Source: Antedon mediterranea (taxonomy: Eukaryota; Animalia; Echinodermata). Taken from it: a stretch of DNA of 64,000 nt. Positions within the stretch are counted from its first letter, which is position 1, and each line of letters starts with the position of its first letter. The stretch is taken from positions 20,473,237 through 20,537,236 of the forward strand of contig NC_092672.1 in the NCBI RefSeq assembly GCF_964355755.1, given 5' to 3'. Shown one piece after another: positions 1-64,000 of this stretch. The notes under the pieces are model-generated. The model worked only from the letters and a program-made list of their open reading frames with translations. It made no database searches and was not told where the DNA came from. The position numbers and the translations under genes are program-made.

Positions 1-144
1 TTTGTATCCTGTCTCAAGGCTGTCAGGTCAGGTTTTGTTCCATGTAAGTTTACAGTTTTGCTGCTACCATCGCGTCAAAGGGCGCGTTTATACAACACGC
101 ATTACACGCATATTCTACACGCCTACGAGAAGTGTGTTGTATAA

Positions 145-587
145 CCAAAGATTGTATAGCGCCGCAAGATAGGCGGACAGGTTATTATTGTGATTTAAAT
201 GTAAATGGTTTAAACTTTGCGGTCCGCCTAGAAGTATCTGTGGTTAACCTTCTTGATGAATGATTCATGGAAAAGGGAAGAAATTATGTAAACAAAGTAA
301 AATAAAAGTTTCTTTGGGATCTGGACACTTTCCGATTAATTCTGTGTGTTTACATTGATACGTTTGGTTAGACAACTTCGTTCTTTAACCGAAACATCGT
401 GGATATTGCCTTGACAACGACTTTATTCCAGTTCAAATTTGTCCGCCGGAATGGCGTCCATGGATTACAAAGGTCTCACCCAGTTACCTACGAATGGCGT
501 CCATGGATTTACTGGGCGCGTAGTGTTATAAGATAGGAGCTTGGCAACAGTTACCTATCTTGCGCCGCGGCGCTATACAATCTTTGG
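145..587. mobile_element. Small non-autonomous DNA transposon (MITE)
   Basis: 21-bp inverted termini CCAAAGATTGTATAGCGCCGC (145-165) and its reverse complement (567-587); TATAA on both flanks; no ORF. Confidence 0.7.
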
Positions 588-2999
588 TATAACAACAAAG
601 GTTATGTTTATGAACATTTAAAGTATCTGGATATGCCAGAGGTCTCTCCTGACAAGGCTAAATCAAAATTCTCCCTACCGTTTACAGACTTCTAGTTATC
701 CGGCTACTCATGGCCTTATTTTCAGCCTGATTTGCGTGATTATCTCATAAAATACATTGTTTAATCCAGCAAACTCCCCTGAGGACAAGCCAACCCTCCA
801 AATTTGCCGGGATGAGGTTGGTCCGGATAACCCAGGTGGTAGTACTCAAAAAAGTCATTAAGGGTCGTTAAGGCATGATTAATGACCCCAAAAGATGACA
901 AGTTATCCGGATACTTGCTGTTCGTAAACGGGCCCATAGAGATTCCGTGTAATGAGATTTTAATTGCAAAAAAGGCTACTTGGCTGAATCCTAAAATTTG
1001 GTGGATTCCCGGTCGCCGTTACCGTGTTGGAAGTGTCCTCAGGGTATATTTTGACCTCTCGTTAAAACAAGTCGTAATATAAATCATGTCATGCGACGTT
1101 GCTAACAAGATTGGGCCCATTTATTGCTGCTTCGCTGCCAGCAATCATCCTCCTACCACGTCTTACGCCTAGCCATAAATCAGCATTAAATAAGCCAGTG
1201 GGTAAATCTTTATGGAATTAATTCAAAAGGAAAGCAATATGCTTAACATTGAATGTGAAAGATATAACAATAAAAAAACAAGTATAGAAAAATGGGTAGC
1301 TTTAAGAAATACTATTATGTTAATATAAATTCTAATTTGCTCGATTATCAGAAAAGGAATTCACAGTGATACGAGTTACAGGTGGTGCTGATCTGATTTA
1401 ATTCGTTTTATCTTGTATATAAATACATTGTATAATCCGGGTTGTAAAATTAAAACAAACAATTGAAAATCTCACAAATTCTTTATGTGTAAAATATTTT
1501 AAAACGAAGAACATTAATGAAAATAGGAGGCAATACGGAATTCATAAATGTAAAAATGTTACTGATGAATTGTAACGACATTGGGAATTAACAAATGTGT
1601 TAAATAATATGATTTTATGTAATGACATGAGATAATATAATGAATGTGGATAAAAGTGGTGTTTGCACCACAAAAGAGAAAAAAAAAGCTATCGATGGAA
1701 TGGTGGGTACGAAATCCATGATAATTTAGTTACTTATCTAAAATAAATTCGACGGGAACCTGATTTTACAAGAGGACCTCTTATATGAGTTTGTGAGGAC
1801 TCCGTTTATAGAGGACATCTTAATATCTGTCATGTTCTAAAGACTCCTTAATATCAGTTCAAATTGATCAGTTCTTTTCTAATGAAGAATCTGGGCAATT
1901 TACAATCAAGCAACAACACCACATAATTCTACGTGAATTCTGCTGTACGTGAGCTAGCCTTAATATAATACCGCCTGATTACGGTATATAGGCCTACAGT
2001 ATTAGCTTCAGAATAAATGACGACGCATTCTACAGATATTAAAACAAAATGAAAATATTAAATTGGCTTCGTCGAAATGTTGTACCTTGATAGACAGACC
2101 CCCAAGCAGACAGCCCACATTACTGTACAGAGACAATCTGCACTGCAGCACAATCTATTGGTTTTAACTGTACACGCGGTGATTCAACTAAAAGTAGTAA
2201 AAACATTTTGGCACACAAGGCGTATCATATAATTTGCGGACCATGACCGAAGCACTTCCGCTTCGATCTATTCGACGAAAATCAAAAAAGGATAACTATT
2301 TTCTGCTTTATATTTAATTTAATGTAATAGCTTGATCTAATAACAGGCGTAACAACACAGAATACATATTGTAGTTTAATACTGGCTCAAATATGTTTGT
2401 TTTATATAAACTGTATTTTACAAAATTACAATAGAACTTCATTTTGCAATAGTACCTAATTTGGCGCCTTATCTTAGACGCCAAATTAAGTGCGGTACCT
2501 CATTTGGCAGTGGTACCTCATTTGGCGTGACAGGGGCCAACTCGTTCGTAGTGGTAGTAGGCCTCTATCATTTCCCACTCCAAACAGAAGAAAAAATAAC
2601 ATCGCAAAAATGGCATCTTCTTCCATAGTGTATAGATGAAACAATGAAACCCTTAAAATAACTTTTATTAAATGAACCGAGAACAAAATTAACACAATGC
2701 AAACGTGAACGAATACAATAATGAAAATGGTAAAAACCGCGCGAATACATCGGACAGCGAGGAGGCGACGATGATTGTTGACAACTCCGCCAATTCAAGC
2801 GATCAACGATTTGACCTTTTATCCTAGCATGCACTGCGTGTTGATGAAACTTCCGGTACAACACGGTATCGTGATTTCTAGTTTTAGTATAGTAGTACAG
2901 TAACAACAGCAAACGTTAAGGTGGGTTGACCTCGGTCCCAACAACACGCTAAAAATTAAAGCCATGTTCAAATTTAGGGTGTTGTATAAACACGACCTT

Positions 3000-3281
3000 C
3001 AAGTCAGAGGTTATTAGCGGATATTATCCTGTCTCAAGATTGTTCAAGTCAAGTTTAGTTCTAGTAGGCCTATGTAAGTTTACAGTTGCTGCTACCATCG
3101 CGTGGATATTATCCTGTCTCAAGATTGTTCAAGTCAAGTTTATGCCTAGGCCTAGGTAGGCCTAGTTTTATGTAAGTTTACAGTTGCTGCTACCATCTCG
3201 TCCAAGTCAGAGGTTATTAGCGGATATTATCCTGTCTCAAGATTGTTCAAGTCAAGTTTAGTTCTATGTAAGTTTACAGTG
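3000..3281 (+). repeat. Short imperfect tandem repeat (about 3 copies), related copy at about 6-76
   Basis: Recurring GGATATTATCCTGTCTCAAGATTGTTCAAGTCAAGTTTA...GTAAGTTTACAGT. Confidence 0.7.
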
Positions 3282-4061
3282 TTATTCAAGTTTACAAACG
3301 CTACCCAGGCTACTTTCAAATACAATTATTTGGATTTAATCGTTTTACTTTATAGTGATTTAATGTTCAATTTGTTAGCAGATAAAAGGTATGTTATTTC
3401 TACATTATATTACTCTATGTTTAGAACGAGATTATTCACACTTCTAGTTCATTCGGCGTGAGTAGCAACAAATTGACGACAATCATCACCCCTAAGTTGA
3501 AACATTGAATCAAATATCAACAAAATATACAATTGTGTTTATTTGCATGGTATCGCACACGTCATTGTCTTACAACAATTAAATAATTTTAGGGTGGGAC
3601 AGTACCTAATTATAACATTCGTATCGAGCAACCCACCAGGGATTTAGTATTATAGGTCGTAACAGCCGTCCCACCCGATCTTGGTCAGTTTTAAACATTT
3701 GAAAATAATTGAAAATCTAAACTTATACAATGTACCACAAATAACATTTTGTTGCCATAGGCTATGCCAGGCCTAATTACAAGAACAGTTCTAATATTCC
3801 AATAACGGGGCCACCAGGACGAGGAAGCTTGACACTTATTAAGCATGTGTGAATATTGTATGAATAAATATTACAATAGAACTATACTGTATGTATGTAT
3901 GCATCTACGGTGTCTCTTATTAAGCATGTGTGTTGAATTGTATATATGCTGTGTGTACAGTTATAGTTTACCGTATTTTCTACACTTAATTTCGGACAGA
4001 GACTAACTAAACCTTTTCGACATCCAGGAATTATTATAGAATATTATATATTATAGAATTG

Positions 4062-4165
4062 ATGGAGTGGAGTTGTGGCTACCAATTCAAGGGTCCTGGG
4101 TTCAAGTCCTGTCATATGTCAGGATTTTTTCTAATGACAAATTACAACTCCACTCCCAAAGGCTT
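4062..4165 (+). mobile_element. Degenerate tRNA-derived SINE head
   Basis: TGGAGTGGAG start and B-box-like GGGTTCAAGTCC (4098-4109); related to the inverted copy at 5200-5340. Confidence 0.45.
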
Positions 4166-4820
4166 GTAATAAGACTTTGTTTATGTAGAGCATAAGTTTC
4201 CTAAACAGAAAGAAAGTTATGAAGATGAGATAAATTATAAAATAAAATTAATATTAATCCCTACCGTTTCTCGACCCTCAGTCACCGAGATTAATTTGTT
4301 TAGCATTGGGAGTACATTAACATAAAGTATGTCAATTAAGGTCCAGGGACCACCAAATGGCCATTTGTAAGTTTCTATCTCTTTACCAACTTTCAAGGAA
4401 GTGGCCCAAATAAATACGCTCAAATTGAATTAGATAGTATTTATAAGCATTTATATACATCCACATCGTATTTTCGATTTGTTTGTCATCATTATCAACT
4501 GTCTTTTACGTTTTCTATTACTTTTATTTTGTTTATGTGCTTGTGGAATTAACATTTTTTTAGATGACAGAGATACCACCTAATTTCACTATCATGGGAT
4601 GCCCATTGACATCCTTATACCAATATCACCAGCGACAGACATTTTGTCTGCTGCAATAGGCCCGTCAGACTCGCCGAGGGAGGGCCTAAAAATGGGGTTA
4701 GCATAGAATAGTGAGGTACCACTCAAAATTAATGCCAAATGAACAAGTTGTGTTCATACAATACTAAATGGGTAACGACAGACTAATTGTCTGCTGCACC
4801 ACAAGTGCCAGACACCCTAA

Positions 4821-5011
4821 AGTTTGACTGGAGACCCCCTTCCCCCAACTAGCCTAGATTAGATATTGTAGATACCACCAGCAACCAAGATAGTGGTTGT
4901 CTTATAGGCCATTTCATATTCATTACAGGTTGGTTGCTGGTGGTACAGTATCTACAATATCTAAGGTTACATATGGTATACTTATGGTAAGGGGAGTCTC
5001 TAGTTAAACTT
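4821..5011. repeat. Fold-back (palindromic) MITE-like element
   Basis: Outer imperfect inverted repeat AGTTTGACTGGAGACCCCCT / AGGGGAGTCTCTAGTTAAACT and inner TTAGATATTGTAGATAC..CCAGCAACCA with its reverse complement. Confidence 0.55.
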
Positions 5012-5199
5012 TAGAGGGGTCTGCCAGGGCCAAGGATAGTGTAATAGGTCATTTCGTATTCCTTACAATGTGCTAAATCATATAACATCGGTTGCTGTCG
5101 TTGGTGATATTGGTATATATGGTATATATACATGGTTACGTAAACAAGAATAGAAAAAAAAAAATCGCTTATCGTAGAGTATATAATAAGCATCATTCA

Positions 5200-5340
5200 G
5201 TTAAACTAAGTCTCATTTGAGGCTTAGGGAGTGAAAGAGTGTGAGTTATAACCATATATGGCACTAAATCAGGATTGAACCCCGGACCTTGGGATTGGAA
5301 GGCAAACACCAACCTCCATGATACAGCTCCACTCCAATGG
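5200..5340 (-). mobile_element. tRNA-derived SINE
   Basis: Minus strand reads TGGAGTGGAGCTGTATCATGGAGGTTGG...GGGGTTCAATCC, with A/B-box-like pol III promoter spacing. Confidence 0.55.
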
Positions 5341-6109
5341 CTGTCAATGGTGAAAACATAACGGCACACAACATAACATAAACATGCTTCGTAGTTTCTT
5401 TTCTCCAACTACAATTTGGTTTCTAATTACTCCTGTAAAAAATGTGCATTATGATGATTACGTCATTTTACAGACAAAGGAAACTTTATATTATGCGTTT
5501 TCATAAATAGGTGAATAAACATATACAGTACATATTTGTTTTTTTATTGACGAGGTTGTAATAGTAACTTCAGTAACTATTACAGTATATTTATTTGTTA
5601 TACGACACGAGTCAAGTGTATCTGATAGGTACGTGCATTTATTCGAAAAAATAAGTCTAGATAGATCACTTAGGCGTCTGAAATCACGGCCCAACAAATC
5701 AGTACTCATGACATCAATTCGATCTAGTTTTGTTCACACAAATGTTTCCAGGAATTTTAACACCGCAACCAATGATTAGCCCTAAATTTAGTAAACTGTA
5801 TGATAATCCTTAGCTTAATAAGAGGTAGGCTACAGTTTAATTTGTTACTAAATAAGAGCTAGCGTTTCCGCCGATCGCCGAATATCTTACTGTATTTATT
5901 TAGTGTGGTTCTTATACTGTATAAATACAATCAACTTTATTACTGCGGTTTCATCACCACCACCCCGTGCCGCCCAATCCACATCAATTAATTGTTCTTT
6001 ATGGTATGCAGTATTCGTTATTTTGTCTTTATTTCTGAATACCCCAAATTAAGGGGACATTTCCGTTTTTGTTTAGTGTCCCAATGTCCCCGTGAGTTCT
6101 ATTGTATTC

Positions 6110-6310
6110 GAGAACACTGGATGCACATCTGAGTCATAGAAAACTTTCTGAATGATTTAAAAGAAGAAGAAAGTGCTCTTGTTGAAACTTTTAAGAAGTC
6201 TACGAAAATTAATATGACGGATAGATTACAATTTGATGAAGCTACTGTTGGATACAGTATGTATGTAAAGACAAACTTAAACCTGAACAAATACATTGTC
6301 AAAAATGTGA
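6110..6310 (+). pseudogene. Possible fragment of a Polinton/Maverick-like DNA polymerase-associated ORF
   Basis: ENFLNDLKEEESALVETFKKSTKINMTDRLQFDEATV, then frameshifted YVCKDKLKPEQ; resembles the FL..L.EE...M.MT.ED...F..AT.C.IC pattern I recall preceding the endonuclease VII-like domain of such elements. Confidence 0.35.
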
Positions 6311-8299
6311 GAAGGAAGATAAAAAATACATATCAATTTTATCCTATAAGTTTAGTGCAATTTAATTCAGTGCACAAACTGCAGTGTTCGCGGCTTTCAC
6401 GCTACAGTAATTTCACTGCAGACTTCTTACGCAGTTGTTTACCGCTTGAAAATTTGGACGCTTACATTATTGATAGGATAGTCACATTATAGCGGTGTCA
6501 TGAACACGGGATCAGATAATTCAAACACAAGTTTAATAGTACAGTAAAACAATGTTAATGCATACTGTACAAATGGTAAATATGTTATAACCGTTGTTAC
6601 ACAAAACCCTATGTGCACTACTTGTGTTACGATTACAATCTGATATAATGAAAGTTACCAGGCATAATGTGTGTAAACCGTGTGGATCTGTCTCGCTGCG
6701 TTAGTCAAATTTCCATGGACACCCAATTATTTTTCCAATTAAATATCATGTTTTGTTTAATTATATAAAACAAAATTAGACTTTTTAGTTTCCTCAATAT
6801 TTGGACTTTAAAATGATATGTGATTTTAAATTTTTTTATTTTTTTTTTTTTTATTTCATACTAAATGTATAATTAGATGTGATATTTGTATAGCCAATAG
6901 AAGACCTGATAGTCCCTCTCGACGGCGGACATGCAATATAATTTTTTTTTAAGTGCATGGACTCTACGCGTCGAAGTATGGGTGGATACACTGTAAAAGG
7001 TAGCAAAACTGTGATTTCCGACGAGATAACACATATTTAAGTGATGTGATTTATGAAATAATATGAAGCTTTCATTTCTACACATTTTACCGTTTGAACC
7101 AGATACATCCGACGATTATTAGTGGAGAAAACTAAAAAACACGCTGGAAAAGGGGGATTTTTGCACAATTTGGCCGCGTTTTCAAGGTACCGTATACAGC
7201 GCGTGTGTCGCTTTTTTACGGAATAACATTGCAATATGTAAAACGTGGTTTTTTTTTAATTATCAAAAGTGATCATTGTCACAATCTGGTCAAAAGCCAT
7301 ATATATTCTATCTCTTAGTGTACGTGAATTCTGTAATCCGATTGGTCAATAATTATGTGATGACACGTCAAATCTATCTTTGCTAATTAATACTGATATT
7401 ATAGAACTACAGTAGTAAATCAAACAAAGTTTCTTGGTGTTCATCTAGATGATAAATTATCATTTGCATATCATGTAAATTCAATCGCAAAGAAAGTTTC
7501 AACAGCTATAGGCACCATTAATAAAATAAAACGCGTACTCCCATACGAAATCCTATTAAAAATATACAACTCTCTCATATTACCTAACCTAACATATGCC
7601 ATAACACTATAGGGATCTACTGTACTAATCAAACTATTTTAAATCGTCTTTATATTTTACAAAAGAAAGCACTAAGAATTGTTTGCAACGTTCCTTTTCA
7701 TCATCCTTTTCTACCACTCTTTGCCCGCACACAAACATTAAAATTATCTGAGCTGTACCAAAAAAGTGTTGCGATACTCATGTTTAAGTTTCATCATAAG
7801 AAGTTGCCTATTACTTTTGATTCTTTCTTTGCTACAAACAATTCCAAACATAATTATGAGACAAGGGCTAAATACAAAATAGTATAGTAAGATGTACGAC
7901 TTAGAACCAGTGTAGGTATAGGGAGAATGAAGATGAAAGGAAATAGTATAGTAAACCAAACTTGACAACCTTCAATATATTTCCTGATGGAATCACTGCT
8001 TACAAAATAAATAAAACGATTAAGTTATTGTGAAATGGCCATATTAATTTACAGAAAAGTTTAATGTATCACTTTTACTATAATAATAATATTAAGGTGA
8101 AGTATAGAGAAAATGTAAACATGCTATGATACTGATAGTATAATTATTGAAATAAAAACGAAAGATGAGTTTAGTGATTAATGGTAATGATAGATGAGAA
8201 GTACGTATACAGAAAATAACAATTTATATATGAATAGGGCATATATGATTCAACCGATTCTGCTACTGTCCACAGGTGCTATCTGTATAACTATAGAAA

Positions 8300-8490
8300 G
8301 TTATCCACGTTGAACTATGATAAGTATCAACCCATGCTATGGAACGATAGGTAAAAAGAAAAGAGACGAACTCAAACTGTGATGATAGATAACCTGAGCA
8401 AATATAAAAGCAACTGAGAATAGAAAAAGATAGAAATGGAGAGCTTTGGAGGAGTGATGTGTCCTGCAGTATGGAAAAAGAAAAAAAGTG
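8300..8490 (+). mobile_element. Degenerate 3' end of an RTE-like LINE
   Basis: Broken reading PMLWNDR.KRKR...IDNL...DR.KWRAL followed by an A-rich tail. Confidence 0.35.
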
Positions 8491-9735
8491 TCATCACCAC
8501 GTATATATTTTAGAATATGCTAAAACAACTTTAACTTGTGGTCATATAAGATATCTTCGATTAATTGTGATGAATTAGATGAATTTTGGTGATGTATAAC
8601 TTTATATTTTAAATCCGAAAAAACAAAACGATTTTGAATATTGTTTACATTTTCTCACGTCTTTTTATTAATTATTTGATAGATTATAATTATTAAGACA
8701 TGGTTTAGTCCTTCTAGCCCCAAGTCTGTCGCCTGTGATATTAATAATAATTAATTAATAGGCCACAACCTTCTTATAAAATTCTGCAATTTATTACATT
8801 TAGTACATGTAGTTCTGACTTGCAGTAATCTCAACCATATGATTCTTTTTTTAGATTGATTTTTCGTAGATATTAGGCCTACATTCCTATGACTACCGTA
8901 TTTATTCGAGAATAAAGCCCATGTGGTGTTCGAAAAAGAGTATTCGAATAAATAGGCCTACACGTAGGTATTACTTTTTAAATCATTATTATATGGATTT
9001 ATAATTATATTATTAGTATTCGCATGGACTCCCATGGAATTAGGCCAACGTCACGTCAGAAATTTCCCAGGTACGTCTTCTCAAGATTATTGCAGGTCAT
9101 CTTTAATGGTCGACTGATTACGTATAATCGGCATGCAGCGGTCGTCGTTATTAGTCGTAACACATGTGGAAAGTTTTCAAGAATCAAACACGTGTCTTTC
9201 TAGCTAGGCCTAGTTATTTTACATATTTTAGTACGGTTAACTTTAGTAAGCACGATGACTGTTTAGGAGAAAAGAGTAATAATAGGCCCTACTGGACTAG
9301 CTAGGCCATTCTAACACTACCAAAAAGACAAGAATATTTTAGGCCGTAAGTACAGACAGTAGGATGCAACTCTCCTCCTAGGAGGCCGTCGCGCGTGTCC
9401 TGCTCTCCTGGACCTAGGTTCATGCTGTAGGCCTAACTATAATAGATTGATGTCTATCACATCAGTTTTCCGACTGGAGGGGGACTTAATGATTTTAAGA
9501 TTGAATGCCTGGGCCAGATCATTAAAGAAATTAACAATCTCCGTATCAAAATAGATCAAAACATTAATTTGACTATTAGTATTATTAGTATACTATTAAT
9601 ACAGGGGCTTAGGCCTAGCCTTTTTAGAGTAGTTTTTTAGGGAAATTTAAGTTTACGGGCACATACCTGTATCATAGGCTATTGACTATGCCTGTATGTA
9701 GATCGGGTAATTTACGAGATAGACATTTTACTTAA

Positions 9736-10362
9736 AGACCCCTTCCCTGCAATTTTGGACGTTTTTTGGAAAATAATACATATATATCACTTTAAAAACA
9801 TTAAACCATGTCATTCCTTGTCTTAAATGTACGTTTTATGGTAAATTATGATAAAAAGTGAGAAACAATGCACTACCTAAGTAGGTCGCGGCGATCGACC
9901 TCTCGTGGACGGTCTCGGGCCTAGCCTAGCTAGGCTTAGTTTTGTAGGCCTAGCTGGTAAACATCGGTAACGTACGAACATCGTACGCTAGCTATATACC
10001 TAGCCTGACGTTGTATAGTTGCTGCATTAATTGTCTTTCTATTTTTGCCAGACTCCGTTGATACAAATTGGGGAAAACCCGGTATTTTCGCTGAAAAGTT
10101 AGGAGTCTTCCATTTGGTTTGGCTTCACGATCGATCGAAAAGTGGGCGAATTACAGGTGAAAAACAAAAATATCAATCCGCGCGCAATGCATTTTGGGAT
10201 TTATAGCGGGCCGCTATAATTATTAAAATCGATTTATTTTTCACATTTTTTAACCGTTTAAAGACGAAAAAAGTTATCGCAATAGGACCATATAGTATTA
10301 TTTTTACATTAAATATAGTTTGTGATCTTAAATTAGATCTAAAAAACGTAGGGAATGGGGCT
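9736..10362 (+). mobile_element. Kolobok-type non-autonomous element (627 bp), TTAA target
   Basis: TTAA at 9732-9735 and 10363-10366; imperfect TIRs AGACCCCTTCCCT / AGGGAATGGGGCT; purine-purine termini; near-identical inverted copy at 57858-58483. Confidence 0.8.
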
Positions 10363-10366
10363 TTAA

Positions 10367-10982
10367 AGACACTAGTAAACCTGCAATTTTTTATGTTTTG
10401 TAAAAATAATGCATATAATATACAGTATAACTTGAAAAACATTAAACCAGGTCATTTCTTGTCTTAAATGTGCGTTTTAATTACGATAAAAAGAGAAAAA
10501 CGATGGACTACGTAAGTAACTCGCGTCGAAAGTTCTCTTGTAGACGTTTCTAGACCTAGCTTAATAGTAGGCTTAGTTTTGACTTTTGTAGGCCTAGCTG
10601 ATAAACAGCAGTAACCTACGAACATCGTACGCTATAGGCCTAGCCTGACGATGTCTTGTTGCTGAATTAATTGTCTTTCTTTCTTTGGCAGAATCCATTA
10701 ATAATACAAATTGGGGAAGAACTGGTATTTCCTCTGAAAAGTTACGGTTCTTTTAATTGTTTTCCCTTTCATGCGATCGGTCGAAGTGGGTACATCACAT
10801 CACAAAAATATAAAAATATCAATCCGCACGCGATGCATGTTGGGATTTATAGCGGGCTGCTAAAATGATTAGAATCAACTTATTTTTCACATTTCTTAAC
10901 TGCTTAAATATGTATATAGTATTAACTTTTTCATAAAATGTAGTGTGTGACCATAAGTAAAAAAAGCACAAGTCTAGTGTCT
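10367..10982 (+). mobile_element. Second Kolobok-type element (616 bp), head-to-tail with the first
   Basis: TIRs AGACACTAG / CTAGTGTCT; TTAA at 10363-10366 and 10983-10986; body colinear and homologous with 9736-10362. Confidence 0.8.
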
Positions 10983-11149
10983 TTAAAATGGACCTAAAAT
11001 GAATTTTCGATTTTTTTCATTTTGGAATGGTGTTTTGCAGTTAAACAAAACTTTATAAGTTCCTCCATTCGGCCTCACCATTGTTTTCCAGTTAAATAGT
11101 TCCACCAAGTTCTCAAATTAAATGATATGCTTAATGCAAAATGTTGATT

Positions 11150-11656
11150 CATGAACACATTGGTGCATCTATCTGGGATGTATTGTTAGGATGTTAAATG
11201 TATCTGACGCAGTTGATCTTTGATGTGCTTGTCATGAACACATTGGTGCATCTATCTGGGATGTATTGTTAGGATGTTAAATGTATCTGACGCAGTTGAA
11301 CTTTGATGTGCTTGTCATGAACACATTGGTGCATCTATCTAGGATGTATTGTTAGGATGTTAAATGTATCTGACGCAGTTGAACTTTGATGTCCTTGTCA
11401 TGAACACATTGGTGCATCTATCTGGGATGTATTGTTAGGATGTTAAATATACAGTATCTGACGCAGTTGAACTTTGATGTGCTTGTCATGAACACATTGG
11501 TGCATCTATCTGGGATGTATTGTTAGAATGTTAAATGTATCTGACGCAGTTGAACTTTGATGTGCTTGTCATGAACACATTTGTGCATCTATCTGGGATG
11601 TATTGTTAGGATGTTAAATGTATCTGACGCAGTTGAACTTTCATGTGCTTGTCATG
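11150..11656 (+). repeat. 83-bp minisatellite, 6 units
   Basis: Units start at 11150, 11233, 11316, 11399, 11487 and 11570 (CATGAACACATTGGTGCATC...); unit 4 is 5 bp longer. Confidence 0.95.
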
Positions 11657-13397
11657 CTTCCATGATTTTTAACGATTGTTGTCCACTATCTTGCATACCA
11701 TCATTAAAGGACGTTTTCTTGCATGTGCCATGAAGTCATATGATCCCTCATAGACTGTACGTTACGACAGAGTAATTAAATTGTCCGAATGTGGTTAAAC
11801 AACTTTTATATTTTTTCTAAACATCTAATAACATATTTTATTGTTACTGTATCTTGAAATATTATAAAAATAAATTACAGCCTATTATATGCAATTGCTA
11901 TCATTTAAAATATTCATGCGATCTCAAACAGTATCAAATCAAATTTATTTATGATAGAAATTTCATGATAGATTGATAATCTTTTTGAAATTGGTCTATA
12001 TAAATGTTTGGTTATTATTATTATTGTAGAATTTACAAAAGCAACAAACAATGAACGTTTAACTTTTTTTTTAATTTGCGAATTTTCTGACTTGCTGTAT
12101 TAATTTATTATGAAGCAAAGTACAGAATATAACTGTTTATAATATACTTAATAGTAGCCTCATTTATTTGTATCAAAATATGCTTCAATTAAGATGCCTA
12201 TGGGCTGACTCAGTAGCCGGTTATCTAATGTATACATTTTAGTTTTCTTATAGTTGTTTAACTTCATAGGTAGAATAATCATGTTGTCATGCTGTATGTC
12301 ATTGAATTGAATTGCTACATATATAGAACAACTTTATTAGTTTCTTTCATATGATCATTATCTTTTGTTTTTCCTGTAAACATTCAGTTGGTTAGATTTT
12401 GTCTTGTCTCTGATTATTAACTACTAATGACTTGTTTGATAATGGATTTATTCAATACCTAATTGCATATAGTAATAACATTACTGTTATCATCTTTTTT
12501 GATTTTTGCATTATATTTGGTTTTATAGTCAAACCTGTTTCAAGAGCATTATTCAACATGCATATAGATTCACGAAATGTAAAATTGTCATAATAAAAAT
12601 CATAAAGAAACCTATGTTGGATCGCATTGTACTTTATTTCACCTGTTTTTAACTGTACATGAGACAGTATGCGTTTTAAAATGGAATCCCAGAGTTCAGC
12701 TGGACTTGTTACATGATTTTTGCTGGTGGTCTAGAGCTGAATAAAAACAGTACCGGTATTAGTAAAATGTTTGGAATAATAGTGCAATTTCTGGACATAC
12801 AGAGATTCCCAAATTCCGAACCTTGTACGTGGGCTAATTTACATTTAAATCAGAGCCGAAACTAGCCCTTGATCCTCACAGTGCCTCTCTGTATTAAACT
12901 ACAAAATGATAAAATATCATCTCAAACCAATCTATTGAAAATGTAAAATCAAATCTGATAAACTCAACTAATTTTAAACTGATGATGCAATTTCTTGACT
13001 TAAGTTGTAGATTGTAGGATACCTTCCAAGCCATGTATGATAATGACATGATTTTAATCAAACATCTTTATTTTATTAATACTTTGTATGAACCTCATCT
13101 TATTCAGTGTTTGAGTATTTTTAATAATTCCAGGTAAAAATACATGTACAAAAGATCTTAACCAATCATTGTTTTTACATAAGGTACCTTGATACACCTA
13201 CCTAAAATGGTAATTCACGTTGGTTTGTAGTTCTAATCAACTATATGATAAAAACAAAGAAAACCTATGGTGTAAATTTTACAGAATATATTGAATTGCC
13301 CTGGTTATCAGATAAAAGTGTTGGTCTTTTGTACAACAATTTGCATTCAAGTATTAATATAGAAAAAGCATTATATATTTTAGATTTGTTTAGGTTA

Positions 13398-14481
13398 TTA
13401 GAGGAAGGGATAGTATATAGGTTGAGTTTAAAGCCACAATGTGCAGATGATCCCAATGATTGCTTCATTCTTTGCCATTGTGATGAGCTGTCAACATTAG
13501 AGAAAGGGATAGTATATAGGTTGAGTTTAAAGCCACAATCTGCAGATGATCCCAATGATTGCTTCATTCTTTGCCATTGTGATGAGCTGTCAAAATTAGA
13601 GGAAGGGATAGTATTTAGGTTGAGTTTAAGGCCACAATCTGCAGATGATCCCAATGATTGCTTCATTCTTTGCCATTGTGATGAGCTGTCAAATTAGAGG
13701 AAGGGATAGTATTTAGGTTGAGTTTAAAGCCACAATCTGCAGATGATCCCAATGATTGCTTCATTCTTTGCCATTGTGATGAGCTGTCAACATTAGAGAA
13801 AGGGATAGTATATAGGTTGAGTTTAAAGCCACAATCTGCAGATGATCCCAATGATTGCTTCATTCTTTGCCATTGTGATGAGCTGTCAAAATTAGAGGAA
13901 GGGATAGTATTTAGGTTGAGTTTAAAGCCACAATCTGCAGATGATCCCAATGATTGCTTCATTTTTTGCCATTGTGATGAGCTGTCAAATTAGAGGAAGG
14001 GATAGTATTTAGGTTGAGTTTAAAGCCACAATCTGCAGATGATCCCAATGATTGCTTCATTCTTTGCCATTGTGATGAGCTGTCAACATTAGAGGAAGGG
14101 ATAGTATTTAGGTTGAGTTTAAAGCCACAATCTGCAGATGATCCCAATGATTGCTTCATTCTTTGCCATTGTGATGAGCTGTCAACATTAGAGGAAGGGA
14201 TAGTATTTAGGTTGAGTTTAAAGCCACACTCTGCAGATGATCCCAATGATTGCTTCATTCTTTGCCATTGTGATGAGCTGTCAACATTAGAGGAAGGGAT
14301 AGTATTTAGGTTGAGTTTAAAGCCACAATCTGCAGATGATCCCAATGATTGCTTCATTCTTTGCCATTGTGATGAGCTGTCAACATTAGAGGAAGGGATA
14401 GTATTTAGGTTGAGTTTAAAGCCACAATCTGCAGATGATCCCAATGATTGCTTCATTCTTTGCCATTGTGATGAGCTGTCA
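13398..14481 (+). repeat. 99-bp minisatellite, about 11 units
   Basis: Unit TTAGAGGAAGGGATAGTATTTAGG...GAGCTGTCAACA; units 3 and 6 are 98 bp; explains the repetitive ORFs on both strands. Confidence 0.95.
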
Positions 14482-14696
14482 CACAAGTTTCTTTTTATCA
14501 TTAAGTATCTACCACTAGTATTCAAATAACTCATAATTTTATCATCATGTTTTTATGTCTGTGAAAAGAAGCTGTGTATTTATTAAAGCAGTTTACTTTA
14601 ATATAAAAATGTTTTTATTTGAATTGAAAAATTGTTTTTTTTTTATAATATAACATTATACATTGTTTTTGCGTTTTCTTTCAGTTTAGCAATACA

Positions 14697-14747
14697 ATGG
14701 CTCTCCATAGAAGGCTGGTTAATCTTTGTAAATTCAATGGCATTCAG
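14697..14747 (+). CDS. Ankyrin-repeat gene, putative first coding exon (MALHRRLVNLCKFNGIQ)
   Basis: Polypyrimidine/AG acceptor just upstream, ACAATGG start context, 51 nt, CAG|GTAGGC donor, phase 0 and in frame with the next exons. Confidence 0.55.
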
Positions 14748-15386
14748 GTAGGCAAGTTTACACTGTTTTAGGATAATAGCATTTAACCAGCAACAATTAT
14801 AGCAACACTATCACATTAACAACTTAATAAATTGTTCTATTAGCTTATGATATGGAAACAAAAGAGAACTAAAACAAGTAACTAAATAAATTAAATAGTG
14901 ACAACAAATTACAGTATTACAATGAACAAAATAATCACTGTAGTGCTTCTATGCTGGTGGCTCATTTGATGTGATTGTTTTGATTTAATTTATTGGACCA
15001 GCATGATATCAATACAATACATGCAATACAACATATGAAAAATGTTGGGCAGGGGCAGCTTAAGCAAAATACATTGCTGTAAATCAAATGAACCAGCTAC
15101 CCCTCATACAAAAATAAATATTAAAAAATAATTAAATACAAATTTCATTAAAATTTTTCTATAAAAATATGTTTACAAAATTAATGTAAATACAAAATTT
15201 AAGGCAAGAAGAAAAAAAAATTATTTATTTGGGCAATCTAATATTATTATAATGATAATATTATAATATAATGGCTGTAATTTAATACATAGAATGTATG
15301 TTGTCGTCTATGTTTACTATAGTATATATGTATTTTTAAGAAAAATGTAACTGAATGCATATTGATCTATATGTTTTATTTCATAG

Positions 15387-15461
15387 ATTGCAGGGGAAAA
15401 AACTGCTAAAGAAATTTGCCATTTCATTGTTAGCAACAATGCTGTCAACATCCAAGACCAG
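15387..15461 (+). CDS. Ankyrin-repeat gene exon, N-capping partial repeat (IAGEKTAKEICHFIVSNNAVNIQDQ)
   Basis: TTTCATAG acceptor, CAG|GTAT donor, 75 nt, phase 0; ends in the ankyrin VNxQD motif. Confidence 0.7.
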
Positions 15462-17286
15462 GTATACATCAATTTGTTTTCCTTTGTAATGAATTTGATA
15501 TGTACGTTAAATTACTTGACACTAATTAAAGTACGTCAATACTAATTTGTTTTTAAGATCTTTTATAATTGTTCTCTGGTTGCATATTTGCAGTTAACAT
15601 TCACACTTATTGTTAAAAGCATCATATTTTTTTCTCAACATAATTGTTTCACTTCTTGAGCATTTTTTTGTGTTAACAAGTTTTTTGTGTGTTTATATTT
15701 TATCTTAGCTGTATGTTAGATGGTTTGTCAATATAATTGAGTACTCTTTCTTTCAATAATGTTTGCTCTGACAATTTGGTTGGCTAATACCGGATTTGAA
15801 TAATGGCTTGGTAACCCAATCCCCTGTAATTGTAATTAATTTCAGAATCTGAACAATGATATAATTATTAATAATATAATAATAATTTGATAACTAAACA
15901 AACTTTTATTAACATCATACTAGAGTAGTAGAAATATATACTTTTCATTTATTAAACTTTATCACTGAAAGAAAAATACAAGGCACAAGACAGTGAAAAA
16001 AAGTTATGAACAGGTGGCAAGCACTTCTATCCACATTGGACCCCTTGTACAAATAACAAAACATAAAAACACAAACATTTAAGATATAAAAATAGCTGAA
16101 ATTATACTATTTTCAGTTTCATATACAAAGCGCAACATTTAAGACCTGGCCACAACAAGCATAATGGAGGTACACATCTAATTGGTGACAGTGGTTTAGG
16201 CTACTTTTGTGCTTTCCTGGCAGCTAGTGACTATGATTTTATATTTTCTTCTTGCGTCGTGTTTGTTTAATTTGTTGATTTGTATTATATTTTGTAAAAT
16301 GTATCTTTTGAATAAATAATAATAAATAATATAATACCTACAATGGGAAAAGATAATACCCATGTGCATGTAATGTCAGGGTCAAAGTTATTTAACAATT
16401 TTTCTCTTGTAAAGTTTACATATAGTTTAATGAATTGTGGAATATTATTCGATCTGATACAAAACGTTAGTAGATTCCAAATGGGAATAATCCTTTTAAA
16501 AATATGATTAATTTAGGGGATTTAGCTTTACACTTCACAGACTTCTTATTTAATGTTACCATTTAAGTTATTGTAAATGTATGCTTCTTTTATTTCGTGA
16601 TAAATATAAATATTTCTAAATATATGTTGAATGAAACTTATAAAGAGACATAAGAACAAACAGATGCAGTTCTGGTAACCCCGTAGCCTTCAGAAGAAAA
16701 GTAAAATTATAAAACAGCCTAAAACATGGTAGAACACTGGAGGCCGATTATTCAAATTTTGTCACAAACCCCTTTTCTCCCTCCCTATTTTTCAAGGCTG
16801 AATCCGCAAATGGGATTTATTAACAATTTTGTTGATATGATCATCCCAACATTTACAACTTGATCCTCTGTCAGTCAAAATGACTCATTAATAATATTAT
16901 TATTAATCATAATCGTTTCCTTTGTGGTGTTTTTTATCTACTCATCTGACCGCGAATATATAAATAAATTGAAATTTCCCACGGTAGAGGTATGATGGCA
17001 CCACATGGTGAACCATAATGAACTAGTAGTACTGTAGTAAATAGGCTTAGGCCAACTTCTAAAAATAAAACTTCCAGTTGAACCAGAAACGATGCCGACA
17101 ACAAAAGATCGTTAACATTCTAAATATAGACCTAGAATTTGTTGGCAGGCCTGGAAAACGCGACGAAGATTGTTTTCTAGATTTTGTGTCTCATGACATG
17201 AAACGCGATACTCTCTCTCCAAATGAACAGTACCCATACGTAGGGGTGTCTAGAAAACTGAGATCTAGAATACTCAGATCTCAGAT

Positions 17287-17322
17287 ATATCTGAGTTTTC
17301 TAGATCTAGAAAACTCAGATAT
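17287..17322. repeat. Perfect 36-bp palindrome, probably subterminal motifs of a truncated DNA transposon
   Basis: ATATCTGAGTTTTCTAGA|TCTAGAAAACTCAGATAT, followed by a CTAGCACTG terminus-like end; no matching TSD found. Confidence 0.75.
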
Positions 17323-17645
17323 CTGACTAGCACTGTAAGTAGAAAAGCTTTTCTTTACACAATAGTTTGCATTCTGGCTAACTATTTCAAAATAAAATTG
17401 ATTATACTGTAGATGATATAGTTAGTATAATCTATTTTATAGTTTAGAATTAAAGTATACTTTGATCATGAGCATAAGAATAGTTTACACAACAATACAT
17501 TTACAATTCTTTGTAGAAATAATCATTTAAAATTGATATTTGTTTTTAGAAAAATTATTTTCAACATTGACAAAATATTAACTTTGATTAAATTAAGGAT
17601 ATTTATAAGATTATTAATGAAAACATTTCTTCTGGTTTTGATTCG

Positions 17646-17794
17646 TATATTGATATGTAGTTCTTTGATAGTAAACCAGTTATGTAAACTTACGTTTGCA
17701 AGACAGTTTCGTCAAGCTGACACCTAGATGAAACTGTCTTGCAAACGTAAGTTTACATAACTGGTTTACTATCAAAGAACTACATATCAATATA
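17646..17794. repeat. Perfect 65-bp-arm inverted repeat (hairpin)
   Basis: 17646-17710 is the exact reverse complement of 17730-17794; 19-nt spacer. Confidence 0.95.
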
Positions 17795-17884
17795 AGATTA
17801 TTAGTCATTTTTTGTGTGTGTTTAGATATTAAGAAATGATGTACATGTTTTGTAACCTTGATTATTATTTAATATTTTCAATAG

Positions 17885-17983
17885 GATGGCTATACAGCAT
17901 TAATGTATGCTGCTTATGCAGGTAATACAACCATCTGCCAACTGGTCTTAGATGGAGGAGCTGATGTCAATATGCAGACTAAT
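17885..17983 (+). CDS. Ankyrin-repeat exon (DGYTALMYAAYAGNTTICQLVLDGGADVNMQTN)
   Basis: TTTTCAATAG acceptor, GTAAGT donor, exactly 99 nt, phase 0; canonical G-TAL-AA--G----LL--GADVN. Confidence 0.92.
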
Positions 17984-18772
17984 GTAAGTCATACAAACAG
18001 TTTAACATTAATTTAAACCTTCAGTGAAACAAATCAATAAATTTAAACTATTGTTTTTAGATTTTAGATGACTACCACCACTATAAGACTTTAGGAAAAT
18101 CATAGATATTATATAATATCTCTATGGGAATATTAATTTAGTTGACAATACACTACTGTAGTATCCATGTTATTATACTATTGTAGTTATATTATAATAA
18201 TACCAATTCTCGTAACAAACATATTTTAAATATATCTTGTACATTCTTAAAATGAATAGAATGACACAATACTGGTGTGTGAGGTCAATATAGAAATGAT
18301 GAATATTATAAGTTATAAACACATGCGTAATAACTTATTTTCTTCTTTTTTTACAAATTCTCATACTATTCTGATTAAATTTGCAATCACATTTTTTTAT
18401 TAAGAACATGTATACTTCAAGTTACTTGTTTACACACTGTTATACCATAACATATTATTGTTATGGTATAACAATGTATTCAATAATATACACATTTATT
18501 TTCCATAATTCATTGCCGAATGCTGCTTTAGAAATAAAGTGTGAAATGAATTTTACAGCTCAGTTTTTAAGCATTTTTGCTATTGATTATTATAATTTAA
18601 CTACAGTACTCTGTAAAATAAAAAATGATGATAGCATACACCTCAATCATCAAAGTTTGTAAAGTTAAATGGTATTATAGTCAGTATGTTTTTATAAATT
18701 GATAACATTCAATAGAATACTCATAACACTTTTCATAGCATAAACTTCTTTTGAATATTTAACTGTATTTTA

Positions 18773-19695
18773 CAGGGGCGGATCCAGGATATTGAAATAG
18801 GGGTGGCGTAGTTTTGCGAGCGAAGCGAGCAAACATTGGCATTGGCTGGGGGCCAGGGGGCCGCCAAGGGCCCCTGGAAATGTTGGCGTTCTAGCGCATT
18901 GTAAGTCGTTTAAAACGATTTACAAACATCTCATATTTGTCATACCAAACACTCTAAAGCTCGCAAATGTGGAACATGCAGCTGATATACTTACCTAGGG
19001 TACCAAAGCAAGCTAACAACTTGCCTGTACTTTACATCTAAATTTTTACAACGCGACGATGTTTTTCAGCTTTTATATAAGCATAAACTTGTCCTAGCCT
19101 AGGCCGGTATTATTTTCTTACACGCGCGCCGGGTCGATTGCGGTGACTACTTCTTCGCATGCAGCTAGTAAAATGACGTCACGTTAAAGCGGGTGATAGT
19201 CTCATGCATATTAATGAAGTAAACTTGCTGAGAGTGTTTTCCACCACCACGTAACACATGCGACGGGAGATTTATCAAAACTCCGAGCCATCGACTGACG
19301 ATCATGTTTTTGACGCCTAGTATAGTAGCACTGACCATGTGGCTTCATCAACTATTCATTGACTGTGATTGATCGTCGGAGGTACCGCTACTCTACAATA
19401 CGGGAGTGACGATCACAATGGATGCCGACCTGCTTAGTGGAATACGACCAAGCTCACCACGTGGCTTTTATCAACTTGCTCCTTTTACACTTAACTGTGA
19501 ATGATCTTTGGTAACGCTACAGATTGATAGTACACAAAGGATGTCGACGTACATGCTTGGTGGAATGCGATCAAGTTGACGATAGGCTCCGACGTACTAT
19601 TTTCACTATGAAAATGTGCAAACCATCGGTTTGATGACCGTCGAAACGATACATGTTTTTAAAATCTATTTGATTGCCCCATACGTCCGCCACTG
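18773..19695. mobile_element. Non-autonomous DNA transposon, superfamily unassigned
   Basis: Imperfect TIRs CAGGGGCGGA / TCCGCCACTG; TTTTA on both flanks; GC/CpG-richer than the surrounding intron. Confidence 0.7.
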
Positions 19696-21194
19696 TTTTA
19701 GTATTAGGCAGGTCAGAAAACAGGATTAACATTTGTTGATATAAGTATGTACATTTAAAAAAATAAGTTGTGAATATGAATCACGTCTATCATCAACCTT
19801 CACCTTGATTCCTTTGCTCTTTATAGTTTGAGGATATTTCTAGATTAAAATGAAATATCTATGCTGAAATGAAAGGTAGTGAGGATTACTTTTGATAGAA
19901 GGGCTGTTCTTACCTAAAATTAGAGCAAATACATAAGCCCATAACACCATAATAATATTATGACAAAATATATATTACATACACACACATATATTATACA
20001 AATTTCATATTTTTTGTGGTATATTGTTCTGTATAATTTTGAAGATCCTAAGTTGTTTAAATTTAACCAATGGCAGCATATCATAGTTAAAATTATTTGA
20101 GTTGCTCCTACAGCCTTGTGTTAAATGTTAGTTGGAACCATTGTTATAATTTTAAATCTTTTGGTTTAGGAACCAAATTCAAGCCTATTAAATTCCATTG
20201 ATTTGCTACTCATATATTTTTGTAATTTTTTGGTTAAATTTAGCTATTTTAGGGCTTTCAACAATCTACAACATTTTAATTTTTATGGGCTAGTCAGAAT
20301 ACAATATCTAGCTATTTTTTGGTTTTCAACAATCTACAACATTCTTTTTTTATGGGCTAATTAAAATAATACAGTATCTAGCTATTATTTGGATTTTCAA
20401 CATCTACAGTATTCTAGCTAATTTTGGGTTATTTAAAACTGATTGTAAATTGCTAAAGGCCACATAACAAACAAAACTTGTTTAGCGTCCCCTGCCCTCC
20501 CAGATGTTTGGCTTTTCTCTGGTGTAATTTTTTTTTTGTGTTAAACAGTTTATGAGAAAAAATTGCTTTAATTGATTGAAGCTTAACACTAACATTATTG
20601 TGGTTATAATCAAGAAATTGCAAATGACAAGGCAATTAAATTAATTCAACAATACATTGATAAAGATGCACACAAGTCTAGTCAACAATTCTTGCATAAG
20701 CTATATTTAAATTTTTAATTTTAGTTTAATGAATTTAAGATTTTTTTTTCACACTTAATGTAAATTAATTCTGCCCACCTATCTCCAAATAACCCACAAA
20801 ATTATAGATGATACAATCTGTTTCATATTTCAGAATTTATTAATATACCTTATATTTTAGTGAACAAAATGCCATAAGTAAGAAGCAATTTTTTTATTAA
20901 CCGATAGAAGCATAATGTATATTTTCAAATGTAAAACAAATCGGAATAGCTCACACAAAACAATAAATTGTACATGCTTTATAAAACAATATTTAAAAAT
21001 GTATTGTTTCGAAAATTAACTAAAGACATTGTTGTGGGAAAATAGGACAAGTAGATCAAAATGCAAGATAAACATTTATTATTCAATAAGGATGTTGTAT
21101 AAAACTATAAGATATTTAATCATTTTGTTTTATTAAGTATTAATATGATGTAAGTATGTTTTGTAATATTGTTAATGTTTAATATATTCAATAG

Positions 21195-21282
21195 AATGAT
21201 CATACAGCATTACATGTTGCTGCTCAAGTGGGCAGTACTGAAATCTGCAATCAGATATGCCTGCAGGAGCAAAATGTTCAAA
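21195..21282 (+). pseudogene. Dead ankyrin exon (pseudo-exon)
   Basis: Acceptor context paralogous to 17885; NDHTALHVAAQVGSTEICNQI, then deletion/frameshift (AGA motif out of frame); donor position reads ATAAGT instead of GTAAGT. Confidence 0.75.
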
Positions 21283-21669
21283 ATAAGTCATACATTCATT
21301 ATTATTCATTATATGTTAATCTGAAATTTCACTCTTCAATTTACTTAATCGAATAGTAATACATTCTTAAAATTTTTCAAAAAAAAAACACAGAATTGAT
21401 CAATAAATGTGTAATAATATGCCAAAATAGTATGAATAATTTTATTCTGAAATAATTATGAACAACACTTGTTATTTGTATAAAATAAAATTCTCAAAAT
21501 CATCTATTAAAACTTGTAATCAACTGTTTGTATTAGCAAATGTACTTCACGTTTGTGCATGCATGATCTTATATACACATAAAACACAATATTTTTGATG
21601 TGAGTAAAAGATTTCATCATTCAATGCTAAAATGAGAACTTGAATTGTACAACACAGTTTTTAAATGTT

Positions 21670-22390
21670 TGTTATTTTATTTCATTTCATTTATTCATTC
21701 GACCAATAAACAGATACAGAACAGAAAAAAGCACATGGTCAGGGGAAAATAAAGCAAAACAATTACTATAACCGCCCTGGCTTTTAAACACGATGTAGCT
21801 CTCGTTCTGCGAATCCTAGCAACTAACGAAAAACAGTGACGTTAAGCTTGAAAATCCCCTTTTAGAATGTGACATCTTTTGTGCCTTCTATTTGCATAAG
21901 CGATGTTTAAGTAGTAATACGCAGGGTGGTTTTAGGCACTTTAGGTGCTAAAGGGGTAAAGAGCAATAGACATACTGTAAATTAAAACAACAAAATACAA
22001 AAAATATTGCACCAAGTAAAACATTTGTACAAGCTTATTAAAAAGTCTCTTGATGTTCAAAATTAGTATAAGGGACCGATACATAAATATACAAAATTAA
22101 ATAACTAAAAGATTAATAATCGGTTATTGAAAATTTAACTACTGTAATATAATAGAAGTCGCCTTAACATAGTAGCACAAATTAAATTGTAAATTTTGAT
22201 TAAAATCTTTATTAACTCAAGATCCTGTATATTTATAGCATAACGGAACAAAATGTCCTTTTTTTAAAAAGAGCAAAATAGACATAAATTGGCATTTGTC
22301 AACATTGAGACAATTAAGAATTGAGAATAGAGTTGTAGCTTGATGATTAAGACGGTCGGATAGCAATCTATAAGGGTCCTGTGTTACATG
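21670..22390 (-). mobile_element. Degenerate 3' fragment of a CR1/L2-like LINE
   Basis: Minus-strand NHQATTLFSILNCLNVDKCQFMS resembles the LINE ORF2 C-terminus; AATAAATGAAATGAAAT-type tail. Confidence 0.4.
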
Positions 22391-23308
22391 TTTTTAAGAA
22401 TAAAAACTTATTTCATTGTATCCTATAACTTTTTTAAACATTGATGCTTTCAAGTAAATTTAAAACAATTAATGGATGGATATTATAATTGAAGACTATC
22501 TAAGTTGTAGTCCAGCAGATGCGGACATTCAGGCGACCCTTGTGAATCACAAACGTTAAAGAGTGAAAAAGTTCATTAAATTATGAAGCCTTGTCATAAA
22601 CAGTAGAATTGAAGCAATTTTATGATACATTACAGAAGGATAATCACTAGATTTATTTTTACATTTCATCTGACTCCAAAATCTTATTTGTACAGTAGCC
22701 TTGTATGTTTAGCTAAAGAATAAATTTACACTGACAGTACAGTATCTCAAGCTAACTTTAAATTGTTTTTTGTCATTTTTAAAAATACAAAACAGAAGAG
22801 CACAAAACAGGCCAATGTCAAAATTATTATTATATTAAGTTAATTTATACTACAGTGTCCACGAGCAAAGCACATCTACCTTATAAAATGAATAATGAAT
22901 AATATATTAAGATTTAATGACAATTTTTGACAAAATGTGTTTTATAACCTAAAATTAGAGCAAATATACCAAAACATGAGCCCATATTATTAACATGATA
23001 ATATTATGAAAAATTTGATATTTTTTGGTGGTTGTTGTGCTTTGTATAGCAAATTTTGAAAATGTCTAATTAACCAATGACAAGCAAATCATAGGTAAAA
23101 TTACTTGAGTTGCATCTAAAGCATGTACTGTAGTACCTGTGTTGAATCTTAGTTGGAACCATTGTTATCATCTTAAGTCTTTGCTTTAGGAATCATATTC
23201 AATCCTTTTAGATAAACTATTTAGTTCTACTAGCCTTACTGGCCGTCTAACGGTAACCATCTACAGTGATTTTGAGATTCAGGAATCAAACATACTGTAG
23301 TACAGTAG

Positions 23309-24494
23309 AATAGTGCAACACAATATCTAGAAATTGATGTACAGATGACAATACATGTCAGAACAAATACTCAGAGGTACATTATAGCATTTATGTTATA
23401 AGAGTTTAGTTAATAGTACAACACAATATCTAGAAATTAATGTACAGATGACATGTCAGAACAAATACTCAGAGGTACATTATAGCATTTATGTTATAAG
23501 AGTTTAGTTAATAGTACAACACACTATCTATAAATTGATGTACAGATGACATGTCAGAACAAATACTCAGAGGTACATTATAGCATTTATGTTATAAGAG
23601 TTTAGTTAATAGTACAACACAAAATCTAGAAATTGATGTACAGATGACATGTCAGAACAAATACTCAGAGGTACATTATAGCATTTATGTTATAAGAGTT
23701 TAGTTAATAGTACAACACAATATCTAGAAATTGATGTACAGATGACATGTCAGAACAAATACTCAGAGGTACATTATAGCATTTATGTTATAAGAGTTTA
23801 GTTAATAGTACAACACAATATCTAGAAATTGATGTACAGATGACATGTCAGAACAAATACTCAGAGGTACATTATAGCATTTATGTTATAAGAGTTTAGT
23901 TAATAGTACAACACAATATCTAGAAATTGATGTACAGATGACATGTCAGAACAAATACTCAGAGGTACATTATAGCATTTATGTTATAAGAGTTTAGTTA
24001 ATAGTACAACACACTATCTATAAATTGATGTACAGATGACATGTCAGAACAAATACTCAGAGGTACATTATAGCATTTATGTTATAAGAGTTTAGTTAAT
24101 AGTACAACACAATATCTAGAAATTGATGTACAGATGACATGTCAGAACAAATACTCAGAGGTACATTATAGCATTTATGTTATAAGAGTTTAGTTAATAG
24201 TACAACACAATATCTAAAAATTGATGTACAGATGACATGTCAGAACAAATACTCAGAGGTACATTATAGCATTTATGTTATAAGAGTTTAGTTAATAGTA
24301 CAACACAATATCTAGAAATTGATGTACAGATGACATGTCAGAACAAATACTCAGAGGTACATTATAGCATTTATGTTATAAGAGTTTAGTTAATAGTACA
24401 ACACAATATCTAGAAATCGATGTACAGATGACATGTCAGAACAAATACTCAGATGTACATTATAGCATTTATGTTATAAGAGTTTAGTTAATAG
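23309..24494 (+). repeat. 98-bp minisatellite, 12 units
   Basis: Unit AATAGTACAACACAATATCTAGAAATTGATG...GAGTTTAGTT with period 98 (first unit 103); very few substitutions. Confidence 0.95.
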
Positions 24495-26324
24495 CCCCAT
24501 TTTGATATTTGAGTGTCTTTTTTGTTTTCATTAATTCTAAAAGCAAGTAATATAATTTAAAATACAAATTGCCGGTGCAATATTATTATAGTGCACACAG
24601 TAAAATGAATGTAGTCAGAAATGAAAAAATCTGAATCTTGTTAATATATTACATTTTAATATATCTTCTTTCTTGTTTGTTTGTGTATAAATAGACCTTT
24701 ATTATGTTTTTAATTATATGTTCATTGTCAGTGACATATTTTCCATCCTCATGTTTGGTGTAGGACATTAAAACTGCATTTCATTGTCATGTTTTCTTAG
24801 CTTTCAAAGCCTGTTCTTTAATATCAGTTCAAACTGGAGAACAACAACCTGGTTGAATATTCTAGCACCCAGTCTCCTATTATTCAATGTTTTTAATGTC
24901 TTGATTTGTGGTGAAAAGAATATTTGATTACAGATACAGATACAGATTTTAACTTTTATTGTCCAAATAAACTGGAAATTGCATTTGCTCACTTATCACA
25001 TAAAAATATCGTATAAAAATAGAGTATAAAAATAGAGTATAAAATGTAGAAAAACAATATAAATTAAATACAATAAATTATACAATATTGTGAAATAAGT
25101 AAATAATATTCTAATTTTAGCTAATTTATGTGAACATCATTCAATTTGAGGCCTCTAATATTAATCTCATATTTAATAGTAAACATGTCCTACTGTTTTA
25201 TAACAATTTGATCAATTTTAAATTTGAGTGCTAAAAACTTGTTTGCTAAATCTAAAACTTAGTTTTCTTCATCTTTCTGAGATAAAACATTATTTGAATG
25301 CCTTTCTGTTGAATTTGACAGTAAAACAAAGGTAATTTCATTGCAAACCATTGTTTATATCACCATGGTTAAGGACAGTTTTAAAGAAGACTCAATAGGC
25401 CAAATTTGTTTTTGTTACGTTTCAGGATTTTAATTTCTTATTTTTTATTTGAGAAATGTACACAATTTTTTAAAGATGGTCTTACAGTTCAGTTGTGTTA
25501 CATACCTTAGATTAGAGTGGGTAATAAATGCTTTATTTTTATTTTTTTTTATTACCATTAAAATATACAATGTAGCTAATAGATTAAAAAGTCATCCATC
25601 TCCAAAATTTGATTATAAAGAAAATGTGAAATTAATTAACATTTTGTTTTTATTTATTTTATCTTTCATATGTTATTACTCTATGATTTATATATACTAC
25701 AGCTTATGTATTCTCAGTGTTCTTTCTTTTTAATTAATTTGTGGTTAATTAAATTCCACAAATATAAAATTTATGGAGGGTGACATTTAAGTTTATCTAA
25801 ATTGTGTGCACAATAAAAAGAAGTTTGCTATTCATTTTGTATAACAAACACATGGAATATTTTAAAACACATTTTGTTTCTATTGTTCACTAATCATTGT
25901 ATACTTTATTGTTTTATAGCATTGCTATGTTTTAATATTGTTGTTGTTCCACTTTAGTGCTTTTTGACAATTAGGCTTAAATATAGTTGTTACTTTGTGC
26001 AAAACAATATCAGTTTTTTGTAGCAACAGTGTACAGTTATATGCTCTAATTTAAAATATAATCTTTAATGTGTATTATTATCAATACATAATGCTATACA
26101 TTTTGGTTTTTCACGCTATGGTCATAAATTTCCATTTGAAACACTTTATAAAACATTGAAAACAATAGTGCCTTGACCATTTTATTAAATTAATATACAT
26201 TTTTTTAAACAGTATTTAATCAATAGTTGCAGGTGTATTGTCCTCAAAATCATGAAAAATGAAGATTAATTACCGTAAATCAGATTTTAAATATGTTATT
26301 TTCTAGGGTTTTAATCAAGTTAAT

Positions 26325-27043
26325 CACTTCCGTAGAAAAAAAAAAAAAAAAAAATAATGTTTTCACTTATAAAATGACAAATAAATGGTTAAATATAACC
26401 AAAAACCAATTAGCTGCCAGTCACATTGAACATTTTTTCATTAAAATATTTAATTTGAATTTTTTTCAGGTAAATACATTTTTTAGGATCAAATTGTTGG
26501 TCAAAATGGATAACTATTATGTTACATTCAAAATGGCACATTCAACAAAAATGTTAAGAGTTTTTTTTTCAGGGGGACATCTTTAACAAAAACACTTAAC
26601 ATTTCACAAACCTTCAATTGTTCTTACATATGATTTTGTATTTTTGTATATGAAGTGCAATTTTTACAAATTGTTTTTTAGACAAGTCACTTAAATGCCC
26701 TATGATCCCTGTGCATTATAATGATCAAAGATGCTAGTTGTACTGAATATTTTAGTATGATGTTTTATTCATCATCTTTATTGATGAATTTTGCCATATT
26801 CTCTTTTATTGTCAATACACTACCAACTCTGTCCACCACCTCCTCCTCATTTAATAGTGAAGAGCAATGATATTAAAGGATGTAATATACACCCATTTTA
26901 GACCCATTTTTAGTTTTCCATAATACATTACAAGGGCCTATACATTTTATATTACACAGTGCCCTCACTCATCATTTATTACTTTTTAAAATTTCTTTTT
27001 TTGTTCGCACTTTCAGTACAAGTGTACTGTTCAACAAAAACCA
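26325..27043 (+). repeat. Duplicated intronic block, paralog at 51828-52533 and a more diverged one near 41760-42150
   Basis: Long colinear matches such as TTTCACTTATAAAATGACAAATAAATGGTTAA, GATCAAAGATGCTAGTTG and CAAGGGCCTATACATTTTATATTACACAGTGCCCTCACTC. Confidence 0.9.
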
Positions 27044-29360
27044 ATGTACTTGACGGTGATTATTTTGCTTTTTATTAAAAGAAAGAAATTAACAAACACA
27101 AATAAAAAACAAAACTTGGTCTACTAAAATCCGTAAATAAGTGCATATATATTAAAAGCTTTGGTTGCAGTGCAAGTTAGTTGACCAATAACCAGCAATT
27201 TGTTTAGTTTGATTAGGTGTACTGTAATAATATCATAGGCTATAAAACATGTACATTTACTATTAAAATTTATATCCTGATGAATTTCAACATTTCTTAA
27301 GAGCTACAGTAAATGGAACTTAGTCTACAACCTAGTTTTCCTGATAATAACAATCTGAGATAAATCTTTGTTTTAATACACTTATTGATAGATTTGATAA
27401 TAAAACAAAGGGATTGTCATTGGCAACCCTTGTCACCATGGTTAGGAAAAGACTGAATAAGTCAAATTGTTAAAGACTGTTCGTTTCATGTCCAGGATTT
27501 GAATTATTTAATTTTTATGCGGGGAAATTACTATTAGTCAATCAATGAATTCTACTACAAATAGAAATATGTTGTAAATGCAATATTGTGGGCATGCAAT
27601 GCATGTGGTGGGGCGTTTACTTAAGGAAATAGTCCAAATGATGTTCTATAGGGACGTAATATTCGTGGGGGATTATTCAAAAGAGGGTGTTTAATCAAAT
27701 TGTCATCCATGCACCCTACCAGGTCCCCATCTCTGAAACCTATCAGCACCACAACCACACAGGTTCAGTACATTTTCTAGTAAAAAGACCTCCAACCCAG
27801 CAAATGGGCATTTGATATGGAACACAATCTAAAATGTTTGTCACCGAAGTTGAGCTTGAGTGACAGTCGATACTGAAACACACATGGAATTTGATTTAGT
27901 GATTTGAATAAAATAAATTTAATTAATTTCAAACAATGACAATTTATTTAATTTATTTAAAAATTGATATTAAAATATAAAGCATTTTGTTCATTTAATC
28001 TGGGGATGGTAATGGGGTAAAAAATAAATAATAATTTAAGTATAAGCTAGTAAAATAGTTTGTTTAGCAGAATTGCTATCGAAGTTTACTCAATAATATA
28101 GTTCTGCTGTTACCACTATTACATTCTTGAATGATTAATTAACACCAAACATGTTGAGTGCTTTCTGCCTTTTTAGCTTACATAAATTTTGCCATTTTGG
28201 TGCTTAATATCAGGTGAATAGTGGTAAAGTTGGCACCACCTGCAGTTGATTGAATGTATCAGTTAAATGTTCTTGATTATAATTTCTAGGGCATAGACCT
28301 ATAATCATTGATACAACTGAAGTATCTTAACCCTTATCTATCTTATCTAGTTTGTTAACTCTTCTCAAAATGAATTCACAAGGTTCTTCTAGATAATGTA
28401 GTGTTTTTTCGTTTGTTTTTTTGATCACTTGCCTAATTTTAGGTCTTGAAATTTAAAAATGAATATTTGGTTGAAAGAAATGAAAAAATGATGAAAATGA
28501 GAGCCTCTGTAGGCTGTACACTGTTATGTTTTAAACAGTATAGTTGTAAAACTAAATTTTCATGATAAATGGTTTATTAAATTTTATAGACTTATTATGG
28601 CTAGTTAGTATGGCAGCTATTAATTATATAAACAGTTTAGTTTTCTATTAATACTAAACATGTTGGATAATCATTTGACTAATATCAAAAAAAGTTTATT
28701 GTTTAATTTTATAAATAATCATAGTTATACTAAATAAAATACCAAAAAGTAATGAATTTATTATTTAAAGTATTTATTATTCCAATACACAACTGAAATT
28801 AGTTTTGCTTATTAATACTCTGAATCTTTTTAGTTTCTTTGTAAAAATAGTTAATTCTTGTTTATATTGTTTTAAAAGTATTTGTACTAAAAAATATTAG
28901 TTTAATATGTAGTATTTTTAATGATTTAATTAACACAGTAGGTTGTGAATCATTTTAGTTGTATGCCTAATTACTGTAATAATATCATAAATTGTCAATA
29001 TTATCTAATAGTTTTAAACGTATAAGGCCATGTAAAAAAAAACAACAGTTGATCGTCCTGGTTTTCTAAAAAAAGGAAGGAAGAGGCTCTTTTTATTTTT
29101 TATTTTTCCAAGATGGCGACTCACTACCGTATTTTCTTGAATAAACATGCCGCTATGAATAAAAATCACTCCCACCCCTCGCATACACCCTTCCTGACAA
29201 TTCAAATAAATATGGTAAGTACTGTAAGATGTCTAAACAAACATAAGTATACAGAACAGCAAATATTAAATTACACCTTTTTTTTATTTTATCAGGGGGT
29301 CACAATAAAAGTCCTTTTTGTACACTTTGACTTTATATCAAACTTCTGGATATTATTAGC

Positions 29361-29708
29361 CTACTGTGGCACAAATGCTCTAGTGTTTTTCCTTTTGGGT
29401 GTTTTGCCTGATTCCTTGCATTCACTACAAAGTGGATAATTCATGTTCTCAATTGATAAATTGTGCTCAGTTCCACAATAAAAGCACAGGGGGTCTGTGA
29501 ATGTTATGTAATAAGCTGCTTCGATAGGCAGGGCACATGTCATTTTGTCATTGACAAAAACAATAGAATCGTCCTCTCCCAGGATGTCTTGAAAACAAGT
29601 TCCACATGAATACGACAGTGTGTCCAGTTCTCGTTCCAAGAGCTGCCCTTGGTCACGCTTCAGAACATGAGCTGCATAACATACTCGCCACTTGAGGCAT
29701 TCTTCACA
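29361..29708 (-). pseudogene. Terminal exon remnant of a Zator-like transposase
   Basis: After a polypyrimidine-TAG acceptor: CEECLKWRVCYAAHVLKRDQGQLLERELDTLSYSCG...TCALPIEAAYY...CFYCG...YPLCSECKESGK*; family assignment from recalled motif pattern plus TIR/TSD type. Confidence 0.6.
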
Positions 29709-29932
29709 CTAGAATAAAGAATGAAAAAGAGTAGGGGTAAATATATGGTAAATTCAGTTGTGTTGAAAGAATTCTGAACATGACAATAATATGATAATAT
29801 GACATCCAAAGAGGGAGGGAATATCAATGCATACACACATATTTTAAACAGGACGTGGGTCATGTACCCGAACACGTCCGTAAACATCTAGCCTATATAT
29901 ATGGGACAGTTTCAACCCAGCCGGGTCGATTC

Positions 29933-30230
29933 TGTTGTGATTTTAGGTCGGTGCTGGAATGGCCTGGTAATGAAAGCTACTAGGCTTACCTTAACAGTCC
30001 CGCTTGTCCTAAATCACACAAGTATCCGCAAGCAGTAAATCCAAATATCTTGGTCAATTCCGGTTGTGTCCGTTTCTCCTTGGTTCCTGCTTCGAATAGA
30101 TCGGTTCGGCCGGCGTCAAGGCCCCACGTTAACATTTGCATACCCCCTGTATGCAAATCAAGCTATCGGGGCGACGCCCTCGTTCGGTCGGAGGGGTGGT
30201 CTGTTTACCCAGCGGGCGCCGTTCACAACA
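29933..30230 (-). repeat. 3' LTR
   Basis: TGTTGTGA...TCACAACA termini; I see 2 substitutions relative to 37404-37701. Confidence 0.97.
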
Positions 30231-30238
30231 CTCCTCCC
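30231..30238 (-). promoter_or_regulatory. Polypurine tract
   Basis: Minus strand GGGAGGAG immediately before the 3' LTR. Confidence 0.8.
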
Positions 30239-30462
30239 GTGTTTGAAAAGCGGGCACCCCGTCCTGGGTCCACCTCGGGGGTAAACCAGGTGATTTTCGT
30301 ACGTGAAAAAATACCCGATACCCGTAGCTATGTAGACTGCTCCCAACGATCTCTTCAGATAGTCAATGGCCGTGGGACATGCCAGTAGCACCGTCCCCCG
30401 CTTCCGTCAGCAAACGGCACCTGGTCCCTGTCTGAGAGAGAAGAGAAAATAAACGCGAGTAC

Positions 30463-33400
30463 CTAATTGTTAACCGAGGACTTGCAGTCCGCACATCGAT
30501 ATAAGTCGATGTCCAAGGCCTCAGACGGTGCAATATTCACACATGCACCATGGTACCACACCTCGCAATAGTCACATTGTATCATAAATGAGCCGGCCCA
30601 GGGCTGGCGACATAGACAATACAACGGTCCTCCTGCATCCGGATCTGTAGGTGAAGAGAGAGGAAGTAAGTTAAAATCAACCAGCCATTTAGGAAGCTGT
30701 CGATCCCGACAAGGCTTCAGCTTGTCATGATTTAAAACCACTGTCTTGTTTCTCAGCTGCACCTGAAATAAACAAGAACTAATAACCTTAGTGATAATAC
30801 CAGGCCCCTTCCAGGGGGGACACAATTTCTTGCACTTCCCCCGAGGGGTAGCGTTGTCCAGAACGTAGACTTTGTCCCCACATTGGTATGGACGTTCCAG
30901 CACTCGAAGATCATAGTCCCGTTTCATCCTCTTCTGAGTCTGCTTTAGCGTATCCCTAGCGATGCCATGGGCATCACGGGTCGCTTTCACCAAATCTGCA
31001 ACGTAGATAGCGGCTTCCTGCTCATCAGTGGACCGGCATTCTCCGAACATGAGATCAGCTGGTAAATTAACCTCTCGGCCCAGCATCAGCATGTTTGGAG
31101 TAAAACCAGTCAAGCGGTTCACCGTGGCGCGTAGTGCACCAGCAATCTGCGGTAGATAGACATCCCAGTCTCGTTGTCTCTTCCCAACGAAGCATCGTAC
31201 AGCATCCATAAGTGTTCGATTAAATCGCTCTACTTGACCATTAGCCGACGGTCGGTAGCTTGTCGTCCGGGTCTTGTGGATCTGTAAAACTTTACATAAA
31301 GATGCAAACAATTCACTCTCAAAATTTCTCCCCTGGTCTGAGTGTAACTGAAAAGGTACACCGAATCTAGAGAAGAAGTCCCTTACTAGGGCTCTAGCGG
31401 TTACCTCCGCAACCTGAGACGGGAGCGGGCTGATCTCAACCCATTTTGTGAATTGGTCGACCATCATAAGAACGTAAATATTCCTCTGTTCAGTTTTTGG
31501 TAACGGGCCGAGGAAATCGATATGTACGCGTTCCATTGGAACGCCGGCCTGGAATTCAGTCAACCGATGTCGACCTTGCCGAGTAGCCTTCTTGCTTCTA
31601 TTACAAATATTGCAAGTCTGTACATACCTCTGTATATCCCCGCCCATACCGTACCAGAAAAACTTCTCCTTCAATCGGAACTTGGTCCGGGCGACCCCTT
31701 GATGACCCGCCGACGGCAAATCATGATGTAACCTAAAAGCTACGGCGTGTAGCTCCTTGGGCAACACAAGTAGTCGTCCGGTACCCTCTGCTTGGTTGAT
31801 GAACAGTATACCTGCTTCCGTGAGATGCAAGCGTTGCCTGTTCAGCCAGTAGTGTTTGGTGGCAGCGCTGGAGATAAACAGCTGATTCTCGGAGGGTTCC
31901 CCATTCCGCAACCAGTCCAGAACAGGTGCCAAGTCAGGATCACTCGTTTGATGTTGCCGTAGCTCATCCAGTGAGTAACCCCAACACTCGGCTTCCTTCG
32001 GCCGTAGCTGTACTGCAGCCACTCGTCCACCATCATCGTCCTGTAGGAAAGAAAACTGAATCGTACCGTTAGTAGCAGTCCGTGATACCTCTATACTTAC
32101 TTGTCCACCGGGGTCCCAAGGAACATCGTCCCCTGGCAGAGTACCCTCCAGGTGGTCCACGGCTACCTGGTGTACGTGCACGATGGGCACAACGTCGTCC
32201 ACTTCATCCTGGAACGTTGACCATCTCGCATCCGCTCGTTGACAGTACGAACAGCCCCCACAGGGAAGCCCTTCAAGCGCAGGCCGTTCGTGGCTACTGT
32301 CATGAGTTTCGGGTCGGCGAGACAGAGCATCAGCGTTGCCATGGTGTTGCCCTCGGTGGTGTTCAATCAACAGGTGGTACTGGCTCAACTCCTCGATCCA
32401 CCGAGCGAGTTGCCCCTGTGGCTGCTTGAAGTTGAGGAGCCAGGTCAGGCTGTTGTGATCAGTCCGCACTCTAAAAGGTCTGCCCAGAAGGTAGTGCCTA
32501 AAATGCCTTGTCATGAACACAATTGCTAGCAACTCCTTGCGTGTAGTGCAATAGTTCCGTTGTTCATGAGTTAGACGAGCACTTGCGTATGCAATTACCT
32601 TCTCCTTACCTTCCTGCACCTGGAGCAGCTCGCCTCCTAGCGCTTGATCCGAAGCGTCGACATCCAGAATGAATTCATCAGTCCCGTTCGGCAAGGCGAG
32701 TAGAGGAGGTTTAACGAGAGCAGCTTTCAGGTCGGTGAACGCTTGTTGTTGTTCCTCATCCCAGTGAAACTTCACCTCTTTTTTAGTGAGTTCATATAGA
32801 GGTGCAGCTAAACCAGCAAAGTTCTCAATGAACTCTCTATGGTAATTAGCCAACCCCAAGAACTGCTGTACTTCTCTCAGATTGGTAGGTGTCGGCCAGT
32901 CTTGAACAGCCTTTATATCCGAATCGGACACTGCCACCGTATCCTCCCCAACGATTCGCCCTAAAAACTCAACCTGTTTCTGAAAGAAAACACACTTTTT
33001 AGGTTTAAGTTTAAAGTTGTTAACACGAAATTGCTGCAGAACCTGAGAGAGGTTGCTGAGATGATCTTCAAACGTTTTACCTAGCACGACAATATCATCG
33101 AGAAATGCCAATACCGTATCCCACGCCAATCCCCGCAGCACCAAACCCATGGCACGGGAGAAGGTTGCAGGACAATTGGTAAGACCAAATGGCATTTTCA
33201 CGAATTCATACAGGCCATGCTTGGTGATAAACGCTGTCTTCTTACGGTCTTCATCCTTCATCTTAATCTGCCAGTACCCCCAAATCGCGTCCAGTTTAGA
33301 AAACCAGATATTCCCCGACAGTGTGTCAAGGCAATCACGAATCAGAGGTAATGGATACGCATCTTTAGTCGTGATGTTGTTGAGAGCTCGATAGTCAATG

Positions 33401-34722
33401 CAAAAGCGCACAGAACCATCGCGCTTCCGGACCAACACAGGCGGTGACGCCCATTCAGACATGGATGGTTGAATAACACCAGCCTCCAACATCTTCTTTA
33501 TCTCCTTTTCCTCCTCCCCCACAAAGCGCAGAGGAGTATGGCGGAGTCGTTGCCTGATCGGTGAGGCATCTCCAGTGTCGATGCTGTGTTCAATATCACC
33601 AAAGGTGCCAATGTCGAACTGATGAGCGGCGAAGACATCCTGGTAATCAACCAATAGTTTAGTGAGCGCGTCAGCCTCTTCACCTGAGAGATTAGATCTC
33701 GAAGAGTCCAACATGCCCACTAGGTGCGCCGGCACCCCCTCGGGTTGGTTACCGTCATCGTCCGCTTGATTCGACAAAGCATCCTCGGACGGAGTCACCC
33801 CCGTCTGGAACACACTCACCCCTTCAGCTTCCCTGGCCGTACCTATCTGTCTACCCTTTTTCATAGTAAGATAGTGATCAGATGTGTTGATGACACAGAT
33901 GCATGGCGCATCAGTGCGTAGATGTAAAGTTGCCGGTATCGCCACATCGTCAGTAGTTGGAACTGGCTCTATAAAGAAATCAGGCATAGATACATTGTTA
34001 GTCACAAGTTTACATTTAACATGAGCGGCTGAGTGAGGAGGAATTACTCTCCGTTTAGCCACCGTTACCTGGGCAACCCTAGGTTCCACCGGTGAATCCC
34101 CTCTTAGAGATATGGTACTGCCCCCAATTGCCAAAAGCAAATTCCCACAATCGATAACGGCTCCCTGTGGATGAAGAAAATCACCACCCAAGAGCATATC
34201 GTCATTGATGGGGGCAACATAAAAGAATTCATGGTACTCTTTGGTTCCCAATGTAAACTGTAGCGGCCCCACCTTCGACCCTGGCATAGATGTCCCCCTC
34301 CCTGCCAAAGTAAAGGACAGGGTGGACACCACAGGTGGTGCCGGATCTAGACTTTTATAAACCTTATCGGATAGTATGGTAAAATCCGCTGCAGTATCCA
34401 CGACTGCGTCAATTTTGGTACCATTGACAAAAGCAGTTGCATGCAACGCATTCAATGATTTTACCCTATTGATAACAATCCGGGTTTGCGTCTCTTCAGT
34501 TTTGGTTGTCGTCGGTGTAGATGATTCAATCAGCCCTGAGCTAATTGCAGACGGCTCAATGATCGTCACAGGATCCGGTGCTACCCCCTCTGTATTTACA
34601 GGCTTGGCCATCGGGCCTAGCTTGGGGATAGTCGACGAACCATCCTCTTTCTGGCCAGCTTCCGGAACCGGGTTAGGTCGTCGGCCCTCTGACCCAACCC
34701 TTACTCGTTTAACGGATCCGGC
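30463..34722 (-). CDS. pol: Pol polyprotein: protease, RT, RNase H, integrase, C-terminal PHD finger
   Basis: Frame open from 34722 (first ATG 34611). Motifs: VVDTAA (PR); RFCIDYRALN, MPFGL, FLDD (RT); DVDAS, TRKELLA, ADALSR (RH); H-H-C-C, HIDFLGP, SDQG, VERFNRTL, WKGP (IN); C4HC3 PHD. Confidence 0.97.
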   Translation of the reverse strand, partial: AGSVKRVRVGSEGRRPNPVPEAGQKEDGSSTIPKLGPMAKPVNTEGVAPDPVTIIEPSAISSGLIESSTPTTTKTEETQTRIVINRVKSLNALHATAFVNGTKIDAVVDTAADFTILSDKVYKSLDPAPPVVSTLSFTLAGRGTSMPGSKVGPLQFTLGTKEYHEFFYVAPINDDMLLGGDFLHPQGAVIDCGNLLLAIGGSTISLRGDSPVEPRVAQVTVAKRRVIPPHSAAHVKCKLVTNNVSMPDFFIEPVPTTDDVAIPATLHLRTDAPCICVINTSDHYLTMKKGRQIGTAREAEGVSVFQTGVTPSEDALSNQADDDGNQPEGVPAHLVGMLDSSRSNLSGEEADALTKLLVDYQDVFAAHQFDIGTFGDIEHSIDTGDASPIRQRLRHTPLRFVGEEEKEIKKMLEAGVIQPSMSEWASPPVLVRKRDGSVRFCIDYRALNNITTKDAYPLPLIRDCLDTLSGNIWFSKLDAIWGYWQIKMKDEDRKKTAFITKHGLYEFVKMPFGLTNCPATFSRAMGLVLRGLAWDTVLAFLDDIVVLGKTFEDHLSNLSQVLQQFRVNNFKLKPKKCVFFQKQVEFLGRIVGEDTVAVSDSDIKAVQDWPTPTNLREVQQFLGLANYHREFIENFAGLAAPLYELTKKEVKFHWDEEQQQAFTDLKAALVKPPLLALPNGTDEFILDVDASDQALGGELLQVQEGKEKVIAYASARLTHEQRNYCTTRKELLAIVFMTRHFRHYLLGRPFRVRTDHNSLTWLLNFKQPQGQLARWIEELSQYHLLIEHHRGQHHGNADALSRRPETHDSSHERPALEGLPCGGCSYCQRADARWSTFQDEVDDVVPIVHVHQVAVDHLEGTLPGDDVPWDPGGQVSIEVSRTATNGTIQFSFLQDDDGGRVAAVQLRPKEAECWGYSLDELRQHQTSDPDLAPVLDWLRNGEPSENQLFISSAATKHYWLNRQRLHLTEAGILFINQAEGTGRLLVLPKELHAVAFRLHHDLPSAGHQGVARTKFRLKEKFFWYGMGGDIQRYVQTCNICNRSKKATRQGRHRLTEFQAGVPMERVHIDFLGPLPKTEQRNIYVLMMVDQFTKWVEISPLPSQVAEVTARALVRDFFSRFGVPFQLHSDQGRNFESELFASLCKVLQIHKTRTTSYRPSANGQVERFNRTLMDAVRCFVGKRQRDWDVYLPQIAGALRATVNRLTGFTPNMLMLGREVNLPADLMFGECRSTDEQEAAIYVADLVKATRDAHGIARDTLKQTQKRMKRDYDLRVLERPYQCGDKVYVLDNATPRGKCKKLCPPWKGPGIITKVISSCLFQVQLRNKTVVLNHDKLKPCRDRQLPKWLVDFNLLPLSSPTDPDAGGPLYCLCRQPWAGSFMIQCDYCEVWYHGACVNIAPSEALDIDLYRCADCKSSVNN
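34670..34713 (-). promoter_or_regulatory. -1 ribosomal frameshift signal
   Basis: G_UUA_AAC in the gag frame inside the 22-nt gag/pol overlap, 6-nt spacer, 10-bp stem GGGUUGGGUC/GACCUAACCC; pol is in the -1 frame. Confidence 0.8.
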
Positions 34723-36578
34723 TCATTGCCACTAACCTGACGCAAACGGCTCGCTAATCTCGGACACTCCCTGCGGAAGTGTCCCACCTCCTTACATTCA
34801 AAACAAGCCAGTTCGCCTGGTTTCAGGAAACGCATGAGCTGATCCAATTGATTCCGCATGGCGGCAATCTCCGTGTTCACGGTGTTCTCCACCCGTCCCA
34901 GATTGGTATTCAACGTCTGGAAATTACCCTCCACAGTAGCCAAACGGGCTTCTGTAGTAGGAGTATTGTTGGTGGGTGGCACCGACGTCACAGTTCGAGG
35001 AACCCAAGCTGGTGCTGGCCTTTGAAACGTTACACGGTTTCCCCTCATAGGCCTCCCTCGCACCTGCTGAATGGACACCTCATCGACAGTTTCACCCTCG
35101 GTATCGTCCTGGTCTTCTGAAGGTAGCTGAAAAGATAGTGGGGGTGCAAAAGAAGTACGGACCGTGGACCTAACATGAGGTTTCACGGTATCCTTAACCT
35201 TACTCTTACGTTTACTATATAGCCCCCTATAACTATCATATTTTTCAAACATCCTAATAGCTCTGGGAATAGTTGAACAGTGCTTGTGCATGACGTGCCT
35301 ACCTACTTCTGCATCCCTGCACCCAATACAAAACCTAACTACGGCCTGCTCTTGGATCCACTCCTTGGGCAAATCCTTAAACGCCTTTCTAGTCAAGGTT
35401 AGCACTCTATCTCCCCATTCCTCTATAGTCTCTCCCTCATTTTGCGTAGCAGTCTCTAATTTAGCTTGGAGGACTGCGGGGAGCTCGTCCTCACTAAAAC
35501 GTCGGTTGAAAGCTTTAATGATCTGCCTAAAGCCTAAATCAGCGTCCATTTCTATCAGATTCACATAGAACTCAGCCGCCGCCCCGTCTAAACACCAAGT
35601 AAGGACGTCCTTACTTTCACGGTTTGTGAGTTCCTGCTCCTCTATAAATGAAGCCAACCGCCGCTTAAAAAAGGACCAGTTGTCTCCCCTCCCCCTAAAC
35701 GTTAGAGACCTAGGTATATCTTTTTTACGCATCCTCCTACGTTCTACAAAATCCTGCCGGCCTTCATAGTGCCTGACTCTCGGGATAGCCCTAAGACACT
35801 CCACTGCTGTCCTAGCCCCTGCACTATGTCTATCCGACTGTCTATCCGACTCTCTACTCCTGCTACTATCAGTATCAGCACCATCCCCACTAAGGTCACT
35901 ATCGCTGGCCGATGGAGATCGCCGGCGAGCCCTAGTTTTAGACCTAGCGGTTTTAGATAGTCTCCTGGGGAGTCTTTCCTCCTCGTCCTCCCTAGAGCTA
36001 AAACACGAGTCTAAGGTTATCGGAGATGGCTTTTTGATGTAGCTCCTACGTTGTGTTGACCTATTCTTACTCCTATCCTGGTCAGAACGCCCAGCGAAGG
36101 TGGATGGCGTATAAGCCCCAAGCCCACCTTCGAGATAACGAGGATCACTAGCAGGTCCTGTAGTATAATACGTACCCGGTACGTCTAATAAAGGAGTAGC
36201 CTGGGGCGATGAGAGGACGTGGTATCGACCACTATGGCCCCCGTCATTTTTCCCCCGATATGCCCCTTCCATACCTACAGATTGTGAGACCTGCGACCCC
36301 TTTCTGGCCGCTCTATTTTGCTTCTCCACTAGAGGTGACACATTATCAATCATCTGGCCTACGCCTCCCCCTAAACTCGGATTCGGCTGAAAATCCAGGT
36401 AGTCCACCAACCTGGCAGTACCAGCTACTCCGTGTATCTGATTAATATTAGAGGGCGTAATGTTGCCATGGGTAGCCCGCCATTTAATTATTCTAGTTGC
36501 TCGTTTCTTCCCTACATTAGGGACTCCATGAAGATCTTGCACTGGGCAAAAGTTAACTAGAACCTTATTAGACGACAT
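34701..36578 (-). CDS. gag: Gag (625 aa): N-terminal helix-hairpin-helix domain, capsid-like region, CCHC zinc knuckle
   Basis: Upstream of pol; F.G.G.NW..F...L...L.G.A capsid pattern; CFECKEVGHFRREC knuckle (34764-34805); N-terminus VNFCPVQDLHGVPNVGKKRATRIIKWRATHG. Confidence 0.95.
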   Translation of the reverse strand: MSSNKVLVNFCPVQDLHGVPNVGKKRATRIIKWRATHGNITPSNINQIHGVAGTARLVDYLDFQPNPSLGGGVGQMIDNVSPLVEKQNRAARKGSQVSQSVGMEGAYRGKNDGGHSGRYHVLSSPQATPLLDVPGTYYTTGPASDPRYLEGGLGAYTPSTFAGRSDQDRSKNRSTQRRSYIKKPSPITLDSCFSSREDEEERLPRRLSKTARSKTRARRRSPSASDSDLSGDGADTDSSRSRESDRQSDRHSAGARTAVECLRAIPRVRHYEGRQDFVERRRMRKKDIPRSLTFRGRGDNWSFFKRRLASFIEEQELTNRESKDVLTWCLDGAAAEFYVNLIEMDADLGFRQIIKAFNRRFSEDELPAVLQAKLETATQNEGETIEEWGDRVLTLTRKAFKDLPKEWIQEQAVVRFCIGCRDAEVGRHVMHKHCSTIPRAIRMFEKYDSYRGLYSKRKSKVKDTVKPHVRSTVRTSFAPPLSFQLPSEDQDDTEGETVDEVSIQQVRGRPMRGNRVTFQRPAPAWVPRTVTSVPPTNNTPTTEARLATVEGNFQTLNTNLGRVENTVNTEIAAMRNQLDQLMRFLKPGELACFECKEVGHFRRECPRLASRLRQVSGNEPDPLNE

Positions 36579-37388
36579 GATCTAAAAAGTGTCTCTCTTC
36601 TATTGGGTTGTTATGCTCCTAAATCTAGTTACAGTGTATGGCAGATGTTATTAAGCAAAGAGTACGATACAAATTAAAATACCGCCAGACGTAATAAAAA
36701 TTACAGGCCCAACAGTAGAATAAAATATCGTCAATGCAGTAACACACACACAATATTGCAAAATGGTTGTTGGAGATGCAAATATAATAAAATATTTCAC
36801 CAGCAAACCTGCAATAAGAAACAACTAGATTATTCAAAAAGACGTCAATACAGTTTAACAACACTTACCACTAAACCTTCCCCCGATGCAAAGAAAGGAG
36901 AGCGATAATGCCACTGTGAGGTTAACACAATAATACGCACAGCCAATATAATTTCTCAAGATGAAAAACCTGACTGACGGACGAAAAAGATGTTATCAAT
37001 AAAAAACAATCAAATTTAAAATTAGTGGTGCCACTCAGTTCAACGGCCACGCCTAGTATCCCACCAGGTGATACGGCCTAGTAAACTGCCCACTAATCCT
37101 TCAACTATAGCAAAATAAATACAACTCCCGGTACGCATCGACTACCCCGTCGATACGCTAATCAGCAAGCATCCAAATGCCACAATACTGCGTGATTAAC
37201 TTTACCGGTATGTTATACCTTCAATAAATATACCAACTTCAATAAACTAACAAATGCACCGTAAGTACAATAAGTTAATAATTTCAGCAGAGGACGAAAT
37301 ACCTCGCAATCAACCCGATCACGTTAAGAATGCCAGCTGGCAATCAAGGCACCCGCCTCCCCACCAAAAAAAAAGATTTCCGAGCTTT

Positions 37389-37402
37389 TGCTCGCAGCGC
37401 CA
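37389..37402 (-). promoter_or_regulatory. Primer-binding site, probably tRNA-Ser
   Basis: TGGCGCTGCGAGCA one nt after the 5' LTR; complementary to a ...TGCTCGCAGCG-CCA end, similar to animal tRNA-Ser(CGA/TGA) 3' ends. Confidence 0.8.
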
Positions 37403-37403
37403 A

Positions 37404-37701
37404 TGTTGTGATTTTAGGTCAGTGCTGGAATGGCCTGGTAATGAAAGCTACTAGGCTTACCTTAACAGTCCCGCTTGTCCTAAATCACACAAGTATCCGC
37501 AAGCAGTAAATCCAAATATCTTGGTCAATTTCGGTTGTGTCCGTTTCTCCTTGGTTCCTGCTTCGAATAGATCGGTTCGGCCGGCGTCAAGGCCCCACGT
37601 TAACATTTGCATACCCCCTGTATGCAAATCAAGCTATCGGGGCGACGCCCTCGTTCGGTCGGAGGGGTGGTCTGTTTACCCAGCGGGCGCCGTTCACAAC
37701 A
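37404..37701 (-). repeat. 5' LTR
   Basis: 298 bp, TG...CA, adjacent PBS. Confidence 0.97.
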
Positions 37702-37808
37702 ATTCGCCCCTCTATATGGATAGGCAAACTCTACACTCTCTCGCGACAATATGCTAGCCTACAGTTTTGTTACTTCTATATGAACATTTTTACCGAACAA
37801 TTACTCAC

Positions 37809-37987
37809 CTCCGTAGTTTGGTATTGGTCTCCTATCGGTCCACCTTGATCAAATTCGCCGCCTGCAAAATCAGAGAAAATGTCTGCGAGAGTACGTCGGC
37901 CGTCCACTACACCGTTCTCGCATACCAAGCAAGGGCCGGCTTCACGATTTTTGTTGCAGTCCGAATTGAAACACAAATAAAAACCAT
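37809..37987 (-). pseudogene. Possible first exon remnant of the Zator-like transposase
   Basis: ATG at 37987, MVFICVSIRTATKIVKPALAWYART, then frameshifted VDGRRTLADIFSDFAGGEFDQGGPIGDQYQTTE ending at GAG|GTGAGT. Confidence 0.4.
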
Positions 37988-40900
37988 GTTGTTTATCTAC
38001 TATCTAGTCTAGCAGTATCCTACTATCCTAGATCAAATTATTATGTAACAGTTGATAAAAGGACTAAAAAGTAGGCCTACCAAGGAACCAATAATTATAA
38101 ATATTAATAGTGTATACTGTAACTCAAATGTATAGAATATAGCGATAGAAACAAGGTAGAACCAAAAACATGTGTTCTCCAAATCCAGTCGTTTTTTGCT
38201 TCACGGCAACATTTTTAGGGAGTAGCGAGCATATAGCGGCTGTGAAAATTCTAATTAGATCCAGACGTTTATGTAAAATATTATACCCATGATGAGTGTA
38301 ATTCAAAATATTCATACATTCAACGGCAGTGATACCTCTATCATCGCTGACCTATAATCAAAGAATATGACCTCAAATTTATCGCAGTCGACGATGTGTA
38401 TCGATGGCTCCCGACGGCTGTGGATCACGAAAAAAGAAAGAGCTAGGCCTAGCTTTCGACAAAGGTACAACATAAATCAATGTTTTATATACAAAATATC
38501 GAAATAAAAAATAAAATAAAAATTGATGCGGCCTGAAAAAAGCATGCGGGCGGGGACGATCAACTGTTGTTTTTTTTTATATGGCCTAAACTAAAATATA
38601 ATAAATTAAGACTCTTTGTACACATTTTGTACATCATTGCTTTTTTTTTTGTACATCATTGCTTTTTTATACCGTTGCCACTGCTTTTCGTTCTTTGCAA
38701 TACCCATGTTTATACTGTTATATACATTAATATCTTTCCTTTTTTAGTAGTGCCATCTATGTTTTGATATTTTCCAAAAATGTTATAGTGCATGCTATTA
38801 GTGTGGACATAACTATCATAAAACCTCTCAATATTTCATTTGTTCAAGTTGAGATGTCATACTTTAATTCATCGTTCACATCAGCAGTTGATTGAATGTA
38901 ATGTTTAAATATTATCTACTCAACAAATATGTTCCATTTGTATAATGTACAGTACAGTAAGCATTAGCAAACCTTTACATTATTTTTTCTTTTTGCGCAT
39001 TTAAATACCCTATAAAAGTATGAATACACATGTGGTTGATAACCACAATAAAATAAAATATAGATAAATTGGCCAGACAAATTGGTACGCATACTGGCCC
39101 ACATCTTTCTGTTTCACTACATTATACTGGTACTGCCAGTAACTGCTGCTGCTAATAACTTTATCAATTCCAATAATTCAGACAACAATGAACACAAATA
39201 AAAAACAACAAAAAAAACAACTTTTTACCATAAAAAAGACTTTCTGAGATAACAGTTTTAATTATTGTTCTTTCTTCATTAAATGTTATTTTTTAAATTG
39301 ATATTCTATTTAATAATTTAAGAAACAAAGATTTATTATCAATTATTTTTGTTTAAAAATCAGTAGTAAACATTTTGTGTAAAATAAATATAGTTTGAAT
39401 TACTAGACTATAGTACTATGCATATTCTGAGTGGCATTACTCACTAAGGTTGGAGTGACCCACTCATACCCATACATTCTAGTGAACAAAAAAATGTATA
39501 ATTTTTCATGAGCCTTTGTTGTACAGCAGCAGCCGACAAACGTACTCGCTAATCAAAAAATTTATTATCTATATATACCCCATTCGCCAAAAATATTTAC
39601 CATAGAGGAAGTATTGTTTTGACCATTAATTATTCAATGATAATCTGACGGTAATTATATTTAGCCCCTATGTTGACAGCCAAAACATTGTTTATTGAAC
39701 ATAGGTCAAACTAATGTCTATATACATCTCATAGACTCTCTGTGCGCATGCCCAGTTTGAGTTAAAAAATTCCCATTTAGACTCTTTTCCCAGACGTGCT
39801 TTGAGGTGTGCTCATGTCCAGTTTGTGTTTCTAAATACCCATTTTTTCAGCCTTAATAAACTATTTTAAGCCTGCATTGTAAATGTTTCCTAATGCTTCC
39901 ATTCTCTTGAATGTAACTGCCTACAAAAAAAAAATTGTTGTGTACTTTTTGAAAATTTACTTTTTCATTAATTTTATTTACTGAAGTATAAAACATTTCA
40001 ATAGAATAAGCAATGATTGGAACATGTGATACAGCACTTTATTTGTTTATTGGTATACTCAGTATGCATGGTCTACTAGGAAAGTTGTATGTAGCCTCAG
40101 TGAATATTATTCACATCCTATACACAATGTATATTATTCCACTGTTTGTCTTCAATTATAGGATTTATAGTATAGATAATTTTTAGTTGCATTGAATCTT
40201 TTTCAAATGTTGGTATATATACATGTGAATAAATAATGTTTATTTCTTGTTATAATTACTGTATAATGATTTATTTCAAGTGATTTATTTTTATATCTTT
40301 GAATTAAAAAGAATAACAATTTTTATGAATTTGTTTTAATGTAAATTTTATTAATTTTTTGTAAGTCAATTCAATAAGTATAACACAAATAATAAAGATC
40401 TTAAAATCTATTAAACTGTATAAATGTTAAGTTTGCATTTCTTATGTACTGTATTGATTTTCAGATTCAATATTTTTCACATTGATATGATTTGTTAGGT
40501 TCTTGGTATTCTGGCATCAGCCAAACCTTTACCCATTTTAATTCTCTGACAGGCTTGAGCTATTTAATTCAGGGAGGTATAAAAATGGTCATGGTATTTC
40601 TAAAAACTGTCCATTTGATCTAACAACTTTAAAAAATGAAACAAATATGGTTCAAAAAGATGTCTACAATTAAATTGTCCATCTTTGTTTTTTTATCAGA
40701 TTAAACTCAAGATTAACATTGTTACAATCAATATTTAGACTAATATGCTACACTTGCAAGAACTTGTACTAGCTAAACTCCACCACCACACAATAGAGCA
40801 ATGAACTATTTCTTTGCTCTATCATCACATAAAGGATAATTAACATAATGAAGTTAGTTAAACATGCCCCTGAAAGTAAAAGTTTGTATGCCAAACCTTC

Positions 40901-41224
40901 AATAATTTAATATTAAAAAAAAAAAATATATAAATAAAACTAAAAAGTGATTGATATTTAAATATCAGCAACAACATTTTGACATTAAAATTGAAATAAT
41001 ACAAATTTGTATAAAAGTATATAAAATAATTATCATATTAAAAAAAATGTATACAAAAGTAGAAATCAAATTCAGAAACTAATTTGACTTGGTTCATTGC
41101 GTATGATGATGCAGTAAATAGTTGCAAATTGATTTTTGTAAAGTAACCCTCTGTATAAATTACATAACAATTGAATATGTGTACTGTAAGATATAACCAA
41201 TATTGTATGTATTTCATATTATAG

Positions 41225-41323
41225 AATGGTTGGACAGCTTTGCATAATGCAGCATTCTATGGAGAAACAGACTGTTGCAGCCTGCTGGTGAATGCAGGAG
41301 CAGGTGTCAATGTATCAGAAGAA
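41225..41323 (+). CDS. Ankyrin-repeat exon (NGWTALHNAAFYGETDCCSLLVNAGAGVNVSEE)
   Basis: ATTATAG acceptor, GTAAGT donor, 99 nt, phase 0. Confidence 0.92.
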
Positions 41324-42874
41324 GTAAGTCATCTTCATTATTATTTATTTTCATTTTTAAATATACTGTATAACATTTTATTTTTTAATTATAATGGTCT
41401 TTTGGGTAATAATATTTAATGTATAAAACTTCATTGATGCTGAAATTGGCATAATTTGAAGATATTCAATATATTTTTTTTTCTCTGATATTTAATCATA
41501 AAAATTGCTATGACACTACATTAACATTTTGTCATGTATTTCCATTGAACAATTAAAACAATGAAAATGATAGTGCCAATTTTACTTAACTAAACTACAG
41601 CAACATGCTATATGCACAATTGAAATATATCATCCTTATTCCAAAGTGTTGATATACAGTAATTTAAACAGTATTATAAACACTACAACTTCACAAAATT
41701 TCAATTTTTCTTTAGATCATTATGATTTTGTATATCTTAAAAGTTCATTTTTAACAATATTTTTTAATAACTTTTTGAAACACTATGATTCTACCTGTAT
41801 ATCACATAGAGGTACAAATGATCAAAGATGCTAGTTGATAGACATATAGACTGTATTCATTTACTTTATAATTATCATCATACTCATTTGCCATACTCTC
41901 CTTTATTCCTTTCAACAACATCACCACCAACTCTAACCACCTACTGGTTTTAGTCCGTCACCATGGATGATGATGCAGAATTTGGTTGAGCGCTAAAGTG
42001 ATCTTTTATTACACACCCACATTATAGCTCTTTTTTATTAGGTTGTAATTAATTATTTTTTCCATACAATATAAGATACAGATAGTATATCTGCCACTTA
42101 TCTTTTATCTATCTTTATTTATTTATTCTTTCTTTATACTCAGAATCACTTTTTTAAAGTGACACATCTAAAAACAACAATAAAACTGAAATAGTGGTAC
42201 AAATATAATTTGTTTATTTACCGTACATAGGTTTTAACAAATCACCTTACATAATAATTACAGTATCAAACCACCATTACAATGTCATACAAAATTTGTA
42301 AAAATAAACAAATCATCATTAGCATAACTAGGTGCAATATTTTTAGTCTATTGAAAAAAATGTTTCCTTCTTAAACATTTATTTAAATATACATACACAT
42401 CACATAGTAAATTATAGTTAACAAAAAATAGTGACATTGTTTAACACTAAATAACTAAGAAACACAAGAAACCTGAACTAGACTTAAATGTTCATACAAA
42501 CATGTAACAAGTTCAGAGTGTATCCAACATTTAACATTATGAAATATTTTAGACCACTGACAATGATGACCACCAGTGCTTTCCAAAGTCTGCAGTTTCT
42601 GTAATTATTCATTCATATTTATCTCCATCATCCAACATTATCAAACAAAACTGTTTTGAGGATAAGCATAGCTATATGTAAGGTTCAACTTTAATAATTT
42701 CAAAAAGTTTTACACACAACACAAATAAGTAAAGCTTTCCCAGTTTATTCAAAGTTACATTAACAATACATAATATTTATTTCTACTGATACTGTACAAG
42801 CAATGCTAAATACTACTAAAGCTTAATAATAAACTACATTTGGCCTCTTGGGGGCTACCACTCATATGACATTG

Positions 42875-44931
42875 CAGTAATGGCGCCAGCGGGGGGGCCG
42901 GGGGGGGGGAGTCGTCGGGGAGTATTGGCCATATTTGTCGGGGAGAAAAATATGATCATTTCTTTTCTGGTAAAAAATAAAACCATATTAAGTGTACTAC
43001 ATTTTAAGTAACTGCGGCATTCCATTTTTGACGTACGTACGATATACTGACAGCGAAGTAAACAGTATGTGGTACGCATTTGTCTGGCGGTGTCTCTTTG
43101 TACGAATCTTTCATGGCCCGGCCCGCAATATTTCTTTTCGTACATAAGTTGGGGATCCCTCGTAAAACGTCACAAAATAAACATGAATATTCATTAGTCA
43201 TATCCATAAGGTCTGACGTAAGAATTGAGCTAACTACAATTCGCTAATGCAAACGATTTCTGTCGGGCCGTCTGTGTAGTCGAGTGGATACGACTATGGA
43301 CTTTACATGTCGATGTATGGGGTTCGAATCACATGAGCTACTTCTTTTACTTTATACTAGTGAGAGAGAGATTATTTAGAGGGTTAGATTTAGTTATATT
43401 TAGGAAGTAGTTCGGCTATCTTTCACATGGGGTCCCCAACTTATGTACGAAAAAAAAAATCGCTGCCCGGCCGGCCCGGCCGGCTCACTGCGGTATACGC
43501 GTCGACATATCTGGGCTGTATCATATTACATCCAGGGACCAAAATGTGTATTTTTCAAATTCCAGGCGAAAATCGAAAATTCATTTGCAACTACGCATCG
43601 ACGTACGTTCATACAGGGATAAAGCTACGAGTTATGTTCTCACGGTTGAGTTTACGAATTGTTTCAATTTACCAATAACCATTGTTGTACCGCGTATATG
43701 TTCGCTGTCGATTAAAGGGGTTTGGGTGGGGGTTCGATTGGGAAAAGGAAGCGGTTGTCCCGAACCATAAAACAGGGTCTGGTCACGTTTCTTTTCGCGC
43801 ATAAATCTCGATCTAGGGTGTGGGGGGGGGGGGGTGTGAATAGGGTGGCTAGCCACCTCCCTTAATTCTAAAGGAAAAAAAAAGATGCACCAAACCCGCA
43901 ACCGTCGCTAGAGATGCGGATTCGACGCACTTGACTCTCTTTTAATTAAGAAGAGTAGGCTAGAGCTATAGCTGTGTAAATAGGCCTACATATTGAAAGA
44001 GCTAAGAGTTTAATTACTATTTATGAATTCAAGAGTTTAAAAAGAAAAAGCGATTTAAAATCTTCGGAAAATACCCACAACTGAGTTATTTTCAAAACAC
44101 ATGCACTCCCACTACCAGCATCACGTTGTCTTAGCTCGCTCCTCGTGTGAATGCTGACGTCATCACTCTCCAAAAATACACCAGTTTCCGCCCTGGTCCG
44201 TGTGCAAGCTTTAGCGTGGACCTGTATATACACCCCTGAACAAAGTAGAGTGTAATATTGTGAACTTTTTTCTCGCGTATGAAGGTTTTTTATATAATGG
44301 TATGCAGTATAAACGATAAAAAAAACGTTAAACATGATGTTCTTTTATTATTATTTCATAGGCATAACATAAACATGAAATGTCTTGTTCTATGTACACG
44401 GCCGAAAAAACGTGTGTGGCGTATTTGGTATTTTATTGATTTGTGTTATAGACACGGCGTTAAGGCAATCATCATTGTATACAAAATTACATTGAGTTAT
44501 TCACCCGGCTATAGGGTATATTTGAGGTTAACAGACCACCAAAGCACAGTCGTACACTAAACACATGCACTATAGAGGCATTTTCGGAGTGCCGCATTAC
44601 CAAATGTTCATTTCGTTTGAAGTGTTTTTCGATCAAAGTTTATTATTAGTTCGTCGAAAAAGATCCGTATTAGAGTATTTAGGAAGGATTTATTTAAATT
44701 TACATTATTATGTGACATTGTTATTAAATTTAATGGAAACAGTTGCTCTAGCCTATTAAACATTGTGTAAGCATCTATTTTTTCAAAATTTTCTGAGGCT
44801 CGGGAGGGGGAATACCCCCTCCCAAACCCACCCCCGCTTTCGTGCGAACGGCCCCCGTGGGGGAATTCGGCCCCCCGTTGGGTAATTCGGGCCCCCCCCC
44901 CACGATCGGGGAAATCCTGGCGCCACCACTG
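42875..44931. mobile_element. Non-autonomous hAT-type element (2057 bp)
   Basis: TIRs CAGTAATGGCGCCAG / CTGGCGCCACCACTG; perfect 8-bp TSD TGACATTG (42867-42874, 44932-44939). Confidence 0.85.
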
Positions 44932-46349
44932 TGACATTGCTATATTAAAGGTCCAGTGTATTGTCACAGGAGCCAGTAAATCAAATGGTTGTTATTAAGT
45001 ATATCGGAAGGATGTAAGTGACATCCGTTAGGTAAATTGTGGAATTTGGGGGCAAAATAATTCCCCAGAATTATACCAGCCAAATGAGCGAATAGCATGA
45101 GTAACATATGAGTTAGCGCCTGTGTTGAAGTTAGGTGTTGGATGATGCCGGGGGATGGCTGGGTGGGAAGATTGAAAAGTTTGTACAACTATTAAATGGC
45201 TAATTTAACAATGAAGTGTGCTATTATGCATCTTAGTAAACAACTAAAATACCCATTGGTTGCCAATTAGAAATTAGCCTATCCTACATTTTGTGGTTCC
45301 ACTATTAGATATACCCGTTGGTCTATAGAAATACATTGTCAATTACTGTGGTTGGAACTTTAATTACCTGTAGAAACAATATACCATTCATCATAACACT
45401 TCTGTAACTCTGAAATCTACCCACATTATATACCACATCCTTAGTTAAAAAGAAAGTACTTGTGCTCTGTATAAACTATAATTTATTACTTTAAATTTCC
45501 TTTAACATTTTCTAACATTAATGTTAAAAGATTACTTTTAAAAGAACTTATATAGACAAATTTCAAATTTCAGTACAAGCTATTTAACTATTTAAAAAAT
45601 AAATATGCCAAGTTATATTTTAATCAATGGATGTAAATGACTTTATTATATAAATGTATTACAATTGTTTATAAACTCTTCATTTTTGTAGCACAACTAA
45701 TATTGACCTTGGTTTATCCTTGTTTCAGTTGGATGGTCCTACCTTTACAATAGAATTACATTCATTTTCACAGAGTAAATTAAAATTTATCTCCTTTAAA
45801 ATTAAATTCAATAAACTTTATCCCATAACAATTTTCTTATGAATAAATAGATGGAATTATTCTTAGTTTATTGATTTGATTCAAACCAATTTCATACACA
45901 TTTACACATCCAGAAATATTCTGTTCATTTTACTACTATTATACAATTCATTATTAGCTTTGTTATGGGTTTAACAAGCTAAATTCTGTCTGTCATATAA
46001 TATAATAATTAATAGTCAAAGGCAAAAAATGTCTTAATAGGCAAACAATTTCTTATTAATCATACATCCTAATAATCTATCCATAATTGTTTCATAATAT
46101 CACATAATAATTTTGATTTTTATTGTGCTACAATAAAGTTCAAATTACACAGTAAAATCTCTATTCTTTTGTACATAAATGATAGAGAGGCACTTTAAAC
46201 AAAATTGGAAAATAAACGGTGTTGTAAAGAATATTATCAGATGACTATAATATAGGTAAATATAACGTTACGTTTCTGGTGTTTTTATGGTCAAATTTTT
46301 ATTTTTGTTTTATTGTTTATTGTGGCTAGAACTACACTGTTTCCTTCGC

Positions 46350-49300
46350 TAGGCTGATCCTAATGCTAATCCTAATGCTCCTAATGTTCACATGATTATC
46401 ATGGACCGATATGTCCCCCACCTTCAAATGAATAACCTTATTTTTTCTCATAAAACCAAATAAAGAAAGCAGATCAAGCATTTAGTAAAAATTTTATACC
46501 TGCATTTTCTTACGCACAACGCCTTTGCACCTACGCTTAGCACCTTCCAATATCATGTGCAATTACACTTGAGTTATTGTCTTCTTCTTCTAGACTGCAA
46601 TCATGTTCCCATTTAATACTGAAATATGGAGATTCAATCCTGGAATAGCACCATTCACCATCACAACCAAATACGACTTAGCATTTGTTCAACATTATCG
46701 ACTCCATAACTCAATTAACCATTTAGTAGGTAGCCTAACCAATACGGTTCCTGCCACAATCATCCAGTTTATGGGCGCTTGGTCTGTGGCTGTAGCCATT
46801 CAGTTTTCCTTAGTCATTTGACTTAACCATTCCCAATTGGCAATTGGTAAGCGTCTATACGCAAACAACACTGAGCTACTAAACCGAGGAATCTTAAAAT
46901 TATCAAAAGTGAGTTGACCCCAAATGGCATTCCAAATAATAGAAACAATCTCATTCATAAAAATCTATCTCCCTGCTGAGCAGATCAGCCTCCCAATTGC
47001 GCTCTCTATGCACCCATTGGACGTCTCTGAATAAATTTTTTTTCGCAAAGCTCTAAAGCCAACTGATCCAAGTCTTCATGCATGCTACTTTTCCTACAAA
47101 TTGAAACAACACCTCTGTTATCTATAAATATTTTAATTTGTTTCTCTTTTAAGGGGCCGTCCAAAAACTAATTTTCCGCGAGTTCCGCGATAACATACCC
47201 TATTACTTACTCAACCATGAAAGTGAACGTCTCTTGCGGTAATGAGGCAAAATCATTCAAGCTTGATTTTCTCGCGGAACTCATGAATATTAATTAATAT
47301 CGCGAGACTCGCGAAGGCCTTGCAATATCGCGGAACTCGCGGCAGTATTGCCAATACTAGAGAATATAGTGCTCGTTTGAATAACGCTTTGCCAGCCAGG
47401 TATTACTATTAGTATTAATACGGTAATTGATTTTTACAGAAGAACAAATTATATTTCAATATTGTTTACAATTATTATATCCATTCGTGTGTCTGATCTT
47501 GTTTTTGTTATTAATAAATATATAGATAATAATAAATGAAATGTGAGTGCCCCGAGTTTTACCACAATAAAAACCACTGAAGTAGATAGAAAATAATGTC
47601 AAGAAGATTTGTTTACACAACGACTCGGACGAGACGCAAACATCGCCTGACTTCTTTGCAAAGGGATTTCCCTTGCTTGCAGAGGCCTCCTTCTTGCGTT
47701 TACATTTTTTAACGTTGTCGCCACATTGTCATTGCCACGCCGCTAGCCTGGTAAAAACAACTACCAAGGTAGGCCTAGATTTATTATGAAATGCTTGTAC
47801 AGTACAGAAAGAAAATAATAAATCAGATTACGACGCATTACACGCACTCCTAGCCTATCCTCCCACCGCCGATCCGATCGAGAACACATGCAATTCAATT
47901 CATTGAGAAAACAATTCCATTTGACGCACACGCACCCCTCTCTGATAAGAAATTTCACACGGGGCGTCGTGTCGTGTACATACATCCACGCACGAAAGAT
48001 CTAGAAGGATCGTTGGAAAAACAATTCCTTTTGACGTACACGCACCCTCTGATAAGAAAATACCATGTGCGTTCCTGCATGGTGCAGTCCATTATACGTC
48101 TAAAATTAGGGGTGTCCACTTTTAATAACAAAGTTAAACACGCACCTCAATCCGAAGATCGTTGGAAGTATATTATATTTATATTTTATCGCACCCACCT
48201 CAATAATCCAGCCGACAGATCATCGAAAAATCTTGTTTAACAACGTCGTACACTAAATTAACGAACGCGTTTTTACCGACCTCAAAGAAATGGTATAGTC
48301 CACAATACATGTGCAGAATTAATTCTAAATTAACAGAGAGAGAGGGGTCGGCGTCCGTCCGTGTTTTGAATTTTATATTAAAAAAAAGCTTTAAAAATCG
48401 AAACTCGGAAAATAACTATAATTTATATTCTACTACATAATGTCATTGGCTTGAATTTTACCGTGGTTGAAACCCTGTGTATGAATAGTTGTACTGTGTA
48501 TGAATAGTTGTACTAGGCCTATGCCTACAAACAAATTGTTTTGGTATCATTTTCTCCGTTAGTATCAGAGTAGTTTAAGTAGGACTAGGCCTAGGCCTAG
48601 TAGAGTACTAGCCTACTGTAGTCGTATTCGGCCAACCTAGCTAGGCCTAAAAAACCGTGCTATTCTGTACTATGATCTCATCTATTTATTAGGCCGCTAC
48701 CCGCGGAACTCGCGATATGTGGGCGGCAACATTTTGATTGTTGATATGAATATTCATCAATTGCGTTCCGCGAGCATTCCGAATGAATATTTTTGTATCG
48801 CACGTTCCGCGGAAACGAGGTTCAATGAACTATGCGTAAAATCGCGGAACTCGCGGAAAATTAGTTTTCGGACGGCCCCTAAGTTAGGAGCAAATGCTTG
48901 TAATGCCAATAACACACATTTCAGTTCTCTCCACGTACAGCTTCTGACTGACTCATGCTGATTCCAGCCGAGACAAACTGCAAACGGTCATAGACCTCGC
49001 TCCACAATTCACTCCACTAGCGTCAGTAAATGTAATTGAATAATCAAAAAAATATTTTGCTTCCAGAAAAATATCTCCTCAATAACTAGACCCCCACTCG
49101 CTGTAGTAATAAAATGCCACAACTTGAGAAAGGGAAATTATCTTCCCCACTAGCCTCACTAAATCTCTGGACCTATAGTGAGGGAGACCCTGATTGACCT
49201 CTAATGAACCCAAACCAGCCATAGCCAGTTTACAACCGGACTTAGATCCTATATTGATTTTTTGACGTTTTAACAATGTTAGAGACTTTAGTACATGCGG

Positions 49301-49560
49301 CATGGGAACCTCTCTTACCAACCATCGTCCAAAAATACTAGGATCCAATACATCACTAATAGGTGAAGAACCTTTGTAAAATCCTTGAATACGATAAATG
49401 GTTGAATCAAGACTATCCACTTATATTTGGGGTAAAACATTATTTTTTGGTTTAAAATAATTGCCAAACTCTGCAATCCTCCAAAAACATAGCAAACCTC
49501 ATTTAACCAACATAAAAGTGATTGAATCAGTAGTGCACAACTCACTTGGTTTGTCAATTA
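46350..49560 (-). mobile_element. Degenerate DIRS-type (tyrosine recombinase) retrotransposon
   Basis: Minus-strand remnants in order: FTKVL..LV.YW..VFLDDGW (RT); RDLVRLVGKIISL; FTDASG, SCTWRELKCVLLALQAF, IFIDN, QWVHRERNWEADLLSR (RNase H); IWGQLTFD..KIPRFSS (MT-like); ILEGAKR, GFMR..LKVGDI (YR). Ends are approximate. Confidence 0.8.
47153..48879. mobile_element. Non-autonomous PIF/Harbinger-type element (1727 bp)
   Basis: 38-bp TIRs GGGGCCGTCCRAAAACTAATTTTCCGCGAGTTCCGCGA; TAA TSD; repeated subterminal CGCGGAACTCGCG motifs. Confidence 0.85.
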
Positions 49561-51827
49561 AAAAAAACAATTTAAATATATTTTTTGTTTAACTAATTAT
49601 TTTGCCATAAAGCATTATTGTTTGGTTTAAAAAAATAAATGCTAAACCTTCACTCTTGGATTAAAGGGGACGTAATTACCAGCCCAAACAATGTTACAGT
49701 ACTGTATAATTAAAACATTTTATTTTAATTTCTTTAGAATACTAATATATTTAGATATTTTATTTGATAAAAATTGTTGGCAGCCAATAATCCAATTAAA
49801 AGACCAAGGAATGATACTTCACTTTATATTAATTTTCCATCAAAAAAAATATAACAATTGTTGTGTGTAAGTTTATATCTAATACAATTTGTTTTAGCCG
49901 TATTAATTAATAATTTGTTTGTAGTGAACCATTCACTAGCTTACTTAACTCTAAACTTTGTAAAAAGTTCAACAAGAAATCAATATTGTTATTAAAATAA
50001 AATGAAGTTGTACTGTATATTCTAGGTTATTTTTATTTTTTTAGTAATGTGTTTTGTTATGGGTCCCTACGAGACAAGTTTTTAACTTCTAGAAGGGATC
50101 CATGATAATAATGACTACCAATTACTGCTTTATCTATGTTCACTTTAATATCTTTTTTCTATTTTGTATATATTCATTCATTATTATCTAAATAAATATT
50201 ATCTGAATCTGAATCTGAATCTGAATCATCTGCATAAAAAGGTTGTCTGGAAGATTTACTAATTATTAATTTGAAATAATGATTTCGGTCTGTAAAATAG
50301 CTTTTAAACCAATCTAAGAAAAATACCACAGCGAAACAACTTGAAAATACCATGGTTAACAACATCAAAAGTTTTTGATAAATCTAGAAATGTACTTTCA
50401 AAAGCAGTATTAACAGAATTAGTGAGTTCAAGAAAAGCATGACAAGTGGTATTGTATGCATACATTTTTCATTATTTTTTTGAAAAAATGGGTAAAATTA
50501 AGATTGGTATAAAAGTAAAGTATCCGTTTTTAAATACAGGATTTACATTTAATATGATTAGGTACAGAACCCATCATGAATGATTAATTAATGGCGTATG
50601 TGAGATGGCTTATGGAGCAACCATTTTAAGAATCATGCTCTGAACCTTTACTAGAATTCAAATTATTAATTATATTAAGCACTTCTGTTTCAGATATAAA
50701 TGGGAGGTGGTAATTAAGAGATTAGGTCTTTGCCATTTTAGAATATATAGAATTACAGAGTTTTACAAATGTGGCTATACTTTTTATATCTTGAAATATT
50801 TGAACTTTTATGAATTTTTAAAAGTTTATGCTAATGTTTACTAAATTTATTTAGGTGGGGTGTGTAGAGGGTGTCATCAATAGTTGTTTTAGTGTTTTGT
50901 TTTTTTTTAACTTCAAAAAGTATTATAAAAAATGTATCCAACATTAGGATTAACTGTACAGTTTAGACGAATCAGTTGGAGAAAGATCAAAGCAAAATGC
51001 ACCTATATCTGTAATTCAGTATCAATGGTCAAGAACGTCAACCTTATTGAAAGTTAATCATAATCAATTATTTTTTAAATAGGTAAATGATCAGAGATGT
51101 TTAAATTGTAATACCTGATAAAATATCAAAATTTGTAGGCCTATAGAGTATCATGGTGTGACTTCACAATGATAGAGGGCGCTGCATGGTTGGTAGCTAA
51201 ACAAAAAATGCGTTCAACGCTACTATGTTGATAAACTGTAAAGATCTGTATTTTCTATTATTTTTGAAATAGGTAAATGATCAGAGATGTCTGAATTGTA
51301 ATACCCGATAAAATATCAAAATTGGTAGGCCTATGGTTTGTGTAAAAATAATAAATAAGTTCTGCATTTTTTTTTTGTAATTGTCATCAGTCGTAGGGAA
51401 AAACGTACAATAGTTGATAAGATGATATAAATAATTATTAATTAGATTATGCTTATTATTAATTTGATTAAAACAATGTTGAATTCTCCCACAATATTAC
51501 AAAATCTTCATGATTTAAATCTTGAAATCAATTAATTTATAATAACAGCAAAATGTTCTATGTTATTAGATTTCAGTTGACTTTAAATTAAAGCCAATTA
51601 TAGAATTCTTTTTTTGTTTTATTGATTTATAAAAAGCGAATCACATATAGCACTTCTGTCAATAATAACTATCACATTTTGTAAAAAAAAAACAAAACAA
51701 TAATTGTGTTCTAGAATGTTCATAACATTTTTATTTAAATACATTATGCGTATGACAAAGATGGTGATTTGTTTGTAAGGATTTCTGAATCAAATATATA
51801 TTATGCAGAGCTATTTAAGTATGTCTT

Positions 51828-52533
51828 CACTCGTAAAAAAAAAATAGTGATTTCACTTATAAAATGACAAATAAATGGTTAATTCAACCAAAAACCCATT
51901 GGCTGCATTGGCTGGCAGCCAATTTGAACATATTTTCATTAAAACATTTAATTTGAAATTTTTTTCAGGTACGGTAAATACATTTTTTAGATCAAATTTT
52001 TTGTCAAAATGGATAACTATTATGTTACATTAAAATGGCACATTCAACAAAATGTTGTTAAGAATAATTTTTTTTTTCAGAGAGACATCAAATTTCACAA
52101 ACCTTCAATTGTTCTTACATATGATTTTGTATTTTAAAAGTGCAATTTTCACAAATTGTTTTTCAGACAAGTCACTTAAATGCCCTATGATCCCTGTATT
52201 ATAATGATCAAAGATGCTAGTTGTACTGAATATTTTAGTATGATGTCTTATTCATCATTTTTAGTAATGCATTTGGCCATACTCTCTTTTATTGTCAACA
52301 CACTACCAACTCCGTCCACCACCACCTCCTCATTAAGCGAAGAGCAATGATATTAAAGGATGTAACATAGACCCATTAGACCCATTTTTAGTTTGTAATT
52401 ATTTTTTCTATAATACATTACAAGGGCCTATACATTTTATATTACACAGTGCCCTCACTCATTATTTATTTTACTTAAATTCTGTTTATATTGTTAGCAC
52501 TTTCAGTACCAGTGTACTGTTCAATAAAAACCA
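51828..52533 (+). repeat. Paralog of intronic block 26325-27043
   Basis: Colinear high similarity; homology resumes near 54624 (TTGACGGTGATTATTTTGCTTTT) after about 2 kb of extra sequence. Confidence 0.9.
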
Positions 52534-52796
52534 AAAAATCTGTAAAAAATTTAATTTAATTTAATTTTTTAGACCTTTTTTACGAAACACCTTTTAATTG
52601 AAATAGCATTTAAAATATAAGAAAAACAATTACCAGCATTAAACTACAGTAGATGATGATTTCATTTCATTATTCGGTCTATTTTAGTATATACATAAAA
52701 AAACCTGAAATTGGGAAGACCAGGGTCAACCTACAGTAAGTGAACTTAATCACTGAGCTATACGGTAGTATTTGTTTGTCTTAGTCTAATTTGGCA

Positions 52797-52915
52797 TTTT
52801 TGGTCGCGTGCAAATGAGACTCTATAGCTCACTATGTCGGTCGGTAGGTCGGTCGGTCGGTAAAACACTAACTAAAATTTGCGCATTTGACTGCAGCCAT
52901 GTATATGGCCTTGTT
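52797..52915 (+). mobile_element. Short Helentron-associated (HINE/DINE-like) element
   Basis: T-run start, (GTCG)n microsatellite, 3' hairpin GCCATGTATATGGC followed by CTTGTT. Confidence 0.5.
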
Positions 52916-54217
52916 AATCATCTATTTCAATAATAATAAATACAACATAGTATAAAACTGACTCCAAATAACAAGAGGCAAGCTATGATTCAACGTTTAA
53001 ATATAAATCTACCCACTGTAATGTTGGTGTTGCTACAGATTTTCATAATTTAGAACAATGATAGATTATCAATGCTTACTTTATAGCATTCATTCAAGTA
53101 TAAGTAATAATGTCAACAGTATACTATTTGAAAATCACAAGATAAAAAGATCAACTTTATTATTATGATTTTGTAAAGCTTAATATTTGTTAACAGACTG
53201 TTCATTCTTTTAAATTCAAACTTTATTTATCCACAAAATATCAAAGATTAAAAATAAACTTGTTTCAAAAATGAAAAAAATTTAAAACATTGATCGTTCC
53301 TTAAGTTGGTCATTGACACTATTTTAACTAAAATAACTAACTAAAATTTAAAGTTTAGTTAGCAAAGTTCAAAAGGATGAATTAAAACAACACACCTAAT
53401 AAAATCCTTAAAAAGAGGCTACGAGGATGCTTGTTTTAATTGTCTTACCAGTATTGAATAAATGTTATTGAATTGAAATTAAATTGAATTGAATTCACAG
53501 CCACCACATATTATAATATACATTAATGACAAAATATGATGTTTTAATTAAGTTTAACTAAAAATGAAAAACTACAATGTGTATTCCCTTTGCGTACTGA
53601 TCAGCCATTTTTTATTGTTGCAAGGTTTCAAAATGATGCAATGAACTTTACTCCGTCCATTGGATTGAATGTTAAATCGACCAAATATAAGTCCTGATAA
53701 TGAACAGAACAGAGTATGCTCAGTATACTGTGCATAAGCATGTGCAGATTAATATTTTTTATTCTGTGTAGATTACCGTATCCTTTCATCTACCATCCAC
53801 CTTTGTCTACCATACTGTCATAAAGTCACTAGTAGGTTTTATTGTAAATTAACAGCAACAGCTAATATTAAATAGTAGTACTAATCATTGTCAGTATTTT
53901 CATTTCTATTGTAAATTAATAGTCAACAGATACCTCTTAGAATCAGTCATTCATACATTCTACTCATCCACCCTTTAACAAAAATTTGGGATTTTTAAAA
54001 TGTTTTTCTTTCCATCATATATTCATTTATGACTGACAATTTTATACTTATAGTTTCATTCTACTGTAAAACAATAATACTCTCATTGTCATTACATTCA
54101 GCCTCTTACATTAACATTCAAATTAATTCAGAATAAATACATTTGAATGATGAAGCCTAAAAAAAAACCAGAATAACTAAAATACAAATAAATTGGTATA
54201 TTTCTATACTATTGTAC

Positions 54218-54557
54218 CTTATAACACAAGAATCTCCTGTTCGTCCGAAGCGCGTAACAATTTCGAAAGGCATTGTGAGATAGAATAGAGCTAATGGGTG
54301 GCGCCATTGTGAGCCATGGAGTAGCGCGCCCTCATCTAATTAGAAAGTCAAAATCATAGAGGGGATCTGCTAATGCTATAGGGGGATAGAGTAATTGACT
54401 GAGCCCTCTATAGGAATTAATAGTTTTGACTTCCTAGTTTGGAGGGGCGCTGCTCCATGCTATGAAATGGCGTCGCCCAGTTTGACCTTTTAACCCTGTA
54501 CTTCCGATACTGTGTTTTGAATGCAAATTGAAGAACAGGAGATTCTTGTGTTATAAG
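54218..54557. mobile_element. Fold-back MITE
   Basis: 25-bp perfect inverted ends CTTATAACACAAGAATCTCCTGTTC, plus internal imperfect inverted arms. Confidence 0.75.
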
Positions 54558-57500
54558 TTCTTTGCTTTGATGGAGATGATGATACATAAAACTGTTATAA
54601 AGCCTATCAAACATACAGTGCTAGTTGACGGTGATTATTTGCTTTTTGTCAAAAGTAAATAATAGTCAACCAGAAATAAAACTTGGTTTACTAAAGCTTT
54701 GGTTGCCAACGCAATGTAGGCGCTACGCAAGTGCGTTGACCAATAACAAGCAACAGTTCGGATAATCCATCACATTCTGATTGGTAAATTTGCTTGATTT
54801 AATTTACAAAAAAATTGCATAGACTACAGACAAATGGACAGACTAAATGTTGGGACAAACAAACTTATTACATGCAATTATTACTTACAAAATAATTTGG
54901 GATTTACACTACCCATCTGAATATACATACACCTTAATCTGAATACCTTATCCAACATGATTACAGTGTTTAAACAGCGAATAATACTATGCCTTTGTAG
55001 ATTCATTCCATAACATAGTTTCATTCCATTAAAACTACAATAGTAACATTATCATATAACCTATATAACCTACCACTTTTTTTAATAGATCAGATTGTTT
55101 TTATATAATTGTAGTTTATTAATAATTATAATATTGACAACCATTCTGATGTTTGTTAATGGTTGTGCAGAGCCATGATAAATACAATTGTCACAGCTTG
55201 AATAAGGTAACAGGGAGAAAATTAAATGAAAACCTTCCTCAATAATATTTCTCTGCTCAAATGCTGGATTGTAATGAGTTTTTAATATTAAATGTGTCTA
55301 TATAATTTATTGTTTGTTAAGTAGGTCTTTTAACATAGTGATGTTTAATTTGAAATGGTTAAATGTATTCAGAGTGAGATCTGCCAATGTAAATTATCTT
55401 AATTAAAATCATTTACATTAGAAACTTTCAATTGTATTTCTATTATATTTTATCAATTTTAAGTGCTGTTCTTAAAATACAATTGCAGTCTACCAAATCA
55501 TGGAGCTATAAAGCTCAATGAGACTAAAAACTGTTAACTTATGATGTACACAGCCTATTTAATACTTAGTTGAAATGCCATTATTATACATTTTTAATCA
55601 TTGATTTATTTAGAGAAATTAATAAAACTTCACCAGAAGTTTTAGAATGGTCATATCAGTTGTATTTTGATTATTTATACTACTATAACAATATATGTTC
55701 ACATTTTGTAGTAATACACTACCAACATGTATAGATAGTATTTACAATACCCATCTGAATAATTATACTACACCTTAATCTGAATACCTTATCCAACCTG
55801 AATACAGCATTCATACAGCGAATACTGTTTTGTAGTTTCATTCCATAAAGCCATAATTTAACATCAAATAAATAGTCATAAAATTAAAATTAAATCTTCT
55901 TTATTTTAATAGATTCATGTCTTTGTTTTCTTTTGAAAAAGATTTTAATACACCAAAATAAAAACATCGACCCTGTATGTGATGATACACATGGGGTCAA
56001 ATCATTTTTCTATTCGACCTATTCGCTATCCTTCGCTAGGACAGAATAATCTGGATTTTTTTTTTTTACATTAATCCAAGTTAATCAACTACCACACTTT
56101 ATTTCAAAAGATATTAAACATTTTTTAGCATAATTATTTTTTTTGTAAAATGGCTGCATAATTAGTTATCCACACCTTGGCGGATAACTCCTTGTGATTG
56201 TATAAAATGATCATCAACTTTTTTTATCTGTATTATTCTTCTTTCATTCCACATTTCATAACTTCGTAAAGTTGTGCACCTACTATTTTTTTTAAACGTC
56301 AGAGTTGCGCAACATGACTTTCGCCCGATTTTATGAATTTAAATGATTGATCATAGATCAAAAAACCAAACGTCATTTTGTATTGACACTTTTTTAATTT
56401 AAGTCATATCAAGAGTCAACTTTCTATGGATTAAAAATGGCATGTTTCACAAAGTTACGCGCACAAGATTTCTTACAACCAACACCTGCACTTGCTTTAA
56501 CTTAATGCGCATTCTCAGTTTGTGAACTTAATTCTCTTAAATTTTTCATTATTTAAGCCTTAAAAGAATTGAAAAGTCAATTAAACCATATCAACTTTTA
56601 TTTTAATGACTTACTGATTTTGATTTTAAATGCATTATGGCTACTCATACATGCTGATTGCATTGTTAACCCTATTTCACATTGACTATTCTTTTTATTG
56701 TACAAGTTACTAAATGTTTTAGTTTACTTAATTCACTTCCCACAACCTTAATCAATAATCACCTTGACAAATTTCAATATAAATTTACCTCCTGGTTCAT
56801 CCTGTTTTTCATCACTGTTTTCCTCCTTGTACTCTATTTGCACAAACATACTTTGCCTATTATATTATTCTTAATAGTTGTTGTTTACAATAGTGATGAA
56901 AGCATTAATTTTGAAAATTTCTGTAATTTCGCGTGGAAGTAATCATATTTATCTTAATTTATGTCATGTTCATCCCACCAAAATCTGATGATGAAAACAG
57001 TTACCATGAAATTAGTACTTATGTAGAAACAAGGCTATAAAAAAAAAGGATAGATTCAGGGTTTAACAAAATATATGACATAATCAATTTTAACCGGCTG
57101 AAAACATCTATTGAAATCCTCCATACATTATGTAGAAGAGCTGACTATTGCAATATGCTTTATTAGTTGATGCCATTCCAAAAGATTGTAAGTATAATTA
57201 AGAATCATAACAACAATATGTCAAATTCAAATTCAAATATTCTTTATTCATCCTCAATCATGAAAATATACAACAATATATGAGAACATAAAAAAGATGA
57301 AAAGGAAACACATAAAAACTCAAAAGAGCTTGATTAGTTGTGTCCCCCTACGTCCCTAACTAGCCTAAAAAAACTAAAACATAAAAAATAAAAAAGCTGT
57401 ACATACATACTGTCTGTACATATTAAGGATGAATGTATTATAACAATTAAATAACACATAACACATAACAGCAAAATGTATACTCATGCTTTAAATCAAA

Positions 57501-57857
57501 AGCTATTACTTCTCGTGTTTTAAACAAATGGAATGTTGCTCTCAACGCCCAAAACATAAATCCGATAAAGAAGGTGAAAAATGAAAAAAATATACCATTA
57601 TAAACCATTACATAAAATTGTTCCAACTAACTTACAGCTGTATCTGGAAATTTAAAAAAATGAATGTTATATATGTGTTATTGAAAATGAAAAGCATATG
57701 TTCTTTTATATTGTATACATAACAAATTATGGAAAAATGTTGATAACATTTTTATAGGAATAGACAATAGCAGAAGTTCATTTAAAGTAGGGCCTACCTC
57801 TTTAATGCAGGCTCAGATTGTCTACAGTATATACATATATACAGTGCAATGCTTTAA

Positions 57858-58483
57858 AGCCCCATTCCCTATGTTTTTTAGATCTAATTTAAGATCACAA
57901 ACTATATTTAATGTAAAAATAATACTATATGGTCCTATTGCGATAACTTTTTTCGTCTTTAAATGGTTAAAAATGTGAAAAATAAGTCGATTCTAATAAT
58001 TATAGCGGTCCGCTATAAATCCCAAAATGCATTGCGCGCAGATTGATATTTTTGTTTTTCACCTGTAATTCGCCCACTTTTCGATCGATCGTGAGGCCAA
58101 AACAAATGAAAGACTCTTAACTTTTCAGCGAAAATACCGGGTTTTCCCCAATTTGTATCAACGGAGTCTGGCAAAAATAGAAAGACAATTAATGCAGCAA
58201 CTATACAACGTCAGGCTAGGTATATAGCTCGCGTACGATGTTCGTACGTTACCGATGTTTACCAGCTAGGCCTACAAAACTAAGCCTAGCTAGGCTAGGC
58301 CTAAGACCGTCCACGAGAGGTCGATCGCCGCGAGCTACTTAGGTAGTGCATTGTTTCTCACTTTTTATCATAATTTACCATAAAACGTACATTTAAGACA
58401 AGGAATGACATGGTTTAATGTTTTTAAAGTGATATATATGTATTATTTTCCAAAAAACGTCCAAAATTGCAGGGAAGGGGTCT
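57858..58483 (-). mobile_element. Inverted copy of Kolobok-type element 9736-10362
   Basis: Near-identical reverse complement; TTAA at 57854-57857 and 58484-58487. Confidence 0.88.
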
Positions 58484-59118
58484 TTAAGTATCTAATACCT
58501 TGCAATTTTATATTCTTTTAACAATCATAAATCATACAGGTTTGATAATGCATTTTTTTTCACATTTTAATAAAATAGGTGTTTATCAAGTCAATACTGT
58601 ATTCAAATTTAGGAACAGCTTAATCACAAAATAATGGGATCATTGTGCACTTTGTAATATTAATAATTCATTATAATGATGTATTTATACTTTAACACTT
58701 CTTTATTGTATCTTGAACTTTGTTGTTATCATTGATACAATAATGCATGAATCAAGTGTCAACAATTATAGAGCATTCATATTAACAGTTAATGTTGACT
58801 GATATGATTTTACTGTACCTTTCATCTCATCTTGAAAATTAAAAAAGTTAATAAAAATTAATCAAATATTAAAAATAATACAAATATAAATAAGGCTGAT
58901 ATTTATGATATTGATTGCAATTTGCTAGTTTGATGATTAAAATGAGAACTCAGCAGGGGGATTTTTCAATACAAGATGTAGGCCTACTGTAAGTAATAAT
59001 AACCTGTCATTCTTTTAAAATACAAAATAAATTGGCAAATTGATGGTAAATGCCACTTAGAAGAGTGAAAGTATTTGTATGATAAAATTGAATTATCATA
59101 TGCATTTATTATTTTTAG

Positions 59119-59217
59119 AATGGAAACACACCTCTGATTGAAGCTGCATATAAAGGTTTTCATGAAGTCTGCTTGGTCCTTCTCAATAAGGGAGCTGATG
59201 TAAATCACCAAAACGAG
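59119..59217 (+). CDS. Ankyrin-repeat exon (NGNTPLIEAAYKGFHEVCLVLLNKGADVNHQNE)
   Basis: TTTTTAG acceptor, GAG|GTAC donor, 99 nt, phase 0, canonical ankyrin consensus. Confidence 0.93.
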
Positions 59218-60573
59218 GTACTTTCACACATTGTATTTCAAACATTTTTAAATATAGGTGGCCAGTACAATTAAATTAATAATTTATGTTTAGTGTCATT
59301 GATACTGGGATTGTAGGATAATTCAAAGTTAGTACTAGTTCAAAATCTAGACTATTAGTATATTTAAATTTGTTTGAAAATGTATACCACAAATATTTGT
59401 TGACATGTGCACAACAAATAGTTTGTTTATTTTGCTTTGTTATCCTATTTTGTAAAGAAATTAATCAGAGCCTTATCATTACAAGTTTACATTATTTATA
59501 TATGCAGTATGTTTATTATTTACATATTTCTTGGTAGAAATGAAGCTCACCTTATTCTGTCATGTATTTCCTCACAGGGGTTTGAATTCAGTACAGTACA
59601 TTGCATTTCATATGCCATTTCTTATACCTTACTGTACTGTATATTTTTCCCCCTTGACCATAACACATCTTTAAAACTCAATTTAAGAAAAAAAATTGTT
59701 CTTTTCTATTGTTTGTGACAGATTCTACTATGTCTTGTCACTCAATACATTTTATTTAACACCAAAAACGTACATTGTCTCTATACTTACCTATATTTCC
59801 CGATGACTTTACTTTTACCTGGAAAGACTAATTACCAAAAAAAAGGTGAAAATCATTGTGTAGTTAAATGTGAATAAATGAGGGCACAATTATTGTTATT
59901 ATTTTGGAGGCATTTCATGCATGCATTACCACAATACTGTAATTTGCGCCCGGTTTTTTTGGGTTTGTGCAGTTTAGCAATACCGCTGTGTTGTTGGATT
60001 ACCACAATCAGTTTTTAAAAATGATTTGATAATAAATATCTGCTATTTAATTAATTAATGTATGTTTAAAATCCAAAACAAAATGAAATTAGACCTTATC
60101 TTTATTCATTATACTTATATTTTAACAATTTACATTACTGTATATGTCTCTATTTTTTATTCCTAGACATTTTTTTGGCGCATGATCATAATTGTGGCAC
60201 TTTTTCTATAAACAATTTCATAGAATTACAATAAATAATATTAGTAAGTTAAGGCATGTATGCAACAATAATGCAACTATGTTACAAGTGGTTGGTTGCA
60301 AATAAGTTGTCCATACGCCCACAAAAACGGAGTGGGAATCTAAAAGAAAAGTTTAAAATATTTAGAATTTCAAAGTAATTTTTACGAATGAGAGTACGTT
60401 TATTGTTAATACATAATATAAAAATAACGCTTAAAAGAGAACGACGTTTCGACTCCATCATGGGGTCATTATCAAGTCCAATGGATAAAATATAAAACAA
60501 ACTAATTAAGTACAGTAGCACAAGCTAAAAAGTAATTTTTATTGATTATACTATCCTTAGTCATGATTTCATT

Positions 60574-60830
60574 GAGTACCTTGGTTTACAAATTGATAAC
60601 TATATTTCAAATGAAGACTATGTTATTGTTACATGCAAAAAAGCACTGAATTCAAGACTGACATTTTTGTACAGGCAGACTAACTTCTTAGACATGCAAA
60701 GTAGACACTTTTATGCTCTGCAATAATTCAATGTGTTTTCGACTACTGTATGCTACATCAGTCTGGTATTCTGGTATAACTTCACTCCTCAAAATAAACT
60801 GTAACCCTAAATAAAATTGTACAGTTTTTT
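60574..60830 (+). mobile_element. CR1/L2-like LINE reverse transcriptase fragment
   Basis: EYLGLQIDNYIS...KKALNSRLTFLYRQTNFLD, then frameshifted LCSAIIQCVFDY...VWYSGI. Confidence 0.7.
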
Positions 60831-63370
60831 CTTATCACCCACTAACAATCAACCACTAATGAAACAATTTCATTAACCACTAATGTACAAAACTTCATTA
60901 AAGTAGAAAATTAGTTTAGAGTTATTTTGGAAATATTCTATATTTTTTTGTGGAGAAAACATTTTTTAATTTGTTGAACTTCAGTTTTAATCCTATGTGT
61001 CTTTGTCAATTCTCTATGTTTTTCTTCTCTGAGACAAATATGGTACTACATTTTTCACATGTACGCTGAACTTTTGTCTGTCCCACTTATTAAAGTTGAA
61101 TTGTCGAGTTTGTTGAATTTAGCCTGGTTTAGTGTCTGTCCGTTCATTCGTTAATTTAATATTTTTACAACTGTAGGACATACAGTATAGGGTCTTTACT
61201 TTTTATAGGGTCTATTGAACCTAGTTTGACTGTCTGTCCATCCTTCAGTTCTCTTTTTAACCTTTGGACTAAGTGTATTTAATAAAAAATGCCGCCTTCG
61301 GTTTTTTGCGAGTGGGAGACGTGGAAATGACAATTCACAACGAGAGTATCTCCCCAATCCCCTATTAGAACAAAGTAAATTCTCTTATCTAATTATAATT
61401 TGAGTAGAATATAAAAAATGATGAAATATAATGAAACACCTAACTTTTTCTTCAAATATGTTTGATACAGAGATGCTGTACTGTAAGTTGCTAACTTTTT
61501 TTATGCAATTGTTGTGTATTAAAATTGATTAGGGAAAAATGAAATCACAAAACATTTTAATCTTTTGTAGTTTATTGTAAAGAACATATTGTTTTTATTT
61601 CATTTTCATAAATTGTAGTATACACTTACATATAAATAGAATTCAGTACTTAAAAACATAGGCCTACAATGTTTCAAGCAGTTAAGGGGAATCATTGGAC
61701 AGTATTAAACAGTTAAAAAATGTTTTAAAAATTTAATTTATTGTATTTCGGATCTCAAACAACAAGTGTTGTTCAGTGACTACTTTATAGAGATCATTAC
61801 TGCTATCTGCCAAGATATGTTTTTCTTGGTTCTGTGAGATTTTGTTTAGTACATGTTGTTGTATCTCTACACATTTCCGAAATCCTTTATTGCTTTATTA
61901 ATCCTTCTTTGCTTTATTAATCCTTCTAGCTTCATTTTCATTTTGTTTGTCATTTCTGTCATGGTCTGTTTAATGAATAGGAAAAAATATACCATTTAGT
62001 CACATGATTTATATATTTATACTTTTATTGTACATGAATGTTATTAAAGTGAAATGAGGTTGGTTATATTTTTTTAACATATGTACAAAATTGAACTATG
62101 GTGAAATACATGCAGTACATGAATGTTATTATAAAAAATGTTACACCGTACCAGTAACTTCCATAATGAATGAAGGAATGTTGAATACTTTGATTTGGGT
62201 GAGGGTGGGGCTACTGATATTTTTTACCTACCGGTAATAGTTTACTTAATATTATTTTATTTTTATTTTTTAATTTTAATTTATATATCAACTGACAGAT
62301 ATGAAAACCTCCACTAAAAGGTTGATAAACATGAAACAGTAACATCTTTATCTCATTGTAACATTAAACAACGGAAGCAGGTTAATAATACTGCAGTGTA
62401 ATTCTTTAATATAATAAACAGTATGAATATTATTATTATAAAGTGTTGTACATTAAACAAGCATTGCGGATTGTTTGTATATTAGAAATATGCACAAAAT
62501 TAAATTATGACAAAGTGCCGGTGTAACTTGGTAACAACAGTTTCTACTAGGCCGACATTACAATTCCTTAATCTAATAAAACAGTGCATGAATCTTATAA
62601 TGAATTGATGCACATTGCACAGGAGGTGGAGGATGGGTAGGGTTAAATGAAATAAGCACAATGGTGGTAATTACCTGACTGAATGTTGAATACTGATTGT
62701 TGAATGTGTCTCTCCTGGCGGAGGGAAACAACAATTTACAAAAGAATGCCATAACATGTGGAGTAGCGTGATTGTTGTTCACCTAGTTGTGTGTGTATGT
62801 TATTATAAAATTTATTTTATCAAAATATTAAAACCACTTTAAAAATGAAATAAAAAATGTTTACATGGAACTACATGTAATACACAAAACAGTGATATTT
62901 ATAGGGCGTCATCCTTTCACCCACTAACAAGTTTTACAATAACAAACCTTTTTTCTCATACTCTCTCTCTCTCTCTCTCTGGAAATGTGACTTATCTCCA
63001 ACTTCCATACGGAAAGTCTTACGATTACAAAATTTGATGACCGGATGGGCACGGACTGATAATTTTAAAAATGAAAATTTGTTTTAAGATTAAAATTTAC
63101 ATTTCCATCTGATAATTAAGATACTGTCAGGTTAAAACATTGAAGTATAGATAAGTAAACAAAGATTTTGGTTAAGTTTAATTTAGTAGTCAAACCATTA
63201 TTTATCCAACAAGAGTTGGCGGACAAACAAACGTAACTCGAATCCTAGATTTCCAACTTTCAAAACATAACAAATATTCTAGTGGTTAAACTGTTGTTAT
63301 GTTTGGTAATGTATTACATTATTGAATGCTATATTAGTGGTTAATTGTTGTTATAAATGTGTCATTTTAA

Positions 63371-63940
63371 CAGAACAAATACTAAGAGATACATTATAGC
63401 ATTTATGTTATAAGACTTCAGTTAATAGTCCTATTTTGATATTTATGTCTTTTTTGCTTTCATTAATTCTAAAAGCAAGTAATATAATTTAAAATACAAA
63501 TTGCAGAGTTGTAAAATAAATGTTTCAAACATGCAGTTGCGAATAAAAAAAAAGGCAAATTACTAAAAATAATGACAATGCTGTGGGTGGCTGGATCTCA
63601 ATGGAAATAAAGTAAGCAAAAAGCTAAATCAAAACGATAAAGTAAAAGTTAAAACAGCCAGACATTTTAATATAGATATCTTCTCTATTGTTTGTGTGTA
63701 AATGGACATTTATTTATGTTTTGTTAATATTTTTTAATTATATGTCAGTCACATATTTTCCATCCTCGTTTTTGGTGTAGGACATTAAAACTGCATTCAT
63801 TGTCATGTTTTCTGAGCTTTCAAAGCCTGTTCTTTAATATCAGTTCAAACTGGAGAACAACAACCTGGTTGAATATTCTAGCACTCTAATATTGTTCAAT
63901 GTTTTTAATGTCTTGATTTGTGGTGAAAGGAATGTTTGAT
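63371..63940 (+). repeat. Paralog of 24437-24928, including one partial unit of the 98-bp minisatellite
   Basis: CAGAACAAATACT...GTTAATAG, then shared flank (TTCTAAAAGCAAGTAATATAATTTAAAATACAAATTGC; GTAGGACATTAAAACTGCATT; CAGTTCAAACTGGAGAACAACAACCTGG). Confidence 0.9.
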
Positions 63941-64000
63941 AATTGGTCTTAACAGTGGCAGATCCAGAGGGAGAAAGTAAAGTACTTTCAATTCATTAAT

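Follow-up and report, generated by a model that had tools for sequence, protein, structure and literature searches.

A Gypsy retrotransposon clade with a PHD finger of the H3K4me3-reader type at the integrase C-terminus

We found that Pol of a Gypsy retrotransposon in the window (the whole stretch of 64,000 nucleotides analysed here) ends, behind the integrase and a variable linker, in a PHD finger that is real, conserved and, judged from its sequence, probably functional. The finger looks like a reader of methylated H3K4, and binding of H3K4me3 is predicted from its residues and modeled structure. Sequence comparisons indicate that its capture is old and common to a whole clade, rather than peculiar to the window copy. 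Fusions of PHDs with transposons are known in general; of a clade of Gypsy integrases that bear one we found no description in the literature searched.

The element shows the hallmarks of Ty3/Gypsy retrotransposons, namely paired LTRs, a target duplication, a primer-binding site, a polypurine tract and the gag-pol order. Its features, by window coordinates, are:
37404..37701, minus strand: 5' LTR, 298 bp, TG...CA, with 7-bp inverted ends
29933..30230, minus strand: 3' LTR, 298 bp, with 2 mismatches to the 5' LTR
29929..29932, plus strand: 4-bp target-site duplication ATTC, second copy at 37702-37705
37384..37403, minus strand: primer-binding site that begins with TGG, one base internal to the 5' LTR
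30231..30238, minus strand: polypurine tract adjoining the 3' LTR
34701..36581, minus strand: gag ORF of 626 codons, with Retrotrans_gag and a CCHC knuckle (ORF and Pfam)
34670..34713, minus strand: candidate -1 frameshift signal, heptamer GTTAAAC at 34707-34713 and a 10-bp hairpin 6 nt later
30463..34722, minus strand: pol ORF for protease, RT, RNase H, integrase and PHD (ORF and Pfam)
30688..31761, minus strand: integrase, with H2C2 zinc finger (Pol 988-1045), rve core (1062-1158), a long helix and a GPY/F-type beta domain with WKGP (Pfam)

The close match of the two LTRs indicates that the element is young and its insertion recent. Pol runs for 1419 codons from stop to stop without an internal stop, and Pfam orders its domains as protease, RT, RNase H, integrase zinc finger, integrase core and PHD, with no chromodomain detected by Pfam at the integrase C-terminus. 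Fold matches of the integrase were weak (Ty3 integrase, E 0.007; PFV integrase, E 0.011). The gag ORF overlaps pol, which lies in the -1 frame, and the hairpin at the candidate frameshift site is not unusual in RNA folding (z-score -0.61). The primer, which we take to be a serine tRNA, would pair with a site whose start is identical in the relatives L036 and L082. The N-terminus of the window gag (36455-36572, minus strand) resembles the helix-hairpin-helix family HHH_3 at 22.3 bits, below the cut-off, which is unusual for Gag; the gag of one relative (L047:5649-7175) matches HHH_3 above the cut-off (28 bits). Contigs from four public runs of three organisms covered 30/30 bins of the element, and many overlapping variant contigs were recovered, which points to a multi-copy family.

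The C-terminal region that concerns us here is composed as follows:
30622..30687, minus strand: variable linker from the integrase C-terminal domain to the PHD, Pol 1346-1367 (identity, pLDDT dip)
30484..30621, minus strand: PHD finger, Pol Y1368-C1413 (C4HC3 ligands, Pfam, alignment, predicted structure)
30619-30621, minus strand: codon of cage residue Y1368, aligned with PHF2 Y7
30598-30600, minus strand: codon of cage residue W1375, aligned with PHF2 Y14
30583-30585, minus strand: codon of cage residue M1380, aligned with PHF2 M20
30571-30573, minus strand: codon of D1384
30556-30558, minus strand: codon of cage residue W1389, aligned with PHF2 W29

An earlier note on this DNA had described a complete, in-frame C4HC3 PHD after the integrase at 30484..30624, an interval that is exactly Pol L1367-C1413, and the peptide that it quoted is correct. 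In the last 70 residues of the open pol frame, PF00628 (PHD) is matched at 40 bits (E 4e-10, curated cut-off 24) over residues 1369-1413, and 8/8 zinc ligands of the C4HC3 pattern are present. The likeness to PHF8/PHF2/KDM7A and BPTF/CXXC1-type fingers proposed there was borne out, as among solved structures the nearest in sequence are PHF8, PHF2, KDM7A, BPTF, Cfp1 and DIDO1 (E 2e-17 to 4e-11). So was the chromodomain-like position of the finger, with the WKGP motif lying ~55 residues upstream. In contigs of four public runs from three organisms, depth over the PHD bins was like that over the rest of the element, and a single contig (30401-32212) covers integrase and PHD together; the fusion is therefore neither a chance product nor an assembly join. 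Among the 40 of 1059 contig differences shown, the one inside the PHD (30550) is synonymous, and the linker carries an in-frame 3-nt deletion in contigs of 4/4 runs.

The predicted structure of the last 195 Pol residues has a mean pLDDT of 90, with ~96-97 over the finger and a dip to 53 in the linker. Overlaid on H3K4me3-bound BPTF, the modeled finger gave an rmsd of 1.1 Å over 55 columns, and the top Foldseek matches were mostly PHDs solved with methylated H3K4 or free forms (PHD-only rmsd 1.0-2.4 Å). The aromatic-cage positions pointed out in the earlier note are present as well: the PHF2-type set is complete in the alignment of window Pol. The residue at the D1384 position has an H3R2 role in other PHD readers, and this position is acidic throughout most of the clade (D in the window PHD, D/E in 85/88 members). 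The cage of the PHF2 PHD is described as Y7, Y14, M20 and W29 in PMC9898751, where the unmethylated-K4 reader BHC80 is given as having M in place of the W of methyl readers; the W is thus not required merely for folding.

To establish how widely the finger occurs, we compared searches seeded at different parts of Pol. A C-terminal search returned 47 proteins, 42 of them Pol with PHD. The RT-RNase H protein search, which is blind to the PHD, listed 120 proteins, 101 of which were >=60% identical. Conservation in related copies, on which the earlier note had made its proposal depend, was found here: the PHD is present in 63/67 of the close relatives (>=60% identical and reaching the integrase end), and among the four negatives, two start a finger that stops short, while in the other two the protein ends no more than 20 residues past the integrase. 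The same search found the PHD in 0/19 more distant proteins. At the DNA level, an RNase H-motif search gave 124 loci, with a PHD in 28 (in frame in 24); 42/124 were scored as lacking it, all of them <=60% identical, and the remainder were too short to score. Broken fingers, in 4/28 PHD loci and at least 2/67 proteins, are what one expects of decaying copies.

Phylogenies placed these fingers together. In the RT-RNase H tree (127 rows), 88/90 PHD rows fall in one branch with SH-aLRT 99, and in the integrase tree (127 rows), 89/90 do so, likewise with SH-aLRT 99; joining all 90 PHD rows by constraint improved the likelihood, and the test did not reject it (p-AU 0.79). Both trees are quick searches with SH-aLRT support, built on rows without named reference elements, after removal of 7 near-duplicates (134 to 127 rows) and of rows with <300 profile columns (RT-RNase H or integrase), multi-RT models and rows too short to score. 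With the distant elements as outgroup, a single gain of the PHD is the simplest reading. The cage counts below refer to 88 rows, excluding P0192, whose PHD (residues 1783-1831) has lost the cage residues, and P0205, which lies outside the branch in both quick trees. The PHD of P0205 (residues 1249-1298) has an intact cage and sits among PHD-less sisters, which reflects either recombination or misplacement.

Named relatives came from Nucella, Ostrea, Haliotis, Pinctada, Diadema, Lingula and Elysia, and further ones from symbiont bins in which host DNA is likely present, so the element probably belongs to a marine invertebrate. In a protein-cluster atlas, one PHD cluster, matched at 0.98, was mostly from molluscs, and the few recorded members of two other PHD clusters belong to the green lineage; no match to the element was found in viral contigs, nor in a single-protein scan of genome contigs. 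The PHD-less sister lineage occurs in the same sample sets as the PHD clade, and its integrases terminate in an acidic tail, in many cases together with a short arginine-rich motif. Examples are L009, L014, L039, L041, L045, L058 and L059, and the basic motif, where present, is of the T-R-x-G-R type. Such a tail is possibly a generic nucleosome anchor, maybe an older chromatin grip.

Among the 88 clade members, the cage Y position (Y1368) holds Y/F in 84/88, the cage M (M1380) is kept in 87/88 and the cage W (W1389) in 88/88, while all eight zinc ligands are intact in 86/88, so that the cage M and W are as fixed as the zinc ligands. The fourth wall of the cage (W1375 position) is aromatic in 31/88 and acidic in 46/88 (D in 44/88), with 27 of the 31 aromatic cases in the 37-row subclade that contains the window element; because this wall is variable, the preferred methyl state may vary across the clade. 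The position of PHF2 E22, an H3R2 contact, is Q in the window PHD and in 74/88 members, and position 1388 is V in the window PHD and E/D in 82/88. Mean identity to the window element is 57.4% over the PHD and 63.9% over RT, versus 13.7% over the linker and 21.9% over the spacer between RNase H and integrase, a contrast that speaks for selection on the finger.

Comparison with solved PHDs narrowed the donor of the finger, as far as its sequence can tell, to the PHF2/PHF8, Cfp1, DIDO1 and BPTF group. The best PDB matches of the clade profile were PHF2, Cfp1, DIDO1, BPTF and PHF8, and since all lie within ~7 bits, the donor is not narrowed further; a PHD-only search for host donors gave 4 proteins, too few for a donor tree. 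Cfp1 aligns with the clade PHD without gaps, and its fourth cage position is D, the residue found there in 44/88 members. The host readers PHF2/PHF8/KDM7A, Cfp1/Spp1, DIDO1 and BPTF resemble the Pol PHD in sequence, spacing and fold, and the Pol PHD differs from them in being fused to an integrase.

A second feature of this lineage is a third sense-strand ORF after pol, present in most relatives, ~500-1100 codons long where unbroken and ending in a C-terminal TatD domain (Pfam E 1e-27 to 1e-47; best solved relative, E. coli TatD). Examples are L002:6627-9347, L010:8546-10990, L085:9115-11262, L009:6198-8069 and L054:10916-12460, among others. Among loci with >=2.5 kb after the integrase, it was found in 19/20 PHD loci, 9/10 close PHD-less sisters and 0/6 distant ones, that is, in 28/30 loci of the PHD-bearing and close PHD-less relatives together; its presence in both suggests that TatD is as old as or older than the PHD. 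Across 18 sequences, the TatD motifs DxHxH and E-T/S-D are kept in 18/18, GExGxD in 16/18, HxR in 17/18 and HC/S in 15/18, and the long N-terminal parts of these ORFs matched no Pfam family. That TatD serves the element by trimming or clearing DNA intermediates is a guess. Other domains were seen in relatives: a Macro domain before the protease (P0045, residues 28-135), a GDSL esterase ORF (L023:3514-4680) and a C2H2 zinc-finger ORF after pol (L069:5199-6356).

No TatD match was found within the 64-kb window, and only ~230 nt separate the pol stop from the polypurine tract of the window copy. The likely cause lies at one site:
30401..30405, no strand assigned: likely deletion junction with a 5-nt overlap

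Contigs of other copies diverge on both sides of it, with loose ends at 30401 in 3/4 runs and at 30405 in 2/4 runs among the rows shown, which makes internal deletion the likely reason why the window copy has no third ORF. Judged by relatives such as L033, the missing piece would be the TatD ORF3. A pyrimidine tract ending in CAG just past the pol stop (~30424-30445, minus strand) resembles a splice acceptor for ORF3.

The surroundings of the insertion are repeat-rich with 31% GC, and the element lies inside another transposon:
29026..38586, no strand assigned: ~1.79-kb non-autonomous DNA transposon hosting the insertion, with ~33-bp inverted ends starting GGCC and a TAA duplication
29361-29708, minus strand: Cys-rich remnant ORF of this DNA transposon, with no significant Pfam match

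The sequence about the empty site has 2.9-4.6 CpG per 100 nt versus 1.7 in the window without the element, a density at this one site that 8-17% of the intervals compared match or exceed, so the excess is not significant. ORF inspection, carried out without gene prediction, showed no long host ORF near the insertion. The window contains no tRNA gene and thus lends no support to tRNA-gene targeting here. An LTR-pair search of loci with RT and GPY/F matches yielded no usable target site from PHD-bearing relatives; two-sided real flanks were obtained only for L111 and L122, distant PHD-less elements, the other loci being collapsed or circularised repeats. Elsewhere in the window there are tandem arrays at 13298-14581 (~99-bp units, open in two frames, probably by chance), 23255-24632 (~98 bp) and 11117-11739 (~83 bp), a 1.7-kb inverted-repeat element with 40-bp arms (47152-48880), an inverted pair of ~640 bp that is 97% identical (9729-10368 and 57852-58490) and a small MITE-like element (43118-43470).

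On balance we lean towards a reading in which the PHD remains attached to the integrase and, by binding H3K4me2/3, holds the integration complex close to active promoters. Gag-Pol would be made by -1 frameshifting, and the protease would release an integrase with the PHD still attached. It is highly probable, from the residues conserved, that the Y/M/W cage, joined by W1375 in the subclade of the window element, holds H3K4me3 or me2. Tethering would then bias insertion towards domains of H3K4me3, for example the flanks of promoters or expressed transposons, and a copy landing there would likely be transcribed; we regard this step as somewhat favored and much less secure than the cage itself. 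The likely origin is an ancestor in the TatD-carrying Gypsy lineage that gained the PHD once from a host reader, in place of the acidic tail. That a PHD tether can be sufficient is suggested by a review (PMC8149907), according to which HIV-1 integration moved to start sites when the ING2 PHD was joined to LEDGF. Counting against promoter tethering are the Q at the PHF2 E22 position, the V at 1388 and the variable fourth cage wall, the place of the single insertion seen, inside a DNA transposon and without a significant CpG excess, and the cost of promoter insertion to the host, argued for bromodomains in bioRxiv 2021.11.30.470311.

Among the alternatives, the one that survives best, though we consider it unlikely, is that the PHD binds H3K4me as a general nucleosome grip, or as an allosteric switch licensing strand transfer, with little promoter bias. 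The one insertion seen is not at an evident host promoter, and the acidic tail with its arginine-rich motif in the PHD-less sisters may be an older generic grip, both of which would fit. However, since promoters are where H3K4me3 is concentrated, a requirement for the mark would already skew the choice of sites. A switch has a precedent in RAG2, where H3K4me3 binding by the PHD relieves autoinhibition of RAG1/2 (meeting report, PMC3520747), yet the engineered PHD tether did shift integration (PMC8149907).

More doubtful still is a role after integration or apart from the integrase, in which the PHD would bind H3K4me3 on the element's own LTR or recruit anti-silencing factors, possibly once cleaved off. 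Captured readers have been suggested to help transposons evade suppression (bioRxiv 2021.11.30.470311), the PHDs of other retroelements described in PMC8557442 sit in non-integrase proteins, and the linker is long and variable enough that it could hold a protease site. But the linker shows no conserved cleavage motif, the finger would be made at low Gag-Pol levels, and its place at the C-terminus of the integrase is that of the chromovirus tether.

We judge it improbable that the cage serves a methylated non-histone mimic of the H3 tail, such as a host cofactor. The PHF2 PHD also binds K4-methylated VRK1 (PMC9898751), and the R2-contact residue of PHF2 is not kept in the clade; against this, most of the nearest structures belong to H3K4me readers, and histone H3 far exceeds such a ligand in abundance. 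The idea of a neutral passenger, or of an artefact confined to the window copy, can hardly be entertained for the PHD, as its ligands and cage are invariant among elements whose RT is only ~64% alike and whose linker drifts, it is covered in contigs from three organisms, and the PHD branch in the RT-RNase H tree contradicts it.

Returning to promoter tethering, its broadest form is tentative, and we put it at somewhat less than an even chance: an undescribed, widespread, TatD-carrying animal Gypsy lineage with an H3K4me3-reader integrase would be the mirror image of chromoviruses, homing to active promoters without a host adaptor and supplying molluscs, echinoderms and their kin with variation close to promoters. 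The choice of insertion sites by retroelements is understood in few systems, and where the cited papers describe self-encoded readers (chromodomain, MBD), these point to silent chromatin. If a clade did carry its own reader of an active-promoter mark, it would follow the opposite strategy, with a measurable cost to the host. The finger is small, at ~50 residues, and the close sister lineage without it provides a natural control. The TatD third ORF is a second unexplained feature of the lineage and worth study.

In the literature searched, mostly titles and the beginnings of abstracts, with Repbase, Dfam and most subscription journals outside the search, we found no description of a Gypsy clade with an integrase-terminal PHD or of a TatD ORF3. 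The main texts of surveys of mollusc and annelid LTR elements, including MolGy (PMC6238403 and PMC8556966), contain 'PHD' 0 times. PHDs are reported in CR1, Rehavkus and Chlamys elements (PMC8557442), which agrees with the mention of CR1 in the earlier note; its mention of BEL/Pao had 0 matches in the main text of PMC3118150. Transposon-PHD fusions described in bioRxiv 2021.11.30.470311 include cnidarian retrotransposons with PYGO-like PHDs, some of them expected to read H3K4me; its main text names no clade with an integrase-terminal PHD of the PHF2/Cfp1/BPTF type, and its Supplementary Table 6 may list members.

With respect to the third ORF, the bdelloid LTR retrotransposons Juno and Vesta have non-env ORF3s of DEDDy or GDSL type (PMC5408684) and share with the TatD lineage a nuclease-type third ORF after pol, TatD itself being absent from the main text of that paper. 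Ginger1 resembles the window element in having a PHD downstream of a Gypsy-like integrase, in Ginger1-9_HM behind an Ulp1 protease and in 1/16 families (PMC2836005), but it has inverted repeats, introns and no RT, whereas the window element has LTRs, RT and a clade-wide PHD. CopiaMBD is a case of an animal LTR retrotransposon that captured a host epigenetic reader, for which insertion guidance has been proposed (PMC6673714); it differs in being a Copia rather than a Gypsy element and in reading methylated DNA, with binding assayed, where the PHD is known here from sequence. RAG1/RAG2 likewise couples a transposase-derived enzyme to an H3K4me3-binding PHD (PMC3520747). It differs in being domesticated, with the PHD on a separate subunit. 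The RAG2 PHD is also of an atypical type. A parallel in architecture is found in chromoviruses such as MAGGY, in which a chromodomain, proposed as a tether, follows the GPY/F region of the Gypsy integrase (PMC6673714; bioRxiv 2021.11.30.470311). Both carry a histone reader at the integrase C-terminus with a proposed role in tethering; the window element differs in that its reader is a PHD with an H3K4me-type cage, for which the predicted target is active and not silent chromatin.

Follow-up and report, generated by a model that had tools for sequence, protein, structure and literature searches.

A ComEA-type helix-hairpin-helix domain at the N terminus of a Ty3/gypsy Gag protein from the crinoid Antedon mediterranea

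The route by which particles of LTR retrotransposons reach host chromosomes is understood in few cases; those Gag tethers that are known come from retroviruses and are short peptides that bind histones. Gag-borne chromatin tethers of this kind are described for MLV p12 and foamy-virus Gag, and in the available text of both sources they are nucleosome-mediated (PMC6021111, PMC6282019). The Ty3 particle is described, in the part of PMC6525542 at hand, as a shell of 540 CA copies with the CA N terminus pointing outward and NC and the genome inside. Helix-hairpin-helix (HhH) domains are best documented in other settings. Residues G60, K62, K63 and R71 of Vibrio cholerae ComEA matter for DNA uptake according to the accessible portion of PMC3879209, and ComEA lacking either HhH loses its co-localisation with DNA (excerpts of PMC3879209 and PMC9747964). 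Isolated (HhH)2 pairs of EEPD1 show no stable DNA binding in the available sections of PMC12988330; binding grows with copy number and four domains are needed. Among mobile elements, MolGy exemplifies a named gypsy clade (PMC6238403), and a PHD finger is carried by the Ginger1 transposase (PMC2836005).

The window analysed here comprises 64,000 nucleotides of A. mediterranea genomic DNA (NC_092672.1, positions 20,473,237 to 20,537,236 of the forward strand). Positions are counted from its first letter, and features of the element lie on the minus strand unless indicated otherwise. The element is bounded by a 5′ LTR (37404..37701) and a 3′ LTR (29933..30230), each 298 bp long with TG...CA ends and differing by 2 mismatches, and is flanked by a 4 bp target-site duplication, ATTC (left copy 29929..29932, plus strand; right copy 37702-37705). 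The primer-binding site (37385..37402) starts with TGG one base past the 5′ LTR and is presumably tRNA-Ser-like; a polypurine tract (30231..30238) adjoins the 3′ LTR. A leader of 825 nt with two upstream ATGs (36579-37403) runs from the 5′ LTR to the gag ORF (34701..36578; 625 aa, intact, ATG at 36578). The pol ORF (30463..34722; 1419 aa stop to stop, open) is in the -1 frame relative to gag and overlaps it by 22 nt; Pfam gave the order protease-RT-RNase H-integrase-PHD, and Ty3 was the best PDB match of the RT-RH region (E 4e-70). The element belongs to Ty3/gypsy by its paired LTRs, primer-binding site, polypurine tract and target-site duplication, by its pol order and Ty3-like RT, and by a Ty3/Arc-type capsid with a CCHC knuckle. 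Because the LTRs are near-identical and the frames open, it is regarded as a young insertion.

The overlap of gag and pol (34701-34722, minus strand) contains G-TTA-AAC immediately before the gag stop and a 10 bp stem 6 nt downstream, and is likely a -1 frameshift site. The stability of the stem is no greater than that of shuffled sequences (z -1.05). Many related Gags likewise terminate near Leu-Asn.

Other repeats were recorded in the window. Three tandem arrays with units 95-97% alike are present at 11149-11656 (83 bp, 6 copies), 13397-14481 (99 bp, 11 copies) and 23309-24494 (98 bp, 12 copies). Dispersed repeat pairs occur at 9729-10368/57852-58490, 26345-27044/51835-52534 and 24437-24868/63371-63884, one of them inverted, with about 97% identity across 640 nt; they are probably copies of non-autonomous transposons. 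A near-perfect palindrome of 155 nt (17643-17797) has 77-nt arms that are 95% alike and 1 nt apart.

The 625-residue ORF was identified as Gag by Pfam matches to Retrotrans_gag, PNMA, Ty3_capsid and zf-CCHC. Its capsid (CA; residues about 281-460, 35199..35738) was recognised by the first three of these families and by Foldseek, with the PNMA2 capsid at E 1.3e-4 and dArc1 at E 5.6e-3; the CCHC zinc knuckle of the nucleocapsid (NC) occupies residues 591-606 (34761..34808). Between the two, the full-length model contains a predicted helix of 43 residues (542-584, 34827-34955), possibly a coiled coil. Upstream of CA, a long, mostly disordered linker, rich in Ser and charged residues by composition (residues 68-280, 35739..36377), is preceded by the N-terminal domain with which this report is concerned and which is called the head below. 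In the full-length model the head (residues 1-70) reached a pLDDT of 82-96 by block and the capsid was folded at 285-455; pLDDT was below 50 over most of 73-272, as expected of disorder.

The original prediction had assigned a ComEA-like domain to the segment 36566..36429, minus strand. This segment does correspond to codons 5-50 of the ORF and the quoted peptide is present, its final V being residue 51. A domain was indeed found there, with limits that differ from those proposed: by AlphaFold2 and structural matching the folded domain, a ComEA-type (HhH)2 domain, extends over residues of about 4-67 (36569-36378, minus strand), with hairpin 1 at residues 19-23, a remodelled hairpin 2 at about 48-53 and a closing strand at 61-63.

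The assignment to HHH_3/ComEA was supported by profile and by predicted fold. Residues 1-70 alone matched Pfam HHH_3 with 27.3 bits (E 3.8e-6), just over the curated cut-off of 27; the whole Gag scored 22.3 bits, under that cut-off. Searched against the PDB as a single sequence, the head gave five matches, of which the C-terminal domain of KIF22 was the best (E 0.006) and two ComEA chains were weak. With a profile of 54 Gag N-termini the matches were EEPD1 (E 4e-16; domains at 33.1 and 24.4 bits), ComEA (E 1e-12, 1e-10 and 6e-10; 42.6, 35.0 and 30.3 bits), KIF22 (25.5 bits) and, weakly, Tex (E 1e-3), and they cover mostly the first motif only. A chance match was rejected, given what this profile found and a best E of 0.11 for reversed sequences against our own domain HMM.

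AlphaFold2, run from 54 aligned heads, gave a model (pLDDT 88) in which two HhH units form a compact ComEA fold. In the widest structure search ComEA (8dss) ranked first (Z 10.1, rmsd 1.4 Å, 63 of 74 residues aligned), followed by Tex (8.9), a ComEA-like protein (7.9), TEFM (6.4), Spt6 (6.0), PsbU (5.9) and KIF22 (5.3). The likeness to EEPD1 and to Tex/Spt6 that had been suggested from the letters is thus borne out, by profile for EEPD1 and by structure for the other two. GspK was, like PsbU, among the structural matches at Z of about 5-6, and neither is known to be a DNA binder. BAF was absent among the 50 structural matches listed and among the listed Foldseek matches. Foldseek placed ComEA (E 9e-3) and then KIF22 (E 2e-2) at the top, none reaching E 0.001, and the ESM Atlas offered, as a lead only, HHH_3 clusters at 0.84-0.91 by features. 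A two-copy complex prediction of the head scored 0.00, a value with no bearing on binding. A search of BFVD structures with the head returned ComEA-like HhH proteins of giant viruses (Indivirus, Klosneuvirus, Yasminevirus; E 6e-3 to 0.2), a possible further donor pool.

For a comparison at the level of residues, 77 Gag heads were compared with 37 bacterial domains, the non-redundant ones among 109. The heads share a mean pairwise identity of 30%, and the fold-defining residues are kept. Hairpin 1 has h-G in 64/77 Gags and the full G-h-G in 50/77; the Antedon copy reads N-V-G, with Asn for the first Gly. By spacing, its G23, K25, R26 and R34 correspond to G60, K62, K63 and R71 of V. cholerae ComEA. 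Basic residues at 24-26 are found in 52/77 Gags (26/37 bacterial domains) and at 50-52 in 61/77 (27/37), and Arg34 in 75/77. Hairpin 2 differs: G-h-G is present there in 1/77 Gags versus 31/37 bacterial domains, and the position of ComEA K63/K164 (residue 26) is basic in 6/77 versus 15/37. The ending D/E-F/Y at 62-63 is shared by 73/77 Gags and by 0/37 bacterial domains; since the predicted model pairs residues 61-62 with residues 6-7, this motif likely serves core packing. The mean net charge of the head is -0.4 (bacterial domains, -1.1), so that by count there is no strongly basic patch. With G-h-G lost from hairpin 2, one copy of the head probably binds DNA weakly, and because hairpin 2 is remodelled and the K63/K164 position rarely basic, it is doubtful that a single copy binds DNA as strongly as ComEA. 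To judge from sequence, the predicted DNA-contact hairpin has been kept and binding by a single copy is probably weak.

The distribution of the head was examined by an index-free search with the whole Gag, which returned 1536 proteins at E≤0.001; the best 150 of the 1536 were analysed, a ranking that favours head carriers because the query included the head. An HMM of the head, built from the same Gag sequences and therefore partly circular, found it in 86 of these best 150 relatives. By the same HMM it was found in 84/96 Gags with at least 140 residues before CA, in 2/6 with 100-139 residues and in 0/48 of the shorter ones. A Pfam scan of 86 Gags, listing five families for each at E≤0.05, gave HHH_3 in no fewer than 57. 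The head begins within the first 30 residues in 79/87 Gags (the Antedon Gag included), and the linker from head to CA ranges from 64 to 654 aa among the relatives. The original prediction was staked on an HhH profile or structure match and on conservation of the segment in homologous Gags; all of these were found. The head is a lineage trait. A one-off fusion was rejected, and so was bacterial contamination, the head continuing into CA in one reading frame between the two LTRs of the element.

An organism name is attached to eight of the 30 proteins checked for one. Among these, head-carrying Gags belong to Antedon, Anneissia, Lytechinus, Pinctada and Dreissena (crinoids, a sea urchin and bivalves) and head-less related Gags to Anneissia, Mytilus and one bacterial bin. 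The last, P0048, is filed under Sedimenticola sp. and is probably host DNA in the assembly. A quick, unrooted capsid tree of 99 rows, from which 52 short or partial rows were excluded, contained 12 Gags without the head; these were scattered (11 changes versus a shuffled mean of 11.5). As far as an unrooted tree can indicate, such a pattern is consistent with a head present in the ancestor and lost from time to time, or with gene models cut short. One head-less Gag, P0004, has a CA that differs very little from that of the carrier P0005 of the same species, which suggests that P0004 is a truncated gene model. Head and CA identities co-vary over the 77 Gags (rho 0.30; 0/999 permutations as high), and for 39/77 the Gag with the most similar head also ranks within the top three by capsid similarity. 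In the head, with 48 synonymous and 153 non-synonymous sites, related copies (35 coding rows among the 40 listed of 146) show 6 synonymous and 5 non-synonymous changes, 3 of the latter within a single codon; in the linker, with 117 and 360 sites, the changes number 10 and 14, respectively. The sample is too small and too selective for the two regions to be ranked.

Beyond these proteins the head was rarely encountered. In metagenome contigs it was present in only 1/80 fetched loci, and that locus was without a pol match. Seven loci with an RT 47-54% identical to that of the Antedon element had no head, and the three of them that were scanned had no PHD finger; five loci with a closer capsid gave no head match, four of them being shorter than 2.2 kb and likely incomplete and one consisting of two partial copies. 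Viral contigs yielded no locus matching the whole pol and one distant locus with RT. A word-index search with Gag residues 1-75 gave no match among 16 candidates, and one with the capsid region gave one protein. By its sequence distribution the head marks a sub-lineage and not all gypsy elements. Close kin, with an RT 47-54% identical, have Gags without the head and so would not need HhH tethering. Two head-less related gypsy loci (L007:5912-6793 and L052:7723-9267) carry an extra ORF after pol with a Cys/His zinc-finger-like start. In a FastTree analysis of 69 columns covering solely Gag and bacterial domains, the Gag heads stood apart from the bacterial domains (2 changes versus 31 shuffled), with one long-branch join; a tree of this composition is compatible with a single origin of the Gag heads.

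A second accessory module was found at the C terminus of the integrase, where a PHD finger occupies pol residues 1369-1413 (30484..30618; Pfam PHD 32.6 bits, cut-off 24). The element is accordingly no chromovirus, which would carry a chromodomain at this place. The finger is closest to the PHDs of PHF8 (E 3.6e-17), PHF2, KDM7A and BPTF. The PHD fingers of PHF8, PHF2 and BPTF read H3K4me3.

We tentatively favour a reading, to which we give somewhat less than an even chance and each functional step of which we infer, that many heads, displayed by long flexible linkers on the exterior of the shell, anchor the particle to the chromosomes of the host through DNA. DNA would be contacted via hairpin 1 and the helix after it. 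The head would be displayed outside the shell, about 210 residues upstream of CA, if the topology of Ty3 may be borrowed; since Ty3 CA has its N terminus outward and NC and the genome inside, an external position of the head is likely. Avidity arising from the Gag lattice would offset the weak binding of single copies, the lattice supplying multivalency, given that EEPD1-type domains need several copies. Docking on chromosomes would then resemble that by MLV p12 or foamy-virus Gag, but on DNA and not on the nucleosome acidic patch, after which the PHD finger of the integrase might bias insertion to H3K4me3 chromatin. Should the protease sever the head from CA, the head would have to stay non-covalently bound, as p12 does. 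A broader proposal, in which a lineage of Ty3/gypsy elements of marine invertebrates encodes a two-step chromatin targeting of its own, a shell with hundreds of captured ComEA/EEPD1-type heads clamping chromosomes and the PHD finger reading H3K4me3 for site choice, is in our estimate doubtful; PHD and HhH were seen together only in the Antedon element. If it were true, a retroelement capsid would be tethered via a folded DNA-binding domain, not via a histone-binding peptide or a host adaptor.

Other functions of the head were weighed against the chromosome tether. A role within the pre-integration complex, where the head would bind the double-stranded cDNA of the element and compact or mask it, in the manner of BAF with retroviruses, so as to block autointegration or DNA sensing, is unlikely, the more so since animal hosts possess a BAF of their own. 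The head is on every Gag copy and could reach the cDNA after cleavage or uncoating, and BAF does bind dsDNA via an HhH motif and block autointegration, but it bridges DNA as a dimer (available text of PMC3381236), and a head N-terminal of CA would, with the topology of Ty3 described in the accessible part of PMC6525542, likely face away from the cDNA. By analogy with Ty3, a chromatin tether suits a position N-terminal of CA better than a BAF-like shield of cDNA. We consider it improbable that RNA or single-stranded nucleic acid is the ligand of the head, as the HhH domains of Tex, Spt6 and TEFM would suggest, and that the head aids capture, export or packaging of genomic RNA: Tex, TEFM and Spt6 took ranks 2, 4 and 5 in the structure search, and the remodelled hairpin 2, with its K/R at 50-52 in 61/77 Gags, could alter the substrate, but ComEA was the clear top match (Z 10.1 versus at most 8.9), the match to Tex by sequence was weak (E 1e-3) and Gag retains its CCHC knuckle for RNA.

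A use of the fold for protein docking, be it self-association, CA binding or recruitment of a host factor, in place of nucleic-acid binding has about the same low probability as RNA binding. The loss of G-h-G from hairpin 2 and the D/E-F/Y ending that is confined to the Gags would agree with it, as does the sharing of the fold by PsbU and GspK, and (HhH)2 domains of XPF-ERCC1 dimerise according to the excerpted PMC12988330. Against docking, the glycines of hairpin 1 and the basic residues that follow, which contact the backbone in ComEA, are still conserved, and in the predicted model the D-F motif likely packs into the core. That the head is a captured host fragment riding along as a functionless passenger is highly improbable; the 12 scattered Gags without it in the capsid tree would fit such a view, but P0004 suggests a truncated gene model, and the fold-defining residues have been kept at a mean identity of 30% over 77 Gags, in hosts from two phyla, while the linker ranges from 64 to 654 aa.

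No published description of an HhH or ComEA-type head on a retrotransposon Gag was found, although supplements, subscription journals and entries in Repbase or GyDB may hold one; a word look-up for HhH or PHD gave nothing in the main texts of PMC8321522, PMC13524379, PMC6238403 and PMC12440569. The architecture is visible in the precomputed Pfam labels of one public protein. It is real and conserved and apparently undescribed. The presence of the head at the Gag N terminus in at least 86 protein clusters (50% identity), from echinoderms and bivalves, suggests another way of achieving tethering. The head extends the short roster of accessory modules in Gag by one captured from a cellular source, and is a small, easily purified domain to test. 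With HhH on Gag and a histone-reader PHD finger on the integrase, the element lends itself to the question of how targeting is divided between the two proteins.

Compared with the DNA-binding domain of ComEA (HHH_3, PF12836; PDB 8dss, 8dfk, 2duy), the Gag head has the same atypical (HhH)2 fold (1.4 Å over 63 residues), the same I-N start, hairpin 1, Ala and Arg of helix 2 and Gly after helix 2; it differs in a shorter hairpin 2 without G-h-G, in the key lysine, which is mostly absent, and in the family-specific D-F ending. ComEA is a periplasmic DNA-uptake protein, secreted or membrane-anchored in bacteria, whereas the domain described here is fused to a retrotransposon capsid as the N terminus of Gag. 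MLV p12 and the chromatin-binding sequence of foamy-virus Gag resemble the head, in its proposed role, as Gag parts that hold a capsid-containing complex on chromosomes, and p12 likewise lies N-terminal of CA. These are short peptides on the nucleosome acidic patch, as given in the available text of PMC6021111 and PMC6282019, whereas the Antedon head is folded and a predicted DNA binder, and no homology is claimed. In the literature searched, the term helix-hairpin-helix turned up for a protein region of an LTR retrotransposon in a single passage, on the 'H domain' of CERV of Caenorhabditis elegans Cer1; compared by description only, this is a helical hairpin with a leucine zipper shared with Gag, and the accessible part of PMC10309623 states no HhH motif or likeness to ComEA. 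The animal (HhH)2 proteins matched by the Gag-head profile are EEPD1 and the chromokinesin KIF22; EEPD1 carries its domains on flexible linkers and needs multivalency (accessible sections of PMC12988330), whereas Gag has one domain per chain, multiplied by the capsid lattice. With Ty3/gypsy elements (Metaviridae), among which chromoviruses offer the analogue for its integrase tail, the Antedon element shares the LTRs, primer-binding site, polypurine tract and 4 bp target-site duplication, gag followed by PR-RT-RH-IN and a capsid of the PNMA2/Arc type; it differs in the HhH head on Gag and in having a PHD finger, not a chromodomain, on the integrase.
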